Assembly (NCBI GenBank): GCA_000934665.2
Contig: KZ538010.1
Coordinates: 1 to 64,000, forward strand
Length of the DNA: 64,000 bases
Direction of reading: 5' to 3'
Source of the DNA: Catajapyx aquilonaris
Taxonomy: Eukaryota
Shown one piece after another: positions 1-64,000 of the stretch; positions within the stretch are counted from its first letter, which is position 1, and every line of letters starts with the position of its first letter. The notes under the pieces are model-generated. The model saw only the letters and a program-made list of their open reading frames with translations, was not told the DNA's origin and did not search any database. Made by a program: the position numbers and the translations under genes.

Positions 1-162
1 CATACGCTGTGATTGACCTTATAAAACATCGCTTTTTATTTCTTACAATGTGACTTTACAATTAATGCAACAAGAAAATTGCAAGTAACGATTATGTGTC
101 ACCTTTATTGATGCACGTGCACAATTAAAGTGTATCATTGATGCTAATTATGACCAGACAAA

Positions 163-1515
163 CTACAGACCATATGAAATCCTTTTATCTTTTTTCAATG
201 CAAACATTCTGCATCGTATCCGGTCCAACTTATCTTGAGTAGTCGCTCCTGGAATGTCATATCCCAGCTCTCGCAAAAACATGGCAACAACTGCAGCTGC
301 CACCAGAAGGGTTCCCATGGACGTCTCTGCTCTCCATACAAAATCCTCACCAAGTGCCGTTTGCCACATGAATGCAAAAAGGACATATGTGGTCAGTATG
401 ATGGACACTGGTCCAGCATCCTCCCATTTGAATGCCAGAGTCAGGAATAGCTCCGTCCCAAAGCTCAGCACAGCTAAGAATGCAAACAGGTAACGATCAT
501 TGCCGCATTCAAGGACGCACATGCCTCGATGCACAATCAGTGTAGATGTGCCCAGTACTGAAGTGCCAATGAGTCCGTACTGGAATAGGATGACCTCCAG
601 CGGCAAGCTCTGAAGTTTCCGTAGCATCACATAGATCCCAGCTGTCAGAATGGCATGCACAAATATGAATATGGGGCTGAACCAGTGTATTCCAGTTTCT
701 TCATCATTTTCAAATGAAATAGTGGGCCACACCAGAATCACTCCTCCCACAATGACCAGGGCAATGCACACCATGATGAATACACTGCATGGCTCCTTCA
801 GAAAGATGCGGGCAAACAAGACCGCAAATATGGGTACGCAGAACAATGTGAATGTAGCATCTGTTCTAGGGGTGATCTGGTAAGCAAAGAGGCGCAGCAT
901 ATACACAATTACTCCAGCTGCTGCTCGGATCACTAAGAGTTTCCTTCCACTCCGAGGGAACAGGTACTTAGAGTGAGGGCTTATGCTTCTGCAGATAATC
1001 ACTGGAAGAGTCATCAGCATGAACATGGAGAGGTATAGGGTAGCTCGATTTAACTGGTTGATGTAACTCAAACGTTTCATGTATGTTTGCACTACGGAGA
1101 AGAGGAACGCTGATAGAATGGCACAGAGAAGTCCAAGGCACCTCTTCTTCTCTCGCAGAACACTTACATGTGATGCACCTGAAGAATAACTTTCGGCTGC
1201 TGTGTACTGAGATGTTAGGTCCAGGGATCTTAGATCAAAGTCAGGTTCAGCAAGAAATCTTGCCACTTCCTGTGCAATGTCCTCTTGGAGACGAGCTACA
1301 TTTCTTTCGGATGGGCACCGGGGTGGAGTGTAAAAATCCCTATCTGATGTCACAGATGATAGCTGACTTGTCATAGATAGTTGCCCGCTTGGTGGGCAAG
1401 TGATATACTCAGCAGGCGAATCAGGTTCCACGGAATCATCATATTCACCAGACACATATGGAAGCATTGATGGATGATAAATCACATCTCGGTCTTCATA
1501 GTAACGACCTGTCAT
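163..1515 (-). CDS. SLC35G1: EamA/DMT-superfamily transporter, SLC35G1-like (450 aa, single coding exon)
   Basis: Uninterrupted ORF; acidic Ser-rich N-terminus then about 10 hydrophobic helices; DMT motifs PIFAVLFARIFLKEP and LTLAFKWEDAGPVSII. Paralog assignment not verified. Confidence 0.85.
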   Translation of the reverse strand: MTGRYYEDRDVIYHPSMLPYVSGEYDDSVEPDSPAEYITCPPSGQLSMTSQLSSVTSDRDFYTPPRCPSERNVARLQEDIAQEVARFLAEPDFDLRSLDLTSQYTAAESYSSGASHVSVLREKKRCLGLLCAILSAFLFSVVQTYMKRLSYINQLNRATLYLSMFMLMTLPVIICRSISPHSKYLFPRSGRKLLVIRAAAGVIVYMLRLFAYQITPRTDATFTLFCVPIFAVLFARIFLKEPCSVFIMVCIALVIVGGVILVWPTISFENDEETGIHWFSPIFIFVHAILTAGIYVMLRKLQSLPLEVILFQYGLIGTSVLGTSTLIVHRGMCVLECGNDRYLFAFLAVLSFGTELFLTLAFKWEDAGPVSIILTTYVLFAFMWQTALGEDFVWRAETSMGTLLVAAAVVAMFLRELGYDIPGATTQDKLDRIRCRMFALKKDKRISYGL

Positions 1516-4021
1516 TTTTTTATAATGCTGCAGGGCTGGTACAAATAGGCTTATGGCTTGCCACCTAGGCTGGTTTACTCTTCTGGTTCCAGGGACAGGG
1601 ATTACCAGCTATTCCTGGGTCATGGTTGGAGTCTGTCATCTAGCAATCTAACCAGGATGCAACAGTATTAATATGTTTTTAGAATTCGGAATTCAGCAAC
1701 ACCTCAGGCATGAGTTAACAGTTAATACACAGCATCTAGTATACTTGATTTCAATTATTCATTTACATACATGAATTCATCACATTTCCCCTATAAGGAG
1801 TAGTCAGCAATGAAGGATATGCCAGTTAATCCTAATAATAATGAAGTAAGAATGACACACAATCACATTATTCATGTAAAATAATGTTACTTTGAAATCT
1901 GAAGCATGCACATGGCTTCGTATGGGACAATAAATGTACTGCCCAATAGCTCTTTGTTGAAGAGAGGGCACAGGTACAGGGTGGGATACTTCTTGGAGTA
2001 GCCAGGGGAGAGACGGAAGGTAAGAGAGAGTAGCTCAACCAAAGAAAGTCAATGACGTGGAGGTCAAGGTTGTTCAATTATACTCCCCAAAAACACAAGA
2101 GGACCTATCCAAACTCTTTGAATGTTTTCATTCACCAAAACCACCATCCAGTCTCTTTGGTGTCTCTTACCCTCATACTATTTGGGCTCAAAGTTCTTAG
2201 ATGAGGGGTTTGTGATTTAATTTATATTCTCCCACCTCTCCTGATTACCAAAAATTCATTAATGTAAGTGACACATTATCAAAGTCTAAGATTTGACGCC
2301 CACATATATGGCTGCATTCCACTTTCACCTAACTCAATCTTGTACCAGGGAGATTAATATGAAATAGTACCAGCCAATAATAATGAACCGTGACTGTGAA
2401 TAAATACAAAATGAAGAATCATGAGGCTTTAGAAGCTTTTTTCACACATTCACATGCACACAAAATTATGTTGAAATCAGAGCAATATTGCAGCAGTAGA
2501 CATTAATTCATTTATCTCCATTCCTGACTTCTGTGTCCATTTGCTACAAAGAAACTGTACTGGAACAGATGATTCAGTCATCACCAGTAGCCTATATCAC
2601 CAGTGGAACTTATTTGTCCCTGTCAGCAACATGCTGCTCACACATTGGTACCAATGATAACATTTTTCCTCAGTGGGCTTCAGCATTCCCCACAGTATTG
2701 GCTCAACTATTGATCTGATGGGAACTAAAATGTGGGCGGGTTAGAGATCCATCCAAAGCCTTCTTCGCTCTGTATTTACTCATAGTCTTCATTCAGTTCA
2801 CTGGTACAGTTTCATTGAATCCTCCCAATAATGCTTAGGCAAAAAAAAATTAATACAAACAATTCATTAACAGCATCTTCTTGGGCAACCATCCATGCCA
2901 CATACTAATTTCAGTTTTCTCACTAAGGTTTGGTTGCACTCGCCTGCCTCCAAGAAACTTTTCTAGCTGGAAAAAAGTCACAGGTGAAAACATTGCTGAC
3001 AACAATGATAAACAGACTTTTCTGTCTCTTTTCCTACAAGAAATGTTTCCTAGTGGTTGTGCAACCCCAAACCTAATTACATAAACTAATTATTGGCAAA
3101 TGAACTTAACATAATTCAGTCATGAGGAGACTGTCATCTTTGAAAATTAGGCTGCTTGTAACTTAAAACATGATAAGTGCCTAATGAGTGGTTAAAAATT
3201 CAACAACAGAACTTACGATTTAAAATAAGAGTTTGAGTTGTGCTTGCACTCATCACCAATAATCAGTTGTGTGATTGTCACACTGACGAAAACATCAGCT
3301 CCCTAGTTTGCATATGACGTTCAACAATAAAGTTACTTGTTTACATTATCAATGTGCAGCAACCAAACTTTACAGTGATTATTGAAACCAATAATAATTA
3401 TGGGCATAGTTCATCTTGTAATTTTTTGCTGGTCCAAACTAGAGAGGCTCTCCAGTCCAAACAAGTGTGGATTAATCCAGGACAAATTTAAAGTAAAATT
3501 AACACGGTCACATATTCTTCTAACACATTTTAACTGCTGATATCAAGAATCACACTATAATTGAAATCACTGACATACTAAGCATATTATGTCAGCATTT
3601 CTAGTATACCTAAAAGCTCTCTTTCTGCTTATATGTCTGTCAATACTCATCGCCTAGGCCCTAGGTAGTAGTTACCATATATTTTCACTTTCCCTCTTCA
3701 ACAATTAGCCAACGTAATTATATCAGTCAGAGGGGGTAGGACCCACATCAATGGAGGCGAGACACACGCTGGTCATAGTGGTCTGGTGGGCTTTGTCCGC
3801 GTGGTGACTTGTCACCAACGTGCATGTACTACTACTTTCCCCCTGAGAGTGGCAGTAGCGTGCAGAGGGACAGTCTATGCGCCAACTGGTAGGGACCTAT
3901 GTACAGTACTACTTCCATGTTGGGGGAAAGAAGTGTTGCCAAAATTTGGCAACGAGTCCTCTACTAGTTATGTAGGATGTAATATAAAAACTACCATCAA
4001 TCTAAATGTAGGATCATCTGA

Positions 4022-4485
4022 AGGCCGGTATCAATGTGCGAGTTCCTCGTATGCGAGACGCCTACTGCGCATGTCCACGCAGGGCCTTCGAGACACTGCG
4101 AGACACGAGATAAAATTTCATGCCATCCCAACCGGGCCCTGGCAAGATGGCGCTGGTGGCAAGCTGGTGGGAAATGGCGGGAAAAAGGCGGGAAGGTGAG
4201 ATGTGAGTGAGGGGCCAAGCGCCGAGGGGGGAGAGTCAAAGGACAGATACAGCATCGGGCCCAGAGTGAGTTTGGCGAAATCACTAACCAGATTAGCTAT
4301 TGGGAGTCACGTGACGTGACTATGTACGAGGTGGTACGAGGCTTGGGCAGAAAGTTGAAATTTTCCACCATTTCTCGTATCCCTCTTGCAAGGACTTGCG
4401 AGGCATAGTAGATTCCATCTCAACATTCAAGATTTCTCGCATAAGAGGACTTGTATACGAGGAACTTGCACATTGATACCGGCCT
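4022..4485. mobile_element. MITE, PIF/Harbinger-like
   Basis: About 36-bp TIR AGGCCGGTATCAATGTGCGAGTTCCTCGTATGCGAG with its reverse complement at about 4450-4485 (3 mismatches); flanks TGA/TTA (imperfect 3-bp TSD). Confidence 0.8.
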
Positions 4486-5027
4486 TTAGGCTGCCTAAAT
4501 GGAATTAGGAGCTCTGCCATTTCTTATCCCTTGCAATGCTTCACTTTTAGTTACCGTATTTATAAGTATGGTTACGCACCCTCCTGAAAGGTTCTCCACA
4601 GCATCGGGTATAAAATTAGAGTAAGAGTGCTGGTCACTTGTTTATTTGCTTGTGGCAAACAGAAGCAGTGGGAAAGGGGCTGCTGCTGCATGTTGTGTTT
4701 CTGCAAAAAACTGCACACACTGCATAACTAAACTGCATATTCTGGCAAAAGGCTGTAATTTTTTGCCCAAATTGGATTATAATCATGTTACCATCTGCCA
4801 GGGTGAACAACATAGCTTGTCAAATTGCATTCAGCTATTATGGTCTTCTGCAATGTTAACTGTGTCACATTAATTTCATTACAACATATTTTGCAAAGCA
4901 GCCCTCTCACTATTCATTCCATGAAAACCAGATGGTCATTTCAAAACACTGCCCATATAAATTCTCGCATCAAACAGTCTACTAATTCAACTATTGTCAT
5001 TTAGCCCTCCTCGACTCACTGGTTCAC

Positions 5028-5381
5028 TCAGGCCCACGGCCTCTTGGGCGAATTGGATGCATGTGACAAAATCCACATCTGTTTGGGGGGTTTGACCATG
5101 GACATCTGCTTGTGCCTGGGGTGCGTCTTGCACATGACGTACAGCCTCTCCTCCCTCCACACAAAGTAGCAGTCCTTGCACCTCCTCTTCAGCCAGCCTT
5201 TCATCTTCATCCCGTTTGATGGGACCACAGTCAGTGCGGGAGGTGGGGCCAGCAGTTTCCGTGACCCAGGTGCCGCAGTCAGAGTGCAAAAGGAGGTCGG
5301 TAGGCACCGGTACGCAGCATGGGAGAGGCATGGTCGCAACAGGCTGGCTGCCATGCACCTCTGGAGCAACCGGCAAAACAT
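5028..5381 (-). CDS. MRPL36: Mitochondrial ribosomal protein L36 (bL36m), 117 aa
   Basis: [35 protein letters not shown] zinc-ribbon L36 domain after an Arg-rich presequence; ATG at 5381 lies just downstream of a TTTTCAG acceptor at 5394 (5'UTR intron). Confidence 0.95.
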
Positions 5382-6114
5382 CCTGCCCTGCACCTGAAAA
5401 TGGAACTTGTTAATGGTCAGATCAGACGATCCGATTAATCCCAACCTTAACTCTCTCTCCTGGATTGGCGATAGTTACCCTCTTCAGTAGCCTTGGTATT
5501 GCACAGAATCAGTCTTCGCCGTGATCTTCAGTCTTCACTGTAGTCTCTGGTCTTCACTCTGGTTCACATGTGGTGAAAAGTCAGGAAAATAATAAAAAAA
5601 CAAATATGGCTGCCGGTAAACCAGCTGCGTTATTGACGGCCCTTCTCCAATGCCTCCCAAATTATTTACAATCATATCCTTTACAGGACTGGTACTGTAC
5701 AGTACCCAGTACCACACTTTCATTTTTAAATATTTATTTTACATGCATTGGTCCTTTTTTGCTTTTATTGCATCAACAATGGTGCCAATAGTAATGCACA
5801 CGGTACTGCACAATAGCCACGGCCCATTTATGACCTGAAAAAATTTATGTGCGCATCAACTATATCGTCGTAAATATCAGGCTATATTTTATAATATGTA
5901 AGCGTGCCACACATCTGTCCGATCCCAGTGCTGCGCCCCTTCTCTTCCAACAAGTGGTAGTCATACTGGCAGTGGGAGGGAGAGGAAGAAGTCAAGGCCA
6001 CACCTCCTGATCTTCTGTCACTCGAGTCAAGGGCAACGCTGTCAAGACATACTGCGCTGCTTTTGGTTGCACATTCAGCCCATTGATAATTCCTCGGATA
6101 ATTCTGACAAAAAA

Positions 6115-6928
6115 ATGGTCTCCCTGAGTGGCAAGTATCGTCTGGAAAAAAATGAGAACATGGACGAGTACTGGAAAGCTGTTGGTGAGTATAACTTCAC
6201 AAGTGCATGCTGTACACTCCTGTATTAATAAATTGTACTGTCTGTACTGTACTGTATACCAATTATGAGTTGCCCTTGGCATGGGGCAGTGGTATGTCAG
6301 GACAAACTTCCAACCAAATAGGCTGTCATTCTAAGCCAAAGTGTTCCTAATACATCTTTCCTAAATCTAAGACCATGCAACTTATAATGCAGTTTGGTAT
6401 CGCAGGCTTCCGAGACCTGTCCTTCAACCAGCGTGAAGAATTATTCCTCCTCTGTTGCGATTTTCACAGGGGTCCCGTACATTCCACGGAAGCTGATGTT
6501 GACTATGAGCCCTCAGATGGACATCACAATTGAGGGTAATGAGTGGACCATATCCACAAGTTCTGCCATGAGGACCAATGTCAACAAATTTAAACTTGGC
6601 GAGGAGTATGAGGAGACCATGCCCAGTGGGGACATCATCAAGGTTGTTGCGAGTCTGCAAAGTGATTGTGCACCTTGACATTTTTACCTCCCATCTGTTG
6701 TAGAATCTGTCCACACTGGAAGGCGAGACAAAGCTGGTGACTGCAATGAAGGCTGAGAAGGGAGATACCGAGAAGATATTGGAGTTCAGCGAGGAGGGTG
6801 TTATTATGGTATGACTTCATAAGTTTGCAAATACTAGTTAGTGGAGTACAATGATTTGCTATTTTCAGACGTTGACGCACACCAACGGGGTCGTTGGAAA
6901 GCGCATCTTCAAACGCCTGCCCAGCTGA
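6115..6928 (+). CDS. Fabp: Fatty acid-binding protein (135 aa, 4 exons)
   Basis: Exons 6115-6184, 6470-6642, 6704-6808, 6869-6928, all GT-AG and in phase; GKYRLEKNENMDEYWKAVG, FKLGEEYEE, KRIFKR; canonical FABP 4-exon layout with 173-nt exon 2. Confidence 0.93.
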
Positions 6929-7999
6929 AGTGCCTATGGCTCAAATGACACGATATTATTCTTGAAAATCATGTGGGGCTTGATGCTTTAATACTGTATA
7001 TCTATGAATGTATTTCTATGCTTGTACTAATGATTCCATAAATTACACTTTGAAGGCTCATTAGTGGTAATCTCTTTGCTATATCTAGCGAGCATATCCA
7101 TTCCTACATCCCTGAAATGAACATGTCATGTTACCGAGCACATATGTTCTTTGCAACCATCGTTACTGGGCATACAAGTACTTTGTATCAAGTATGTCCT
7201 TGCATTAACAGACAAGATAATTCTTGCTCCCTCTCAATTATAGGTTAAAATGGCTATCAAAGCATGCATCCGTATGTTCCAGATCTCAGTACAAAGTTCA
7301 TTATTCTTGTCCACTTCACTCAAGTTGATATATCAACTTGTGCATGTGAAAGATATATATATTTCACATGCTTCAGGCTAGTAATCTCATACCAGCCAAT
7401 ATTAGTTCATTGCAGAGGATGTATCTGTCGGAAAACATCGCTGGGGCCTGCTTCACAGAAACACCCAACAATTTCATGCCCCGAAACAAGGTTGATATTA
7501 AGAAGTGTACAGGTAGACCTCCAGATGAATTTTATTCACCAATCATTTTTACAAACATCCCCCCCAAGAAAGAGAGAGAAAAAAAAAAAATCCCTTTGGA
7601 AATCACAGCTCTATGCTTAATTTTGCCAGTCCAATGGTCCTTTTTAAATCTTCAAACCCAGTTAAATTGGCGCATTATTCGAAAGCTAAGATCCAGTGAG
7701 CACAGGCAAGCTACTTTTCCCATCTGTTCCTTTGCCATGATTCCAGGCAACCAAAATCTGTCTTCTCTACCACAAAAGATTATTGAACAGATATCCCAGT
7801 CACCATTTTAATCCCAAAATGAGTTATGTAACAAAAACAGCAGTTTCTTGACTAGTCTAATTACGCAGAGTAACTGAATTCCGATGACACCAGAAACTAA
7901 ATACAACCAACGCAGGCTGAGGAGGCTTTTAAAATTCCATCTGAATATATTTTTTCCCCACCATTCCAAACATTTTTGAAGCTAAAGCTAAGCAAAAAC

Positions 8000-10900
8000 T
8001 CATTTGGCGGTGAAAACCTTGCTCGTAGTGAACAGGACCTTCGCCTTCTGCTTTTTCTTCTTCTTCCCACTGTTCCCACCAGCATTTTCCCTGTCATCTG
8101 CCTTCTCCAGAGCAGATGCGATGGCTTCCCCAAAGCTGTGGTGATACTCAGGCACAGGAACATGGTCCTCCGACTCTGAGTCACTGTGTTGGGGGCGAAG
8201 TTTAGTTGCATTGGTTGATGTTGTCACTGGTCTAGGTGTAGCTGGCTTGCATTTGCCTTCTCGCAGCATCTGTTCAAAGTAAACAGAGAAGCTGAGTACC
8301 ACCTGGGTTTTCAGTTGATGGCAGCAAGTCTACCTGTGCAAATGAAGGGAATGATGGCTCAACGTGGGTTATGGTAGCTGCTTCTACCACAGATGGGTCA
8401 ATGGATGGAGTTTCCACATATGCAGTGGAAGGCGGCATAAGGTTGCTGCGTGAAGATTTATCAGTTACTTATCTTCGTACAAGACTCTGGCACATTGACA
8501 AGTGCACCATCTCAAAAGCATTGAAATATTAAGTTGTTGTGTGTTCTCAAATAAGGCATGTTCAATATTTGAATTCAGTTCAAAAATGGCACAAAGGAAA
8601 AATATTAAAACTAGGGCTAGAGGGGCTACATTTCAAATTTCCATTTTCACACACACAACTGATATTATTCACACTTTCCAGGCTAGTCAACAATGTGAAC
8701 TGACCTGTTTGCAGGGCTCTGGTTCTCAAAACTGTCAGGAAACTGCCTTCTTGAGTCAATCTTGATCTGCGCTGAAGGGAATTTCCCCCACTTTCGTCCC
8801 TCCTCCTCAGCAATTCGCTTCTCCCTCCTCCTCTCATCTCTAGCTCTCCTCTGTCGCCGTTGCCGCCTCTCCTCCATTCGTTGCCTGAAGAGCTGCAGGG
8901 TGGCCCGGGATACCAGGGGAGGCCCCATCTCAACTTCCACCACCTCCAGTGGAGAGGCCAGGGGCAAATGGCGAAGGTGGCGCAGGCGAGACCGCAGCTC
9001 TTCCGTGAGAGAGGCTGAGTCCACCTCCACTACACTGGCTGTAATCTCGGTGGGGCAGAGCTCCAGGGAGCCATACTGGGCAGCTAGCATCTGGATGTTG
9101 AGTGAGTGCATGAAGACAGGCTGACCATCTGCTGATTGGTAGAAGTAATGGCAGGCCCGCTTTGTGCTAGTCTGCGACGGAGAGTGCGAAAGTTCAGCTT
9201 CTCCAGGAGTCACTTCCAGGTCCTCTGCAGTTAGAGTTACAATGCTGGCATCCAATGCATCATCACTATGATTGCCTTCGCTGTCTGTGCTCTCATTACG
9301 GGTACTGCCAAAATAATCATGAAATGCCTAATTAGTCCTACACAACACAAGCTTCAACTTAAAATACTAACCGTCCTGGAGTGGGTGACCCAAACTCCGA
9401 TTCGGAAGCTGATTTATCATCCACTTCATCATCATAAGCCGACTTGTAAACTATCCTGTTGGCCAGCTCTCCAACTTCATCTGCCTCTTCAATATGAATC
9501 CCATTTTCTTCCACCTTCTTGTCTCCTTCTTTCTCTGCACCACTTCCACCAATTTTGCCATTGCTTCCTTCCCCTCCATTTGTTTTGCCACTCAGTTCTC
9601 TTTCCCTTTGTGCCAGCAAATCAAGTGCTTCCTCAATGAAGCATGATTCAGGGCAGTCTCCCTCCTCATGCAGTTTTGCCTGAAGCTCTTCCCTCTCACG
9701 GCTCAACACCATATACTTCACCTGCAATGTTCAACAATAGTCTTTGTAAAATACGCCTATAATCGAGCAGATAATGTCCTCCAAAGCCAAGTTTAGTCAG
9801 GATTAAGATTCCCAACCAATTCATTAAAGGCGTAAGGAGATTTAATTTTCCCAAAGATCATTTCGACATGAGGAATATATGTTGCCCTAGTCGAACTCAA
9901 CTCTTTGGGAGTCAGCTTGTAAGTATGGAATTCCATTTTCTCTTTCCAATTAAAGTATGTTAGCTCAAAACATATCTTTCCTCACATAGGAGTACATGCA
10001 CTTAAAGAATACAAGTTGCTCTACACTTGGAACCAAACATACTTCATCCTGAGTGGCAGTGAGCAGCTTGCAGTGAACAGCCTCATCCACTTCATCACCA
10101 ACAGTCATTGGGATTGACCTCTGCTTTCTACCATCTTGTGCCTTTCCCACCCACACTGGGACCAGTGAATCCCTGTCCCTGCACATCAGCCGGAGCTTCA
10201 CCTCCTGCTTGACTACGACAGGTCGACTGGGAACTGGTACCACACTCTTCAGCTCCTGCTTGGTGGTAATCTCAAAACAGATGGGGCAAGCCCTCCAACC
10301 CTCATCTGATAGAGACAAATAGTGCAGGATGCAGGGCCAGCAGTACACATGTCCACAACGAGTCATCTTGGCACACACAGGTGGGTAGAGGCAGATGGGG
10401 CATGAGGGCATTTCCAAGCATCGCAAGCGCTGTGAATTTTTTACAAATAATTAGTGATACTTCCAAACTCTGATAAATATAATACCCTGTACTTTAAATT
10501 TAATGAATATTTTAATCAGCCATTAGACTAGCCTAGTCAACAATAGAAAGTCTCTGAACTCACAATATCCTCAATTAAGTCCCACTGGACCAGCAAATCA
10601 GGATCACAATTGTAGACAGAGTAATCACAGCCATATTTGACCACAAACTGGCAATTGGCTTGGAGGTACTGCTCCTTGTTGTATTTAGGCCGGTGTGATG
10701 TATGTGAGACAAAGAACCCATTAATGCCCCTCCCCCGAACACCCCTGTGGTTGCCTCCACCTCGCCAGTTGTGGTTCTTGTACTGGACACCGTCACGTGG
10801 AACAAAATAAAAGTTCAGCAGGTGATTCAGGTTGGGCTTCTTGGTGCCTGGTACCAAAACTGATCCAAACTCAGGTTCTTCAGGTTCCGCTACCTGCAAA

Positions 10901-11971
10901 TTCGACAGTGGCATTAATACCCAATGACAGCATGCTTGCAGCATTCTTCTTACCTGTCCACAATTTTTATGCTCCGAGTTGTATTGTCCCCTAGGCCTTG
11001 GTCTCTTGTCAAGAGCCTTGCTTTTCTGTGGAGTGGGCTTGTTGCGGCCTGGATCAGCCCGGAGGCGAAGGCTTGAACCAGACTCACGTCCATGGCCAGT
11101 CTTTGGGAACAGCTTTGTGCCCCCTAAATCTGAAAATAAATATGACAATATTTCTTCTATTTATATGTGTAATATTTCAATAAATTCTGCAATTAATTAT
11201 CCACCATATTAACAATTCATATTCTAATATGCTCAAAATACAACACAATAAGTCAATAACCATGGTCATCACTCTTGAGCACATTCCTTTGGAAAGTCTG
11301 AGCATTACACCACCATTTCTTATATCTAGTTTGTGTAGGTACCGACAAAGGTACTGTCCCGACAATCACTGGTCAATCCCATGAATACGAATTACGGAAA
11401 CTTAGAAAGGCACGGGAAGTTCACTTCCAGTTTGCTTCACGGCTTTGCTTATCAGTCTGACCCTGGCACAGTTACTCAAGAGTGTCACAACCGGTCACAA
11501 CAGTAAACATCCTACTGAATGGAAAAATTATGCAATGCTCCTATAATTTAATTTTACAAGTTTTGTGCCCCGAGTTTCTCAGATAATAATAGTGGAATTA
11601 CTAGCATTTATTTTGCAGCTATGATTTTTGCATGTGACGGTGTTGCTTACGCCCTGTTCATCTCTATATGCCACAGCAACCTATACAAATCCAATTGAAC
11701 TCTGCGTTCAGCACAGATGTGATCTCAACATACTGAACCATATTTGAACAGTCATTGACATGTACAGGCTTTCCGAGTCACATGGTGCTTGGGCCCCGCC
11801 ACTACCCCGAGGCAACCCTGTGGCACTCGGCCACCTTTCCCAACCAGCCAACCATCCATCTACTGTCCATCCAAGCAGCAGTCCTCTCTCACCTTGCTTT
11901 CCTTTACCTTCTGCCACAGCGCCCTTGGAGGCAGCAGCGGAGGCCTGTGTTCCCCTGGCCTTCTTGTCCAT
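8000..11971 (-). CDS. RNF10: E3 ubiquitin ligase RNF10 (about 767 aa, 8 exons)
   Basis: Exons 11971-11893, 11129-10954, 10893-10564, 10429-10043, 9721-9372, 9304-8705, 8445-8334, 8269-8000; motifs NLNHLLNF, KEQYLQANCQFVV, RING CPICLYPP..TRCGHVYCWPCILHYL, YFYQSADGQ, PSFAQML, C-terminal GKKKKKQK. Confidence 0.95.
9772..9912 (-). ncRNA. Box H/ACA snoRNA in RNF10 intron 4 (predicted)
   Basis: Same strand as host. Hairpin 1 (UCCCAAAGA/UCUUUGGGA; UUCGAC/GUCGAA), H box AAAUUA, hairpin 2 (CUCC/GGAG; UUGGUUGGGA/UCCUGACUAA), ACA at 9777-9775; about 140 nt. Confidence 0.8.
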
Positions 11972-12254
11972 GGTGGGACAGCAGCAGGCCTTCACTCCCC
12001 TGGATCCAGCTGAGGGTATTCTCTCCCGAGAGAGGCACGACACGAGATTGGACGCCCGTCATCTTCAGAAAGCCATCTTCATGCAACCCCTTGACTGATA
12101 AAAAGTTGTCTCTCTCAAGACTCAAACCCTGTGGAGCAGGCGGGTGGTGGGACGGGTGGAAGGGGCCTTCTGGCGAGTGGCGGGGAGTCTCTGGCTCCCC
12201 GGCGGATGGGCCTGGCCCACGAAATTCAGGAGAACGACAAGAGAACACTTCTGT

Positions 12255-12300
12255 CTGGCGTCGCAAAATGGCGACGGATCACCTCGAAAAAAGCCAGGGG
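12255..12300 (-). promoter_or_regulatory. Putative RNF10 core promoter/TSS
   Basis: GC/CpG-rich segment with YY1-type AAAATGGCG (12265-12273) and a pyrimidine run CTTTTTTC on the minus strand (12293-12286). Confidence 0.4.
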
Positions 12301-14517
12301 TGGTGGAAGAGGGTGGGTGGAGGAGGTGCCAAGGTGACCAGGTCCGAATTGATGGCGTAACAGGTCACCGACTGGTCACGATTTAAAAGGTGGAACAGGA
12401 ATTTTGCTTGTCAAATTTGTGTGATTGCTTAGAGAGAGAATAGAGAGAAGGTTTCTATGAAAATGTGGGTCATGTTATGAGGGGGGCAACTATGGGTCAG
12501 AGCCGGGAATTTAAACATGTTTTGTTGCCAGCAGACAGAATACACTTCAGCTATGTATGTAACATCTCCATAAAGTATTGATGTAAAGTAGCGCTGGGAG
12601 AGCAATTAACGTTCACACTGTATCTAGCAGTATCTATGGTATTCATATTTTCAGGCAGGCAAGTGCTGCACAAGTTAGCTCGCAATCTTCCGCTAAGGCA
12701 ATGTATATTTTCTCATGTGAAATATCCAAACTTGCCTGAGTGGTTTTGGCTGTCCTTCCACTGTCATAATCTGTATGGGAGAGTAAGATTTAGATAGTCT
12801 GAAAGTCACAGGCCTATGCTGGAGTACCTATTTATTGCCTGTAAAATCACTGCGTATTCTTCACTTAGTAGTGGAAGATCATACCACCATGTCCAATCAT
12901 TTGGCCCGATGCAAGTCAAAACATTAGGAGTAAGAAATGTACGGGACCAACCAGTAATCTAGATGATGAGAGACTGTATTCCGCTGTATTCCCTTAGAGA
13001 AAATGTAAAAGGAATGTTTGCACTTGGAAAGTTTATTGGTCATTAACATTGGCATGAATTGTAGCTCAACATGCATGCAAATGTCATTCTTTACAAGTCA
13101 CACAGTCACAGTAGCAGAAATCTTGTATTGCATCGTAAAGGTGGTGAAATGGAAGGGTAGAAACACAGAATGGAAGGTCACTGTATCTTGAGGGGCAGCA
13201 TTTCACGTCAGCATCCCTTGTCGAGGTGTAATAATATTGCTAACACTTCAACGTAATGGCATGAAGTATAAAACTGATGTGAGATCACACAGGAAGAGGT
13301 GGTCCAGTCTTGGTAGGAAGTTGCGAAAATTCGAGAAGTTAAGTACATACCACTGCTCGTATAATAATGGTGACTAGATTTACTTTTGTTATGCAAAATA
13401 CATGCCTTTCCAATTTTATTTCCTCTCAAGTTTTGTGCAAAATGTTTTATTACTGTATGCAGACATCACATGGTGATAAAGCGTAACATTGTAGTTTCAC
13501 TTTTCTGTGCGATTCTCCAATTACCCAGCAGTTCTCGATATTGCTAAGTATAGCTTTTTTCCCCACTGGAGTACTGTTAGAAATTGTCTCTGAAACTGTC
13601 GTCATTGTTATATTTACTCAACTCAGATCCTGTCAGAGAAATCAGATGTGCGTTATGAGGATCTCAAAAGGCAACAGGAGCTGTGTTGATATTTTGTCTT
13701 AAATCTGAGAACTGCTGACCTAACAACAGCACAGAAATGTCTGAAGAGAACAGTGCCAACTTAGTTCTTTTTCCAAAGTTACGTATTTGACAGCAATTTG
13801 TACAAATGCCTTTCTTGTGGAAATACTCATGCAAATACCAGAGGGGACACAACCATTTAAAACAATTTGGGAGACATACAAAATATGTGCATCACTCTTC
13901 TGGCTTCCCTGCAAGCCACACTCTCACATAAAATTGACCTACTGAGGACTCATCAACAAACACTGAAATGCAACCAGTATTTTAATACTGGATTGGCCTG
14001 AGTCATGGTACTTTAAGAAATACAAAGAGTGCGACTCTCAAGAAGGTCAGAAACAAAAGTTACATTCATCTAAACTGCATTGCTTCAACGCACAGCAATT
14101 GATTGCATCAGTAGTCCACATCAGCTCTGATATGATGTGCATGCTAATGATAAAATGAATGAAAATCATCGTAACTACACAATCTCGTACTACAAACAGG
14201 CAAATCGTAATACAACAGATGACAGATAAATGAAGGTAATAGCAAGATGACACATTTCAACTCAAAAAATACTGAAAGTCAACAAATATCCACATATCCA
14301 CGAAATTATGTTTAAAGCCTTCACCCCCTTGGCAAACTCTCAAAAACAAACCACAGAATCTAAGTTAAACTTTAGATAGCAGCAACAAAACAAAACAAAA
14401 ATTGCACTAAAACCCATCTCTTGTTCTTTCTCTCACACACTTTTTTTTTTTTTTTTCGTTTTTCTCTTCTTTCCTCTTTCTGTCTCTGCTTTTTTCCTCA
14501 TTTTACCACAATCATTA

Positions 14518-15495
14518 TCACAATTTGCAGAGACAGAATAAGAGTGGTATGAATGCCCCAATGGCCACAAATACTGGGATCATGAATGAAGAGTCATCTG
14601 CTGCATAGGGGTCTGGGGTTTTGGGTCCGGACGGCCGCCTATTTTTGGATGGCTTCTTGTCTTCCACTTCTTCGTGAATCTCTTCTTCTTCTTCAATAGG
14701 GAGGGCAGGAAGCTGAGGCACATCTGCACAGGTTAAGAAAATTAGTCAAACTGAAGAGATTAAAATAAACCAAATAAAACATGACTGATCTAACCTTCCA
14801 AACTGCCTCGAACAACATAGATGGCATTAACCTTTGGGTTGTCCCTGTAACCCTGTAACAGAATGAGAAACTTTGGAATTACTTGACCACGTAATAATTA
14901 TGAGACAATACAGACCTTGATAAATTCAACCCTAATCTTTCCACCACGTATATCTGACTCCTCTCCATTGTACAAGAGCTTGTCTCCTTCCACTCGAAAA
15001 GCAATGTTCTCATCATGGGCTACTCCTTTTCCCACACGTCCATAGATGTCCATATCCGATACAATTGTGTGATCGCCATTCAACACTACATCAAACACCT
15101 GAAATTGTTGCATTGTTACACATCATCTTTTTTACATTCAGACAAATCCCAATGCGTAAAAACCCTTTCTTGCAGGTGATATTAAAATGCATGAGGGAAA
15201 AAGCAAAAGAAATTATCTCCGACCAATATAGGTTTTTTCAATGGGCGACACGGTGACGGAGTGGTTAGCGCCGCAGTCTTCCGCCTCTAAGGTCCCGAGT
15301 TCGATCCCCGGATCGGACAGAGGATACTTATGTGGATAGAGTTTCAATGGGTTCTCTCCGTGTTCGCATGGGTTTTCTCGGGGTTCTCCCGTTTCCTCCC
15401 ACTATCAAAATCCATCACAGCAAAGGCAATGATTAAAGTCGATTAATTACAAAGATAATCCCCTAAAAGCCCAAGGAGGCTTATCACAGGGTATC

Positions 15496-15550
<55 letters not shown>

Positions 15551-17316
15551 GGTTTTTTCATTACTCTGAACAAAGAAAACTACTTATATTGAGTAAGTTA
15601 TACTGTACTCTCCAAAAAATATTTCTAGTAGTGTAACACTCATAGAAATGAGAATTCCTTATGTCCACTCTGTTTTTCTCCATTATCTCAAGTACCAGAA
15701 TTCAAAGTGAAGATTTTCTTCTTTTTTTTAAGGCTACCTATATATGTGATGTCAATGTCCTCTTAGCTGCCACCTAAATATTATAATCCAGCCTGCAGAA
15801 TTAATCAAGAATCTCCTAATCATCAACTAATTTCTTATGCACCCACACTTTGCACCTTGAAGGAAATTACCTGGAAGAAGTTATGAACTGCACATCCCAT
15901 TAATTAGGAATCCAAGGATTTGTGTCTAAAGATAACTGCAATGAGTACCCTACAACATAAATATTGCCAGTCTGACTTTCACTGACTTAAGAAAACACAG
16001 CAAATAATATCTAACCACATATTGTGCGTTTTCAAATGCTCAGCTGCATTTTTCAAACATGAAGAATTATTTCACAGAAGTTAGTTTTATCCATGTTTGC
16101 AAGTCACTGCTTTATCTACCAGTACTACCTGACGCATAAAATGCACACAAAAAAAGGCTTCACAAATCCCTCCCATTCCTGAATACTGTTCATGAAGAGA
16201 ACCTGCCTAGCAAAATCCATATGACTTCTGCAAATGTAATCAGGTAAAAGAGAGTATGTCTTTGGTAGTGCATGTGCCATAATTTTATATCATCTGCAAC
16301 CATGTTAGCCACCTGTCTTATATGATCTACTGTGACACTATTCAAACAACAGGTGGGATTTGCATGACAGCACAGCTGTGGGGAATCCTGCAGGTGTTAC
16401 TGCAATTCACCTGTTGTTAGCACCCTGCTAACTTGTAAGCAGCTCTGGAATATATTTTACATCAAGTTTAGTAAGGTTCACTTCTTGCCCTTGCAAATAT
16501 ATCGATGTACAACTACTGTAATAAACCTTCAATAGCCAATAGTTGCTTATGCATAATGTAAGCTGTCCGCCTGATTATTCAACCAGGCGTTTAAAAAAGC
16601 AATTGTTAAAATCCAATAGTTACTGTACATTCCAGACATTCTCCATTAAACATTTAGGCAATATTGTGGCATTACATACAAGGCTGGCTTTTAATTTTAA
16701 GCATCTACTAGGTGTTTTTAGTGACTTGAGCTGTGACCTGAAGCACTTTAAGGGTGCCATAAGAACTGTTATATGACTAAATTAACCTTTTCCAGACGTT
16801 TCGACACAGCCTGCAGGCCCCCTCATTCAGTACCGGCAAAACCCTTCATAACGCACACACATCACCTGGTTCCAAGTGTAAGAATGCATGAGATCCTGCA
16901 AGGATCCAAACCTTCATGTTGGGAGCGTTGAAGTAGACCTCGCAGAACTTGAGCACCATGACGTAGTCCCCGTCCCCTTTGACAGGTATGTCGTAGCCAA
17001 AGGTGGAGTGGTGGTACCTCTCCGTCTGGTACAGGATCTGGTCTTGCGGAGGCACCCTCCCGATGAGCAGCTGCTGTCCGTAGGATGAGGCGGTCCCGAC
17101 CTGTAGGGGGTCCTGCTCGTACCGGATGCCGAGAACGTCGGTGTGCGCGTCTCCCCCTGCGTTGATGGCGTAGATGACCTCACCGACGGCCGACCTCCCT
17201 GCCAGACAGGTCCCGCAGCAGAGCAGGGCCAGGAGGATGGAGAGATGCGAAGGGACGGGTAGGAGAGAGCGAGCCGGGCGAGGAGGCGCACGTTGAAGCC
17301 CAAAGAGGGCCGCCAT
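14518..17316 (-). CDS. MLEC: Malectin (283 aa, 4 exons)
   Basis: Exons 17316-16912, 15098-14916, 14852-14795, 14723-14518; signal peptide, [42 protein letters not shown]-terminal TM ending PLLFCLCKL. Confidence 0.96.
15241..15546 (+). mobile_element. Full-length tRNA-derived SINE with V-domain-like core and (TTA)n tail
   Basis: A box TGACGGAGTGG, B box GTTCGATCC (15299-15307), core GTTCGCATGGGTTTTCTCGGGTTCTCCCGTTTCCTCCCAC, (TTA)n tail, 14-bp TSD TATAGGTTTTTTCA at 15227-15240 and 15547-15560. Confidence 0.9.
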
Positions 17317-17669
17317 GTTGCATCGCTGGCTGCTGGATTGCTTGCTGGCTGCGGCTGGCTGGCTGGAGAAGCCAGGCAAGCGGCAAGGCAGGCTGGCAGG
17401 GGGAGGGACCTCCCTCCGCCCCGCCGACCGTGGACCGGGGGAGGGGGGGGGGGATGATGGGAACAGGGAACGGGCATTCGGGTGGCCGACTGACTGGCCG
17501 GTTCGGGATTTACAATGTGTGTTCGTGTATACTAACGCGCACTGATACTTGCGTGCGCGAATGGGGCTGGCGGCATCGTGTTATTGCTCTGTCTCCGTGG
17601 CATCGGAACGGGTGGACCTACACTGATCGTGTTGCATCGGCACGTTGTTGCGACTGATCAGCAGACGAG

Positions 17670-19343
17670 ATGCCCGAAGATGGTACGGCGGATAATAAGC
17701 AGCAGGATAAGGAAGGAGAAGCCACTCTGTTCGACTACTCCTGGGTGGTGAGCATTACTGGGTTGCCAAGGGTGCGCCGTACTGTGTTGTATAATCTGCA
17801 GGTCCGGCCGTGTGAGGTCTACAAGGAGGAGTACAGTGACTGCACCAGTATTGGAGCTCGATTCCACCAGTACTTTGTACATGGGACGACGACTGACTGC
17901 GCACAGTGGAAGGTAGATTACAACGACTGCATGGCCTGGAGGAACAAAAAGGACAACGCTGCACTTGTAAGACAATGTATTCACTGCATGCGTACGTGTC
18001 GCTGTACAGGATGGTGTGGCACTGGCAGTGACGATGTGGTTGAACCTTTCATGTGGGTCATCAAATCAAAATTCATGTGCCATTTTCATTGGTCAAAAAA
18101 ATTGCTGGTTGGTTGGCGTTGAGGGAGCCAAAGACTACCTGGTGTAGGGGAGGGTGAGAGGGGAAGATATGTTTTTGGGCAAAGATACTTTCCTCTTGAA
18201 CATTCAAATGTTACCTAATGCAGGTTTAGACACAGGAGACCACTATTAGGCGCATTCACACCTTTGGCCAAGAAGTTTCCTGGTCAAAGGTTGCCAAGAG
18301 CTTTCACACGCTAGTGGCCAGGTTCGGCCAGGAAGGGAAGGTCGCCACCTGAGCCAGGAAAAGCTGGCCGAGCTGGCCATGCTCCGGAAGATGGCCAGCC
18401 ATGGCCAGCGATGGTTGCCAGGAGGAACGCATGCTCAGTAGCGGCCCTCCCAAGCGCTTCGCGATGCTCACTTGTCCCCCAACAACGTCACTCGTGTGAA
18501 CTGTTACTTTCGATTCCTGGCCAGCCGCTGGCCACGTTTTCGTATTGGCCAGGAATTCCTGGCCAAGGGTAGCTCGTGAGAATGAGCCTATTGTCAATGT
18601 GTGAGGATGGAAATTGTAGTATATTTGTAGCATACTAGTGCTATACGAGTAAATTACAGCGATACTTACCCACTGCTGTAAAAGCAACTTTGAACTTATA
18701 AGTTAGAAGGAAGCTAAGATGGGGGACCAAACAGTTACTATCGTCAACGTCAAGGGAACTTCCCCAATTGGATTGAAGCAACTGCAATAATAATTGGATG
18801 ACCTGTGATAGGGCATTGGATCTTGAAACTTTGTTCAACTCGATTCAATTACTGAAAGCATGATGGATTTCAATAGTGCTGGAAGCCCCACTGTGAATGT
18901 GGGCAAATCTACTGAAACTCTTTCTGTGTGAGAAAATATTTTGTCTGACTTGGGGATCAAACTTGGGCCATCAGAGGTGGAAGGCTCTAGCTTAACACAA
19001 CCACGATGCCTTCACTGTCAAGAGAAAGCATGCATCTCACCCACTCCATCACTGTTTCTCTTATATTTTGCCACGCTGCATGTCTGTTAATAGTTTGCAT
19101 AAAATTTCACAGGAAAAGGTAATACGTAGTGAGGTAGTCCGTCGCTCTGAGCGCCTGAAGCCGCACGTGACAAATGATGTATGGGAGAATCGAGAATCAC
19201 CGCCAGCTGACTGGAACAAACCTCTGCCAGAATGGTTACAGAAATCTAATGAAGGTACATATCTGCACTTTAAAGCCAAAGAAATGAAAGAGAAGAAAGA
19301 ACATACGCCATCTGAAAGCAACTCACCATGTGTACTTATGTAG
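17670..19343 (+). CDS. C22orf39: UPF0545/C22orf39 homolog (157 aa, 3 exons)
   Basis: Exons 17670-17747, 17802-17966, 19113-19343; RPCEVYKEEYSDCTSIGARFHQYFVHG..DCAQWKVDY..C..W and VWENRESPPADWNKPLP match the DUF3128 pattern. Confidence 0.9.
18248..18589. mobile_element. MITE, PIF/Harbinger-like
   Basis: TIR AGGCGCATTCACAC vs AGGCTCATTCTCAC; ATT duplicated on both sides; many internal TGGCCA(GG) motifs. Confidence 0.7.
18786..19010 (-). mobile_element. Degenerate copy of the 15241 SINE family
   Basis: Minus strand CTTCCACCTCTGATGGCCCAAGTTTGATCCCCAAGTCAGACA matches the head; CCTATCACAGGTCATCCAATTATTATT matches the tail. Confidence 0.65.
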
Positions 19344-20224
19344 CATGAATTTTTTTGAAGGTCAGTGATAGCAGATGAGCTTGTACATTGTTTGAATACA
19401 CTTTCTTGTTATGTATTACAGAGTGTGTCTCATTTATCTTACACTCCTGTCCCTGCATGTTTACCTGAGTATTACCCTACAAATAGTGGGCTGCCAGTAT
19501 AAAATGATGTTGAACAGACAGTTGTGATTCCCCAGGAGAGCCGGCTTGATGCTGTAAAGTGGAGTAATCTTCTAAATTTCCTTCTTCCTTTAAAACCAAT
19601 TTATATTTTCATTTAAACAGTTACTAATGTTTGGTTGAAGGTTTGGTTTATTGGAATTGAGCCAAAGCAACTAAGGATATCTGCCAAAGATGAAGGGAAG
19701 AGACATTTTTGGACAGTGGGAAATGAAAGAGCCTCGACGAAATCCATGTAAACTCATAGATAACCTTGAGATATACACAATGAGAAAATTCTCCTGACCC
19801 AGGGATCGAAGGTGGGACCTCAAGCAAGGACATCTGTGGCTTTTGCCATAACACCTCTGCTTTGTCATGCTATTGAACATCGACCAACGTTTTGTGTGGA
19901 GCTTAACGAATCGGGCATGAGAAGTGAAGCATAAATTATGTGAACTTATTCTCATTAGTCATCATTAAGCCTTGCTCCGAGAGTGGGCGGAAATGTGTTT
20001 TGCCACAAAAGTTTTGAAAGGATTTACAGTAGCAGATGCTGGGACCAAGCAAGGAAATGGACCTGTCTGGTCTCCACCTCCACACCCCTTTGTAGACAGT
20101 TGGTCCTTGTTGCACCCCCTATACCAGGGGTGATTGACTAAGTTCATACTGTAGTTAGACTAAGCCCAGAGGTGCACCTTGCTCGCACCCAGGTTAAGAG
20201 GGTTAAGGTGTCAGACAGACTGGC

Positions 20225-20351
20225 GTATTTGGACAAGCATAATAAAATAATTACAATGAGCAAGCTCTTTCAATGAGATATGTCTGTGACAGACATATCT
20301 CATTGCAAGAGCTTGCTCATTGTAATTATTTTATTATGCTTGTCCAAATAC
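20225..20351. repeat. 127-bp near-perfect palindrome
   Basis: 63-bp arms 20225-20287 and 20289-20351, one mismatch, 1-nt spacer. Confidence 0.95.
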
Positions 20352-20914
20352 ACGGCTATAACTGTCCCATCAACATTGCTGAAAGACATTTCCTGCAACA
20401 TCAACAGGTGAGGACGACTGTGGGCCCTTTGAGAAAACCATCCTCTTGTGCATAGGTGTTACAGAGGCCCACCCATGGTTGTAACACCATCCCAGAGCGA
20501 CCCACCCAATGGCATTAGAAAGTGTGTATCATTGCACCCTGCTGCGGAGCATATGACCCCCCGACCCCGTGACTCCATGGCACAAAAAGGCCAACCCTCC
20601 CACGCTGCGCCCCACGTGAGTCAACCCACCCCCGTCTGTCCGTCACCCCAATCCCTCCAACTCCTCCATTCATAGTGTGCGCGCCACAAGTGCTGTGGGA
20701 GTGGCAACCCTGGGAGGGGAGGCGCGGTGAGTTAGCGGTGAGGGAGGCGAGTGGGTGGTGGGGGCGGTGAGCGTAGAGAATGTGCAGGTGAACTCCGCCA
20801 GGGGCAGTGAGTCGTAGAGAGTCGGTGCGACGAGTTGCTGTACATTCAGTTGTGTCAAGCGTCCAGAGACGACGGACGGCGACGCTGTGTGGTTGTAGTG
20901 AGACGAGAGATGAG

Positions 20915-23900
20915 ATGGCGTCGACGGAGCAGGACTTGCTGCTGTCCAGGCACCGCCGCTTCGTGGAATCATTCGCCCAGGGGCTGAACAGGGAGGATCC
21001 GCTCCCAGTCACAGTCTCATGCTACCATATCCAGCCATCAGAGTTGGACGGGGCTGTCGTCGACTGGACCCTGCAATACCTCGTACTCAAGTCAGTACTT
21101 GTCTCTTTTCATCTTAAAAGATGGGGGATGATGACTTGCATTGTAGGGGGGTGCACGATGCGGCAGGGGCATTCAGAGGCACGTGACCTTCACCAGGAGG
21201 AGGCTGCAGGGTCCCTCTTCTTGCCCTCATTTGTGCCAGAATTAGTGGCAAGGAGGGGTGGGAAATAAAGAGGGATCACGCGGCTTGGTTATCTGACACA
21301 CCAGGTTTTATCAAAGGGGGAGTCCATGCATTGTTTGGAGCACGTGGGCTTCACTTGAGATGGTGGGTTATACCTGCAGGTGTAGGGCATTCCAGGCATT
21401 CCTATCTGCCCTGGAATGTCTACGTTGCTGTGCCAGTCTGGCCATACCTAAGCAAATTAATTTCATGGCACAGTAATGACTCAAGGGAGCTCGTGAAATA
21501 GCAACAGTGTGGCTCTTGACAATAATAAATGATGCAGCAGGAACATTGTTATTTCATGGCGTGAATTTTGAATGAAGTTGTGAAGGCTTGCGGCGCTGCT
21601 ATTTTATAGCCTTCCTGTACTGTGAGAAAAAGGCGGGAGCATGTAATATACGTACTGTACAGTATAGTTGGGAGCGTTGGGAACATGTAGTTATACAACG
21701 AGACTAGTTACAACAGACATGAAGAAGCAGTTTTTGTGCGTGAAATTTCACAAAGATTACATAATTTTATTTGCAGGTAACTAGACTGCAGTCATTAATG
21801 CACCTTGGCTTGATATTGGTAGCTCCTTGTTGACATTGGGGGCATTTACACACTATTGGTTTTACTGTGTTGGTGGATGCCTTTGCAGGTAAACACGACC
21901 CTACATTCCTCCACTACCTTGTGGGAAGAGAAGTATTTACTGAAGGTAACCGGTGGAATCAATAGCACCTTGATTAATTATTCCAATGGCATCAAAGCTG
22001 GAAATAAAGCGCATACCGGCATAAATTCGAGTTCATTTCCTCGGAAATTAACATAGAAAATGAGCTTAGCGAGAATGTGCTGCCTTGCCGTTGGCTGTTT
22101 ATGGCGGAAGTTGTTGATTAGATTATCATCCCCCCCCATGCCTCCCTCCTTCCAAAACCCCCCCACCCTACCTCTTCTGAACTTGGAAGAGGAAAAGGGC
22201 TGCGGTTGCATCCTTTCTGATCCTTCAAAATATTACCGAAAGGAGCAAAGTGCCGCAGTGCAGCACCTTGTACGTTCAAAGTATTATAATTCAGATGCGA
22301 TCTTGTTGTGGCGCTTGCGTGTGCACCGTCTGCCCGTAATTTTTTTAGTGCCGATGATAAATAGGGCGTTTTATGTCCAGAGAGAGAATATTAATCTTTC
22401 AACTCTTGCCATTTGGCCATGTGACGTCAGGGGTCAGATGAAGGGGTCGTTTACATATGGGGTGACGTCAGGGGCTACCAGTACAGGGAAATCCATAGGG
22501 GTTTCTGTGGTGTACTGGTTGTCAATACATTAATTTCAAAATACATATTGTTATTGGCCAGCATGTTTCAGGACGATTTATTCGGCATGACATTGAGAGT
22601 GGATCAGACACGCATGAGACCAATTTCAAGTCGACTTTGACCTCGGAGGGATCTGGTAATACGGTGTCGGCCTTCCTCCACGCGACAGGTGCGCTATTTT
22701 TGTCCTGGATGCGGGAGCGTGCGAGAGGTCAGCGCCCTGTGCACAAGGAGCCCCGCTAATTCGGGATCCAGCCAGGACATGTAATGCCATTACGCCTATT
22801 TTTTATTTGGAGCACGTGATACAAAATGGAATTTCAGTGTACCACTTTAGAAGTCAATGGAACACCCGGTTGTCCCAAGATTTATCGGGTGACAATGTAC
22901 AATGACCTGTTGGTCTTATGCAAGCGGTGCGGTGACGAGATGAGCCGCCTTTGTCGGTCTGCCTTCAGGCCATAGCGATACACACTTGCACCGTTTGTTT
23001 GTCTTCAGGAGACGACAGCCTTATCTAAGCACCAGAGACAATATTGGCACCTGCTGAAATTAGCCAAGAAATAGTTAGCATGGTGAATGACTCACGTCAC
23101 ACTTTATGGTATTCTGCACTGGTGATTCAGGTAAAGACGTGTTTCGAGAATCGGTGTGGATTTTTGGACGTCAATAAACAACCCCCGGGTGAGGTACCTG
23201 GGAAATTGCGATGCAGTGAGAGTTATTATTACGGGGTAGGGTTGGCCGGGCACAAGCCACGAGCCATCCGTGCTTGGATAAATAGACATTAGTAGGGAGA
23301 CGCACATACAATTTTGGGGTGATGCTTGAGAGCACCTGACATTTGCCCTCGGTTGCACACGGGCGTTTTTCATGCACGGTGTATGTGCCGCCATCGAGTA
23401 AATATTATGTGAGGACATCCATTGCAAACACGCATTTGGGGGCCTATTGGTCATCGAATGGTATGGGAAGTATAAATGGACGACGGTACCACGCCCATCC
23501 TTTTTCCGGGCAAATGTGACTCACTTCCATGACAGCATTTTGTGAATGGAGTAGATTCATCAAGTGTTCCGGTATTGCTTTCCTATACTAAGCCAGCTCC
23601 TTAACGATAAGGGAAATTGCTGGTTGACAAAAATGACGCAATGTGAAGTTTGGCAGGTCATGGTTAAAAAGGCATGATGTCATTCTTGAATGAACCAGCT
23701 CCAACTTTCGCCCACGTTGTGCAGTACCTGACATGGCATTTGGTGTGGCTGAGTGATCGATATGGGTCGAAATGAATCATTTTGTGAATGAATGGGCTCT
23801 CTCGCCTGACATGTATGCATGTGATTGATATAGGCCGAAATGACGTCAGACTGCTTTCACATGTTATCACATTTGCTCACCTAGAGAAAAGGGAAGTACG

Positions 23901-26900
23901 TGTATGGAGTATGGGAATCGCCTTGTTTGGGCTGGACTGAGGGTGGGCCAGTCACGAAGTGTACCACATTTGTTACACAGGATGGAATGTAGCACATTTG
24001 GTTCACCCTGTGGTGCCCGAGTCTAGACTGGCTGCTTCCTCATTCGCCACAGAATTGCTATGGTGGAAGAATAAGAAAGTTGGCTGTCAGCATCTGCCAT
24101 GTGACAAATAACAGGCGGAAGTGTTGTATGCATATCAGCTGAAACTGCACCTCTGCTGATGTGAGAGAGTGACCTGGATTTTGACCCTCTCTTAAATATT
24201 CACATCCACCCCCACCTCCCAAGCACATCCACTATCAACGTCTCTGGGAACAAATTCCAGGCAGGCTGCCAACCTTTCCAATACTTTGCCAATGGTATTA
24301 ATAGGTCCTCTGCCTCTTAGCAGCGTAGGTGCCAAATCAGCTGCATTTGGGAAGAAATTTGGGGCCCGTCTCAGCTCTCAGGGGCATCTGAATTTATGAA
24401 TGGAGATGGAGGGGGACCATTTGGGTGGGTGTAAAAATGGAGGATTGTTCCACTTGCTGCCTAGGTGAAGTGCATGGCTTATCATGAAGTTGTGGAGATG
24501 GAACGAATAAAAGAGTAGGTTGGATGGGTGAGTGGGGTTTAGGGAGGACTCTGACCTCCCATTGCATACAATGTGTTGAACTAACTAAGTTCAATCTACA
24601 CTGAATAAATACTATACATATTTTCAGATTTTTCACATCCAGTGCAAACAGGGTTGCACAATCGTATGAAATATTTCTTTTAATGGACAAGATATTAACA
24701 AGTTAAAAATTGAGCATTTCATAGCATTGCTGGGACAAGTTGAATAAAAATTATCACAGGACCGTAATGTCTACTGTGGCCATTTGAAGTTTGAGAAATT
24801 GCAAGTTTGCCATTTTCAGCTACAGATTTCTCACGCCTATTTGTGATGTGACTGTCGGCAAAATCTTCGTTGAACTTCTCACCTAGTATTATTTGGAACA
24901 ATACAAAACATTCTGAACAAACATTCCTACCCACCTGTTGGATGGTAATCTGATCGTAATTCAAGTATGTCGGCTGGTACAGTACATGGCTACACCTGGA
25001 GTAAAGTAACTAACAAATAGCGATGGTGCTCAGAAAACGGCATGGAGACGTGACTTCCTCAGGAAAATGCTTGTACGTTGAACCAAGAACAATGGCTTAC
25101 ATTCCATGATCATTTCCCTTTTTGGAATTAGCAGGAAGTGGTATGGGAAGGAACTTCTCTTGTGCTTCATTGACATTTCTAACTGCCGGTATCCTAATGA
25201 CTCTGTCTTTTATGCCTTTCAGAAATTGTCCGTCCACACTTATCACACACCTCACCCGAAAGGTACTGGAAGAGTTCAAATCGTCCCCCATTGACTCATC
25301 ATGTTTGAAGAAGAAAGGTGGCGACACTGTCGACCATGCTCAGGGCATTGGTGAGTATTTTTAGTACAAAATTAGTTAGAGCCACTTGGCGTTTGAATTG
25401 TCTAATTTAGGATGTAATGCCAAGGTCTGACTTATGCAGATTCAAACAGGAAAGCTCTTATCTGATATTAATGGCAGGAAAGTACCACCAGAAGAAATAA
25501 TGGTCTTGTGCAATGATTGTTTCATTTCAGCCGAATACAAGCCTATTGCCTTGATGCAGAAGGTTGTAGCCAAAGTCAACGAAGTTTGCCTCCGTTACCA
25601 AGATGATGAACTGCTGGCATCCGTTCCTCCCACACCTCAAGTGCCGCCGGTATCTGTCTTTGCCGTCAAAAACTCAAGACGGAAGATGGAAGACCGGCAC
25701 ACAGTCATTAATGACCTCAACTCAGTGTTTGGGATTGAGGTTTGTTATTCAATGTGGATTTTCCATCTCAGATTGGACTAATTTGTTCTATTTTACTTTC
25801 AGGATGGTGTTCCTATCAGCAGTTACTATGCAGTGTTTGATGGGCATGCAGGTCAGGAGGCTGCTGTGTACAGTTCTGCTCATCTTCACCAACACTTGGT
25901 GGAAAGTCCGCATTTTGTGACTGACCCCAAGCAGGCTCTCAGGGATGCCTTTGCCAAGACTGATGAACTTTTTGTTGCAAAGTGTAAAAACCAGGTGTGT
26001 GTGACTTCATAATAATTGAAATTATCATTAGTGTCAGTTAAGGGGATTCCATAATGGATAAATTTGTCCTTGAATAGTCCAGATTTGCATGTCCTATTTT
26101 GGTGGGGAAACTGCACTTTAGCAAGATATCTCATAAGGTGTATCTCATCTTTTTTTTCTCTGCTGCTTTCATGTCAATGAACAAGTTGTTACTAATGTCA
26201 TTGGTATTTGCCACCAGAAACTATGCATGAAAGCAAGAAATCTCAATTAAAAATATTGCAGCAGTAGTTATTTAATGAAGTGCAACTTGGTGATGTTGTG
26301 CACTGATAGTGTGTGAAGCAACTCAAATGTTAATGGAATCATAATGACCCCTTGTGCATTTTGTGACAAGTCAGGTTTGCTGATTTGAATGACTGACTCC
26401 CTGGTAATTTTTTATATAAATGATTTCTTTCCTGAGAATAGTAACACTTGGCATAATTTCCATTTTGTAAATGAGGTCTTGCAGAATTTCAAATCATGAG
26501 AGTGGCATCGTCCCAAAATGGCTAGTCATAAAGTTTCACTGCAAGCAGTGTTAATTTTTTGTAAACATAGTGACATGGCAAAAAAAATTTACCATGTCAC
26601 TATTGACTAATGCATTTAGGATGAGAGCTTTCTGCCTGCTCTCATGGAAATGAGGCCTGGTATATCAATTAGCAGGCATGAATAATTTTTGAAAAAACTA
26701 CAGGGAATGAAACATTCACCGGAGTGTAATGTGGGGAGCAGTAACTCATTAATACGCCTCCTGCATAATACCGAGTGGACAGAAATCAAGCTTAGATACT
26801 CACTTCCACAAGCCAGATACTCACTTCTACCCACTTTGGCTTTTAACTTTCATGTGTTGCAGAGAGTTGCACAGAGTGGGATGCTGCCTTAAGGTCTATT

Positions 26901-28539
26901 CTCATATCTGCGAGTAGTCGAAATATCGTTGCGATTTTGGCTTTTCACGCATGTGCGAGTAGAGTAGTGTGCGAAAATTTGATATTTTCGTGCGTGAAAT
27001 TGTGATGCAACCTTGTCTACCCAGGGTTGAAAAAACACGCAGGTGCGAACTCGTCTGCACGATTTCGTACTGCGAGTGACCAATCGGGACGCATAGCTGA
27101 GTCACGTGGGACGTCCCTCCACTTTGTCCTGTGCGTTCAATTATTGCATGACCTGCATCATGTAAGAATGAAAGGGCAGGTCATCATGGATGCTGCAGCA
27201 CAGGGAGCGAGCCGACATTCCTAGTGCCAAGGATTGCCTAATGGACAATCGTCGTGGACTTCTGAGTAGCACATTGTGTACCCCATGAGGGGTCTGCTGT
27301 GTCCTTAGATGACCAGCGATTTTCTGGTCCAGACACGATGCTGTGTACAAGTGTCCCAGAACTGCTTCACCCACCTTATGATTGTCCAGGAACCTTGTCC
27401 TGACATCCTAGCCCGAAATAGCGACGAAAAATCCTTTGTAAAGCACCAAGAGCACTATAGCTGTGGGGGACTCATTATTTTCCGCTAGTCCATGTTCGAA
27501 TTCGAATCTCCCTCCCGCTCACTACTCGCACAGGCCATGACTCGCACGTGCGTGAAAAGCCAAATTCGCAACGATATTTCGACTACTCGCGGATATGAGA
27601 ATGGACCTTTAGTTAATGTCTGCAAAAATGGGACAGCTAGCAACATGATAGGTTCTGTACTATGCGTCTATTGGGATTCACCAATGTCATTATATCCTCC
27701 TGAGACCTGATGTCGTCAAATGTCAACATCAGCAAAAAAAAATTTTGGCACCAACTAGTGATGCCAACAGAACTGTAATCTGTTGGTATCCCATGATTGC
27801 AATCTGGCCTCAATAGGTGTAGCCACTTGAGTGTTGAATATCTGACTTTGGCCGCGAAAATTAAATCACTTGTAAAGATGACGGATGAGTCTACTGAAGC
27901 TAGGCGCTCATCTGATAAGTTTAATTTTTTTACTCGTTTATAGTGCGATTTTCGTCAATGCAGGGAATGTCCTGGGATTCGCAAGGAATGTGTATTAGGA
28001 AATGAAAAGAGAAGTGTGTGACAATCTTTGTTGCTGTAGAAGTGTAGGGAACTGGTAATTTTCTTGTCCTGTTGAGACAAAATGTCCATTTAAATGGGCA
28101 TCCGGGGAAAAAAATATTCTCGGGGTTCTCCCGTTTTCTCCTGCAATCAAAATCTATCACAGTGCTGGCAAGGATTAAAGACGGTTATTCAAAAGATGAT
28201 CCCCTAAGAGGCCCAAGAAGGCCTATCACGGGGTATCCCTTATTATTATTATTATTATTCATACCCCGTTATCAGCCTATCTGCTCTTTAGGGGGGAAGT
28301 TTTGTTTTGTCTGGAACTCTTTGCTATCATTCTACTGCGCTTTTTGGGATAGGATAGGGACGGAAGGAAGCGGCTGTGGCCTATTAATTACGGAAACAAC
28401 TCCGGAATTTTCCTGGTAGGACCGTGGGAAACCACAGAAAACCACAGAAAACCACTGTCAGAGTTGCCGGCCCCGGGATTTGATCCCAGGACTCCCGATT
28501 AGCAGTCGGACACCATATCCCCTACTCCAAACTGCTTCG

Positions 28540-28613
<74 letters not shown>

Positions 28614-31600
28614 ATTTTGTAGCAGCAATTGGATCCTAATGTTCTCATTGCTTGTTTGTAATTATTTTTGTCAATATTTTAGAACTATAATTTTTTCTCC
28701 TTATTGGGAAAATGTTCAGAAAATGAAATAGGAACTGACATTGTGTTACTCAATTATTCTCAGGTCTCAGGAGGATATGCACGCATGTTTGGGATGAGTA
28801 ATGCATCATGTTTTCTCCCACTGAAATCATGGAGGTATAAACTGTTGTAGTGCTCAGTCCTGTGTGTGGGGTTTCCAATGGTACATGTATCAGTTGGAAC
28901 AAAACCCATCTAATGTACACTACATGGTGGCAGTTTTTCTGATCCTTGCCCTTATTTCCTTACCTTCAAGAATAGCAGAGAGTTGTTTATTATTGGAAAA
29001 CTCTTGGGGCAACCCATTTAATTCATGATTGTGCTGTATAATTGCGAAGGATAATAGCTAGAAGATTGTGAAAGTAGGAGTCTGAAATTTTCACTGCTAC
29101 TTTTACTTTTTCTTGAAATTTAAACAAAAAATCAATGACTGTTCAATGTGCTTGCAGTGTAGTGGGGGACATTACAATAGACAACCTTATCAATGTCAGA
29201 AAATGTGGGAGAGGTGTAGATGGCCGAGATGGTAGCATCTCGGCTTGCTGAGTGAAAGGCCACAGATTCGATACCCGCCTGGGGAGTTTCCTTTCACCTG
29301 CGTCAGGAGGGTCTCTGACCTGCACCTTGGAAGTGTCTGGCAACCTAACTTCCTGGAGAACAGCACATGATCCTTTACAGACCTTGCACTTGCACCCTAT
29401 GTTCCCTCCTCAAAAATCCCTATCCTTACCCATGTCCCTGTCTCCTTGCACTGGTGAGCGAATAAAAAAATTGTACAGAGTTACTAGAAAACAGATGGTG
29501 GTGTGCCATCCCCCTAATCACAGGGTAAAAAAAAATCAGAAAATGTTCATTTTCATAAATTGCAACTAAAAAAATTGAACTTCATATCCCATTGCTAGAA
29601 AACTAGAAGTATTTTTTTGCAGTTTAAAATAATTTGAGATTTGTAATACTATGATCCCTGCATCTTACAAATTAGTTGCTTGTAATTCTTATGCAGTATG
29701 GTACCGTACTAGCTTTGACTTCGTCATTCACTCGCTTATGCACCTTTCCACCAACAATGGCATGTCGATTCTCCTGTAAAGAAATGTTTCTGAAACGTTT
29801 TGATTGTAGCCTCCCTCTTTGAGGAGAGCGAAAAAAGCAACTGTCCACTTTGATTGCTTACCCTAAGCACATTGTCCTACACTAGAAACTTGACTCAGAG
29901 TTTTGATAAGTTTGTGGTCAATGTGGAGGGCCCTTGCTGTCCACTAGTGGGCTGCAGACTGCACTTTGAGAATAAATTCTCTAAAGGAACCCTTTACAAA
30001 AATTAAATGTAATTCTTGTATGCTTCACTTACATGAGCTCAAGCTGCAGGGAAATCTCTGAACCATACACTGACATACAGTATGCTGCCCATGAATTTAT
30101 AACAGGACCGGTACCTTAAGGAGCACCATGCCAGTGATGTTTTCTAAGAATTACATGGCAAACACTTTCCATGTTGTTATCGCAGCACTGGCATGCAACG
30201 GTAGCTGCACATTTCCCATCAAAGATGATCAGTTTAGTTTTTAGATTTCACTTGGAGCTGTTGCAGAGCTTCAGCTGCCATGGAAACTTTATCTTTACTT
30301 CTTCCATTATTACCTGCTGTGATATTTTGGTAGTGGTTCGAGTGTCCGTGGCTTTTGGTCTCTCATTCAGTTACTAGCAAGTGTGTAAAATGTGTGGTGT
30401 GTTGTATTATAAAACATAAATACAATCAGTCCTCGACTGACAAAGTGGATTGTTCTGCAACTGCATAGTGATGGCCAGTTTAGCGTATTGGTCAGAGTAA
30501 TACATGAATCCCCTCAGAATTTCTTTCTGCATAAATTTTCTAAAATGTTGATGTAATAGCAGAGGATTTGCTAGTTCACATTCCATCAAATTCATTTAAA
30601 TCTGTCAGCATGTGCGCATATATTTAACCCTGTAATGCCCACTGGGTCATATTTGGCACACACCTTAGTGCAATTTTTGCAATTTTTGCAATTTTTATAT
30701 TTCCTGTAAGTGCCAAATTGCTCTAAATGGTGTGCCAGATATGACCCAAGGGGCATTACAAATATACTGCCTAAAAGACAGTAATGGCCACCCCTACAAA
30801 TGATAATGGCCAGGTGCCAAGATAGTGATGGTCATAGCAGCAAAACAATAGGATATCTACAGTAGGAACCTAAGGACAGTAGGGACCATTGGTATTAGGA
30901 CCGTAGGCGTAACTGACCTGAGATAATTTCACACAAAAGCATGCAGGTTGTAGAAACTGGCCGTCACTGTATGGTTTATCCTACATGAGAGCAGGTCTGT
31001 TTGTGAGGTGCCATTTATACTGCTCTACTTGCAATGACCGCAGTGGACTGATTTTCGACCTAGTTCAAGCCAAGGGTTCCAGGTGTCACAACATGGTCAC
31101 TTTTTCATGGTATGGCATTTACACTGCTTGTTTATTAAAGAACCGAGACGCAGTGGGCCACCACTGTACGGTTTACCCTATATAAGTTGAAATTTACCTA
31201 ACTGGGAATGTGATTTTCATTATATTGCGTAGTATAAAGTAAGTTCATGTTGGCGGAAAATTGTCTCATCGCCCAGCCGAAGAGTCAAGAGTATAGGCCA
31301 CAAGTACAGAAAGGCTCAATTTCCTGATCTCCGTCTACCAGATGTACCAAAAGAAGTGTTTGACTCGATTGTGACAATATTATTGAATCCTTGAATCTAA
31401 GAGTAGGCAAATGTCCATCAGGGAGTCTTTTTTCACAACAAAACCACGTGAAACATTGTAAGTGTGATAGTGACAGTTATTTTTAAGTTTTGAACACCTT
31501 TCGTCGCTGGATATAAAGGTAGGCTTCCTGATAGAGTCAAGTGCTTTAAAAAATCCAAACTTCTCTAACTCAAAGTTTTTTTCCGGTCCCATGGAGATTT

Positions 31601-32043
31601 GACTTATAGAAGTTTTACTGTACGTACAGGCCACCACGACAGATCGATCCAAGTCGCCCAAAGCCGTCGTCTTTGCTTTGGCACAATCCCCTAGCACAAA
31701 CTGGCATCACTTTTTCTTAGCAGTTATGTATCTAGAGGTATATATAGCAGAGACCGAAGCAGTGGTAGCGGAGGGGATTTGGTATCCGACTGCTAATCGG
31801 GAGGTCCTGGGTTCGAATCCTGGTGGCCGCCGACTCTGACCGTGGTTTTCTGGGGTTTTCCACGGTCTCACCAGGAAAATTCCGGGGTTGTGTCCGTAAT
31901 TATAGGCCACAGCCGCTTCCTTCCGTCCCTATCCCGTCCCCATATAAGAGAAGTAAAAACGAAAGTAAGAGTTCCTGATTTAAAAAAATATGGTGGTATC
32001 CCACCCCCCTAAGAGAGCCCATGGCTCTAGCACGGGGTACAAA

Positions 32044-32101
<58 letters not shown>

Positions 32102-35100
32102 GCAGAAATCTTTGTTTGGAGCACCCTCTATATAATCTAGTGTTTGTGGCAAATACTTTGACTTAGGCCGCATTTACATGCGAGCAATTTGCTCAGGGAT
32201 GAGCATCGCTCGAAACCAATTGTTTGCAAAAGTAACAATCGATTTTCGCCCCTAAATAATTGGTAATCGCTCACATGTGAACATGGCCTTATCCTGTGTT
32301 TGTTTCTCTTCCTTACAGAAAATTAGGAGTGGTACAACTGTAGTGTGTAGCCTTCTTCGTGGAAACAAGCTTTACTTGGCTTGGTTGGGTGACTCCCAAG
32401 CCATCCTCGTTCGTGACGGAAAAGTTATGTATGCATACGACATGCACCCTCACACTCCCAGCCGAGGGGTAAGAACCGCTTTATTGAACTACTGTACATG
32501 TAAACACATCCTGCACAATCAAAAGCATTTATTCACGAGGAACACATTTTCATTGCAGGACGAAAGACGTCGAATTGAAAACTTGGGTGGAAGTGTGATC
32601 TTCTGGGGTACGTGGCGTGTCAATGGACAACTAGCAGTGTCCAGGGCCATCGGTAAGTTCTGAATGTTGATAAAATGGAAGTTTCATGGAATGGAGCTAT
32701 GCATGGCCGCCCGTAGGCACTTGAGATTGGTTGAATGGAAAACAACCATTTGAAGATGACTTCATTCGGCTCAAGCATCACCACAAGCGAGGTCTAACCC
32801 AGCCAGCCAATGCACACAACGAATATTAAATCAGTCGCTCATGCGTTGCGCTTAAGGTAGTCAACCCAAGCTTGACATTGCGGTGACCTTATTGAATCTC
32901 CCACATTCCATTCTACCCATAGGAATATCTGTAATCAAATTGAACCCCCTGCATCAGTCAGTTGTAACCATGGCGGTTAGAGAGCGCTGGGATCCTCCTG
33001 TCCCCAAAAGAGTCTGTGTCATGCAGCCTTTCCCACCCGTCGGAGGGGGGTAGTAGTCAAAGGGGCGCAGTCTGCCAGAGGGAACTCCAAGTGGCGGTTG
33101 TTTTGTTCCATCTGTCTCTCGTTGGTGTCGCGTCCCGGGTGTCACACATCCTATATCAAAAAACATCATTGGAGTTGGTGGAGCGTGGACTGGTAAGGCG
33201 CCGTAGCGACCCGCCACCCCACCCTCTGACCACCTTTTTTTATGTACTTATTATTGTGTTTTTTTTTTATATCAGAGGGCTTTGTTCGAGTGATCCTTGG
33301 TCCGCCCTGCTCAAAACACTACCTCCATTATGAGACGGAGGGGAAACCACAAGATCATTCGAGTGGAATTTCGGGGTAATCAAGGACGAGGATGACTCAA
33401 GAAAAGCCAGGGGTTTTTAAAAAAATATTAAATTGTGAAAGTTGTTAATTATATTTTATCCTGGTTTTTGGGGCAGGTTCAGGAGCTGGTACTGTTATCA
33501 TTATAGTAATTATTGATGCGGTACAGGCAATTGCGCGGTTACGCTCGAAATTATTGTTATTGGGCGTACCGGTATTATAATCTTTTAGCATGACTTGGTA
33601 CATGACGTAGACGCTCCACCCAGAGGATGTGGGGAATGGTCCGCGGGCATTGGTCGAATTTTATTACTGCATTGCAAGCATGTTTTTTTTTTTGTAGCCA
33701 TGATGTATGTTCTCATTAGTCGGCACATACTTGAGACACATCCTAGTATATGTTTTTGCAGGGGCGAACTGAAATATTTCAGAGGCCTGGAGCGTAAACA
33801 TTGCCATATTGTGTACAGGATGAGTCAGTGTGGCTCTCCGAATTGGAATTACGTACACTGCCCATTTAAATGTATACATACGAATAAAACGTGGCAGCTG
33901 AGTGTCATAGGCGATTATTTACAAACAATAGGATCTGGTCACCAGGGCCAAATAAGGCAGGAGATTGGGAGGATCCAACCTTGGCGGAACTCTCATTTTG
34001 TATGTAAACGCAGGTCGTGGAAGTGATCTTCCAGGCTGGTTGTTGGCATTGTCTGCGAATCTATTTCAACAAGAAGGAACGCCAACGTCAGCTGCTAAAT
34101 CCGGGAGATATGGCTGATGAAAATGTGCGGGGAACTAGCGATGTCTGCTAAAACACTCGAGCTCCTGCATAATTATATGGAGATCAGCATACAGAGTGGG
34201 CCGATAGTTTTTATGAGTGGGAATATTCAGGATTTGGAAACTGTTGAGCGGTTACATGGCCCAGCTTCGTAGACGTATGAGTCAATATGAGTCATCCATT
34301 CATAATCATGCATGAAGCAGGTGCAGCAACTTTTGCTAAGCCCACAAAGCCTTCCGGCAATTTTAATTCCTAATTTGCGTATTGATCGCATATGAAAGCA
34401 GCTGAAATGAGGTGATAATCACATCAAAGGAGCCATTTGTGGCCTCGCGAATTCGCAATAATTATTAGACATAGTTATTTAAATAATATTTTTCTCAGAC
34501 GTGACAGTGAACCTTAGTATAAAGCGTAGTCTCATTATTTGGCAAGGTATATTGACTCTATGCCCACATACTGTGCATGTAGCTTCAGGAACCTGTATGC
34601 ATCGCGTCGAGTTCAAATTTGCGAAACCCTGCACCGTGATGCGAGAACTTCCCTTATCAGCGCGACACTGGCATTTTCCGGCTTGTCTTAATCACACTCT
34701 TCGCATTCCAAATATTTACACCATGTCTGCTCGAATCCGTTTTAAAATAATTTTTTTTAACTACAGAGAGGCTTCGGTTCTGGATTGAAATCGCGTTGTC
34801 TTTTGATCGAGCTGTCTTTTCGTGTAACCTACTAAGGCACACAGAACGTGTGACATGCGAAACCGTCGCATGTGAAGGCTAGATAAGGCTAGTCTCGGAT
34901 TTCTCTTGTTTTTGTCTGAGTCTGAGTCTGGGAAGTATTCATCAGCTGCTTGGGTTTGAAACCCGTCCCAGATGACCGTTAAATTTTTAGCTATACTGTA
35001 TTTAGGCACTATGCATATTATTTCAGCCAAACTCATATCATCGTTAGGTTCATTGCACTCTGCGTTTGATTTCCTCCTGGGACATTTTCGACAACAATGG

Positions 35101-37204
35101 TGCTGCCTTATCAAGCCTCGATCGATTTCATTCCTATATGACACTGTTAGTGTTATACCTGCAGGGGAAATGAGATGCTAAGGAGGAAATTGTGTTGTAG
35201 CCGAACATGGTCCATTTGAATTGTTGCGCTGAGCTGGGCTGCCGACGGTGACAATGACCAGGGAAATGTGACACCTGCCAGCTAGGGGCCCCGACTTGGA
35301 AAGTTTAGAGGCCAAATCGTTTAAGCCAGAACACATTCCAACAAAGCCTCAAGGCTTTATACTCCAGCAGCCCACCCTTGGATCATAATTGCGGGGGTTG
35401 GCTTGTTAGCATAATGCGGAGGCTGTTTGCTTCTGCACCACCCTGTACATACAGGCTTGAATTGCTTAGCTGCACAGGAGAGAGAGAAGAAGAAGAAAAA
35501 AAAAGAAGTTTGGGGTGAATATCCACCTCTTGTTGCTTTTGGTGAATGGGTAGTTGGGGGACGTTTGGCGAGTGTGACGAACGGCCTGGATTGTTGCAAG
35601 TTCGTCGGCGCGTGAAGGGCGGTAGGGGTTGGAAAGTTAGTTCTTGGATTTTTTTTTTGGGGGGGGGGCATCGCCCCGTTGGTATAAGTTTGGGGGGGGT
35701 GAGAGGAACACAAAATTCTCCCGGCCTTGGTGTCACGGGGGCGGAAATGCACCGGGAATATGCCCCATTGTTGGCAGGAGGGTCTTATGTAGCTCAAGGA
35801 TTCTTCTCATAGTTATGCGTGAAGCTATTAATCAGGTGAACCCCCCTGCAGAGCGGTTTTTTTGATGATTTTTTTTTTCCTGTCTTGAAGGTGACTCAGT
35901 GTACAAGCCTTGCGTGTGTGCTGAGCCAGACGTGCTGGAAGTGGACTTGGACGGATCAGAAGATTTCCTGATTTTGGCTTGCGACGGGCTTTGGGATACG
36001 GTTGACTACGAGACTGCCAACTACTTGGTGTATAAGCAGCTCAAGGAAGAACCAGGTAAGACACCGTTACATCAGATTACTCATGGGTCATTTCATCGTA
36101 TGGTACAGAGTGAGTAATCCCATATGGCCCGCAAATTTTTTTTGATGGAGGTTGTTGGGGGGGGGGGGGGGGTTGAAGANGGGGGGGGGGTTGAAGATCC
36201 CATTTGGGTCCCCATCTCATCTGGCTGGAACAGGGGAAAGAAAAGCCACGCCCGCCCCCTTTATTGCTGAGGGATTGGGCTTTTCCAATAACTTTGGCCA
36301 CCCACACCCACCAGCCTCCCTCCTACTCCAAGACATTGCTATTGATTCTTCAGGGGAATTGGGAGCCTGGGGTCTTGGACCAGAGGACGACGACTCCCTC
36401 GGTAGTCATGATCGTTTCCCATCCTGAACCCCCCCATCCTCAATGTTGCCAGGTAATGAGCAAATCCGGTAGATTTAAACGAAATTGGTTTTTGTCAAAA
36501 GTAACATGGTTATTATCACGATATTGTTATGCTCGTGTGATTTTATGTTGGTGTGACGTATTTAAAAAGCGCGTGTCAGCAAGCGTTGTAATCGGTTCTA
36601 TATTCAACCATGAATAGAGTGGCCCCCTCACGGTTTCCCGTGACCAATTTTGAAAGAGCGCACGTCAAAATTCCAGTGACGTCATGTACCTTCTGTCACT
36701 TCCCTATTTGAAACGGAGTCGAATTTTTAGAGCCATTGGGAAATTTTTGCTTCAAACAACCTTTCCTGGCCTGGGGTTTTTGGCAAGTGCTCCCGTTTGC
36801 TTGAAAGATGATGTTAGAGAGGGATGGCCCAAGGAAATCACCGTTATTTGGAAGCGGTATAGAGACAATAAAAATCCTGGAGTGAGAAGCAGGATGACGC
36901 GCTTCACTGATCCGGCGCCCCGGCATTGTCAATGAAGGATGTCGTTAGGCTTCTTTATAGCTGTTTCCCGACCTTCCTCTCTCCTCCTATCGGTCAGGGA
37001 GATTGGCGGAGGATTCGTGAGACGAAGCTCTGAGAGAATCTTCGCCACAGCAATTGAATAGTTCTGGGAAAAGAGCGCTGGCCACGGATGGAAACGATCC
37101 GTGGAGGCACACCTCAGCACGTTTGAGAGGTCTATATCCCAGAATCCTTTGAGGGGTTCTTTATGCCATTATGGGGTGTCAGATCTGACCTCATGTTATC
37201 AGCT

Positions 37205-37279
<75 letters not shown>

Positions 37280-40200
37280 GGGCATATATAGGAAAAGTGA
37301 AGATTATGGTGCCAAATAAATGATGATGGATAGACCCCCGAATAATCTTGCATGCAATACGCAGCCCGCCCGCAATTTGTATAAGCTTGAGTTGGAGATA
37401 ATGCGTGGTGATATGGGCATGATTGTGAGGGCAGAGCCCTAGGTTTATACCTGGAAGTTTGTTTGGAATTTTGTAACCCTTGGTTGTAGCGTGTAAAATT
37501 TGCAAATATAAACTTGGAAATTGCCGCGTCGCACCCGTTGCGTTTGCACGTCAGCCCCCTCTCTAAATAATGAAACAACATGCACTTCCCCAAATGTGGT
37601 TGCATCGTGTGAGTGCATTCCATATGCAAATGTGCACGGAATATGTATGCTGGGGTTGGGTGAGCGCACATCCTCAATATAGGTTCGGGTTTGTTTTTTT
37701 TTTTTTGTAGGTGCACATTTTGAATACAAAGGTACTGTGTTGCAGACGGTACCAAAGTGAAAGCAGACGAAGGATGGTCATGGGCTTGTGACCACTTTTC
37801 TCTCATCCTCCACCTCGTTTCTCTGCCGACGGTCACGGTCATGGTCAAAGACGGTTGTCAAGAGACAGACACGTTCGCCAAATGCCTCTTCTCAGAATTG
37901 CTCTGCACATTTTTCTGCAATTTGCACCCCCTTATCTCATGGCCATGTCGCATTTTCGCTTACACGCCTTTCAGAGCGTATAGAGCCAATGTTGGGAGGA
38001 ATTTTTTTATATTTTTAGGAGGGTATGTGCCAGTAGGATGTTCCCACCACCAGAATGTAGGCCCCCTTTCGTCCACGCCATTGTTTTGTAGACAGTGGTT
38101 GATTTTTGTTTAGGATTCGTTGTGGTGGTCATGTGGGTTATGTTGTACCGTGGGAAATTCGCACCTATGACATTGAGTCACAACTTGCCATCCCGCAAGA
38201 TGACCCATAAAGGCCCAGAGAATTTGCCAATGACTGGAGCAATGGCCCGAAACAAACGTTTCACGCTCGATGGTCCTTCGAGGAGTAACCGGAAGCATTT
38301 GTGGCGGCATTAGGGACGGAAACTCGCCGCAAAGCACCTTCGTCAGTATATAGGAATGTATAACCTACACACCGTCGGTATGATGCCAAGTCCCCGGATA
38401 AAAAGGGTTGAAACGAGGCAAACGACCTTTCCGGCCGAGGTGGCCTCAGGTGCCGTGGCGAAAAGAAGATACCCCCGGTCGCTTCCCAACCACCTTTACC
38501 ATAGTTCTTGGTCTTCAGAGGTACTATATATGCTCCGGACCTTTTTGCAATTGAAAGATAAAAGGCAGTTGGCCAGGCTAAAGCAATGTGGTGTGTCTCC
38601 GGAGTCGCGGCCATATTTCCGGCTGTCACGTTTACAAAAATAAAGTAAAAAAATGGGGCCAGGTTTTATTTCCGTCTAGAAAAATGCGGAGCGAACCTGG
38701 AATTCCATGGTTTGCACTATTTTTTACACATTTTTGTTTAAAAAAATTTTTACGATCATGTAACGGGGGTTTTATAGCTTCTTGGAAATGTAGGGGGGTG
38801 ACATCACTTTTTGGTAGCCTCGCGACAGCCATCAGACGACTGTCGGGTAAATGACCTCGATTCAACGTATACTACACCACCGTACAGGTCGATAAAATGG
38901 GAAGGTCCCAACGTGAGTCAGAGAGGTGTAGTTTTGGTCCCCCCGATTGCAGCTTGGCTAGACCGAAAAATTGACCCGTTTTTTGGAGGCATTTGTTCTG
39001 TAGGTACAAAAAAAATGGGGGGAAAGTAGGCTTTTTGTGTGGCGGCCTTGTTTTTTTGTGAGTACATGTCTGGAGACTATCGTGAAAATATGGGCGGTTG
39101 ACATTGAATTGTTGGAGAAATCTGGTATTATTTGTAGAAAATTGTAGTTTAGAGGTTTACCGCATGGTACAGATTTAGGGTAAATCTTACCCAACAAATT
39201 GTTTATCACAGAAAATATTTTCTACACCTGTCATCAACAGATATCATTTACAGAGTAAAAATATTTTGTTATTTTGGGGGTGAACGGATCTGTCAGCTAC
39301 TTGGTAAACACCCTGTAGTCTCCTTGGCTTGAATGCTAACGTCCTCGTCCTCGTGACTGCGACATCAGCATCGGATTCGCATCATTAGCCAGTCCTAAGC
39401 GCTGATTGGTGCCTTGATTTATAGCCAAAACGTGGTCACACGCGACCAGATATTTTGACGTAATCCAAAAGATTCCATGCTAGATAAATACCATAAACGA
39501 GCAGTGACGTGGAGTGCAATCAATTTTATTTATTTATATTCTATAGTGGGGGGGATTGGATGAAGCCATAGGTAAATTGAGGCAGCCATAGTTGTATTCC
39601 CCTCCTTCTTCTCCGCCTCTGTCATTCCACACCAGCCCCCCATCTTTCCTACTCGCATATATAGCCCCTGGGTCTCCTCTCAAGGGGCTCGTATTTTTGG
39701 ATGGGGGAGGGGAGAGGGAAGTCTATGAGAGGTGGGGATGTCAACTGGATCTGGAGGATTACCAACCCATGGGCTTATCTGCAGCTTCTTGGAGTGGGGA
39801 TGAGGATGAAACACACTGTAGATAAGGGAAGAATGAGCTGATCAGTAGCTGTTTGATTTGTTAGGGATTATTAGTAGGCTATCCTTTGGGTAGAAAAGGT
39901 GAACAATATTGAAAATTTTGCATTGGCCTGCTCATAAACTTGGTGATGGTGTTGGAGGCAAATGATCGATTTCAAAATAACTGTATGCAAATGTAGAATT
40001 ATCCGATATTAGGTGTTCGATATTATCTGAATATTCTGTGGGATCATATTTAGGCAGTATCGATTTGAAGTATGGAATACCTAATACCGCATAGCCCTGA
40101 TATAAAAAAATGACATTCATTCACCTGCCTGGTTCTTGGGATATTATGGCTATTATGCTATTGTGCCATGAAGCCTTCTGCAGAAGTATGATTCATAGCA

Positions 40201-43200
40201 CATGCCTATAATGAGATCCGTGTTGACCCCCTTTTTTATTACATCAACCTACAGCTACAAAGTGCATACTTGATACGTATTTTTGCATAAGAAGGGCTGA
40301 AAATAGATTGGCCACAATGATAGTAGGTCATTGTACCGGATGCCATAATAGCTGCCAAGATTTGAAAGTCTGGCTTCCAAGGCTATCCCAGATTCCCCCC
40401 CCCCCCCCCCCCCCNCCCCCTGGCATCGACAGCTTCGTTAGTTATTCTACCGCAAACTGCAGTCGTTGCAACCTGTCTCGACCAATAGGGAACGTCGACA
40501 ATCGCATGTCGCATCCTAGTTGAAACGTGCCATTTAGAGTTTGTGACAGGCGAATAACCCAATACTGACTGGTCGCGTGATTCACGATTTTTGTTTTTCT
40601 GTTGGCTCCCCTTGCTCTTTGCCAGCCCGTGGTCAGCAGCTCTACCAAATCTCCTGGGGTCGTTGGTCAGCCTATCTCATCATTCTTCCCCCAACCCTCC
40701 GGACAGATGAGCAATTAGGGACACCACCCCTTGAGCAAATCTCTGGGTATATAGGCCTGTACTCCCCTCATTGGCAGTAGGTGCTCGACATAAGCTGCTA
40801 TCCACGTTCTTTTATTGGGCCCTTTGTCGGAACAGAGTTGATTGCCTCATTAGCATGGACATCGACGTGGACGCGACGAATCAATAATCCCGACCGAACA
40901 CTCGTTCAAATGTGTCAGATTTTGGGTGGCGTTGGGGGAATACTAACATGGGGCTTTTGTTAGGGACGAACTTTTTTTTTGCAGGGGCTATATAGCTATA
41001 GGCTTGGAAAATGGCAGCCACATCCTCCGGGCTTGAATATGCGGTTTTCAAATTTTGGAAGCAATCTAGCCGGGGGAATAGTGTGGCAACAGCTTTCATG
41101 TCGCGAAGTTGGTGAAAAAATGGGACCATATGGCTATGAGGCCAAAGACATGTCAATTTCATAGTTAGCAATGGGCAGTGATGGCGGTAGTTGTCAAGGA
41201 TCTACCACCTAATATAAAATGGTCATTTTTTTTTTGTGAGTGAAGAACAAAGGGACATACCAAAGGATTTTTATGGCCTTTTTCCTTGCACGTTTCCAGC
41301 GCCGTTTATTGCAGGGGGGGGGGGGGGGTTAAGGGGGTTCTAAAATGAACTGATGTGAAAACCTGAAGAAAAAGACGTATAAGATTGACCACGTATACAG
41401 GTACTTAGCAAACAATGTCTCAGTCATATAGATTTCAGAGCAAATAAAAATTAGCTTGTTGAAGCACACGAGATATGGCGTGTTGACGTGTGGAAGAAAA
41501 ATGTGTGGGCCCCCAAATACTAATACGCGGTTTTGATTATGGAAAGTTAATGTGCCAGAACATACAACCTGCCCTATCTAATAATTGCGGAAATGGCGAG
41601 AAATCCCGGTATCATTAACTCTTGAGAGTGGGGTGAAAAACAGGGTCTGTTACTCTGGGCAACAGGGATGAAACATGTACTGTACAGTACCTGTGTGAAG
41701 GCGTGCAAATAATGTATGCTGTCAGAAAGTTAACACATTTATCCTGAATCAGGGGTGCTACGCATTCATGCCTGTTGTAGTGGTGGTGTGCGTGGCAGGG
41801 GCTTTTAGCCCAAATGAGATTAGCAATGCAGATTAGTCTGGGGCCATAATTGGCCCAAAGTGCTTCGATAACAGCGGTTTTGTGTCAATGTCAAAGCCTT
41901 TGCCTTGGGAGTCATTTATGGAGTGTACATACTCGCATTTGGTTATCATGAGCAGTGACAATAAGGGTGATGTCATTTCTACCGTAAAAAAAGTCAAAGT
42001 CGAGTTATTTTTGACTTAAAATATATTTTACAGTCTGCCGCCAACCGCAGATATATTGCAGTTCATTTCCTCTTCTTTGAAAAATAATATCCGGCCTGTC
42101 TTTGAGTACAAAAGGGGAAGAAAGATGGTTTTGGCACAATATGCAAAGAAAAGGTGGTGTATGTTACATACAGTGACGATGACCCGAACGGAAGTCCCTG
42201 CACTGGGTGGGCGTGGTACAGCCACGCCCATACATTTCTTTCTGGACGATGTGACAGCATATCCATATCCGCATATATCCTATTAGCAGCAGCGACCTCC
42301 CATGGACCCCTCACGTAATTACCTCATTCTAGGTATAGCCCATCCCCGGTATTTGCAGACAGATCTAATCAAGATGCCCGCAATATTCGGGTGAAAGTAC
42401 TTTGCGGGTTGTAAACAGTCATCGAGCCCAATATCCGGCCAATAAAACTGATATTTCGAAGCGTGTAAAGTGGAGCAGGAGAGTTGATCCCGACTTATCT
42501 GAACCAATCGTGGGGATGGAGGATGGGAGACCATTGGGCGGAGAGTGTTTTTGGGTGGGGAGTGCTGGAAATAAATCTTGTGTTGGGGGAGCCCCTTTGG
42601 TGGACCATGTGTCTCCCGTCGCCCGGAGGTGCCTTCTCTGAAAGATGGGATGGATGGTGGGGGGCACCTTGCCAAGATCAAGATCGGAAGTCCCCCTGAG
42701 TGCCTCTTCTGCTCCAGAAATATTATTCGGAGCTGGAAATGTCTGCTTTAGGAACATTTATTGCACGTAAACAAGAAGGGGAGAAACTGGCGGTTTTGAT
42801 TTCGGGGGGGAAGAGTTTGTGTTGGGCTGGCAAATGCGTTGTAAAGCTTTATGTAATGTAGCAATTTCAACTTCAACCAAAAGTCATCAGGTAGCAAAAA
42901 ATATGTATGAAAACAACAACAATGTGAGCATAACACTAGCCTATCACCAGATTTCCATTTACAACGAAATGTCGTGATGATGTACATTTGGATGGTAATG
43001 AGAAAATTGTTTACTACACCTTATCCTGGCCATATTTTCATGTGAGACGGATGACCTTTTCTGTATTCATGCCACTAGCGCAGTACGTGCTGCCTAACAG
43101 CTTTACAGGTAATGCGTTTTATGCATTTCCCAGCTGCATAAAACTTTGGGTATGACCTCGACTAACCATAAACCATATTTTTATATGCATATATATTTCC

Positions 43201-46200
43201 ACGCGATCTGAACAATTTTGTATGCACGCTTGGTTATTACATGACTGCTGACTGACATAACCCTATTTCACACATCATCACCTCGAACAAGTCGGCTCAT
43301 CACCTGCATCCTGTACAAAAACAAGCTCATAATTATAGGGAACATCGTCAAAAAATGTATAGGTCCAGTGTGAGTAATGCGGGTGAATTAAAGTTTGCGT
43401 AATTAAGTGCGCACTGGTTTAAGACACTGAATCACCCGATTTCAATGACAGTGCCAGTGTCACAAAAACTCTCAGGTATCCTTGGTAAGGTAGCAAGCGT
43501 TACAATGTTCGACCTTATTTCACCATGAGTCACCTCATGACACAAAAAAAACACACAATAGGGCACGTCCTATAGACAATCATGCGACTAGGCGCCCCCA
43601 TTGATACTGTTCAGGTGACTTGACCGGAAGTTTATAGCCATTGGGGTAAAGTGACTCGTCCTTTAATTCACTCGAGGTTAAGTCAGACCATTCGAAAAAA
43701 AAAAATATTGAGAAACGACTGTTCTCACGCCATTTCCATTTCGTGTATTTCCCCTGCTGGTTGGGGTCCCCTCTCTCTCTTGTGGTTAGATTAGGGGGAA
43801 GGGGGACTTTGGGTTGGGGGAGGTGGAAATTGCACCTGCTCCTCCCACCCCTGGGGAGAAGGTAAGTAGGTAAACATGGGGTGAGTCAGCTTGTATCAGC
43901 GTATATGCTGATAAACGGCCGAGCGACAGTCAGGAATTTTTTGAAATGGTAGGGCATGATGTGGTGAATAGAGCATCTCGCAGTCTGATTCACACCAAGT
44001 TTCTTCTCACACGTGCGAATCTAGCCTAGGGTCTGTTGAACGGGCCCTTGAGAAAATATGGGTTCGCCGAATCGAGCAAAAATTTCCAGGAGATTATTGC
44101 CAATATTAAAATATAGTCATTAAATTTTGGCATGCTCTGTACCATATATTTCTGTCTGCACATGCGCGTTGGAACAGCGATTCAGCGAACTATGGTCAGT
44201 CCCCATCATTTTGCTCGCGGCTGTACCGAACTGGACAGTCTGATTTATTGGCTGATATGGATCATGTGGCTAACGCCTAATTGTTGTCCGCACCTCATAT
44301 ATTGCGCCACATGCAGCAGCAGACCATTCGTATAGGTGTTTGTTTCAGGTACACATCCCACCAAATGACCAGATTACAAAGGGTAACGATCATTTGAGGA
44401 CAATACGGTTGACGAAACAGGCATTCCTGGCGTCGCTCGACCTCTCTTAATGGGCATAATTCACGCAACATGCTGGCACCGGCGGTCATTATATGCCCCC
44501 ACACCCCGCTTACGTCAATTCACGGACTCATGCACAGCCTCCATATGGTGCTATACACACACACACACTCGAAGATTGATGTATCCAACATTGTTCCTAT
44601 TATTATACTTTAGTACAAGGTGGCACGAGGAAGTACAAGAAATTCGACGTAACTTGTTTTTTGGGGCAGTCAGATGGACCGCAGGTGCGTGAAATGAGGA
44701 TGGCGTGATGAAGGCGGCAATTTCAAGGAGCGGTTCCGGCAACCCCCCCTCTTGTGTACCTCCTCCTACCCCTAATCAAGAGGACGTGCAACAAGGGTAA
44801 AAATACCGGGGCTGAGTAGTACACCCACCTTTTCTCCGCCTATTCCAATTAGGGTGATCTCAGCTGGTAGATAACCAGGAAATGGACAAAAGTACGGTGA
44901 CACACCCCGATCCGGGCCACAGTGTCAATCAGGGTGTCGCACCATATTCAAATGAACCGAAACACTCCAACTTGTCATGTATTCCACTAATGCGAATTCA
45001 CCCCTATTATTGCCCTGTGTTTGTGAAATTAATCTGCATACTGATCCGTTGGAGGGGAATGTGAAAGGGGGAAGTAGAATGAATATATTGAGAGGGGGGG
45101 GGGGGGAAGATGCCACTTGTTGCTGAGGGGTACGACGGTGTAGACGGCGACGCCGGCGCTGTGTAATGGGCGTGGTCCGGGCGTCTGGGTCGTCGCCCTT
45201 CGATTAATTAAAAACGTGGCTGCAATGCAGCTGGGTATACTCTCTCGAGTACATGGAAACGGTCCATTTGGAGAAATAGGGTGTGGGGGTATCCTTCAGT
45301 GCTCCAGACGGAGCCTGGGGTAGGTTGAGGGGGGGGAAAATTGCTGGGAATTTTTTTTTCGGGTAGGCGTCGGTCGGATCGATTGGTATAGCTGGTGCAC
45401 ACTGGCGCCGGCACGTGGCAGCCACACCCTTCCCATCTAGTACCGGCAGATAAGAATACCAAAAAGGCGAAGAGCTCACCGGCAATACATTCGTCGTATA
45501 ATGACGATGACGCGTATTTCGCAGTGAGCCGCAAATGATGTCATGCGGCTAATAAAAATAATTCCAGTGAGTCACCCAAGTTGCTGCAGTGCACCATCCT
45601 ATAGTATGACGAAATTTTGGATTGATTAAAAATTTTGTACGTTTTTTGTTTTTTTTGCAATGTCCCTGCATGGAAGAAAAAAAAATGGGCTGAGTCATGA
45701 ACGCGGCACCGTTGCCGTGTGTATGACCTGGAATGTCCCGGGGGGAATTGCAACCCGGAAGGAACTGGAGGATAGAGAAGGTGCAAGATGCACAGGCGGC
45801 CGACTGCCAGGAACGCAGTAGTGGGTGGGTGGGTGGGTAAATTGCTGACCGCCTCTTCGGCTCAGAGATTTCTTAGCATGTGACCTGCTGGGGGGTCAAG
45901 CAGCAATACCGGGGCCATTTCTGACCTAATATTTATTTTATTTATTAATATTTATATTATAAAATTTATTTATTATGGGATGTGGACGTGGCAACTACGC
46001 ATGGGAACTGAAAGGTGGTGATGGTGGAGGGCACCCCCCCCCNNNNNNNNNNNNGGGGGGGGGGGGGGGGGGTACGTAGGGGGGGAGCAGTGGGGTGGGT
46101 TCTTCCTGCTGCAAGAGATTCCCTGGCAGTTAGTCGATGGTGTCGGAGCCGTCGGTGGTGCTTGTGAGCCGGCCTGTCAAGTATTAGTGTGCCGGGTGTT

Positions 46201-49200
46201 CTGTGTGTACGGTACGTGCCTGGTTGGAAAATTCGTGCTTTGTGGAGGAATAGCCCTGTTTGGCCGTTGGAGCAGCTGGTGTCAACAAGTGATTTTGGGG
46301 GAAATATGGGTGTAGATTTGCATGCAATATCTGGCAAAATATGCTGGTGCTTTTTTTCTTCAAATTAATTAATGGTGTTATCAGCGCTGGGACAAAAAAA
46401 ACAACAACAAAAGGTCTGCTTCCTGAATGTGTCAATAGAGTAGAGTTTAGTAGGGGAAAATGACCTTTTGAGCTGATAAAAGTTCAACAGTCCCACTGCA
46501 CGTTCTCTCGTGGGTGACGCGGATTATCTGGTGGTCAATATGTGTTGGAAGTAGTGCGACTGCTTTCACATTATTTTATTGAACTGCGGGGGTTGATCAG
46601 TAGATATTGTTTGAAAGGGCAGCTGGAATTAGCATATATTGGCAGTGCAGCTTGGTTTTTTTGAGAAAAGCGATAAATTATGTGGGAGGAAAGATGAGGT
46701 GTTGCGCTATCGTTTTATAGTCAGGGATAAAAATAGATGGTGACGCTGTGGTGTTTCCTAGAGCTAATAAGTGTATCCAGATAGCAGCAGTAAATTTAAT
46801 GTCAGGGGCACCACATATGGGTGCATATCGCAAGGTTCTGGCTGAAAATTTACACTCCATGCAATTCAATTATTGTGGACCCACTGATAAAAATCACTGA
46901 TTTATGGGACAGCTGGTGGATACTATCTCATTAAGTGGTGTGTTAAGTGGGTGAGATGGAACAGATATGGTTCATTAATATTTTTCTCTCACTGCAAACT
47001 TTCTTCTCATCAATTGCAGAGAATTTGGAAGGTGTGAGCTGCCGACTAGTCCAGCAGGCCAAGCAAGGAGGGTCGAGTGACAATATCACAGTGGTAGTGG
47101 CGTTCCTGAAGGCGCCTGAAGTGCTGTCGCAGAGGCCACTCCCACCCTTGAATGAGCCAGCAGTGAACCAAGGCAGCGAGGCCAGCAGCAAGCAACAGTC
47201 AGCCCAGGAGCACCAGCAGCCTGATCAGGCTTCCCCGTGCAGCCCCTCCCCTGGCAGCATGAACGGCCAGCAGGCTGACACAGACTTCCAGAATTCATTT
47301 GCGGCCACCAACGGAGGAGGACTCTATAATCCTTTCAAAGGGTCCTCTTTTGGTTCAGAAGACCAGGTACGTTCAACGTTCATGACTATTTGCACAGGCG
47401 GCTAACCGTATGATTTAGATTTTGAAATAAGTTTCCTGACATAACTACCACAGAAACTATCAAAAACCCTGAATTCTGTCAAGTGAATTTGCAGAAGGTT
47501 GACCAGACTGTTCCATTGAAATTAGCAGGGTGAGAACAGAGATGGAGCGATGGAGCATGCTGACCTGCTGGATGGGATGGAGATTGCCATGGGTGCGCTG
47601 AAGAATGGCGGTAGTGTCGAGGCAACTCCAGCCGATTCAGGGTTTATATCCCCAGCAACCCATACCCTTACAAGCCCCAGCGATCCGTGTGATCCTAGTG
47701 TGACACAGGTGGACTGGAACCTCCAGAACGATACGCCTGCTCTGCAGAAGGATACCGAGATACTAACTGGACGAGAGGAGACACCCACCCCACCCATTGA
47801 TGGTGAGTGTTCACTTGTGTACCATTATTTTGGTGAATACAGCAATTACATGCTGTGCCTTATTCAGCAGATATTACTTGACAAATTGGGACAGCGAGCA
47901 TTTTCAGGGTTGACAGCTACATGTTGGGGAGTCAGGAGGGGGAGATACTTTATAATGTTTATCACCGGGATTGTGACAGGAGCAAGATAAATCCAGCAGG
48001 GTTGTCATATCGAGTTTGCTGACAGGTCAGAGGATGGTGGGGAAGCTGGCTTAGTGGAAAACTGACCTCCTCTGAGAAGATGACCTCATCATTCCTCGGC
48101 CCAGAAAGGGTTTTGCAGCTTGCCTTCCAACGAAAAGAGCAGGACCATATATGGGGACGGGAGGTCACACCACACGTTTGGTGTTACATTTTAGAAAGAA
48201 TTGCCAGGGTCGTTCAACCATTTCTCCGGAAGTTCTTCCCCGAAAATCCTTTCCCCCCCTCCCTCATTTCTCCAGCCCGACATTGCCCATTAATCTTTAA
48301 GGAGAAAAGGGGTTGAGCCCCTCCCCCGCTTTGTAAGTGCTGGGTTTTTTTTTAAAAAAATCCGCCGAACGGTATTGGGAAGATTTAGATCGGTTTTTTG
48401 GGGTTCACCCGGCAACTAGGGGTTAGGGGTCGTGGACCGTACAGGTGGCCCCCGGGGAATCTGGGGGGATATATGGCAAGGGAGGGGGATGGGGGGTGAT
48501 CGATGCCCCCACCATACCCCAGCAGCATTCTCTTGGCAGCTGGGAGAATCAATGATGTGGGTTTGCCTGGAGGGTTTGCGTGGGCGGTGCTGTTGTCTCG
48601 ACGGCGCAGCAGCTGCTTGCATCTCGATAGGAGATGTTACTCAGATAATCATGAGCTGCGGGGGGGTTTTCCCCATGACCACGAACCTTGGGGATCGATG
48701 GGAAAAGTGCAGTCTCATCCGCAGGTAGATGAGCCACCCTGTGCGTTCCTGCGGGGGCTGGCTCAAATCCAGCTGTTATTTTTACCCAACTTGAGAATAG
48801 TTACCACACACACACACACACACACACACATGATGAGGCACATGCCCTCTTACTTGGGGGCTCGAACCCCCCTGAAGCCAAGTTGTGCGAAAACCTTTTT
48901 TGTGCCCGAAGTTTTCTTTCCGGTGGTCGCCTTGACCTTGGTTTTGGAAGACGTGTGAAAAGAAACGAATTTTTTAAGCTTAGAAAAAATAGGAGGGGGA
49001 TGGGAAGATTTGATGAAAAGGCGGCCATCTTGAGGCCAATTCAAGGTGCCAATCGGGTGCACCTGTGGCAGGTTTGCCAACATGGTCAAATTGGGGGATG
49101 ACGGTCCCCCTTGGCAGCAGGGGGGGGGCAACAATGGCAGGGTTGCCAGCATGTTTAGTTGTCACATATGTGTGGTGTTCTGAAGGGTATGGGAGCGGCG

Positions 49201-52200
49201 TAAAGATGGGTGAGACATGACAACATCGCTCCCCTCTTTTTTCCCCCCCCAATCCCCTTTTTGCCCCCCTCTCCCTACCCGGTGTGTTCCCCCCCACACC
49301 CCAGACGGCCGTCTCTTCTTTTCCCGTCTGATTCCTCCTAGCAGCTCGCCTCCACATTTCGAGCAAGGTACCGGCATCTTGGAACTTGATATCTGTGCCC
49401 CCCCAACCACATTTTTGAGTGGTTTCTGAGTGGAGATTATTTTGAGTTGTACGGTACCCGGTACTGATTGGCTGATTAATTGGAAATTAGTGGAATGGTG
49501 AGTTGAGGTTACTGTTTTGGTTGCTTTGTAGGGTCTGCGTTGGGGAAGAGTGAGCCTGCACCGGAGAACCTGGTGACGGAGGACGCAGAGGACTCGGAGG
49601 ACGACTGGAGCTACTACCAGGTGGAGCCCAGCAAGAGGTCGCCGCTGGAGGTGGACCAACTGGCCGACGGAGGGACTAACGCAACTAAGGTGATTGCCGT
49701 TGTTCGCAACAATCAGTGTGGCGGGTTTGGAGTTGAATTTGGAGCAGCGTAATAGCATTAATGAGTGGATGAAGAGATGAGCTTCTGTCAAGTTGGTTAC
49801 ACTGGTCATTTCCACAAATGCAGGGCAGAAATAGACAGTGCCCTACATTTTCAGAGGGTTACTGCAAAAGTTGTAGTGAATTTTGCACTCGGGAAGTTGG
49901 TTGGCACCAAGGAGCCTTGCCAACTTGACGGATTATAAAATGGCATAGGGCTGTCGTCGAGAATCTCGAAATTTTTCAATTGAATTTTTAAATGTCGATG
50001 TAAATCTCCACTTGATAGGAAATAGGATTGTGCGTGACCATTAAATGGAGACTTGATCAGGTGGGAAGATTAGGTTCGGGAATGTTTTTTTTTCCGGTGG
50101 AAATATTCAAGCTAGTCGCTGAAATTGTAAGTATTATGGTGCTGCAGAACCATTGCGTCTAATGCATGCACAAATAATGTTGATAGGCTAATTGGGTCTG
50201 TAAAATGCCATTTCATGGGATGTGTGTGTTCTGAATGTTGGCATTAATTGTGTCAACCCAAGTGCACACATGTGAACAGGAAGGAGGGCTTTCTGGGATT
50301 TGCCTAGTTCAATAGATCCTACATGACCTATTACAGGCAGTAAAGAAGAAATCTTGGGACAGTGCAGCTGGAATGTGATAGTGAGGTCCTCTAATACGTT
50401 AACTCGGACATGTTTGCATCTCATGTGAACACTGCTAGCGATTCTTGCTGGCCAAGGATAGTTCTTCAGGTTTTTATAATCTCTCCGTCATTGATAAAGA
50501 TGAAAATGAGAGGTCTGCATTGATAAATATTTTTAGGGAAACTGCAACAAGTCATGAGTTTGACCATATTTGATAAAATATTTGACTGATGTTTATGTCA
50601 TCAGGCTTTGTTGCACTTATTGGGATTCCTAACTTTAGCGAATTGATTTTTTTTTCTTAATTTGATACAGTTGTAACAATTTTTAATGTTAACAGGACAT
50701 TTTGTGGAAATGACTATTTCACTTTTCATTCCACTGCCACTTCTTTCCTGTTCCTTGGCCTTAATAGTTGTGTTAGGGCAGCCTTCAAGTTTCAAGGCTT
50801 TTTCTCACTGGGGATACAGGGCATTATTTATTGCCCTTTTGGAGTAACTCAGGATGTGAGGTTTCTTGAAGAATGTTTTACATCGCTTGATGAAGAAACT
50901 TCTGGGTTTTAAATCATAATTTATTGAGCATTCACGACACAGGTGAAAGTGTTCACAACCGAGGGTTGTTGAAGGTCTTGATGCATTTGTCCGAGATCGT
51001 AATGCTAATGTCAGAGTGGCCCCATTAGACCAAGTTGCCACGCATTCTAGATTTTCTGCTGCTTTCGTGCCATTTTTATTAAAGTATATTAGTAGTAATT
51101 ATATGCATATTAAGTGCAATAAGGTAGATGTTCTTAACAAGGCAATGCACCATTTCAGATGGAAAAGTCTCCAGTTCCCTCACCCCAGCCACCAATGGAG
51201 CCTGCTGCTGAAAAGGAGGTGGTAGCATCACCTCCTGTTTCAGCTGCACCTGCTGCTGGCCCAGAGGAAGTTGAAGACCTGTTTTTCTCAAATAAATATC
51301 CATCGTCGAAGTCTTCTGACACCACCCTGATTCCTGAGTCAGATCGCTCCAAGCTCATGGATGACGACAATGTCAACGAAGTGGTTGCAGTGCACTCGAG
51401 TGAAGATTTCTTTGCTACACTACCTGCTCAATCCACTTCATCCCAGGAGTACTTCAGTGCTGTGGATGACCTGGCCGGAAACAACCCGTTCCTCTCAAGT
51501 GGATCATCGGCAACGCTGCTGGAGGACCAGATCATACCTGATGGGGTATCCTTGGATGTAGCTTTCCCGAAACCACTTGAGATGGAGAGTGCTGTACAGC
51601 AGATGCAAATGTCCGGATTCATGGGTGACGACCCTATAGAACCAGAACTGAAAATGGACACTGCTTACTTGGTGCACCAGGATGAGCCAGAGAAGTCATT
51701 CTCTCCTACCCAGCTGAATCCAGAGGTACCTGCATTTGTGCCAGCCTCCTGCACCAGTCCGGTACTGGTGGAAGGCATGGCTGACCTGCAGTTGGATAGC
51801 TCCGAGGCCATTCCTAAGGAAGTGTATCTGGACCCATTTATGGCACTGCAGAAGTCTCCTGAACCATCACGACAGGAGCACGTGTCTCCTGAGCCTTCAA
51901 ACATACCAATGTCACCTGAGGCACCCTTATCACCTCAGCAAACTGTCACGACTTTCTCGTCGTTTTCACCAGAACCAGGTTATGTGCCACCTGTGCCCAC
52001 TTCAGAGCCACCAGCATTCACTCCTGAGCCACCGACCAAGTCACCAATTTCTTCACCCGAGCCTCATGCGCAGTCGCCTGTTTATTCACCTGAACCAATG
52101 GCCAGGTCACCAATCTGCTCACCTGAGCAACAGGCAAAATCACCAGTGCTGTCTCCTGAACCACAGGGAAAATCGCCAATCCTGTCACCCGAACCATTGG

Positions 52201-54017
52201 CAAAATCACCAGTCCTGTCTCCTGAACCACAGGGAAAATCACCAATCCTGTCGCCCGAACCACTGGAAAAATCACCAGTCCTGTCTCCTGAGCCACAGGC
52301 CATGTCACCTGAGCCACAGGCAAAGTCACCAATCTTGTCTCCTGAGCCACAGGCAAAATCACCCGAGCTCCCATTGTCCCCACCACTTGCCCCCCAACTC
52401 ACACCTATGTCTGGATTTGAGCCTCACTTCGAACAATCCTTTGCTTCCTCAGAACCACCTGTCCTCTCTCCTGTTCCTTCTTCTGGTTTTGCATTCTCAT
52501 CTGAGCCACCACAAGTTGCTGATCATGAGTTGATGTCACCTGAGAGAGAGAAGCCATATGAAGGTGCTCTGTCACCCACAGTGGAGAAGTCACCTGAACC
52601 TATGAAGCAACTGGAACCAGAATTTGACCTTCCATCACCAACAATGGTGGCAGCAAGGCCTGAGCCAACACAAGTGGAGTTGACCCTGTCGTCAGAGCCT
52701 ATTTTAACACCCGTGTTTTCCCAACCAGAACCTGAGACTGAACCACCAAAGCTGACTGAACCCAAACTGGAAGAGCTCTTTGTGGCCAAGGACCTGGAGA
52801 GGAATGAGTCCAACAGCGAGCTGCTTGATGTTGTAGAACCACACCCTGCAAGTGACTTGTCTGCTGCCATGGCTGAGCTGGAAGTTAAATCTAGACCAGA
52901 AGACCTCAACCTGGCTGCGGCCACAGCCCCATCTGTAGAGAAAAAGATGTCCAAGACCACCACACCAACCAAGCCCAAGGTGGGAGCCGCCGCAAAGTCA
53001 CCCACCAAGCCATTGTCGGCTAAGTCACCCACCAAGACAGCTCCAGCAGCAAAGGCACCAGTGAAATCAACTACCAATGCACCAAAGTCAGCTGCTCCTG
53101 CCGCAGCAGCAAAGAGGTTGACTCCAACTACTACAGCACCAGCTGCATCCAAGCCACGAGTGTCATCAGCCAGGGCGTCTGTAACCACAGCCATTGCAGC
53201 CAAACCTGCTTCGTCAGCTGCCACTGGAGCCAAGCCTGCTTCATCAGCTGGCCCTGGAGCCAAACCACCAGGAGCTGCAGCAGGAGCAAAACCCGATGCG
53301 AAGCGGCCATTATCCACTACTGCTGCAGCCAGGAAGCCATTGTTGGCAACTGGAGCAACCAGGCCTGTAGGTCCAGCTTCCCGCACTCCAAGTGCCAGTC
53401 CAACCAAACCTCCAGTGGCCAATGGGGTGGCTTCTAGGACAGCTGCAGCAACCAAACGACCTGTGCCAGCTGAGAGCAAGCAAGCAAAGGAGACAGCCAA
53501 CAAGGAAGTAGCTGCCAAATCTGCAACAGTGTCACGAGTGGCTGCCACCAAGAGTTCTGCTCCAGCCACCTCAATGACCAAGAAGGTGGCCGAGGTTAAA
53601 CCCAGGGTTACTCCTACCACCACAGCTGCAAGGGCCACCATGGCAGCAAAGGCACCAGCCAAGCCTGCACCAAATGCAGCCAAGTCGGCTGTCCCACCTC
53701 GGTCTACGGCCCCTGCAAAGCCAGCCGAGCCCAAGAAGTCTGCTTCAGCCACCATGTCGACAGCTGCTTCTAGGGCAGCCGCCAAGCCCCTGAGCAACAC
53801 CAAGACTGCACCTAAGCCAACGACTGTGACTGCTGTCAAGAAGCCATCTAGTGCTGGCAAGGTTGGGTCAGCATCCAAGACCAAGTCTCAGGAGGGTGAG
53901 GCCACCCCTGAGAAGAAGGAAGTAGCTGCCGAGACGGCTGAGCTGCCTGACATCCCCAAGGTGGAGAATGGGGTGGCTGAACCACAAGAAAACTCCGCTG
54001 CTGAGGCACACGTGTAA
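20915..54017 (+). CDS. PPM1E: PP2C-family phosphatase, PPM1E/PPM1F-like, with long low-complexity C-terminal extension (about 1583 aa, 11 exons)
   Basis: Exons 20915-21090, 25223-25350, 25531-25739, 25803-25994, 32319-32468, 32559-32652, 35891-36055, 47020-47366, 47529-47802, 49532-49689, 51159-54017, phases consistent; intact PP2C motifs RRKMEDRH, VFDGHAG, WLGDSQA, RVNGQLAVSRAIGD, LACDGLWD, GSSDNIT. Joining of exons 9-11 is inferred from splice sites and phase only. Confidence 0.85.
26892..27608. mobile_element. MITE, PIF/Harbinger-like
   Basis: About 69-bp TIR AGGTCTATTCTCATATCTGCGAGTAGTCGAAATATCGTTGCG...; perfect TTA TSD (26889-26891, 27609-27611). Confidence 0.9.
28115..28259 (+). mobile_element. 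5'-truncated copy of the 15241 SINE family
   Basis: TTCTCGGGGTTCTCCCGTTT..ATCAAAATCTATCACAG..GATCCCCTAAGAGGCCCAAGAAGGCCTATCACGGGGTATCC(TTA)n aligns by eye with about 15375-15546. Confidence 0.8.
28261..28541 (-). mobile_element. SINE family 2, inverted copy
   Basis: Reverse complement closely matches 31753-31935 (ACCGAAGCAGT..CCGACTGCTAATCGGGAG..AGGCCACAGCCGCTTCCTTCCGTCCCTATCC). Confidence 0.85.
28541..28612 (+). repeat. (TTA)n microsatellite
   Basis: About 24 perfect TTA units. Confidence 0.95.
29215..29470 (+). mobile_element. Possible degenerate tRNA-headed SINE
   Basis: A-box-like TGGCCGAGATGG (29221), B-box-like GATTCGATACC (29265), A-rich end at 29461-29470; no TSD seen. Confidence 0.4.
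30628..30760. mobile_element. Short piggyBac-like MITE remnant
   Basis: TTAA-CCC start then TGTAATGCCCACTGGGTCATATTTGGCACAC with inverted copy at 30730-30760; right terminal GGG-TTAA missing. Confidence 0.6.
31752..32093 (+). mobile_element. Full-length tRNA-derived SINE family 2 with (TTA)n tail
   Basis: B box GTTCGAATCC (31811-31820), (TTA)n tail, 13-bp TSD TATATATAGCAGA at 31739-31751 and 32094-32106. Confidence 0.9.
32166..32288. mobile_element. Small PIF/Harbinger-like MITE
   Basis: TIR GGCCGCATTTACATG vs GGCCATGTTCACATG; TTA on both sides; ends 30 nt upstream of PP2C exon 5. Confidence 0.7.
37204..37278 (+). repeat. (TAA)n microsatellite
   Basis: About 24 TAA units with two single-base interruptions. 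Confidence 0.95.
52038..52370 (+). repeat. Coding 33-bp tandem repeat, KSP(V/I)LSPEPxx
   Basis: About 10 units of 11 aa, core alternating KSPVLSPEPQG / KSPILSPEPL(A/E). Confidence 0.9.
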
Positions 54018-55761
54018 CTGCCTGACGAAGCCATCTTTCTTCCGGATTGAATTTGTAGAGGGTTGGGGACGCTTTGTTTATTTTCCGGCCCACTATTGTG
54101 AAATGAAACCTTTTTAAGGAAAAACATAAAAAACGAACGAGCATTTAGAAGCCTGTCCCACTTTTCGTTGTCCCTCTTCCACCCAACCCATAGCCAAAAG
54201 ATATCAGACTGAGAGCTACTCAGCTTTTTATGGTTTTGGCTTATGCAGATATCATGTCCTTTCCCTTACCCCCCCCCCCCCCACCCACCCCCCACCGAAT
54301 AAGCCCGCCGCATGCGAAATTAGTTTTTGTTCAAGGTCACACAATATTATGTGAATGTAGTAACTGACAAAGTACAGTTTAATCCTCCTATACTGTAACT
54401 CTGTAAGCACNNNNNNNNNNNNNNNNNNNNNNNNNNNNNNNNNNNNNNNNNNNNNNNNNNNNTTTTTTTTTTTTAATATTTGTATTTGGAATCAGTGCTT
54501 GCATCCAAACGCAAAGGAAATTTGAATGTTATAACTGATCCTTCTCGTGGAAACCTTTTCCACGAGAAGGATCTGCTATGATGCTCCATGTATTGTGTTT
54601 TTGAAGGCTTTGCGGGCGATTGCAGGTTGATTGTACATTGTTGCTTATGCCTCTTTTTTTTTTTCCGTGCTATCCCATATGGAAGGTAGGGGCTACTTGT
54701 TTTATACTGGATCGAGTCTTCCCTCCCAGTGGAAATGAATGTACGAGAGGGAAGGCTGGTGTACCCCTGCCACCCCTCCCCCCCAATTAACCCAGACAGA
54801 AAAATGAAGGAATAAGAGAATGGAAAAATGTGTTGTTTTTTCTAGCGTGAACATGCGTGTGATTCTTCCATGCCCTGTTCCCTGTGCCCAAGAAAATGAG
54901 CTTTGTTGCTTTTGGAGTAAATGATCAGATGTCAGTCTTCCTGGCTGTTGCCTTTTCTGTACCTTCTCCCCTCCCCTTCCTCGAACAACTGGTTACAATA
55001 CTTACTTTACATATTATCATTACCTTTTTGTCACTGTCATAGCTGGATGGCTTGTGGGCACGTAGTGCAGATGAAGATGCAACAAAATCATGTTTTTAAC
55101 ATTTTGATGTTGGTTTAGTTCTTTTCCCTACCCCAAGTTGCCTCTCATTGATTTGAGCTTAGCCGTGCAAGGTTGCCGAGGCCTTTATTTTATACACAGC
55201 AATATAGGAATAAAAAGAGAAGTTTCTTGTACAACTTGTACTGTGATTTTTCCATTCTTCATTTTTATTTCAATAAAAGTATTGATATATAAAATGTACT
55301 GAAGTCGCATACTTGTGTCAACTCCCCAACCTATTCGCAATGCTAGATTTGGACAACAACACGGCCATGGATAGAAATAATTTTATCAACAAGATCCGAG
55401 GTGATCCAGTACCAATTGGATTTCAATTGAAATGGAATGACCTAAACATATAAGTATTCTCATCATTGTTGGGCAGATGTGCCAATAGCAACAACGTGCA
55501 CTAGGCAGGATCGAAAGGAAAGAAAAGGCTCATTTACATCCTCTACTCTTTTATTACATCACATTGAGAGACAAACAAACGAGTATTTTAAAAATACATC
55601 TTGTGAGTCAGGAATTAGACTGAGAGATGCGAGTTAAACAACGGACGGGTCCTATTTGTTGTCGGAAAATGGAAATGAAAGTTCCCAGTCGTCCAGTTAA
55701 ATAAACCAAAATACCAGGTGAGTTTGGAATGAATCTGAAAATTTTTAAACCCATTGCTTTA

Positions 55762-58700
55762 CTACCCCTTGTTCTTCCCCTCATCTTCCTTGGCCCCTCC
55801 ATCCCCTTTACCATCATCCCCCTTACACCCACCCTCCTTGTTATTATCTTTGCTGAAACTTGCAACCCAAGAGGAGCTACTAGCCCCTCCCTCCTTCCTG
55901 AGTGGGGCTGATGGCACTGGCACAGACGCCCGAGGTGGAGACAGTGGCCTCTCGTGCACCGCAGCTGCTGATGGCGTTCCAAATCTGCTGTTCCCTCCCT
56001 TGTCCTCTAGTGAGTCGAGGGACATTTGCGTCAGCATGTTCTGGAATGACTGCAGTGACTGCTGGTACAAGGAGGGCAGTGGCACCACATCAAATCCGTC
56101 ATCATGCCTCTCTGAGTGCCGCTTCCCTTGGCTCTTGCTGCGGCAGTATTTCCCTCCGTGTGGGTGAGGGAGGAATGGTGGTGGCAGTGGCGGAAGCCCA
56201 AGGCTGCCAAAAACCTTGCACGTGTCACGTGACCGATCCAGGTTTCCAGCCGACTCAGGGGTGGCATCAATTGCACCAAGAAGGCTCTGTCTTGGTCTGG
56301 GAGCAGCTGCCGATATCGACGAGGCTGATGCCGAGGTAGAGAGTGGTGTGACAACTGCAGTGGACAGCGATGGTGAGGATGAGGATGCATTGGGAATAAA
56401 TGATGATGGGCTTCCGGGGTATCGCAGTGGACGCCGCCATGCTGGGACCTTAGAGGAAGTGGGTGCAGAGACTGGCGAAGTGCTTTGGAGGCCAAAGAGC
56501 TGAAGGAAGGCCTCATCATCCATCATGGATGTATCAGGTGAGGTCTTGGCTGCAGAGGATGAAGCACTTGTGTCTAGCAGGCCGTCCAGGTCAGACAAGA
56601 CTGAAGTGTGGTGGCGCCCAGAGCGTGGACCAGTTGCCGTGGTGCCATACTCCACATCATTGTCCACCGACATGGTCTCATCATCCACATCATTCTCATC
56701 ATTGGAGTTATCATCCCCCACTGTCAATGAGGAGACATCACCAGGGGCTTCCAGCTCATCCCCATCCAGATCCTGCTCCAGGAGATCCTGCCCAAATTGA
56801 AATGTACCTTTTAAGCATCGTGTCCTCTGTCACCTCTTCCTTGGAAAATAGTATCAACCCACCTCGCTATCGCTGCTGCTAGATCCAAGGGGCCCAGAGT
56901 CAAGGTTCCCAATGGCAACAGAAGGGGCCGATGCAGACTTGTCCACAGCCTTTCCTGAGGATGCCCTGGGTCTGGGTCTAGGGCATCGAAGACCAGAGGA
57001 GGGATGAGTGGGAAAGAACCTTGGGGAAGGATGGTGCAGGGACATGAGGGAGGCGGCAGAAGAGAGGGAAATGCTGGAGCTGGATGGCATGTGGCCAGAC
57101 AGAGAAGAGGACACAACTACAGTGCTGTTACTTGTACTGCTGCCAGAGATAACACTTGTGGTTGACGTGCAAGGAGAGCATGTTGATGACGACGACGAAA
57201 TGGATGGGGTGGATGGCTCCATAGGTCCAATGGTCCCTGCAGCAGGGGCATTGCTGTTTGAAGGAGTCACACCAGCATTGCGAGAAATTTCAATGGCCAG
57301 GCGCTAGAAAAACAAGTTAAGATGTCACGAGATCTTTAGGGCTTGTATCCTACATACATGTCATTGGTTTGACTCCTACCTCCTTCATTTCATTCATCTG
57401 AATTACATATTGTCCCTGGACACCTACAAGCTGTCCAATGTACCACTGCTGGTCTCTGCACCTCTGAAAGAAGGTGGGTGGCCGCACCTGGAACCTGAGT
57501 ACCAGTGTGTCATCATCTGGGTGCAGGTACCCTTCCTGAGCCAAGAGGTCGAGGCGGAAAAAGCGGTTGTATCCCCAACACTCTCCAACCTCAAAGTCGG
57601 AGGCAAATTCTCGCACAATGTTCTTGGAGGTATCCCGACTGCCCTGGTGGATCATCTCCACCCGGTACTCGTACTTGGAGGTCTCAGGGAGGCCAGCAGA
57701 CAGCTCCAGAAACACAGAGAGGTAGTTGCCTCGAACTACTCCATTGCCATCTGGATAAACCTTGAGGCGCCAGCAGAGGCCATTCACATGCAATGGGGGG
57801 GAATATACAGGGTCGGCCTTGTGTTGCAGCTGGCTGAAACGCTGCATCACGAAGGTGCTACCATCATATGGCGGAACAATCTCACTGGTGGAAAGAATGG
57901 AAAAATATGATCCAACTGAAAATGCAGCCACTGCAATGCACAATCATCACCTCTGGAAGTCTGCAGGGACTGGGGCAGTGACAAAGCTGGGCATTGGTGT
58001 CTTCCTGAGCCTCTGCAGCATCTGCAGCAAGTCTTGGCTCTTACCAATGAGCTCACTCTTTGAGTTGATGTGCAATTGCTGTTCCACATCCTGGAGGATG
58101 GACTCCAGCTGCTCTGTCTCCTGAGTCAGTGTGTTCTTCTGGCCCATCAGGGTCAGGAGCTTCGACTTGAGCTGGGAGTCCAAGCGAGCAATCATCAGCT
58201 CTACTGCATTGCGGATCTCTCGCACCTTTTCATCCTTTGCTGCACGAACAGACTCCACGTTGCGTTCCTGAAATTACCCACAAATCAATAGCAAATGGGA
58301 ACACAATCGATGAACATGTTACATACCACTTCCTGGACCAAACTAATGAGCTCCATGAAGCGCCTGCGAAGGTGAGCCACTTCATCTTTGATCTGTGCCA
58401 AATGGTGGTCATACACCTCTTCCTGTGGACGGAAGGTGTGTCCTGAGTGGGTTCCACCCCAGAGGGCACACTGATGGCAGATGCACTTGGCACATGTCCA
58501 GCAGTACACCGACATCTTCTCCTGGTGGGTCTCACATCTGAGGAATTTGCATGAGCAAGTGAGTTACATCCACACAACTTTCAAAGGAGCATTAAACCTG
58601 ACCTGTCCTTCTCAACTTGGTCTCCACCAATGCTTCCTCCTGAAGCCTGCAGGGTGTCAAGTTGCTGAGTGACCTCCTCCACCCAGCGGCAGTTGACCAG

Positions 58701-58982
58701 CTCGTGTAAGTGGAGTGTGGCCCTGCAGTGTGGGCATTGTGACCTCTGCTCCGTCAGCCATCGTCTGATGCAGAGGTAGCAGCACAGCTTGGAGCAGTGC
58801 GGACAAAGGTGGGCATCCCTCAGCTTCTCCATGCAGATGAAGCATCGGAACACCTCCGCCAAACTCTGCGTACACAAACGTAGGTCTTAGCAACCACCTG
58901 GCATGTGGGCATATTATCTGACCTCCACAGTGTGGTCGTCCTTCTTGTTGGCTGAGGATCCTGGCTTGTCTCTGGTGGCCAT
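55762..58982 (-). CDS. TRIM37: E3 ubiquitin ligase TRIM37 (about 940 aa, 7 exons)
   Basis: Exons 58982-58923, 58865-58603, 58537-58327, 58267-57951, 57884-57380, 57303-56863, 56787-55762; [30 protein letters not shown]-box, coiled coil, MATH domain [24 protein letters not shown], acidic [10 protein letters not shown] motif. Confidence 0.95.
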
Positions 58983-59189
58983 CTCTGCTGGCAGTGGCAG
59001 TGAAGAGCTGCAAATGGGTGGGAGGGTTGGGTGGATGGGCTTAGGACATAAGGGGTGAATGGCTGGCGGTGGACTGCATGGCCCGGGGGCAGTAGTGGGG
59101 GCAGGGTGATCCTAGGGGCGACGGGACAGGCTGGCAGTTGGGCTCTCTAAACCTCTTTTCCCTGTCCTCCCTAGTTGTTGTCAGGCCCC

Positions 59190-59290
59190 GTCAGCCGCCA
59201 TTTCTTGATTTTCTGCTGCAGCAGCAGCTGAGCTGGTCCGATGCTCACTTGTTCACTCCCTGGCCTGCTTACGTCACGATGACGTCACAA
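59190..59290 (-). promoter_or_regulatory. Putative TRIM37 promoter
   Basis: Minus-strand AAATGGCGGC (YY1-type) near 59194-59203; adjacent CRE-type TTACGTCA (59269) and TGACGTCA (59280). Confidence 0.45.
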
Positions 59291-59480
59291 GGACGACTTC
59301 CAATACAGTAGTTGCCGTATCCATTTTTCACTCATTGTTGCATTAAAAATAAGGGCACCATAAATCTGCACTGTATATTTCAGACCCACAGTAACATAAC
59401 AAATTATACATACAAAAATATTTACATGAAATTACAGCATTGTTCTTCAAAATATAATTTCCACAAATATCACGCAGGGT

Positions 59481-60505
59481 TTACCAGGGAACTTTACTTC
59501 CATCGTACTGTATGAACTGTCCATTGTGCTTGTGGGTTAGAAACTTCAGGACGTTGAGTATTCCTCCTATGCTCTCCTCTGTTGTCAATGGTGCTTTTGG
59601 ACCTCCAAGACCTGTCTTGACCCATCCCGGATGAAGACTGACAACCATGATGTTATCCGCAGCCAGGTCATTGCTCAATGATCTCGTGGCTGCATTGAGT
59701 GCGGCCTGAAATAATAGTGTAACACTAGAGTCTACATTGCTGCACAACATTATGGAATCAATGCAAAGTCAACTCAAAATATTATCAAGTGACCCTTCAT
59801 GCAGAATATTCAACCTTGCTGCATCTGTAAGGATAGAAGCCTCCTTCGACATTCTTCTCCATTGAACCCAAAATAGAGCTCATGTTGACGACAGCTGCCC
59901 TGGAGACTCCAAAAGGTTTGTCTGTGTTCTTCGCAGCCGCCCTTTTGAGCATGGGAACCATCTCCTTGGTGAGGAGAACGGGGGCCAGAGTATTCACCAT
60001 AAAAGTGTCCACCATCGCCTCCGCCTTGACCATCCCAATGCGGGTAAACTTAGGAGAGGTGCCAGCATTGTTGATCAGGACATTCAGACCATCTTCTCCC
60101 ACCACCTTGTCAACTTCTGATGCCACTTTGGAGAAGCTGGCAAAGTCATGCATATCTGTAGTACATGTTAGAGCACATCAATTACTGCTGTGATTAAACA
60201 TACAAGCGCAGTGTGTATGACCCTTTCCAGACATACCTAACTTGACCAGGTGTATGCATGGATGCTTCTCGGCCAGACTTTTCAGCTCCTGAAATGTGCA
60301 TAATCACATTACTTGTTTCTGTGCAAGTGCAATGTGCTCATACCTGTGCAGTGTCTGGATTCCTGTAGGTGGCAAAGACGTGCCTCAGTCTGTCAGTCCC
60401 ATCCTGTCCCTCATCCCTGAGCACCAGCTGCCTGACAAACTCCAGTCCGAGACCCCTGTTGCATCCGGTGATGAAGAAGGATGAGGGCAGGTTGTGCAGG
60501 GCCAT
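59481..60505 (-). CDS. sni: Short-chain dehydrogenase/reductase, C-factor/sniffer-like carbonyl reductase (259 aa, 4 exons)
   Basis: Exons 60505-60344, 60288-60237, 60155-59815, 59705-59481; ITGCNRGLGLEFVRQL, LINNAG, NMSSILGS, YRCSKAALN, LHPGWVKT, YDGSKVPW. Confidence 0.92.
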
Positions 60506-60746
60506 CTTGTACACCCCACCCATGAAGGTATCCCACATATTCGGTCCTACCTCCTGGTGACCCTCATGGGACACAACACAGCACGAAGGCCACCAAATCC
60601 AGCCTTGACCCTTGGCCCCAGCTGGCAGGGATGGTATCGACTGTTGCTACTGAGCATCGCCCACCCACACACACACTCACATGTGAGCAACATACGTTGG
60701 ACGCATTGCAGGAAAAGGTTGGAGACCGACTGTCTGAGGCTGCTCC

Positions 60747-63025
<2,279 letters not shown>

Positions 63026-63465
63026 TGCCACCTCTCGCTTTATTTTAGAAGCGAGAGGTGGCGGACAAGACTGATTGTTTCTAAACACTTGGTTTAAGCT
63101 GCCTTGGTTTTTCATTCTGGATGTTGCCTCAATAGATACTCTCTCTCTCTCTCTCAAACTTGTAGTTTCCCTCGCCACAAGTGTAGAACAGCAAAAGCAG
63201 CACCCTTTCATTTGCTGATCTAAGTTAAAATCATGGGAAGTACTGCCTACTGCTGTCAAAATTAAACTGGATATGTAAATTGCAGGAATGCTGCTTTTAC
63301 TCCTTTAAAACTAATCTGTATATTAGCTGCAGGTTTCTCATTCATAACAGCTCATGAAAATTCTGGAAATGATAGCTATAGTATAACATAGTCAGTTATG
63401 ATAGATCAAAATACTTAACTAATGCGACAGGCGGAGTTTAAAAAACCAGGGCAGCCCAAACCAAG

Positions 63466-63524
63466 TTGTGCGAATGACGTCCAGCCTGTAAACTTGTTAA
63501 AAGGGAGGCTGGACTGAAGTATAG
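63466..63524 (+). promoter_or_regulatory. SECIS element (type II)
   Basis: AUGA 63474-63477, helix GUCCAGCCU/AGGCUGGAC, unpaired AAA 63490-63492, mini-stem CUU/AAG, UGAA 63515-63518, helix I UUGUGC/GUAUAG. Confidence 0.93.
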
Positions 63525-63525
63525 G

Positions 63526-63531
63526 AATAAA
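63526..63531 (+). terminator. Polyadenylation signal of TrxR
   Basis: AATAAA immediately after the SECIS. Confidence 0.7.
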
Positions 63532-63583
63532 TCAAGTCTTAATATTGTACATAATATTATTGAAAATTAAAAATGTGGTACAA

Positions 63584-64000
63584 TCACCACCAGACATCTG
63601 TCATTTCTTCAGGGCACCCAAACCAATACTGGGGGGAAGGCAATGGATACCTCTCATCAATCATGACCACAGCATCATTGAACCTCCAGAATGCCTTTCC
63701 CTTGAAAAAGTATGTCTGCCCATCAGTCCAACGCATGGCTGCATCCAAATCACTGGGAACGCCTCGCCACAAGTCCATGCTTTTGGGGTATCCTTCGTCC
63801 AGGCGGGTCTCGTTTTCCAAGTAGCGCCAGTAGCGATCACCACTGTAAGTCAGTTTTATTTCATTGACATATTCTGAAGGCTATCCAGCTAGATGCAACA
63901 GGCAATATTCATCAACCAGTCTCACCTGTAGAGGTATGTCTTTCCATTTTTGCCCCAAACCAGAGCTGCATCAACATGGTCTACATCATTAGGAATTCCA
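63584..64000 (-). CDS. Matrix metalloproteinase, last two exons (hemopexin repeats); gene continues beyond the window
   Basis: Exons >64000-63926 and 63842-63584; VDAALVWGKNGKTYLYSGDRYWRY..DEGYPK..WRGVPSDLDAAM..TYFFKGKAFWRF..YWFGC. Confidence 0.88.

Follow-up and report, generated by a model that had tools for sequence, protein, structure and literature searches.

The window analyzed here, a 64-kb stretch of DNA, carries a gene for RNF10 on its minus strand, and within one intron of that gene lies a candidate box H/ACA snoRNA, the features of which are collected in Table 1. The coding exons of RNF10, located by tblastn with four homologues, fall at approximately 11130–10540, 10429–10043, 9721–9420, 9312–8737, and 8320–8003; the gene here has few, large exons, and at least two coding exons precede the intron that holds the snoRNA. 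A search with the RING exon gave 775 proteins at E ≤ 1e-8; those that carry a name are almost all RNF10, with 45–67% identity, and are spread over insects, amphioxus, cnidarians, echinoderms, and fishes. None of them is close, so that the source is probably a poorly sampled animal outside the vertebrates. The downstream exon of 214 amino acids matches 18 longer proteins at E ≤ 1e-10, and every match that bears a family name is RNF10 (38–53% identity). The initial annotation had proposed an H/ACA snoRNA candidate in an RNF10 intron, and this is borne out: the candidate RNA is sense-oriented to RNF10, and each of the two exons beside it has RNF10 proteins as its named homologues. The intron opens with GT at 10042 and closes with AG at 9722, so that the 3′ splice site follows 50 nt after the end of the snoRNA. 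Sense orientation within an intron of a housekeeping gene is an arrangement that favors a snoRNA.

Table 1. Positions of the RNF10 host intron and of the parts of the candidate snoRNA in the window
Feature	Position	Strand	Basis or remark
RNF10 host intron, 321 nt, GT..AG, phase 0	9722..10042	minus	splice sites; RNF10 homology of the flanking exons
Whole candidate box H/ACA snoRNA, 139 nt	9772..9910	minus	full-length Rfam SNORA36 alignment; two-hairpin fold
5′ hairpin: lower stem of 9 bp (9910–9902 with 9857–9849), upper stem and loop 9894–9863	9849..9910	minus	fold
5′ pocket, 5′ strand GUUGAGU	9895..9901	minus	pairs with ACUCAAC 3′ of the target U; 7 contiguous pairs, 31 of 31 18S
5′ pocket, 3′ strand AAUGA	9858..9862	minus	first 3 nt pair with AUU 5′ of the target U; starts 14 nt before the H box
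H box AAAUUA (ANANNA)	9843..9848	minus	direct reading; immediately 3′ of the 5′ lower stem
3′ hairpin: lower stem CUCC/GGAG and GCC/GGC; 10-bp upper stem and loop 9819–9793	9778..9839	minus	fold
3′ pocket, 5′ strand UUUAAUGAA	9820..9828	minus	8 Watson–Crick pairs with TTCATTAA of 18S; duplex −4.7 kcal/mol
3′ pocket, 3′ strand ACUUGGC	9786..9792	minus	6 Watson–Crick pairs with 18S GCCAAG; duplex −8.2 kcal/mol; starts 15 nt before ACA
ACA box (9777–9775) and 3-nt tail	9772..9777	minus	sequence

Structure of the candidate RNA

The hairpin–H–hairpin–ACA layout that had been claimed at 9772..9912 is present on the minus strand, with the 5′ end of the RNA near 9910 and its 3′ end at 9772. The minimum free energy fold of 9912..9769(−), as well as the centroid fold, consists of two hairpins, each of which contains an internal loop that forms a pocket. 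The energy of this fold (−39.9 kcal/mol) lies well below the mean of dinucleotide shuffles (−28.4 kcal/mol, sd 3.41; z = −3.37), and none of the 200 shuffles matches it, while the plus strand reaches only z = −1.56 and is equaled by 13 of 200 shuffles.

The features of the box H/ACA class are found together in this RNA: a hairpin–hinge–hairpin–tail fold, an H box that reads as ANANNA, and pocket tops within 14–16 nt of the boxes. The top of the 3′ pocket, at the end of the upper stem, lies 15 nt from ACA, the very spacing that had been claimed for it, and the top of the 5′ pocket lies 14 nt from the H box, given that the lowest U–A pair of the upper stem is opened. The ACA box stands three nucleotides from the proposed 3′ end at 9772, an end that is itself assumed.

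Resemblance to SNORA36 and the predicted target of the 5′ pocket

The Infernal/Rfam check suggested in the initial annotation has a divided outcome: no match is returned for the 64-kb window at gathering thresholds, but under E-value reporting the SNORA36 model (RF00340) is aligned over its full length (positions 1–132 of 132) at 32.9 bits, short of its gathering score of 43, with E = 0.00098 in 901 nt and E = 0.07 in the whole 64-kb window. The resemblance resides mostly in the 5′ hairpin, which alone scores 22.8 bits over model positions 1–71, and 18 of the first 19 aligned positions are identical to the SNORA36 consensus, the guide strand GUUGAGU included. Searched by itself against Rfam, the 3′ hairpin gives no H/ACA family at E ≤ 10; its sole match, at 13.2 bits (E = 6), is to a C/D family.

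In comparison with the SNORA36 (ACA36) of vertebrates, the candidate is alike in architecture and length, its 5′ lower stem and 5′ guide strand are near-identical, and its predicted 18S target is the 1244 site of the family. The 3′ hairpin, in contrast, is unrelated in sequence and forms no pairing to the Ψ105 site, and the 5′-side flank of the 5′ pocket is reduced to 3 pairs. As the candidate reaches neither the gathering score of RF00340 nor the Ψ105 pocket of the family, it is filed here as an H/ACA snoRNA related through its 5′ guide, and not as a member at the curated threshold. Yeast snR36, which belongs to the same Rfam clan as SNORA36 (CL00035), is an independently transcribed gene, whereas the candidate is intronic; its target, the universally conserved U adjoining the m1acp3Ψ site, is the one that is predicted for the candidate as well. 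The candidate thus resembles SNORA36/snR36 in its 5′ half and would be expected to act like it, as kin of the family at the level of the 5′ guide.

Targets in 18S rRNA were sought with a canonical scan, in which the target U and the next nucleotide are left unpaired, pairing runs contiguously to either side of them, and up to two pairs of the upper stem may be opened. The 18S set comprises at least 94 stretches fetched from metagenome contigs of eukaryotes other than this organism through the 21-nt motif of the initial annotation; the agreement of these sequences on that motif is no evidence of its conservation, because the motif was used to select them. From this set, 31 full-length 18S sequences of 1734–1816 nt were cut out for carrying both end-primer motifs. 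In a blind scan of the 5′ pocket, the best site is GGCTTAATT[T]GACTCAACACG or a close variant in 25 of the 31 full-length sequences, the target U being flanked by 3 pairs on its 5′ side and 7 on its 3′ side. The Ψ1244 site of the family is paired at 10 or more positions in all 31, and it is the sole site to reach that number in 22 of them. Permuted guides reach 10 pairs at the Ψ1244-equivalent site in 8 of 5000 cases and anywhere in an 18S in 820 of 2000, and as 10 pairs somewhere are common, the evidential weight lies in the coincidence with the documented site of the family and not in the pair count.

The target U is the last U of a UUU run, near position 1190–1200 in 18S sequences of about 1800 nt, and it lies 4 nt upstream of the m1acp3Ψ uridine (the U of GACTC). 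This 4-nt spacing in the fetched 18S sequences agrees with the 1187/1191 pair of yeast and the 1244/1248 pair of human. SNORA36 is listed as a guide for 18S-105 and 18S-1244 (PMC6466398), yeast snR36 is listed for 18S-1187 (PMC8307265), and snR36/U1187 has been equated with ACA36/U1244 (PMC3542256). The GUUGAGU strand is identical to the SNORA36 consensus at these positions, while the AAUGA strand is weaker than the consensus UAAUUAa, with 3 contiguous pairs against about 6. In yeast, a total of 8 pairs was reported to be sufficient, and a 3+5 split worked, so that the 3+7 pairs of the candidate exceed the experimental minimum (De Zoysa 2018, PMC6049503).

The initial annotation proves to be wrong in seeing no confident target for the 5′ pocket, as this pocket is the best-conserved part of the RNA and matches the SNORA36/snR36 guide for Ψ1244/Ψ1187, with 7+3 bp in 31 of 31 18S sequences. 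The broader claim that the RNA guides 18S rRNA modification very probably holds, through the 5′ pocket. The pairing is read directly from the sequence, and the U that it flanks, equivalent to human Ψ1244 and yeast Ψ1187, is the predicted site of isomerization.

The 3′ pocket and alternative explanations

The canonical 18S scan of the 3′ pocket yields no recurrent site, and 10 of the 31 full-length sequences lack any site that offers 3 pairs to either side. An extended canonical scan of 94 loci (244,325 bases), which covers 18S and at most about 1200 nt downstream, gives no recurrent convincing site either; one 4+6 site occurs in 3 loci. The Ψ105 equivalent was tried as a target of this pocket and rejected: in all 14 of the 18S sequences carrying that motif, the left flank forms no pair and the right flank no more than 4. 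The pocket is best treated as an orphan on these scans. An ordinary two-nucleotide target may nonetheless lie in large-subunit rRNA past the first few hundred nucleotides, in snRNAs, or in variable rRNA of the organism itself, given that the scan ended at most about 1200 nt beyond 18S and that many H/ACA RNAs combine one small-subunit with one large-subunit target, as does yeast snR44, which is listed for 18S-106 and 25S-1056 (PMC8307265). No positive support for such a target has emerged, and the sole large-subunit candidate, a single 5′ site with 9+4 pairs, includes six G–U pairs and is found in 2 loci; a target of this kind is therefore regarded as somewhat unlikely, though a tentative prospect.

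The missing canonical 18S target of the 3′ pocket, together with the score below the gathering threshold and the weakened 5′-side flank of the 5′ pocket, would also fit a decaying or silent SNORA36-type duplicate or retrocopy, the work being done by a better copy elsewhere, perhaps in the dyskerin gene, where vertebrates have theirs. The usual, though not strict, host of the family in vertebrates is DKC1, in contrast to RNF10 here: SNORA36A resides in DKC1 intron 8 (PMC9670813), and vertebrate ACA36 is described as located in DKC1 “from human to tetraodon” (Weber 2006, PMC1687206). ACA36 is also reported to give rise to retrocopies that settle in introns of other genes and to change its host, with a mouse copy in Nans, and divergence of one pocket has been proposed as a route to new targets (Weber 2006, PMC1687206). 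A host other than DKC1 in a distant animal is unsurprising. Like the mouse copy in Nans, the candidate is a SNORA36-type RNA in sense orientation within an intron whose host gene is not DKC1; unlike a typical retrocopy, it has neither an A-rich tail nor a clear target-site duplication, the only flanking repeat being an 8-mer at the intron borders that is about what chance would give in 361 nt, and the DKC1 location may never have been relevant outside the vertebrates. A literature search for a snoRNA hosted in RNF10, including SNORA36 in zebrafish, brought up nothing relevant in the accessible portions of the sources.

Against decay, the two hairpins and the two boxes are intact, as is the distance of each box from its pocket, and the 7-nt guide strand is unchanged from the consensus. 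The low score is moreover what would be expected in an organism that is probably non-vertebrate by its RNF10, as the model was built from vertebrates. A decaying or silent copy is accordingly judged improbable, and an intact guide in the 5′ pocket is preferred.

The initial annotation had assigned the 3′ pocket to a conserved 18S segment, and this claim stands in part: the strands and their 6+8 complementarity are real, but six nucleotides, three of them purines, are left unpaired, and no modification is mapped to the segment in human or yeast. The sequence UUAAUGAA at 9827..9820 is the strand that pairs with TTCATTAA, and CUUGGC pairs with GCCAAG; the unpaired target nucleotides are AATGTT, and one guide A is skipped. 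A loose geometry, in which only Watson–Crick pairs are counted and 2–8 unpaired target nucleotides are allowed, was applied to one 18S sequence. Under it, none of 300 permuted guides attains 14 pairs, and in a larger set 3 of 3000 do; among pseudo-pockets taken from the window, 9 of 7492 attain them. Both the structure of the RNA and its 3′-pocket complementarity exceed chance, and the geometry of this pocket is not the canonical two-nucleotide one.

The segment starts 236–242 nt before the Ψ1244-equivalent U in the 31 18S sequences, which places it at approximately 1002–1027 in human numbering. The human map, in its accessible part, lists no modification between 18S-1004 and 18S-1031 (Taoka 2018, PMC6182160), and the accessible part of the yeast map lists nothing between 18S-796 and 18S-974 (PMC8307265), the equivalence of the segment to this gap being an offset estimate. 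The human pseudouridine nearest to the segment, Ψ1004, was considered by eye and set aside, as modification of a U immediately 5′ of GCCAAG would require CUUGG in the 5′ strand of the pocket, and it is found in the 3′ strand.

Through an enlarged pocket, these strands could direct the isomerization of a uridine within or next to the U4 run of GCCAAG-AAUGUU-UUCAUUAA to pseudouridine, a function that would be compatible with that of the 5′ pocket. The 6+8 Watson–Crick pairs, rarely reached by permuted guides and pseudo-pockets, and the pocket top 15 nt from ACA speak for such guiding, as does yeast snR81, which accommodated as many as four additional unpaired uridines, for a total of six unpaired nucleotides, with the pseudouridine moved to the 5′-most U (De Zoysa 2018, PMC6049503). 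The unpaired nucleotides here, however, include A, A, and G, and in snR34 a single extra unpaired G beside the target U abolished modification in vitro while binding stayed tight, unpaired purines being judged unfavorable by the authors (Kelly 2019, PMC6800473). A strict canonical scan of the segment target gives 0 pairs on the left flank, and once G–U pairs are allowed, 133 of 300 permuted guides reach 14 pairs, which makes that number unremarkable. The GGC of ACUUGGC is also needed by the predicted lower stem, where it pairs with the GCC at 9831–9829 to close the pocket; and with no listed modification in the segment (PMC6182160; PMC8307265) and the agreement of the fetched 18S sequences proving nothing, as they were selected by this motif, modification through an enlarged pocket appears decidedly improbable.

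It is similarly improbable that the 3′ pocket docks on GCCAAG...UUCAUUAA through its 14 Watson–Crick pairs around a six-nucleotide loop, whether as a lineage-specific pseudouridine guide or as a modification-free tether in 40S assembly. If such docking were true, the RNA would contact 18S twice and would be encoded in the gene of a ligase by which defective 40S subunits are tagged for decay. RNF10 ubiquitylates uS3 and uS5 and thereby triggers 40S decay (PMC12008924), in agreement with the description of RNF10 in the initial annotation as a ligase for these 40S proteins. The link that had been drawn between host and guide, a gene for a 40S quality-control ligase carrying a guide for 40S rRNA, is a coincidence of themes, with no sign of coupling.

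Proposed pathway and significance

The locus is probably a box H/ACA snoRNA gene housed in an intron, and as such this organism's equivalent of the SNORA36/snR36 guide. From the sequence, the fold, the boxes and their distances, the family resemblance, and the complementarity, we infer a course of expression, processing, RNP assembly, and modification. The RNA would arise as part of the RNF10 pre-mRNA, and once the 321-nt intron has been spliced out, debranching and exonucleolytic trimming would set it free. During the trimming, dyskerin, Nop10, Nhp2, and Gar1, bound to both hairpins and to the H and ACA boxes, would shield it. The target U flanked by the pairing of the 5′ pocket would then be isomerized to pseudouridine. 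The 3′ hairpin would serve as the second half of the H/ACA particle, and its pocket either lost the Ψ105 guide of vertebrates or never possessed it.

The candidate is an ordinary member of a known RNA class and is apparently unannotated; standard Rfam annotation misses it because its score lies below the threshold. The complementarity of its 3′ pocket provides a testable case of how far H/ACA pockets stretch. The same guide function would be housed in different host genes depending on the lineage, in DKC1 in vertebrates, in Nans in the mouse, and in RNF10 here, and a probable guide for a highly conserved 18S pseudouridine beside the decoding center is added for a poorly sampled animal lineage.

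Repeats in and around the snoRNA-bearing intron

Both borders of the RNF10 intron that carries the SNORA36-like box H/ACA snoRNA candidate are straddled by an identical 8-nt direct repeat, ATACTTCA (+ strand). A repeat of this kind is expected by chance about once in 361 nt, and the presence of a copy at each splice junction is a curious placement despite the chance-level repeat count. Within the snoRNA candidate itself, a 13-nt near-repeat (85% identity) is found, one copy of which spans the top of the 3' hairpin and the other the H box together with the terminal part of the 5' lower stem.

Features of the window, with bit scores, gathering scores and E-values of the RNA-model matches
Feature	Position	Strand	Bits	Gathering	E
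RNF10	about 8003-11130	-
ATACTTCA, first copy	9713-9720	+
ATACTTCA, second copy	10039-10046	+
Near-repeat, 3' hairpin top	9803-9815
Near-repeat, 5' lower stem end and H box	9842-9854
mir-335 precursor model, hairpin	20238-20328	-	51.5	64	7e-9
Bacterial sRNA model	20227-20344	+	37.3
tRNA-like	31759-31831	+	27.4	29
isrG (bacterial sRNA) model, partial	53093-53288	-	31.3	100	0.00015
SECIS-like	63465-63531	+	29	35	0.14

Other RNA-model matches

The hairpin matched by the mir-335 precursor model, which is overlapped on the opposite strand by a match to an unrelated bacterial sRNA model, may be a genuine miRNA-like hairpin or else an inverted-repeat element. The partial isrG match is probably compositional. 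The tRNA-like match falls slightly below its gathering score, and a sub-threshold SECIS-like element lies close to the window end.

RNF10 gene structure and lineage

RNF10 is built of few large coding exons separated by introns of about 100-400 nt. Its nearest named homologues are just 45-67% identical and are scattered across many animal phyla, and this pattern of sequence similarity points to a sparsely sampled lineage for the organism.

Follow-up and report, generated by a model that had tools for sequence, protein, structure and literature searches.

A PP2C phosphatase gene of Catajapyx aquilonaris that probably continues into a Map205-family tail

Results

Eleven exons form one reading frame at the locus

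The window analysed here is the whole 64,000-nucleotide stretch of Catajapyx aquilonaris DNA (contig KZ538010.1, forward strand). At 20915-54017 (+) it contains what is probably a single 11-exon gene, whose longest product, of 1,583 aa, would consist of a PPM1E/F-type PP2C phosphatase, an acidic linker and a Map205-family tail. The exons all have AG/GT borders and join into a single ORF that is uninterrupted over 1,583 codons. Exon 1 (20915-21090; + strand, as for all features below) supplies the start codon and an N-terminal region common to insect PPM1E/F-like proteins (..FVESFAQGLNREDPLPV..DWTLQYL). Its borders were selected during model building, and the region is matched by the insect family profile A1 (E 2.1e-13) and by a tblastn HSP with the beetle protein P0030 (20930-21091, E 3e-8). 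Exon 2 (25223-25350; ..NCPSTLITHLTRKVLEEF..) fits by its AG/GT borders and phase, and lies in an ORF (25110-25361) that A1 matches at E 0.0066, colinearly with the neighboring exons.

The PP2C domain begins in exon 3 (25531-25739; RRKMEDRH), which A1 detects at E 6.7e-28 and which was also recovered by tblastn and in the ORF listing. It continues through exon 4 (25803-25994; YYAVFDGHAG; PF00481 E 1.5e-8, A1 E 7.4e-36), exon 5 (32319-32468; SGTTVV.. and LAWLGDSQ), exon 6 (32559-32652; WRVNGQLAVSRAIG) and exon 7 (35891-36055; FLILACDGLWD; PF00481 E 5.6e-13, A1 E 9.1e-25). Exons 5 and 6 correspond to two matched stretches of one ORF (32256-32663), found by both PF00481 (E 3.1e-21) and A1. The domain ends in exon 8 (47020-47366; GSSDNITVVVAFLK), which runs on into an 83-aa acidic, Ser/Gln-rich extension (A1 E 6.7e-13, A2 E 1.4e-9). 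On these exon ORFs PF00481 is matched over profile positions 34-232, and the remainder is covered by A1. The metal-binding and catalytic motifs essential to PP2C enzymes are RxxMED, DGHxG, GDS, DGxWD and DN, and the frame contains RRKMEDRH, FDGHAG, LGDSQ, DGLWD and SDNITV (DNITVVVAFL). The intact PP2C domain of the original prediction is thus borne out by the PF00481 matches and by all of the signature motifs; judged by its sequence, the phosphatase is catalytically intact. Among solved structures, the insect family profile finds its best relative in a CaMK phosphatase (4jnd_A, E 1.7e-47), and a PDB comparison with one exon of the window placed PPM1B slightly above the CaMK phosphatase. The PPM1E/F label rests on the N-terminal match and on the source names of the insect orthologs, 'protein phosphatase 1E-like' and '1F'.

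Beyond the phosphatase, exon 9 (47529-47802) encodes an acidic linker with REETPTPPID (47772-47801) at its end, exon 10 (49532-49689), which has no Met, carries the acidic Trp motif EDSEDDWSYY (49588-49617), and the coding part of exon 11 (51159-54017) contributes 952 aa plus the stop codon (54015-54017). The A1 profile aligns with the joined gene model in one continuous alignment (residues 7 to 833, 679 bits) that takes in the N-terminus, the PP2C domain, the linker, the acidic motif and the PAM2 position, and beetle P0030 gives colinear tblastn HSPs across all parts of the gene. The 3' untranslated region spans at least 54018-54269. A run of N begins at 54411, and a Sec-type thioredoxin reductase is also encoded within the window.

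Spliced contigs join exon 8 to the tail exons

Evidence of splicing came from contigs of one public run, the RNA nature of which was judged solely from their being spliced. One contig joins 47257-47364 to 47524-47686, connecting exon 8 to exon 9, and a second joins 47659-47801, 49531-49687 and 51157-54269, connecting exons 9, 10 and 11. All joints are GT..AG, exons 9 and 10 have them on both sides, there are 0 mismatches over 3,413 and 271 letters, and no loose ends occur at these sites. Exons 8 to 11 have AG acceptors and GT donors, and all four junctions are in the PP2C frame, as the original prediction of in-phase tail exons had it. The joining of exon 8 to exons 9-11, on which that prediction had been made to depend beforehand, is seen in two steps, one contig linking exon 8 with exon 9 and the other linking exons 9, 10 and 11. 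The observation goes beyond what chance would produce: of the four junctions, three appear as GT..AG joints in spliced contigs with 0 mismatches.

A contig that extends from any catalytic exon into the tail is absent from the run: the overlap between the two contigs is 28 identical letters (47659-47686), the threshold for a bridge being 31. The upstream contig starts at 47257, 2 bases ahead of an in-frame ATG (47259), so a phosphatase-less transcript starting inside exon 8 is possible. The locus might even comprise two transcription units, with the phosphatase gene ending in or just after exon 8 at a read-through stop (47403-47405) and a separate Map205-like gene beginning in or just upstream of exon 8/9, at the ATG at 47259 or at about 47550; the common frame would then be a relic, and there would be no PP2C-plus-tail protein. 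Besides the contig start and the lack of any one contig of the run carrying both catalytic exon and tail, such an arrangement would account for additional in-frame ATGs within exon 9, for two tail-only beetle models (P0003 and P0031) that begin with MRTLAQ followed by the shared exon, and for a thrips annotation in which the locus is split; Drosophila Map205, according to the cloning report (PMC2116399), was cloned as a stand-alone MAP. We nevertheless consider two units improbable. The exon 8 donor at 47367, without which the frame would end at the stop at 47403-47405, is in use, with the frame preserved across it and all four junctions in phase, and no loose end at 47257-47690 indicates an alternative 5' exon. 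Moreover, a Tribolium phosphatase product (P0032, 525 aa) includes the exon 9 linker motif, ending just after REETPTPPADA, and unspliced fused ORFs occur on 15 short contigs from other species. We therefore favor a single gene, which would be transcribed into a full-length fused mRNA in Catajapyx aquilonaris. By analogy with the beetle gene models, tail-only and PP2C-only products are also likely to come from the same locus.

Short motifs tie the tail to the Map205 family

The product of the last exon contains 39 SP dipeptides and 13 SPEP, together with a 33-nt (11-aa) tandem unit present 6.4 times at 52089-52300; the 11-aa SPEP repeats extend over about 52089-52368. The spacer, of about 600 residues, is net-acidic (net about -60), the basic A/K/P/S/T stretch comprises 300 residues (about 52959-53858) with a net charge of +46, and an acidic C-terminal end of 52 residues (53859-54014; net -5) precedes the stop. 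The SP-rich repeats, basic region and short acidic end of the original prediction are thus all present, and every position that it gave was correct, including those of EDSEDDWSYY and of a PAM2-like motif in the exon 11 translation, TQLNPEVPAFVP (51708-51743).

A tail of this kind could resemble Map205-like proteins in composition only, as MAP4 and many disordered proteins do, with the short motif matches arising by chance and not by homology. A Pfam search gave no match in the tail, and whole-tail searches returned no relatives except repeat matches: 23 of 23 representative matches fall in query residues 254-477, the SPEP repeats, and none has the architecture. The look-alikes in the Atlas were MAP4 clusters (0.78-0.80, under the counting level), and sub-profiles for the PAM2 and Polo motifs did not reach significance. 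Against this stand three independent short sub-profiles, each of which picks out a predicted exon as its sole significant match in six frames. The linker sub-profile (58 insect sequences) ranks exon 9 best of 3,359 tiles (E 0.0022; REETPTPPID, in a region 9/10 identical by tblastn), the insect profile of the acidic motif ranks the exon with EDSEDDWSYY first of 2,640 ORFs (E 5.7e-5), and a third sub-profile finds KQAKETANK (53478-53504), in the basic region, as the best of 3,359 tiles (E 1.6e-4). The acidic motif is also matched by A1 (E 5.3e-5), A2 (E 3.7e-4) and hhalign (79%, E 1.6e-5), and its family counterpart, the near-invariant E[DE]SEDEWNY, is found in 77 of 83 family proteins. Exon 11 is matched by the family tail profile A2 at E 7.2e-10, with high bias. 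The three sub-profile matches are colinear, in family order, downstream of an orthologous PP2C domain with the family's N-terminal extension, and beetle isoforms diverge at the position of the exon border that follows the linker motif. Because profiles built from insect proteins single out three predicted exons, the tail is more than biased composition, and we regard a purely compositional resemblance as very unlikely.

The Map205 family was defined by the insect profiles A1 and A2 together with the 4J7B peptide, which constitutes the comparison with Drosophila. The top PDB match of A2 is 4j7b_C, the crystallised Polo-binding peptide of Drosophila Map205 (E 8.1e-9), and a single protein from Clunio, P0109, matches the same peptide (E 0.0023). 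The A2 profile also finds the PAM2 peptide of PAIP2 (1jgn_B, solved with a PABP domain; E 0.0054). Significant similarity to Map205 relatives, as originally predicted, is thus found in the colinear motif matches and in the match of the family tail profile to 4J7B. On these sequence comparisons, we conclude that the tail in the window is homologous to the family that includes Map205.

The PAM2-like motif gave mixed results. Only an hhalign alignment places TQLNPEVPAFVPASCT on the family PAM2 (93%, E 2.4e-7); Pfam PAM2 (PF07145) gives no match at E up to 10 for a 35-aa segment, a 264-aa segment or the whole tail, and the family sub-profile reaches only E 3.1 with HMMER. The gathering cut-off for Pfam PAM2 is 20 bits, and beetle P0003 scored 24.2 bits in the same search. 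The window motif has other residues in place of the Ala that is invariant in the family and the Glu that is nearly so. For the Polo-binding motif, the best sub-profile match in the window is ELEVKSRPEDLN (52875-52910), at E 0.41 only; this match is non-colinear, since it lies after the SP repeats, whereas the motif lies just after PAM2 in the family. With PAM2 degenerate and the Polo motif undetectable, docking of PABP and Polo in this organism is doubtful.

Predicted fused proteins occur in many insects

Among 82 insect family matches to the linker-to-PAM2 region, 44 contain a PP2C domain (PF00481), 15 of them on contigs under 8 kb, so that in these the ORF is unspliced. The PP2C motifs, acidic motif and PAM2 occur together in 42 of 83 proteins checked. 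Among the fused members are a sand-fly protein and Tribolium castaneum P0040, which has PF00481 and carries the name '205 kDa microtubule-associated protein'. The 90% cluster of the beetle tail protein P0003 includes two fused models, P0030 (1,773 aa) and P0028, with PF00481 plus PF07145. In thrips the annotation separates phosphatase and tail, yet two contigs of 5.6-6.0 kb have them fused. Many of the fusions in insects are automatically predicted models, and in some annotations the locus is divided. By sequence, phosphatase and tail are encoded as one protein in a family represented in eight or more insect orders.

A literature search found nothing linking Map205 with PP2C, PPM1 or PAM2. The fusion family is undescribed in the literature but visible in public databases, and the Catajapyx aquilonaris gene is a new member of it; the novelty of the fusion is therefore lower than originally supposed, as fused models were already deposited. 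The proposal that Map205 derives from the tail of a PPM1E/F gene is consistent with this survey, and the fused genes in many insects suggest such an origin.

Discussion

If the fused protein is made, the phosphatase would be an Mn/Mg-dependent Ser/Thr enzyme, tethered to microtubules by its 300-residue basic region, which would contact the acidic tubulin surface as in the Drosophila 205K MAP. Microtubule binding is suggested by the composition of this region and, by analogy, by the work on the Drosophila protein (PMC2116399), which is described as having both acidic and basic portions and as depending on a 232-aa stretch for binding. With its 39 proline-directed Ser sites, the acidic, SP-rich spacer could allow kinases to adjust the tethering, and the acidic Trp motif and PAM2-like motif may serve as short docking sites, with PABP and any other partners being putative.

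Vertebrate PPM1E and PPM1F (CaMKP-N/CaMKP, POPX1/2), set beside the window gene by names and description, share with it a PP2C catalytic domain and an N-terminal extension. These vertebrate relatives target activation-loop phosphates of CaMKs, PAK and AMPK, as well as cytoskeletal targets, and to our knowledge neither a microtubule-type basic tail nor a PAM2 motif has been described in them. The C-terminal extension of PPM1E is reported to be removed by cleavage (PMC3749536). With the PAM2 proteins (PAIP2, ataxin-2 and others; PF07145), the window retains L, N, P, F and P at matching positions, but its LNPEVPAFVP receives no Pfam score, whereas the insect family's LNP[ND]AAEFVP passes (23-24 bits vs the cut-off of 20). 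Drosophila Map205, which sequesters Polo kinase, is laid out similarly according to the 1990 description, its long acidic part preceding a basic one. It is described without a phosphatase, in contrast to the window product, which begins with a PP2C domain, has a degenerate PAM2 and has no detectable Polo-binding motif.

The closest counterparts are the insect fusions, such as P0030 of Zophobas morio and P0040 of Tribolium castaneum (1,449 aa). Identity in the PP2C domain is only 42-53%, and the acidic motif and PAM2 lie about 215 residues apart in the window vs 35-110 in most insects. The source of the window is probably not itself an insect, judging by its Sec-type thioredoxin reductase in comparison with the enzymes of insects. 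The insect family has a canonical PAM2 followed by Map205's Polo-binding motif; in the window gene the former lacks the invariant Ala and Glu and the latter is not detectable. The order of parts is nevertheless the same: an N-terminal PPM1E/F-type extension, PP2C, the REETPTPP linker, a SEDEWNY-type motif, the PAM2 position, an SP/PE-rich spacer, a basic A/K/P/S/T region with KQ.KETANK, and a short end.

Gene model and splicing of the phosphatase and tail exons

We placed a PP2C phosphatase gene on the plus strand at 20915–54017. Three of its exon ORFs (25782–26009, 32256–32663 and 35869–36117, all +) match the Pfam PP2C family PF00481, with E values of 1.5e-8, 3.1e-21 and 5.6e-13, respectively, and the complete set of usual PP2C motifs was found (RRKMEDRH, FDGHAG, GDSQ, DGLWD and DNITVVVAFL). 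The last PP2C exon, exon 8 (47020–47366, +), is followed on the same strand by exons 9 (47529–47802), 10 (49532–49689) and 11 (51159–54017). All three are bounded by an AG acceptor and a GT donor, and the frame of exon 8 is maintained through them. With the seven placeable upstream exons, the model comprises 11 exons and a single ORF of 1,583 codons with 0 internal stops, and the numbering in the original prediction, which took 47020–47366 as exon 8, matches it. The acidic motif EDSEDDWSYY and the PAM2-like TQLNPEVPAFVP claimed there lie at exactly 49588–49617 and 51708–51743. The exon 11 product holds 13 SPEP motifs, 39 SP dipeptides, a tandem unit of 11 aa, a net-acidic part of ~600 residues and a 300-residue A/K/P/S/T block with a net charge of +46 (about 52959–53858), and terminates in a short acidic segment. 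Closely 5' of exon 1, an ORF at 17658–18119 (+) matches the PANTS-like domain PF11326 (E 3.1e-12). Runs of N at 46043–46054 and 54411–54462 and single Ns at 36180 and 40415 lie in or next to tracts of homopolymer or simple sequence; the 3' UTR is traceable only so far because of the run at 54411.

The predicted fusion depends on the joining of exon 8 to exon 9 and of exons 9, 10 and 11 to one another, and these joints are present in contigs from X1, the only public sequencing run containing the stretch (32 million letters, kind not on record); no run listed as RNA contains it. X1 contains 0.46 of the stretch's words, near the exonic share, and we placed its contigs on 34300–54290. A 271-letter contig (47257–47364 plus 47524–47686) carries the joint 47364/47524, and a 3,413-letter contig reaching 54269 carries both 47801/49531 and 49687/51157; all three are GT..AG joints, and both contigs match with 0 mismatches. 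Splicing thus does use the donor at the end of exon 8, and the phosphatase frame continues into the tail. The two contigs overlap by only 28 letters, so no single X1 record covers exons 8–11, and none of the contigs connects a catalytic exon with the tail. Their depths, 3.6 and 16.8, are unsuited to ranking gene parts. The only X1 pieces at 35857–37713, matches of 22–25 letters from unrelated contigs, were set aside. Coverage of the gene begins at 47257, two bases 5' of an in-frame ATG, and a transcript may thus start inside exon 8; the record filter makes the upstream blank (exons 1–7 and 237 bases at the start of exon 8) uninformative. For an alternative 5' exon, no loose X1 contig end was found at the three joints.

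An insect family of predicted fused phosphatase and tail proteins

A protein search with the whole tail (8,000 scored candidates) produced 3 matches, two of them to CHAMP1 repeats; the third, informative one was P0003, a 1,213-aa protein of the beetle Zophobas morio with a Pfam PAM2. In the order seen in the window tail, P0003 contains ESEDEWNY, SQLNPNAAEFVP, repeats of the SPEP type and a basic end of A/K/P/T. Its 90% identity cluster includes the fused models P0030 (1,773 aa) and P0028 (1,736 aa), both with PF00481 plus PF07145 (PAM2), Tribolium 'protein phosphatase 1E-like' proteins, and a fragment with PP2C alone that bears the name '205 kDa microtubule-associated protein-like'.

Using the linker-to-PAM2 region of P0030 as a query, we found 82 proteins, and those with named sources are all insect (Coleoptera, Blattodea, Phasmatodea, Orthoptera, Hemiptera, Hymenoptera and Diptera), in a search biased to insects by its beetle seed; a separate thrips comparison added Thysanoptera. 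PF00481 was present in 44 of the 82, among them P0040 from Tribolium, a model that bears the name '205 kDa microtubule-associated protein'. Fifteen of the 44 lie on contigs shorter than 8 kb, where ORFs of 1,300–2,000 aa must therefore be unspliced. In a pattern check of 83 proteins, the acidic motif occurred in 77, PAM2 in 81, and PP2C motifs, acidic motif and PAM2 together in 42. Across all insect orders, identity to the window PP2C is alike (42–53%) and similar to identities between insect orders.

Beetle models give fused, tail-only and phosphatase-only products from one locus, the isoforms parting at the equivalent of the exon 9/10 border (fused, ..PPADA/VHDGG..; tail-only, MRTLAQ/VHDGG..; phosphatase-only, ..PPADA/GEFPFK). 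In the annotation of the thrips Frankliniella, a 355-aa 'protein phosphatase 1F' neighbours a 1,201-aa 'serine-rich adhesin' model, whereas on thrips contigs of 5.6–6.0 kb both parts form one 1,758-aa protein (P0100/P0124 versus P0120–P0123). Some public annotations have probably split this locus wrongly.

Similarity of the window tail to the insect family

Pfam and NCBIfam gave no match on the tail, and its first 264 aa gave 0 matches among 3,575 candidates when compared with longer proteins. The tail searched against 1.84 billion representatives gave 23 matches; all lay on SPEP repeats, and the architecture was present in none of them. Atlas look-alikes were MAP4 clusters at 0.78–0.80, under the level that counts, and a separate Atlas query with the beetle linker region gave no usable match.

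We then compared insect-family profiles with the window itself. A profile built from 71 insect linker regions, searched against the window's 2,640 six-frame ORFs, had the acidic-motif exon as its sole significant match (E 5.7e-5). Two whole-family profiles, A1 and A2 (the latter built from 23 tail proteins), matched all PP2C exons in order as well as the acidic exon (E 5.3e-5 and 3.7e-4, respectively), and A1 aligned residues 7–833 of the joined model (N-terminus to the PAM2 position) in one stretch, with 679 bits.

When the short-motif sub-profiles were searched against uncut ORFs, the 959-aa ORF gave no match, a result we attribute to the way HMMER corrects for composition in a long, biased sequence; once all ORFs had been cut into 60-aa tiles (3,359 in the window), the KQ motif was recovered. 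Against these tiles, the sub-profiles of the linker (REETPTPPID, end of exon 9; E 0.0022) and of the basic-region motif (KQAKETANK; E 1.6e-4) each had a significant top match. Significance was not reached for PAM2, whose best match was the PAM2-like motif (E 3.1), or for the Polo-binding motif, whose best match was the non-colinear ELEVKSRPEDLN (E 0.41). The C-terminal NGV motif was likewise not significant among the window tiles (E 0.34). The PAM2-like motif was aligned to the family PAM2 by hhalign (93%), and Pfam PAM2 gives it no score. The sequence ELEVKSRPEDLN (52875–52910, +) is similar to the latter half of the Polo-binding motif of insects and Map205, with 8/12 positions identical to the beetle EKEVKSRPSDVD, and lies 3' of the SP repeats, not after PAM2. 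Tail motifs that are invariant among insects are altered in the window gene.

Similarity of the insect family to Drosophila Map205

The original prediction had likened the tail to Drosophila Map205, and similarity to Map205 relatives is borne out at the family level. The top PDB match of A2 was 4j7b_C, the peptide of Drosophila Map205 that was crystallised with Plk1 (E 8.1e-9). It lies directly C-terminal to the PAM2 position, and that position in turn matches 1jgn_B, the PAM2 peptide of PAIP2 (E 0.0054). A PDB search with P0003 alone did not match Map205, so the family profile was needed; the midge (Clunio) protein P0109, which begins with 36 residues retained from the end of a PP2C domain, matched 4j7b_C as a single query (E 0.0023). 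Because both A2 and P0109 match this peptide, the insect family includes Map205, and in most species examined its members are read in one piece with a PPM1E/F-type phosphatase; outside Drosophila, the Map205 module usually forms the C-terminal portion of that enzyme.

Neighbouring genes

A thioredoxin-reductase-like gene (60900–63025, +; Pyr_redox_2 and Pyr_redox_dim) has a last exon reading ..TVTGC and then TGA GGT TAA, a selenocysteine-type GC-U-G end; Rfam gave 0 matches over the window, with no SECIS element called at gathering score. Insects are not known to have such a thioredoxin reductase end, and on these two grounds the window organism is probably not an insect. On the minus strand lie RING finger, B-box and MATH domain exons, in order, of a gene that looks TRIM37-like (57350–58886), short-chain dehydrogenase exons (adh_short; 59481–60646) and, at the window end, a hemopexin-repeat exon (63584–63880).

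Discussion

The window gene combines an intact PP2C, probably of the PPM1E/F kind, with a spacer that is acidic and rich in SP, an end of strongly basic character and short motifs that are conserved. PP2C enzymes strip activation-loop phosphates, and PPM1E/F enzymes have known cytoskeletal targets. We infer that the basic region would anchor the phosphatase on microtubules; the anchoring might be adjustable through proline-directed phosphorylation of the spacer, and the short motifs would recruit partners. In insects these plausibly include PABP and Polo; in the window organism PABP binding is doubtful, because both motifs are weak or absent there. By analogy with the beetles, the window locus likely also yields fused, tail-only and phosphatase-only products.

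The fused architecture is already in databases under titin-like, mucin-like and '205 kDa microtubule-associated protein' names. Among the matches listed in a full-text literature search, with most subscription journals outside its scope, no paper combined Map205 with PAM2, PPM1E, PP2C, PPM1 or 'phosphatase 2C', and the Map205–PPM1E/F link seems to be confined to database entries that have drawn no comment. The window gene adds a member to a family that is known but has not been described. The gene itself is a modest gain: a divergent, probably non-insect member that shifts the age of the fusion back, since the fusion would be older than insects if the organism is not one.

Map205 is the textbook sequesterer and inhibitor of Polo kinase on microtubules. 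Tentatively, and with slightly less than even confidence, we propose that an ancestral PPM1E/F phosphatase, already present long before insects radiated, carried the full Map205 module (acidic Trp motif, PAM2, Polo-binding motif and basic microtubule-binding region), that Drosophila Map205 is a phosphatase-less derivative or isoform of it, and that Map205 in most insects holds Polo beside PP2C and PABP. If so, Map205 in most insects would be more than a parking site for Polo, and PPM1E/F loci would be the place to look for the 'missing' orthologue of Map205 outside flies. The family data also raise the ideas that a phosphatase could lie next to Polo on microtubules, that Map205-type proteins could bind poly(A)-binding protein, and that PPM1E/F enzymes could formerly have had a microtubule anchor of their own. 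Authors working on Map205 note, for humans, "the absence of a clear Map205 orthologue" (PMC4210448), and a further paper describes the role of Map205 as not strictly conserved (PMC11682627). Microtubule binding by the Drosophila 205K MAP requires a 232-aa region that does not resemble the binding motif of MAP2 or tau (PMC2116399).

Follow-up and report, generated by a model that had tools for sequence, protein, structure and literature searches.

The TXNRD2-type (mitochondrial) thioredoxin reductase (TrxR) gene of Catajapyx aquilonaris has a perfect hairpin at the very start of its 3'UTR, six nucleotides behind a UGA codon that we read as selenocysteine (Sec). It appears to be this gene's version of a helix that opens the 3'UTRs of Sec-TrxR genes across eukaryotes: by one fixed rule, a helix was detected at the same place in 40 of the 87 other non-redundant eukaryotic Sec-TrxR ends among the matches listed. 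The hairpin is a real and probably functional member of the proximal stem-loop kind, and is a clean example of these known structures, not a new kind. What our analysis adds is the coincidence between two paralogs, a positional peak with controls, and long-range forms of the helix that come close to the SECIS element. Thioredoxin reductases depend on a penultimate selenocysteine, and the question addressed here is how the UGA wins against termination only two codons from the stop. Termination at the Sec UGA of TrxR yields an inactive or harmful short form, according to PMC3628699.

A perfect hairpin behind the stop codon of a TXNRD2-type gene

The gene lies near the end of the window, by which we mean the whole 64,000-nucleotide stretch of DNA that was analyzed (Table 1). 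By profile matches and translation, its middle exons encode the FAD and NADPH domains with a CVNVGC centre, and the first exon looks like a mitochondrial transit peptide, judging by its Arg/Ala/Ser-rich and acid-free make-up. Named relatives of the last exon are mostly TXNRD2 proteins (62-69% identity). A quick tree, from which 25 of the 89 loci (the TXNRD1/3-type paralog described below included) were dropped because their last exons are short, placed the gene in the animal TXNRD2 group with an SH-aLRT value of 99. The reading frame closes with TGC (63014-16), TGA (63017-19), GGT (63020-22) and TAA (63023-25). A spliced RNA contig (run X5) spans 62160-63457 with zero differences to the window, so the hairpin is part of the transcript. 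RNA contig joints at 60837-60934, 61286-61438 and 62453-62537 bridge three of the four introns; the one near 61667-62059 is unbridged by any RNA contig. The RNA contig end at 63457 precedes the SECIS element and is uninformative on SECIS transcription.

Table 1. Features of the TrxR gene and its 3'UTR (positions in the window).
Feature	Position	Strand	Basis and remarks
First coding exon, TrxR gene	60747..60837	+	30 codons; translation; joint 60837-60934 in RNA contig
Middle TrxR exons	60934..62453 (about 60934-61288, 61440-61666, 62060-62453)	+	PF07992, PF00070
Last coding exon, TXNRD2-type (mitochondrial) TrxR	62537..63025	+	PF02852; end reads Gly-Cys-Sec-Gly-stop
Sec UGA, penultimate codon	63017..63019	+	read as Sec from family motif and SECIS
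6-nt spacer, Gly codon GGT and true stop TAA	63020..63025	+	sequence
Hairpin	63026..63063	+	14 Watson-Crick pairs and a U-G pair at each end; 6-nt loop; begins at +7 after UGA
Long-range helix, 5' arm	63087..63112	+	26 nt, 88% complementary, 15 contiguous pairs
Long-range helix, 3' arm	63441..63466	+	pair probabilities 0.92-1.0
SECIS element, candidate	63465..63531	+	RF00031, 29 bits, E = 0.0013, below gathering score 35; fold
AATAAA, possible polyadenylation signal, at SECIS 3' end	63526..63531	+	read from sequence

An earlier note on this DNA had proposed the hairpin as a stop-codon redefinition element, and its geometry proved exact: the arms at 63027-63040 and 63049-63062 are perfect reverse complements that flank 63041-63048, and the spacer between UGA and stem has the six nucleotides that it gave. 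The U-G extension that it had suggested is borne out by folding, which adds the pair 63026/63063 and also 63041/63048, for a total of 16 pairs. The stretch 63010-63100 folds at -37.8 kcal/mol (z = -5.84), and 0 of 200 shuffles were equally stable. In a 610-nt context the basal U-G has a pair probability of 0.69, and the 15 pairs inside it range from 0.93 to 1.0. The hairpin sits entirely 3' of the UAA stop, outside the coding sequence. It is one of three perfect stems of at least 14 bp in the 64-kb window; the other two, at 54537-54573 and 20271-20305, are palindromic, with 16-17 bp and 3-nt loops.

The same note had named occurrence as a genome-wide repeat as evidence against its proposal. 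In the C. aquilonaris genome we found the hairpin to be single-copy: own-genome DNA searches, which skip very common words, gave one match for 62900-63120 and one for 63064-63540, and the 14-mer arm has one further exact copy in the genome, which lacks a full second arm beside it. DNA read depth is flat across the hairpin region. The single copy and the flat depth are not those of a MITE or other dispersed inverted repeat, of which many copies would be expected.

A stem of different sequence at the same position in the paralog

We found only one other TrxR in the genome, a gene of TXNRD1/3 type on contig G000:C4765 (L008; minus strand, about 7110-7190), whose coding region also ends in Cys-UGA-Gly-UAA. 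Its 3'UTR has a 16-bp stem of unrelated sequence that starts at +7 (z = -6.77). Two of its pairs are G-U, a further hairpin of 8 bp lies inside it, and the whole stem-loop is 60 nt long; this stem was found after the +7 position had been fixed. It is stronger on the sense strand (-40.7 vs. -33.7). The SECIS of the paralog lies at +109 and scores 36.4 bits, above the Rfam threshold.

A helix opens many Sec-TrxR 3'UTRs

We scanned metagenome contigs with a pattern for TrxR C-termini that covers ends of the form K-x-S/T-G-x6-G-C-U-G only, and obtained at least 119 stretches, whose TrxR status was judged by eye from their translations. From the first 80 loci we dropped 7 that were not TrxR, 3 that were too short and 9 near-duplicates, which left 61; 39 further loci lost 8 non-TrxR matches, 4 duplicates and 1 that was too short, which left 26. 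A locus was called positive if the 12-mer at +7 to +18 had a partner within 200 nt that was significant, by comparison with dinucleotide shuffles, at P <= 0.01. Among the matches listed, 29 of the 61 loci in the first set were positive (31 of 63 with the two C. aquilonaris genes), and so were 11 of the 26 in the second set, to which the same rule was applied afterwards. With the two own genes included, 42 of 89 loci among the matches listed were positive and 47 were not significant at +7 within 200 nt. Chance pattern matches that are not TrxR gave 0 of 16 positives at P <= 0.01. In viral contigs, a general Sec pattern gave 7 matches, none of them a TrxR, and a TXNRD2-specific pattern gave 0 matches.

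The signal is sharply localized. When we slid the arm along the loci listed, partners at P <= 0.02 were found in 13, 28, 33, 21 and 4 of 63 loci at +1, +4, +7, +10 and +13, and in 5 and 7 at +19 and +25; the background in these loci is 0-2 of 62-63 within coding sequence and 0-2 of 50-63 at +31 and beyond. All TrxR genes have the invariant end UGA-GGN-stop, so a position of +7 from the UGA is inseparable in this peak from the first base of the 3'UTR. We mapped 41 helices in the loci listed, of which 38 start at +5 to +8, a count that is partly built in because the mapping was anchored on +8. Most of the 41 open with G-C, C-G, C-G, and they enclose spans of 19 to 187 nt. Across the loci listed, the helix interior ranges from a few bases to more than 500 and the position of the base is constant. 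The pairing is also specific to each gene: 27 of the 89 arms listed pair better with their own UTR than with any of the 88 others, where about 1 is expected. Over their last 100 residues, the 34 positive rows in our tree share 39-92% identity (median 51); they are spread over many branches, with 12 of the 34 supplied by one clade of 20 rows, so the loci are not independent.

Compensatory changes, strand bias and the TXNRD2 group

The earlier note had suggested aligning TrxR stop regions to look for covariation. We found compensatory changes in the paralog's group and in protist-like groups. In a sequence-only MAFFT alignment of seven related loci, 92% of the cells are paired and 3 of the 15 pairs are changed on both sides, a modest covariation signal, matched by 7 and 23 of 500 shuffles on its two principal measures. 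For the animal TXNRD1/3-type ends, registers were picked by best helix and are hence fitted. In these registers the ends have U-A, U-G, C-G or A-U at +17, and the paralog departs from the others in having G-C in place of C-G at +8 and A-U in place of C-G at +9. Thirty-one loci reach significance in antisense; the duplex of the sense strand is the stronger of the two in 23 of them and the weaker in 5.

For the orthologs of the window gene the result is different. None of the six other PTVTGC-type TXNRD2 ends among the matches listed, which form the true ortholog group, has a +7 stem within 200 nt. The covariation that the earlier note proposed to look for was seen in the paralog's and the protist-like groups. 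Absence of the stem from orthologs, which that note would have counted against its proposal, holds in part: it applies to the PTVTGC-type TXNRD2 ends (0/6), and the stem recurs in the paralog and in the 40 of 87 ends listed. One further locus with the TXNRD2 intron position, L113, is weakly positive, with seven contiguous pairs only. Three TXNRD2-type loci without a +7 stem (L073, L091 and L128) have a common CUCU/UUGUCAC-like motif at about +15 to +28, which could be a SPUR-like sequence element or simple kinship.

Relation to known stem-loops behind Sec codons

The earlier note knew of no such element in thioredoxin reductases, which the literature contradicts. Proximal stem-loops (PSLs) have been predicted in six of eight human selenoproteins with C-terminal Sec, including TR1 and TR2 (Cockman 2019, PMC6844570), with their function described as unknown, and Euplotes crassus TR1 has a stable stem that begins 10 nt behind its Sec UGA, was proposed to delay the ribosome, and has been disrupted and deleted (Turanov 2013, PMC3737529). 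By the definition in PMC6844570, a predicted stem-loop that opens the 3'UTR of a gene whose Sec is among its final codons, the window hairpin is a PSL. As in human TR1 and TR2, it stands directly after the true stop and a few bases from a penultimate Sec UGA, and human TR2, one of the six genes with a predicted PSL, is the ortholog of the window gene. The PSLs of PMC6844570 were predicted from single human sequences, by folding the initial 30-50 bases of each UTR. The stem described here is stronger and perfect, both paralogs share its register, and it is compared with 87 other ends listed, with controls; among these are helices formed with a partner hundreds of bases away, which a 50-nt fold could not see.

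The six-nucleotide spacer matches that of the Sec redefinition element (SRE) of SELENON (SEPN1), as the earlier note had it. The SELENON SRE is a stem-loop 6 nt after the UGA that raises Sec insertion (PMC3628699, PMC8704476, PMC4561486, PMC12936836), and both genes have a SECIS in the 3'UTR. The window hairpin resembles SREs in following a UGA that we read as Sec, in a gene with a SECIS match below the gathering score, and in its stem start at +7 and its z-score. SREs of the SELENON, SPS2 and SELENOT type lie in coding sequence, whereas the window stem lies in the UTR behind the true stop; and the loop and spacer sequence matter in the SELENON SRE, whereas the loop is unconstrained across TrxR stems. 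We call the hairpin SRE-like by geometry only.

The stem of SELENOS (SL1, or PSL) likewise combines a penultimate Sec with a covarying stem at the start of the 3'UTR, and consists of a 14-bp stem and a 6-nt loop (PMC8659212). It differs in lying 9 nt from the UGA, in hiding a primate splice site, and in its mixed effects: SL1 promoted Sec insertion in lysate (Bubenik 2013, PMC3628699), whereas in cells the stem was inhibitory or spacer-like, and deletion of the PSL raised recoding (PMC6844570). Deletion of the SELENOK PSL had no effect in the same study.

Euplotes crassus TR1 is likewise a TrxR with a stable stem just after the Sec codon, and the pausing hypothesis proposed and tested there is the same, with a stem start at 10 nt rather than a 6-nt spacer. 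Disruption or deletion of that stem left the Sec codon unaffected in HEK293 cells (75Se gel, heterologous overexpression; PMC3737529). The earlier note had counted unchanged Sec insertion in a stem mutant against its proposal; such a result exists for the Euplotes TR1 stem, from a single, heterologous and qualitative test. The sharp positional peak and the covariation across distant eukaryotes argue for selection on the stem despite this negative test. In the full-text literature that we searched, which leaves most subscription papers and one supplement of PMC3737529 outside, we found no cross-eukaryote survey of these stems and no long-range form.

A proposed modulator of UGA decoding

We favor, with moderate confidence, a reading in which the hairpin is a selected helix at the opening of the 3'UTR that modulates UGA decoding and is not required for it. 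Judging from ribosome geometry and the spacing of the SELENON SRE, a ribosome with the Sec UGA in its A site would have a helix based 4-7 bases past the UGA at its mRNA entry channel. If it forms in vivo and acts during UGA decoding, as we infer, it would slow the ribosome or hinder the release factor at the UGA, and the likely direction of its effect would be to tilt the race towards the Sec-tRNA brought by the SECIS.

Long-range helices and the distance to the SECIS

A rather unlikely alternative, partly compatible with modulation of decoding, is that the helix has no action on the ribosome itself and instead folds the 3'UTR, in the window gene together with a long-range helix, and so keeps the SECIS close to a ribosome standing at the UGA, at a constant distance. 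The distal SECIS that the earlier note had assumed is present as a match to RF00031 (Table 1), with an AUGA core at about +455 from the UGA, an unpaired AAA, a 3' UGA and a type II-like mini-stem. The long-range helix, which that note did not mention, is single-copy, has a z-score of -4.25 when folded without the hairpin, and a P value of 0.016 in the comparison of bridging helices described below. It loops out about 330 nt, and its core 15-bp part ends about 19 nt before the SECIS core; only a few tens of bases then separate the SECIS from the hairpin. This helix is not stronger on the sense strand (-37.3 vs. -38.6), and a convergent hemopexin-domain gene ends at 63584; together these leave its strand unsettled and speak against the scaffold reading.

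Seventeen loci listed have both a significant helix and a SECIS-like element. The linear distance to the SECIS in these 17 is 77 to 654 nt, and despite this range the SECIS lies 40-169 nt past the helix end in 16 of them. The one exception is the window gene itself, with 411 nt from helix end to SECIS, a gap that the second helix closes to 19 nt. In this comparison the first 24 bases were left unshuffled, and as a result very short hairpins such as that of L040 come out as non-significant. A point against the scaffold reading is that SECIS-like elements were called with a simple script, in 39 of the 89 loci among the matches listed.

Long-range partners point in the same direction. In L011, L012, L050 and L054, which are related animal TXNRD1/3-type loci, the +7 arm pairs over 12-15 bp with a partner 189-567 nt away that precedes the SECIS by 66-90 nt. 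Both arms are kept in all four, and the sequence between them, much of it CA/GT microsatellite, differs greatly in length. The TXNRD2-type locus L034 has a 13-bp helix from +12 to +766 and a SECIS at +802. The SECIS elements of L034 and L054 are supported by Rfam, below gathering. The spacer-like behavior of the SELENOS PSL (PMC6844570) also suits this reading. Against it, a bridging helix was found in only 6 of 14 loci with a distant SECIS among the matches listed, four of them close kin, with 1 of 8 in a control window; the short hairpins of L018, L040 and L061 shorten no distance; and the UGA-SECIS distance of Euplotes TR2 could be doubled without a change in coding (PMC3737529).

Two further observations concern these arms. 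With L079 included, the post-stop arms of L011, L012, L050, L054, L079 and L034 pair over 12-16 bp with a partner 189-766 nt off. The 3'UTR of mouse TXNRD3, inspected by eye in a paper supplement, has the same opening CCCUGCUG motif as the long-range animal TXNRD1/3-type loci.

We put forward more tentatively a combined possibility, that eukaryotic Sec-TrxR mRNAs have an old, position-fixed clamp helix. Its base would be set 4-7 bases after the UGA and its partner strand, immediately ahead of the SECIS, could be as far off as about 560 bases, and the helix would both meet the ribosome and dock the SECIS. It would explain the efficient decoding of a Sec codon two codons from the stop. It would also explain why TXNRD1 and TXNRD3 insert Sec only near its natural position, which PMC3737529 ascribes to the SECIS itself, and in the TXNRD2 gene of the window two helices together would produce this arrangement. 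Judging by the long-range forms, SECIS assays on minimal fragments probably overlook one level of how the 3'UTR is organized.

Termination or mRNA stability

It is also unlikely that the helix serves termination at the true stop, protection from decay or the binding of a dsRNA protein at the start of the 3'UTR, and not Sec decoding. The position allows this, since the base of the helix coincides with the first UTR nucleotide and pairing often extends into the stop codon (A-U pairs at +5 and +6 in 24 and 25 of the 41 mapped helices among the loci listed). The little effect on Sec insertion of the published deletions (PMC6844570, PMC3737529) suits it too, as does the description of TR1 and SELENOK PSL function as unknown in PMC6844570. 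Against it, ordinary ORF ends lack the helix: by our rule, other long-ORF ends were positive in 2 of 104 cases from the same contigs and 0 of 61 from the own genome (2 of 165 together), and real Hsp70/Hsp90 ends in 0 of 4, these four being the true chaperone ends among 30 loci from an EEVD-stop pattern that otherwise gave mostly chance matches. The Cys-form SELENOO of the C. aquilonaris genome has no stem after its true TGA and one viral Cys-type TrxR (L169) has none after its stop, each a weak control with n = 1. The SELENOS PSL changed neither the mRNA level nor translation in general (PMC6844570), and with the true stop in the A site, the first pairs of the helix would already be unwound.

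Locus L169 lies on an IMG/VR contig of 296 kb, giant-virus-sized, and encodes a large-type TrxR with a Cys-Gly4-Ser-Cys-Gly end. Other Cys-TrxR candidates, 2 viral and 26 prokaryotic pattern matches, were all chance matches, and a search of the Rdx family gave no placeable Sec codon.

Chance and other identities

In our view the hairpin is very unlikely to be a palindrome that arose by chance, or a remnant of a small inverted-repeat element, lying only by coincidence where other TrxR genes have a functional helix. The missing stems of the six other PTVTGC-type TXNRD2 ends listed and the two other perfect 16-17 bp stems in the window would fit such an origin, as would the near symmetry of the 14 perfect Watson-Crick pairs, which fold almost equally well on the opposite strand (-30.0 vs. 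-28.3). For an estimate of local density we counted comparable helices (14 or more contiguous pairs, -23 kcal/mol or better, both strands, a threshold set after the paralog had been seen) and found 17 starts in 184,887 bases of own-genome DNA, or about 2 x 10-4 per given 4-nt slot, and hence per gene. The hairpin is moreover single-copy, with a flat DNA depth unlike that of a repeat in one of the gene's introns, and it shares its register and its G-C-C opening with other TrxR stems.

It is extremely unlikely that the hairpin is a bacterial-type SECIS bound directly by an elongation factor, as its position just after the UGA and the speculation that SREs derive from bacterial SECIS elements (Mariotti 2015, PMC4561486) might suggest, or a microRNA precursor, since loops of TrxR stems vary freely in length and sequence and a normal eukaryotic SECIS is present, and since the Rfam miRNA matches reach only 15-18 bits against gathering scores of 80-100 and cover 28-36 nt of a hairpin only 38 nt long. 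The hairpin is not itself a eukaryotic SECIS (RF00031), as 63026-63063 has no AUGA/UGA core, and at gathering score Rfam gave 0 matches across the window.

Gene structure and neighbors

The third intron of the TrxR gene contains, at about 61790-61890, a high-copy repeat with internal direct and inverted repeats and a depth of about 50x background. An intron before the last CG-L-T exon, present in the TXNRD2-type loci L023, L026, L034, L073, L091, L113 and L128, is absent from the window gene, which has thus lost introns. On the 3' side, the hemopexin-domain gene has its last exons at 63584-64000 on the minus strand, convergent on the TrxR 3' end; we take it to be matrix metalloproteinase-like. 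Its stop (63584) lies about 50 nt beyond the SECIS, and the UTRs of the two genes may overlap. On the 5' side, a gene that looks by eye like a short-chain dehydrogenase lies at about 60000-60520 on the minus strand, head to head with the TrxR gene, and the two start codons are only a few hundred bases apart. Elsewhere in the genome, the SELENOO homolog on contig G000:C978 (L197) is a Cys form with the end VSCSS-stop, so this lineage combines a Sec TrxR with a Cys SELENOO.
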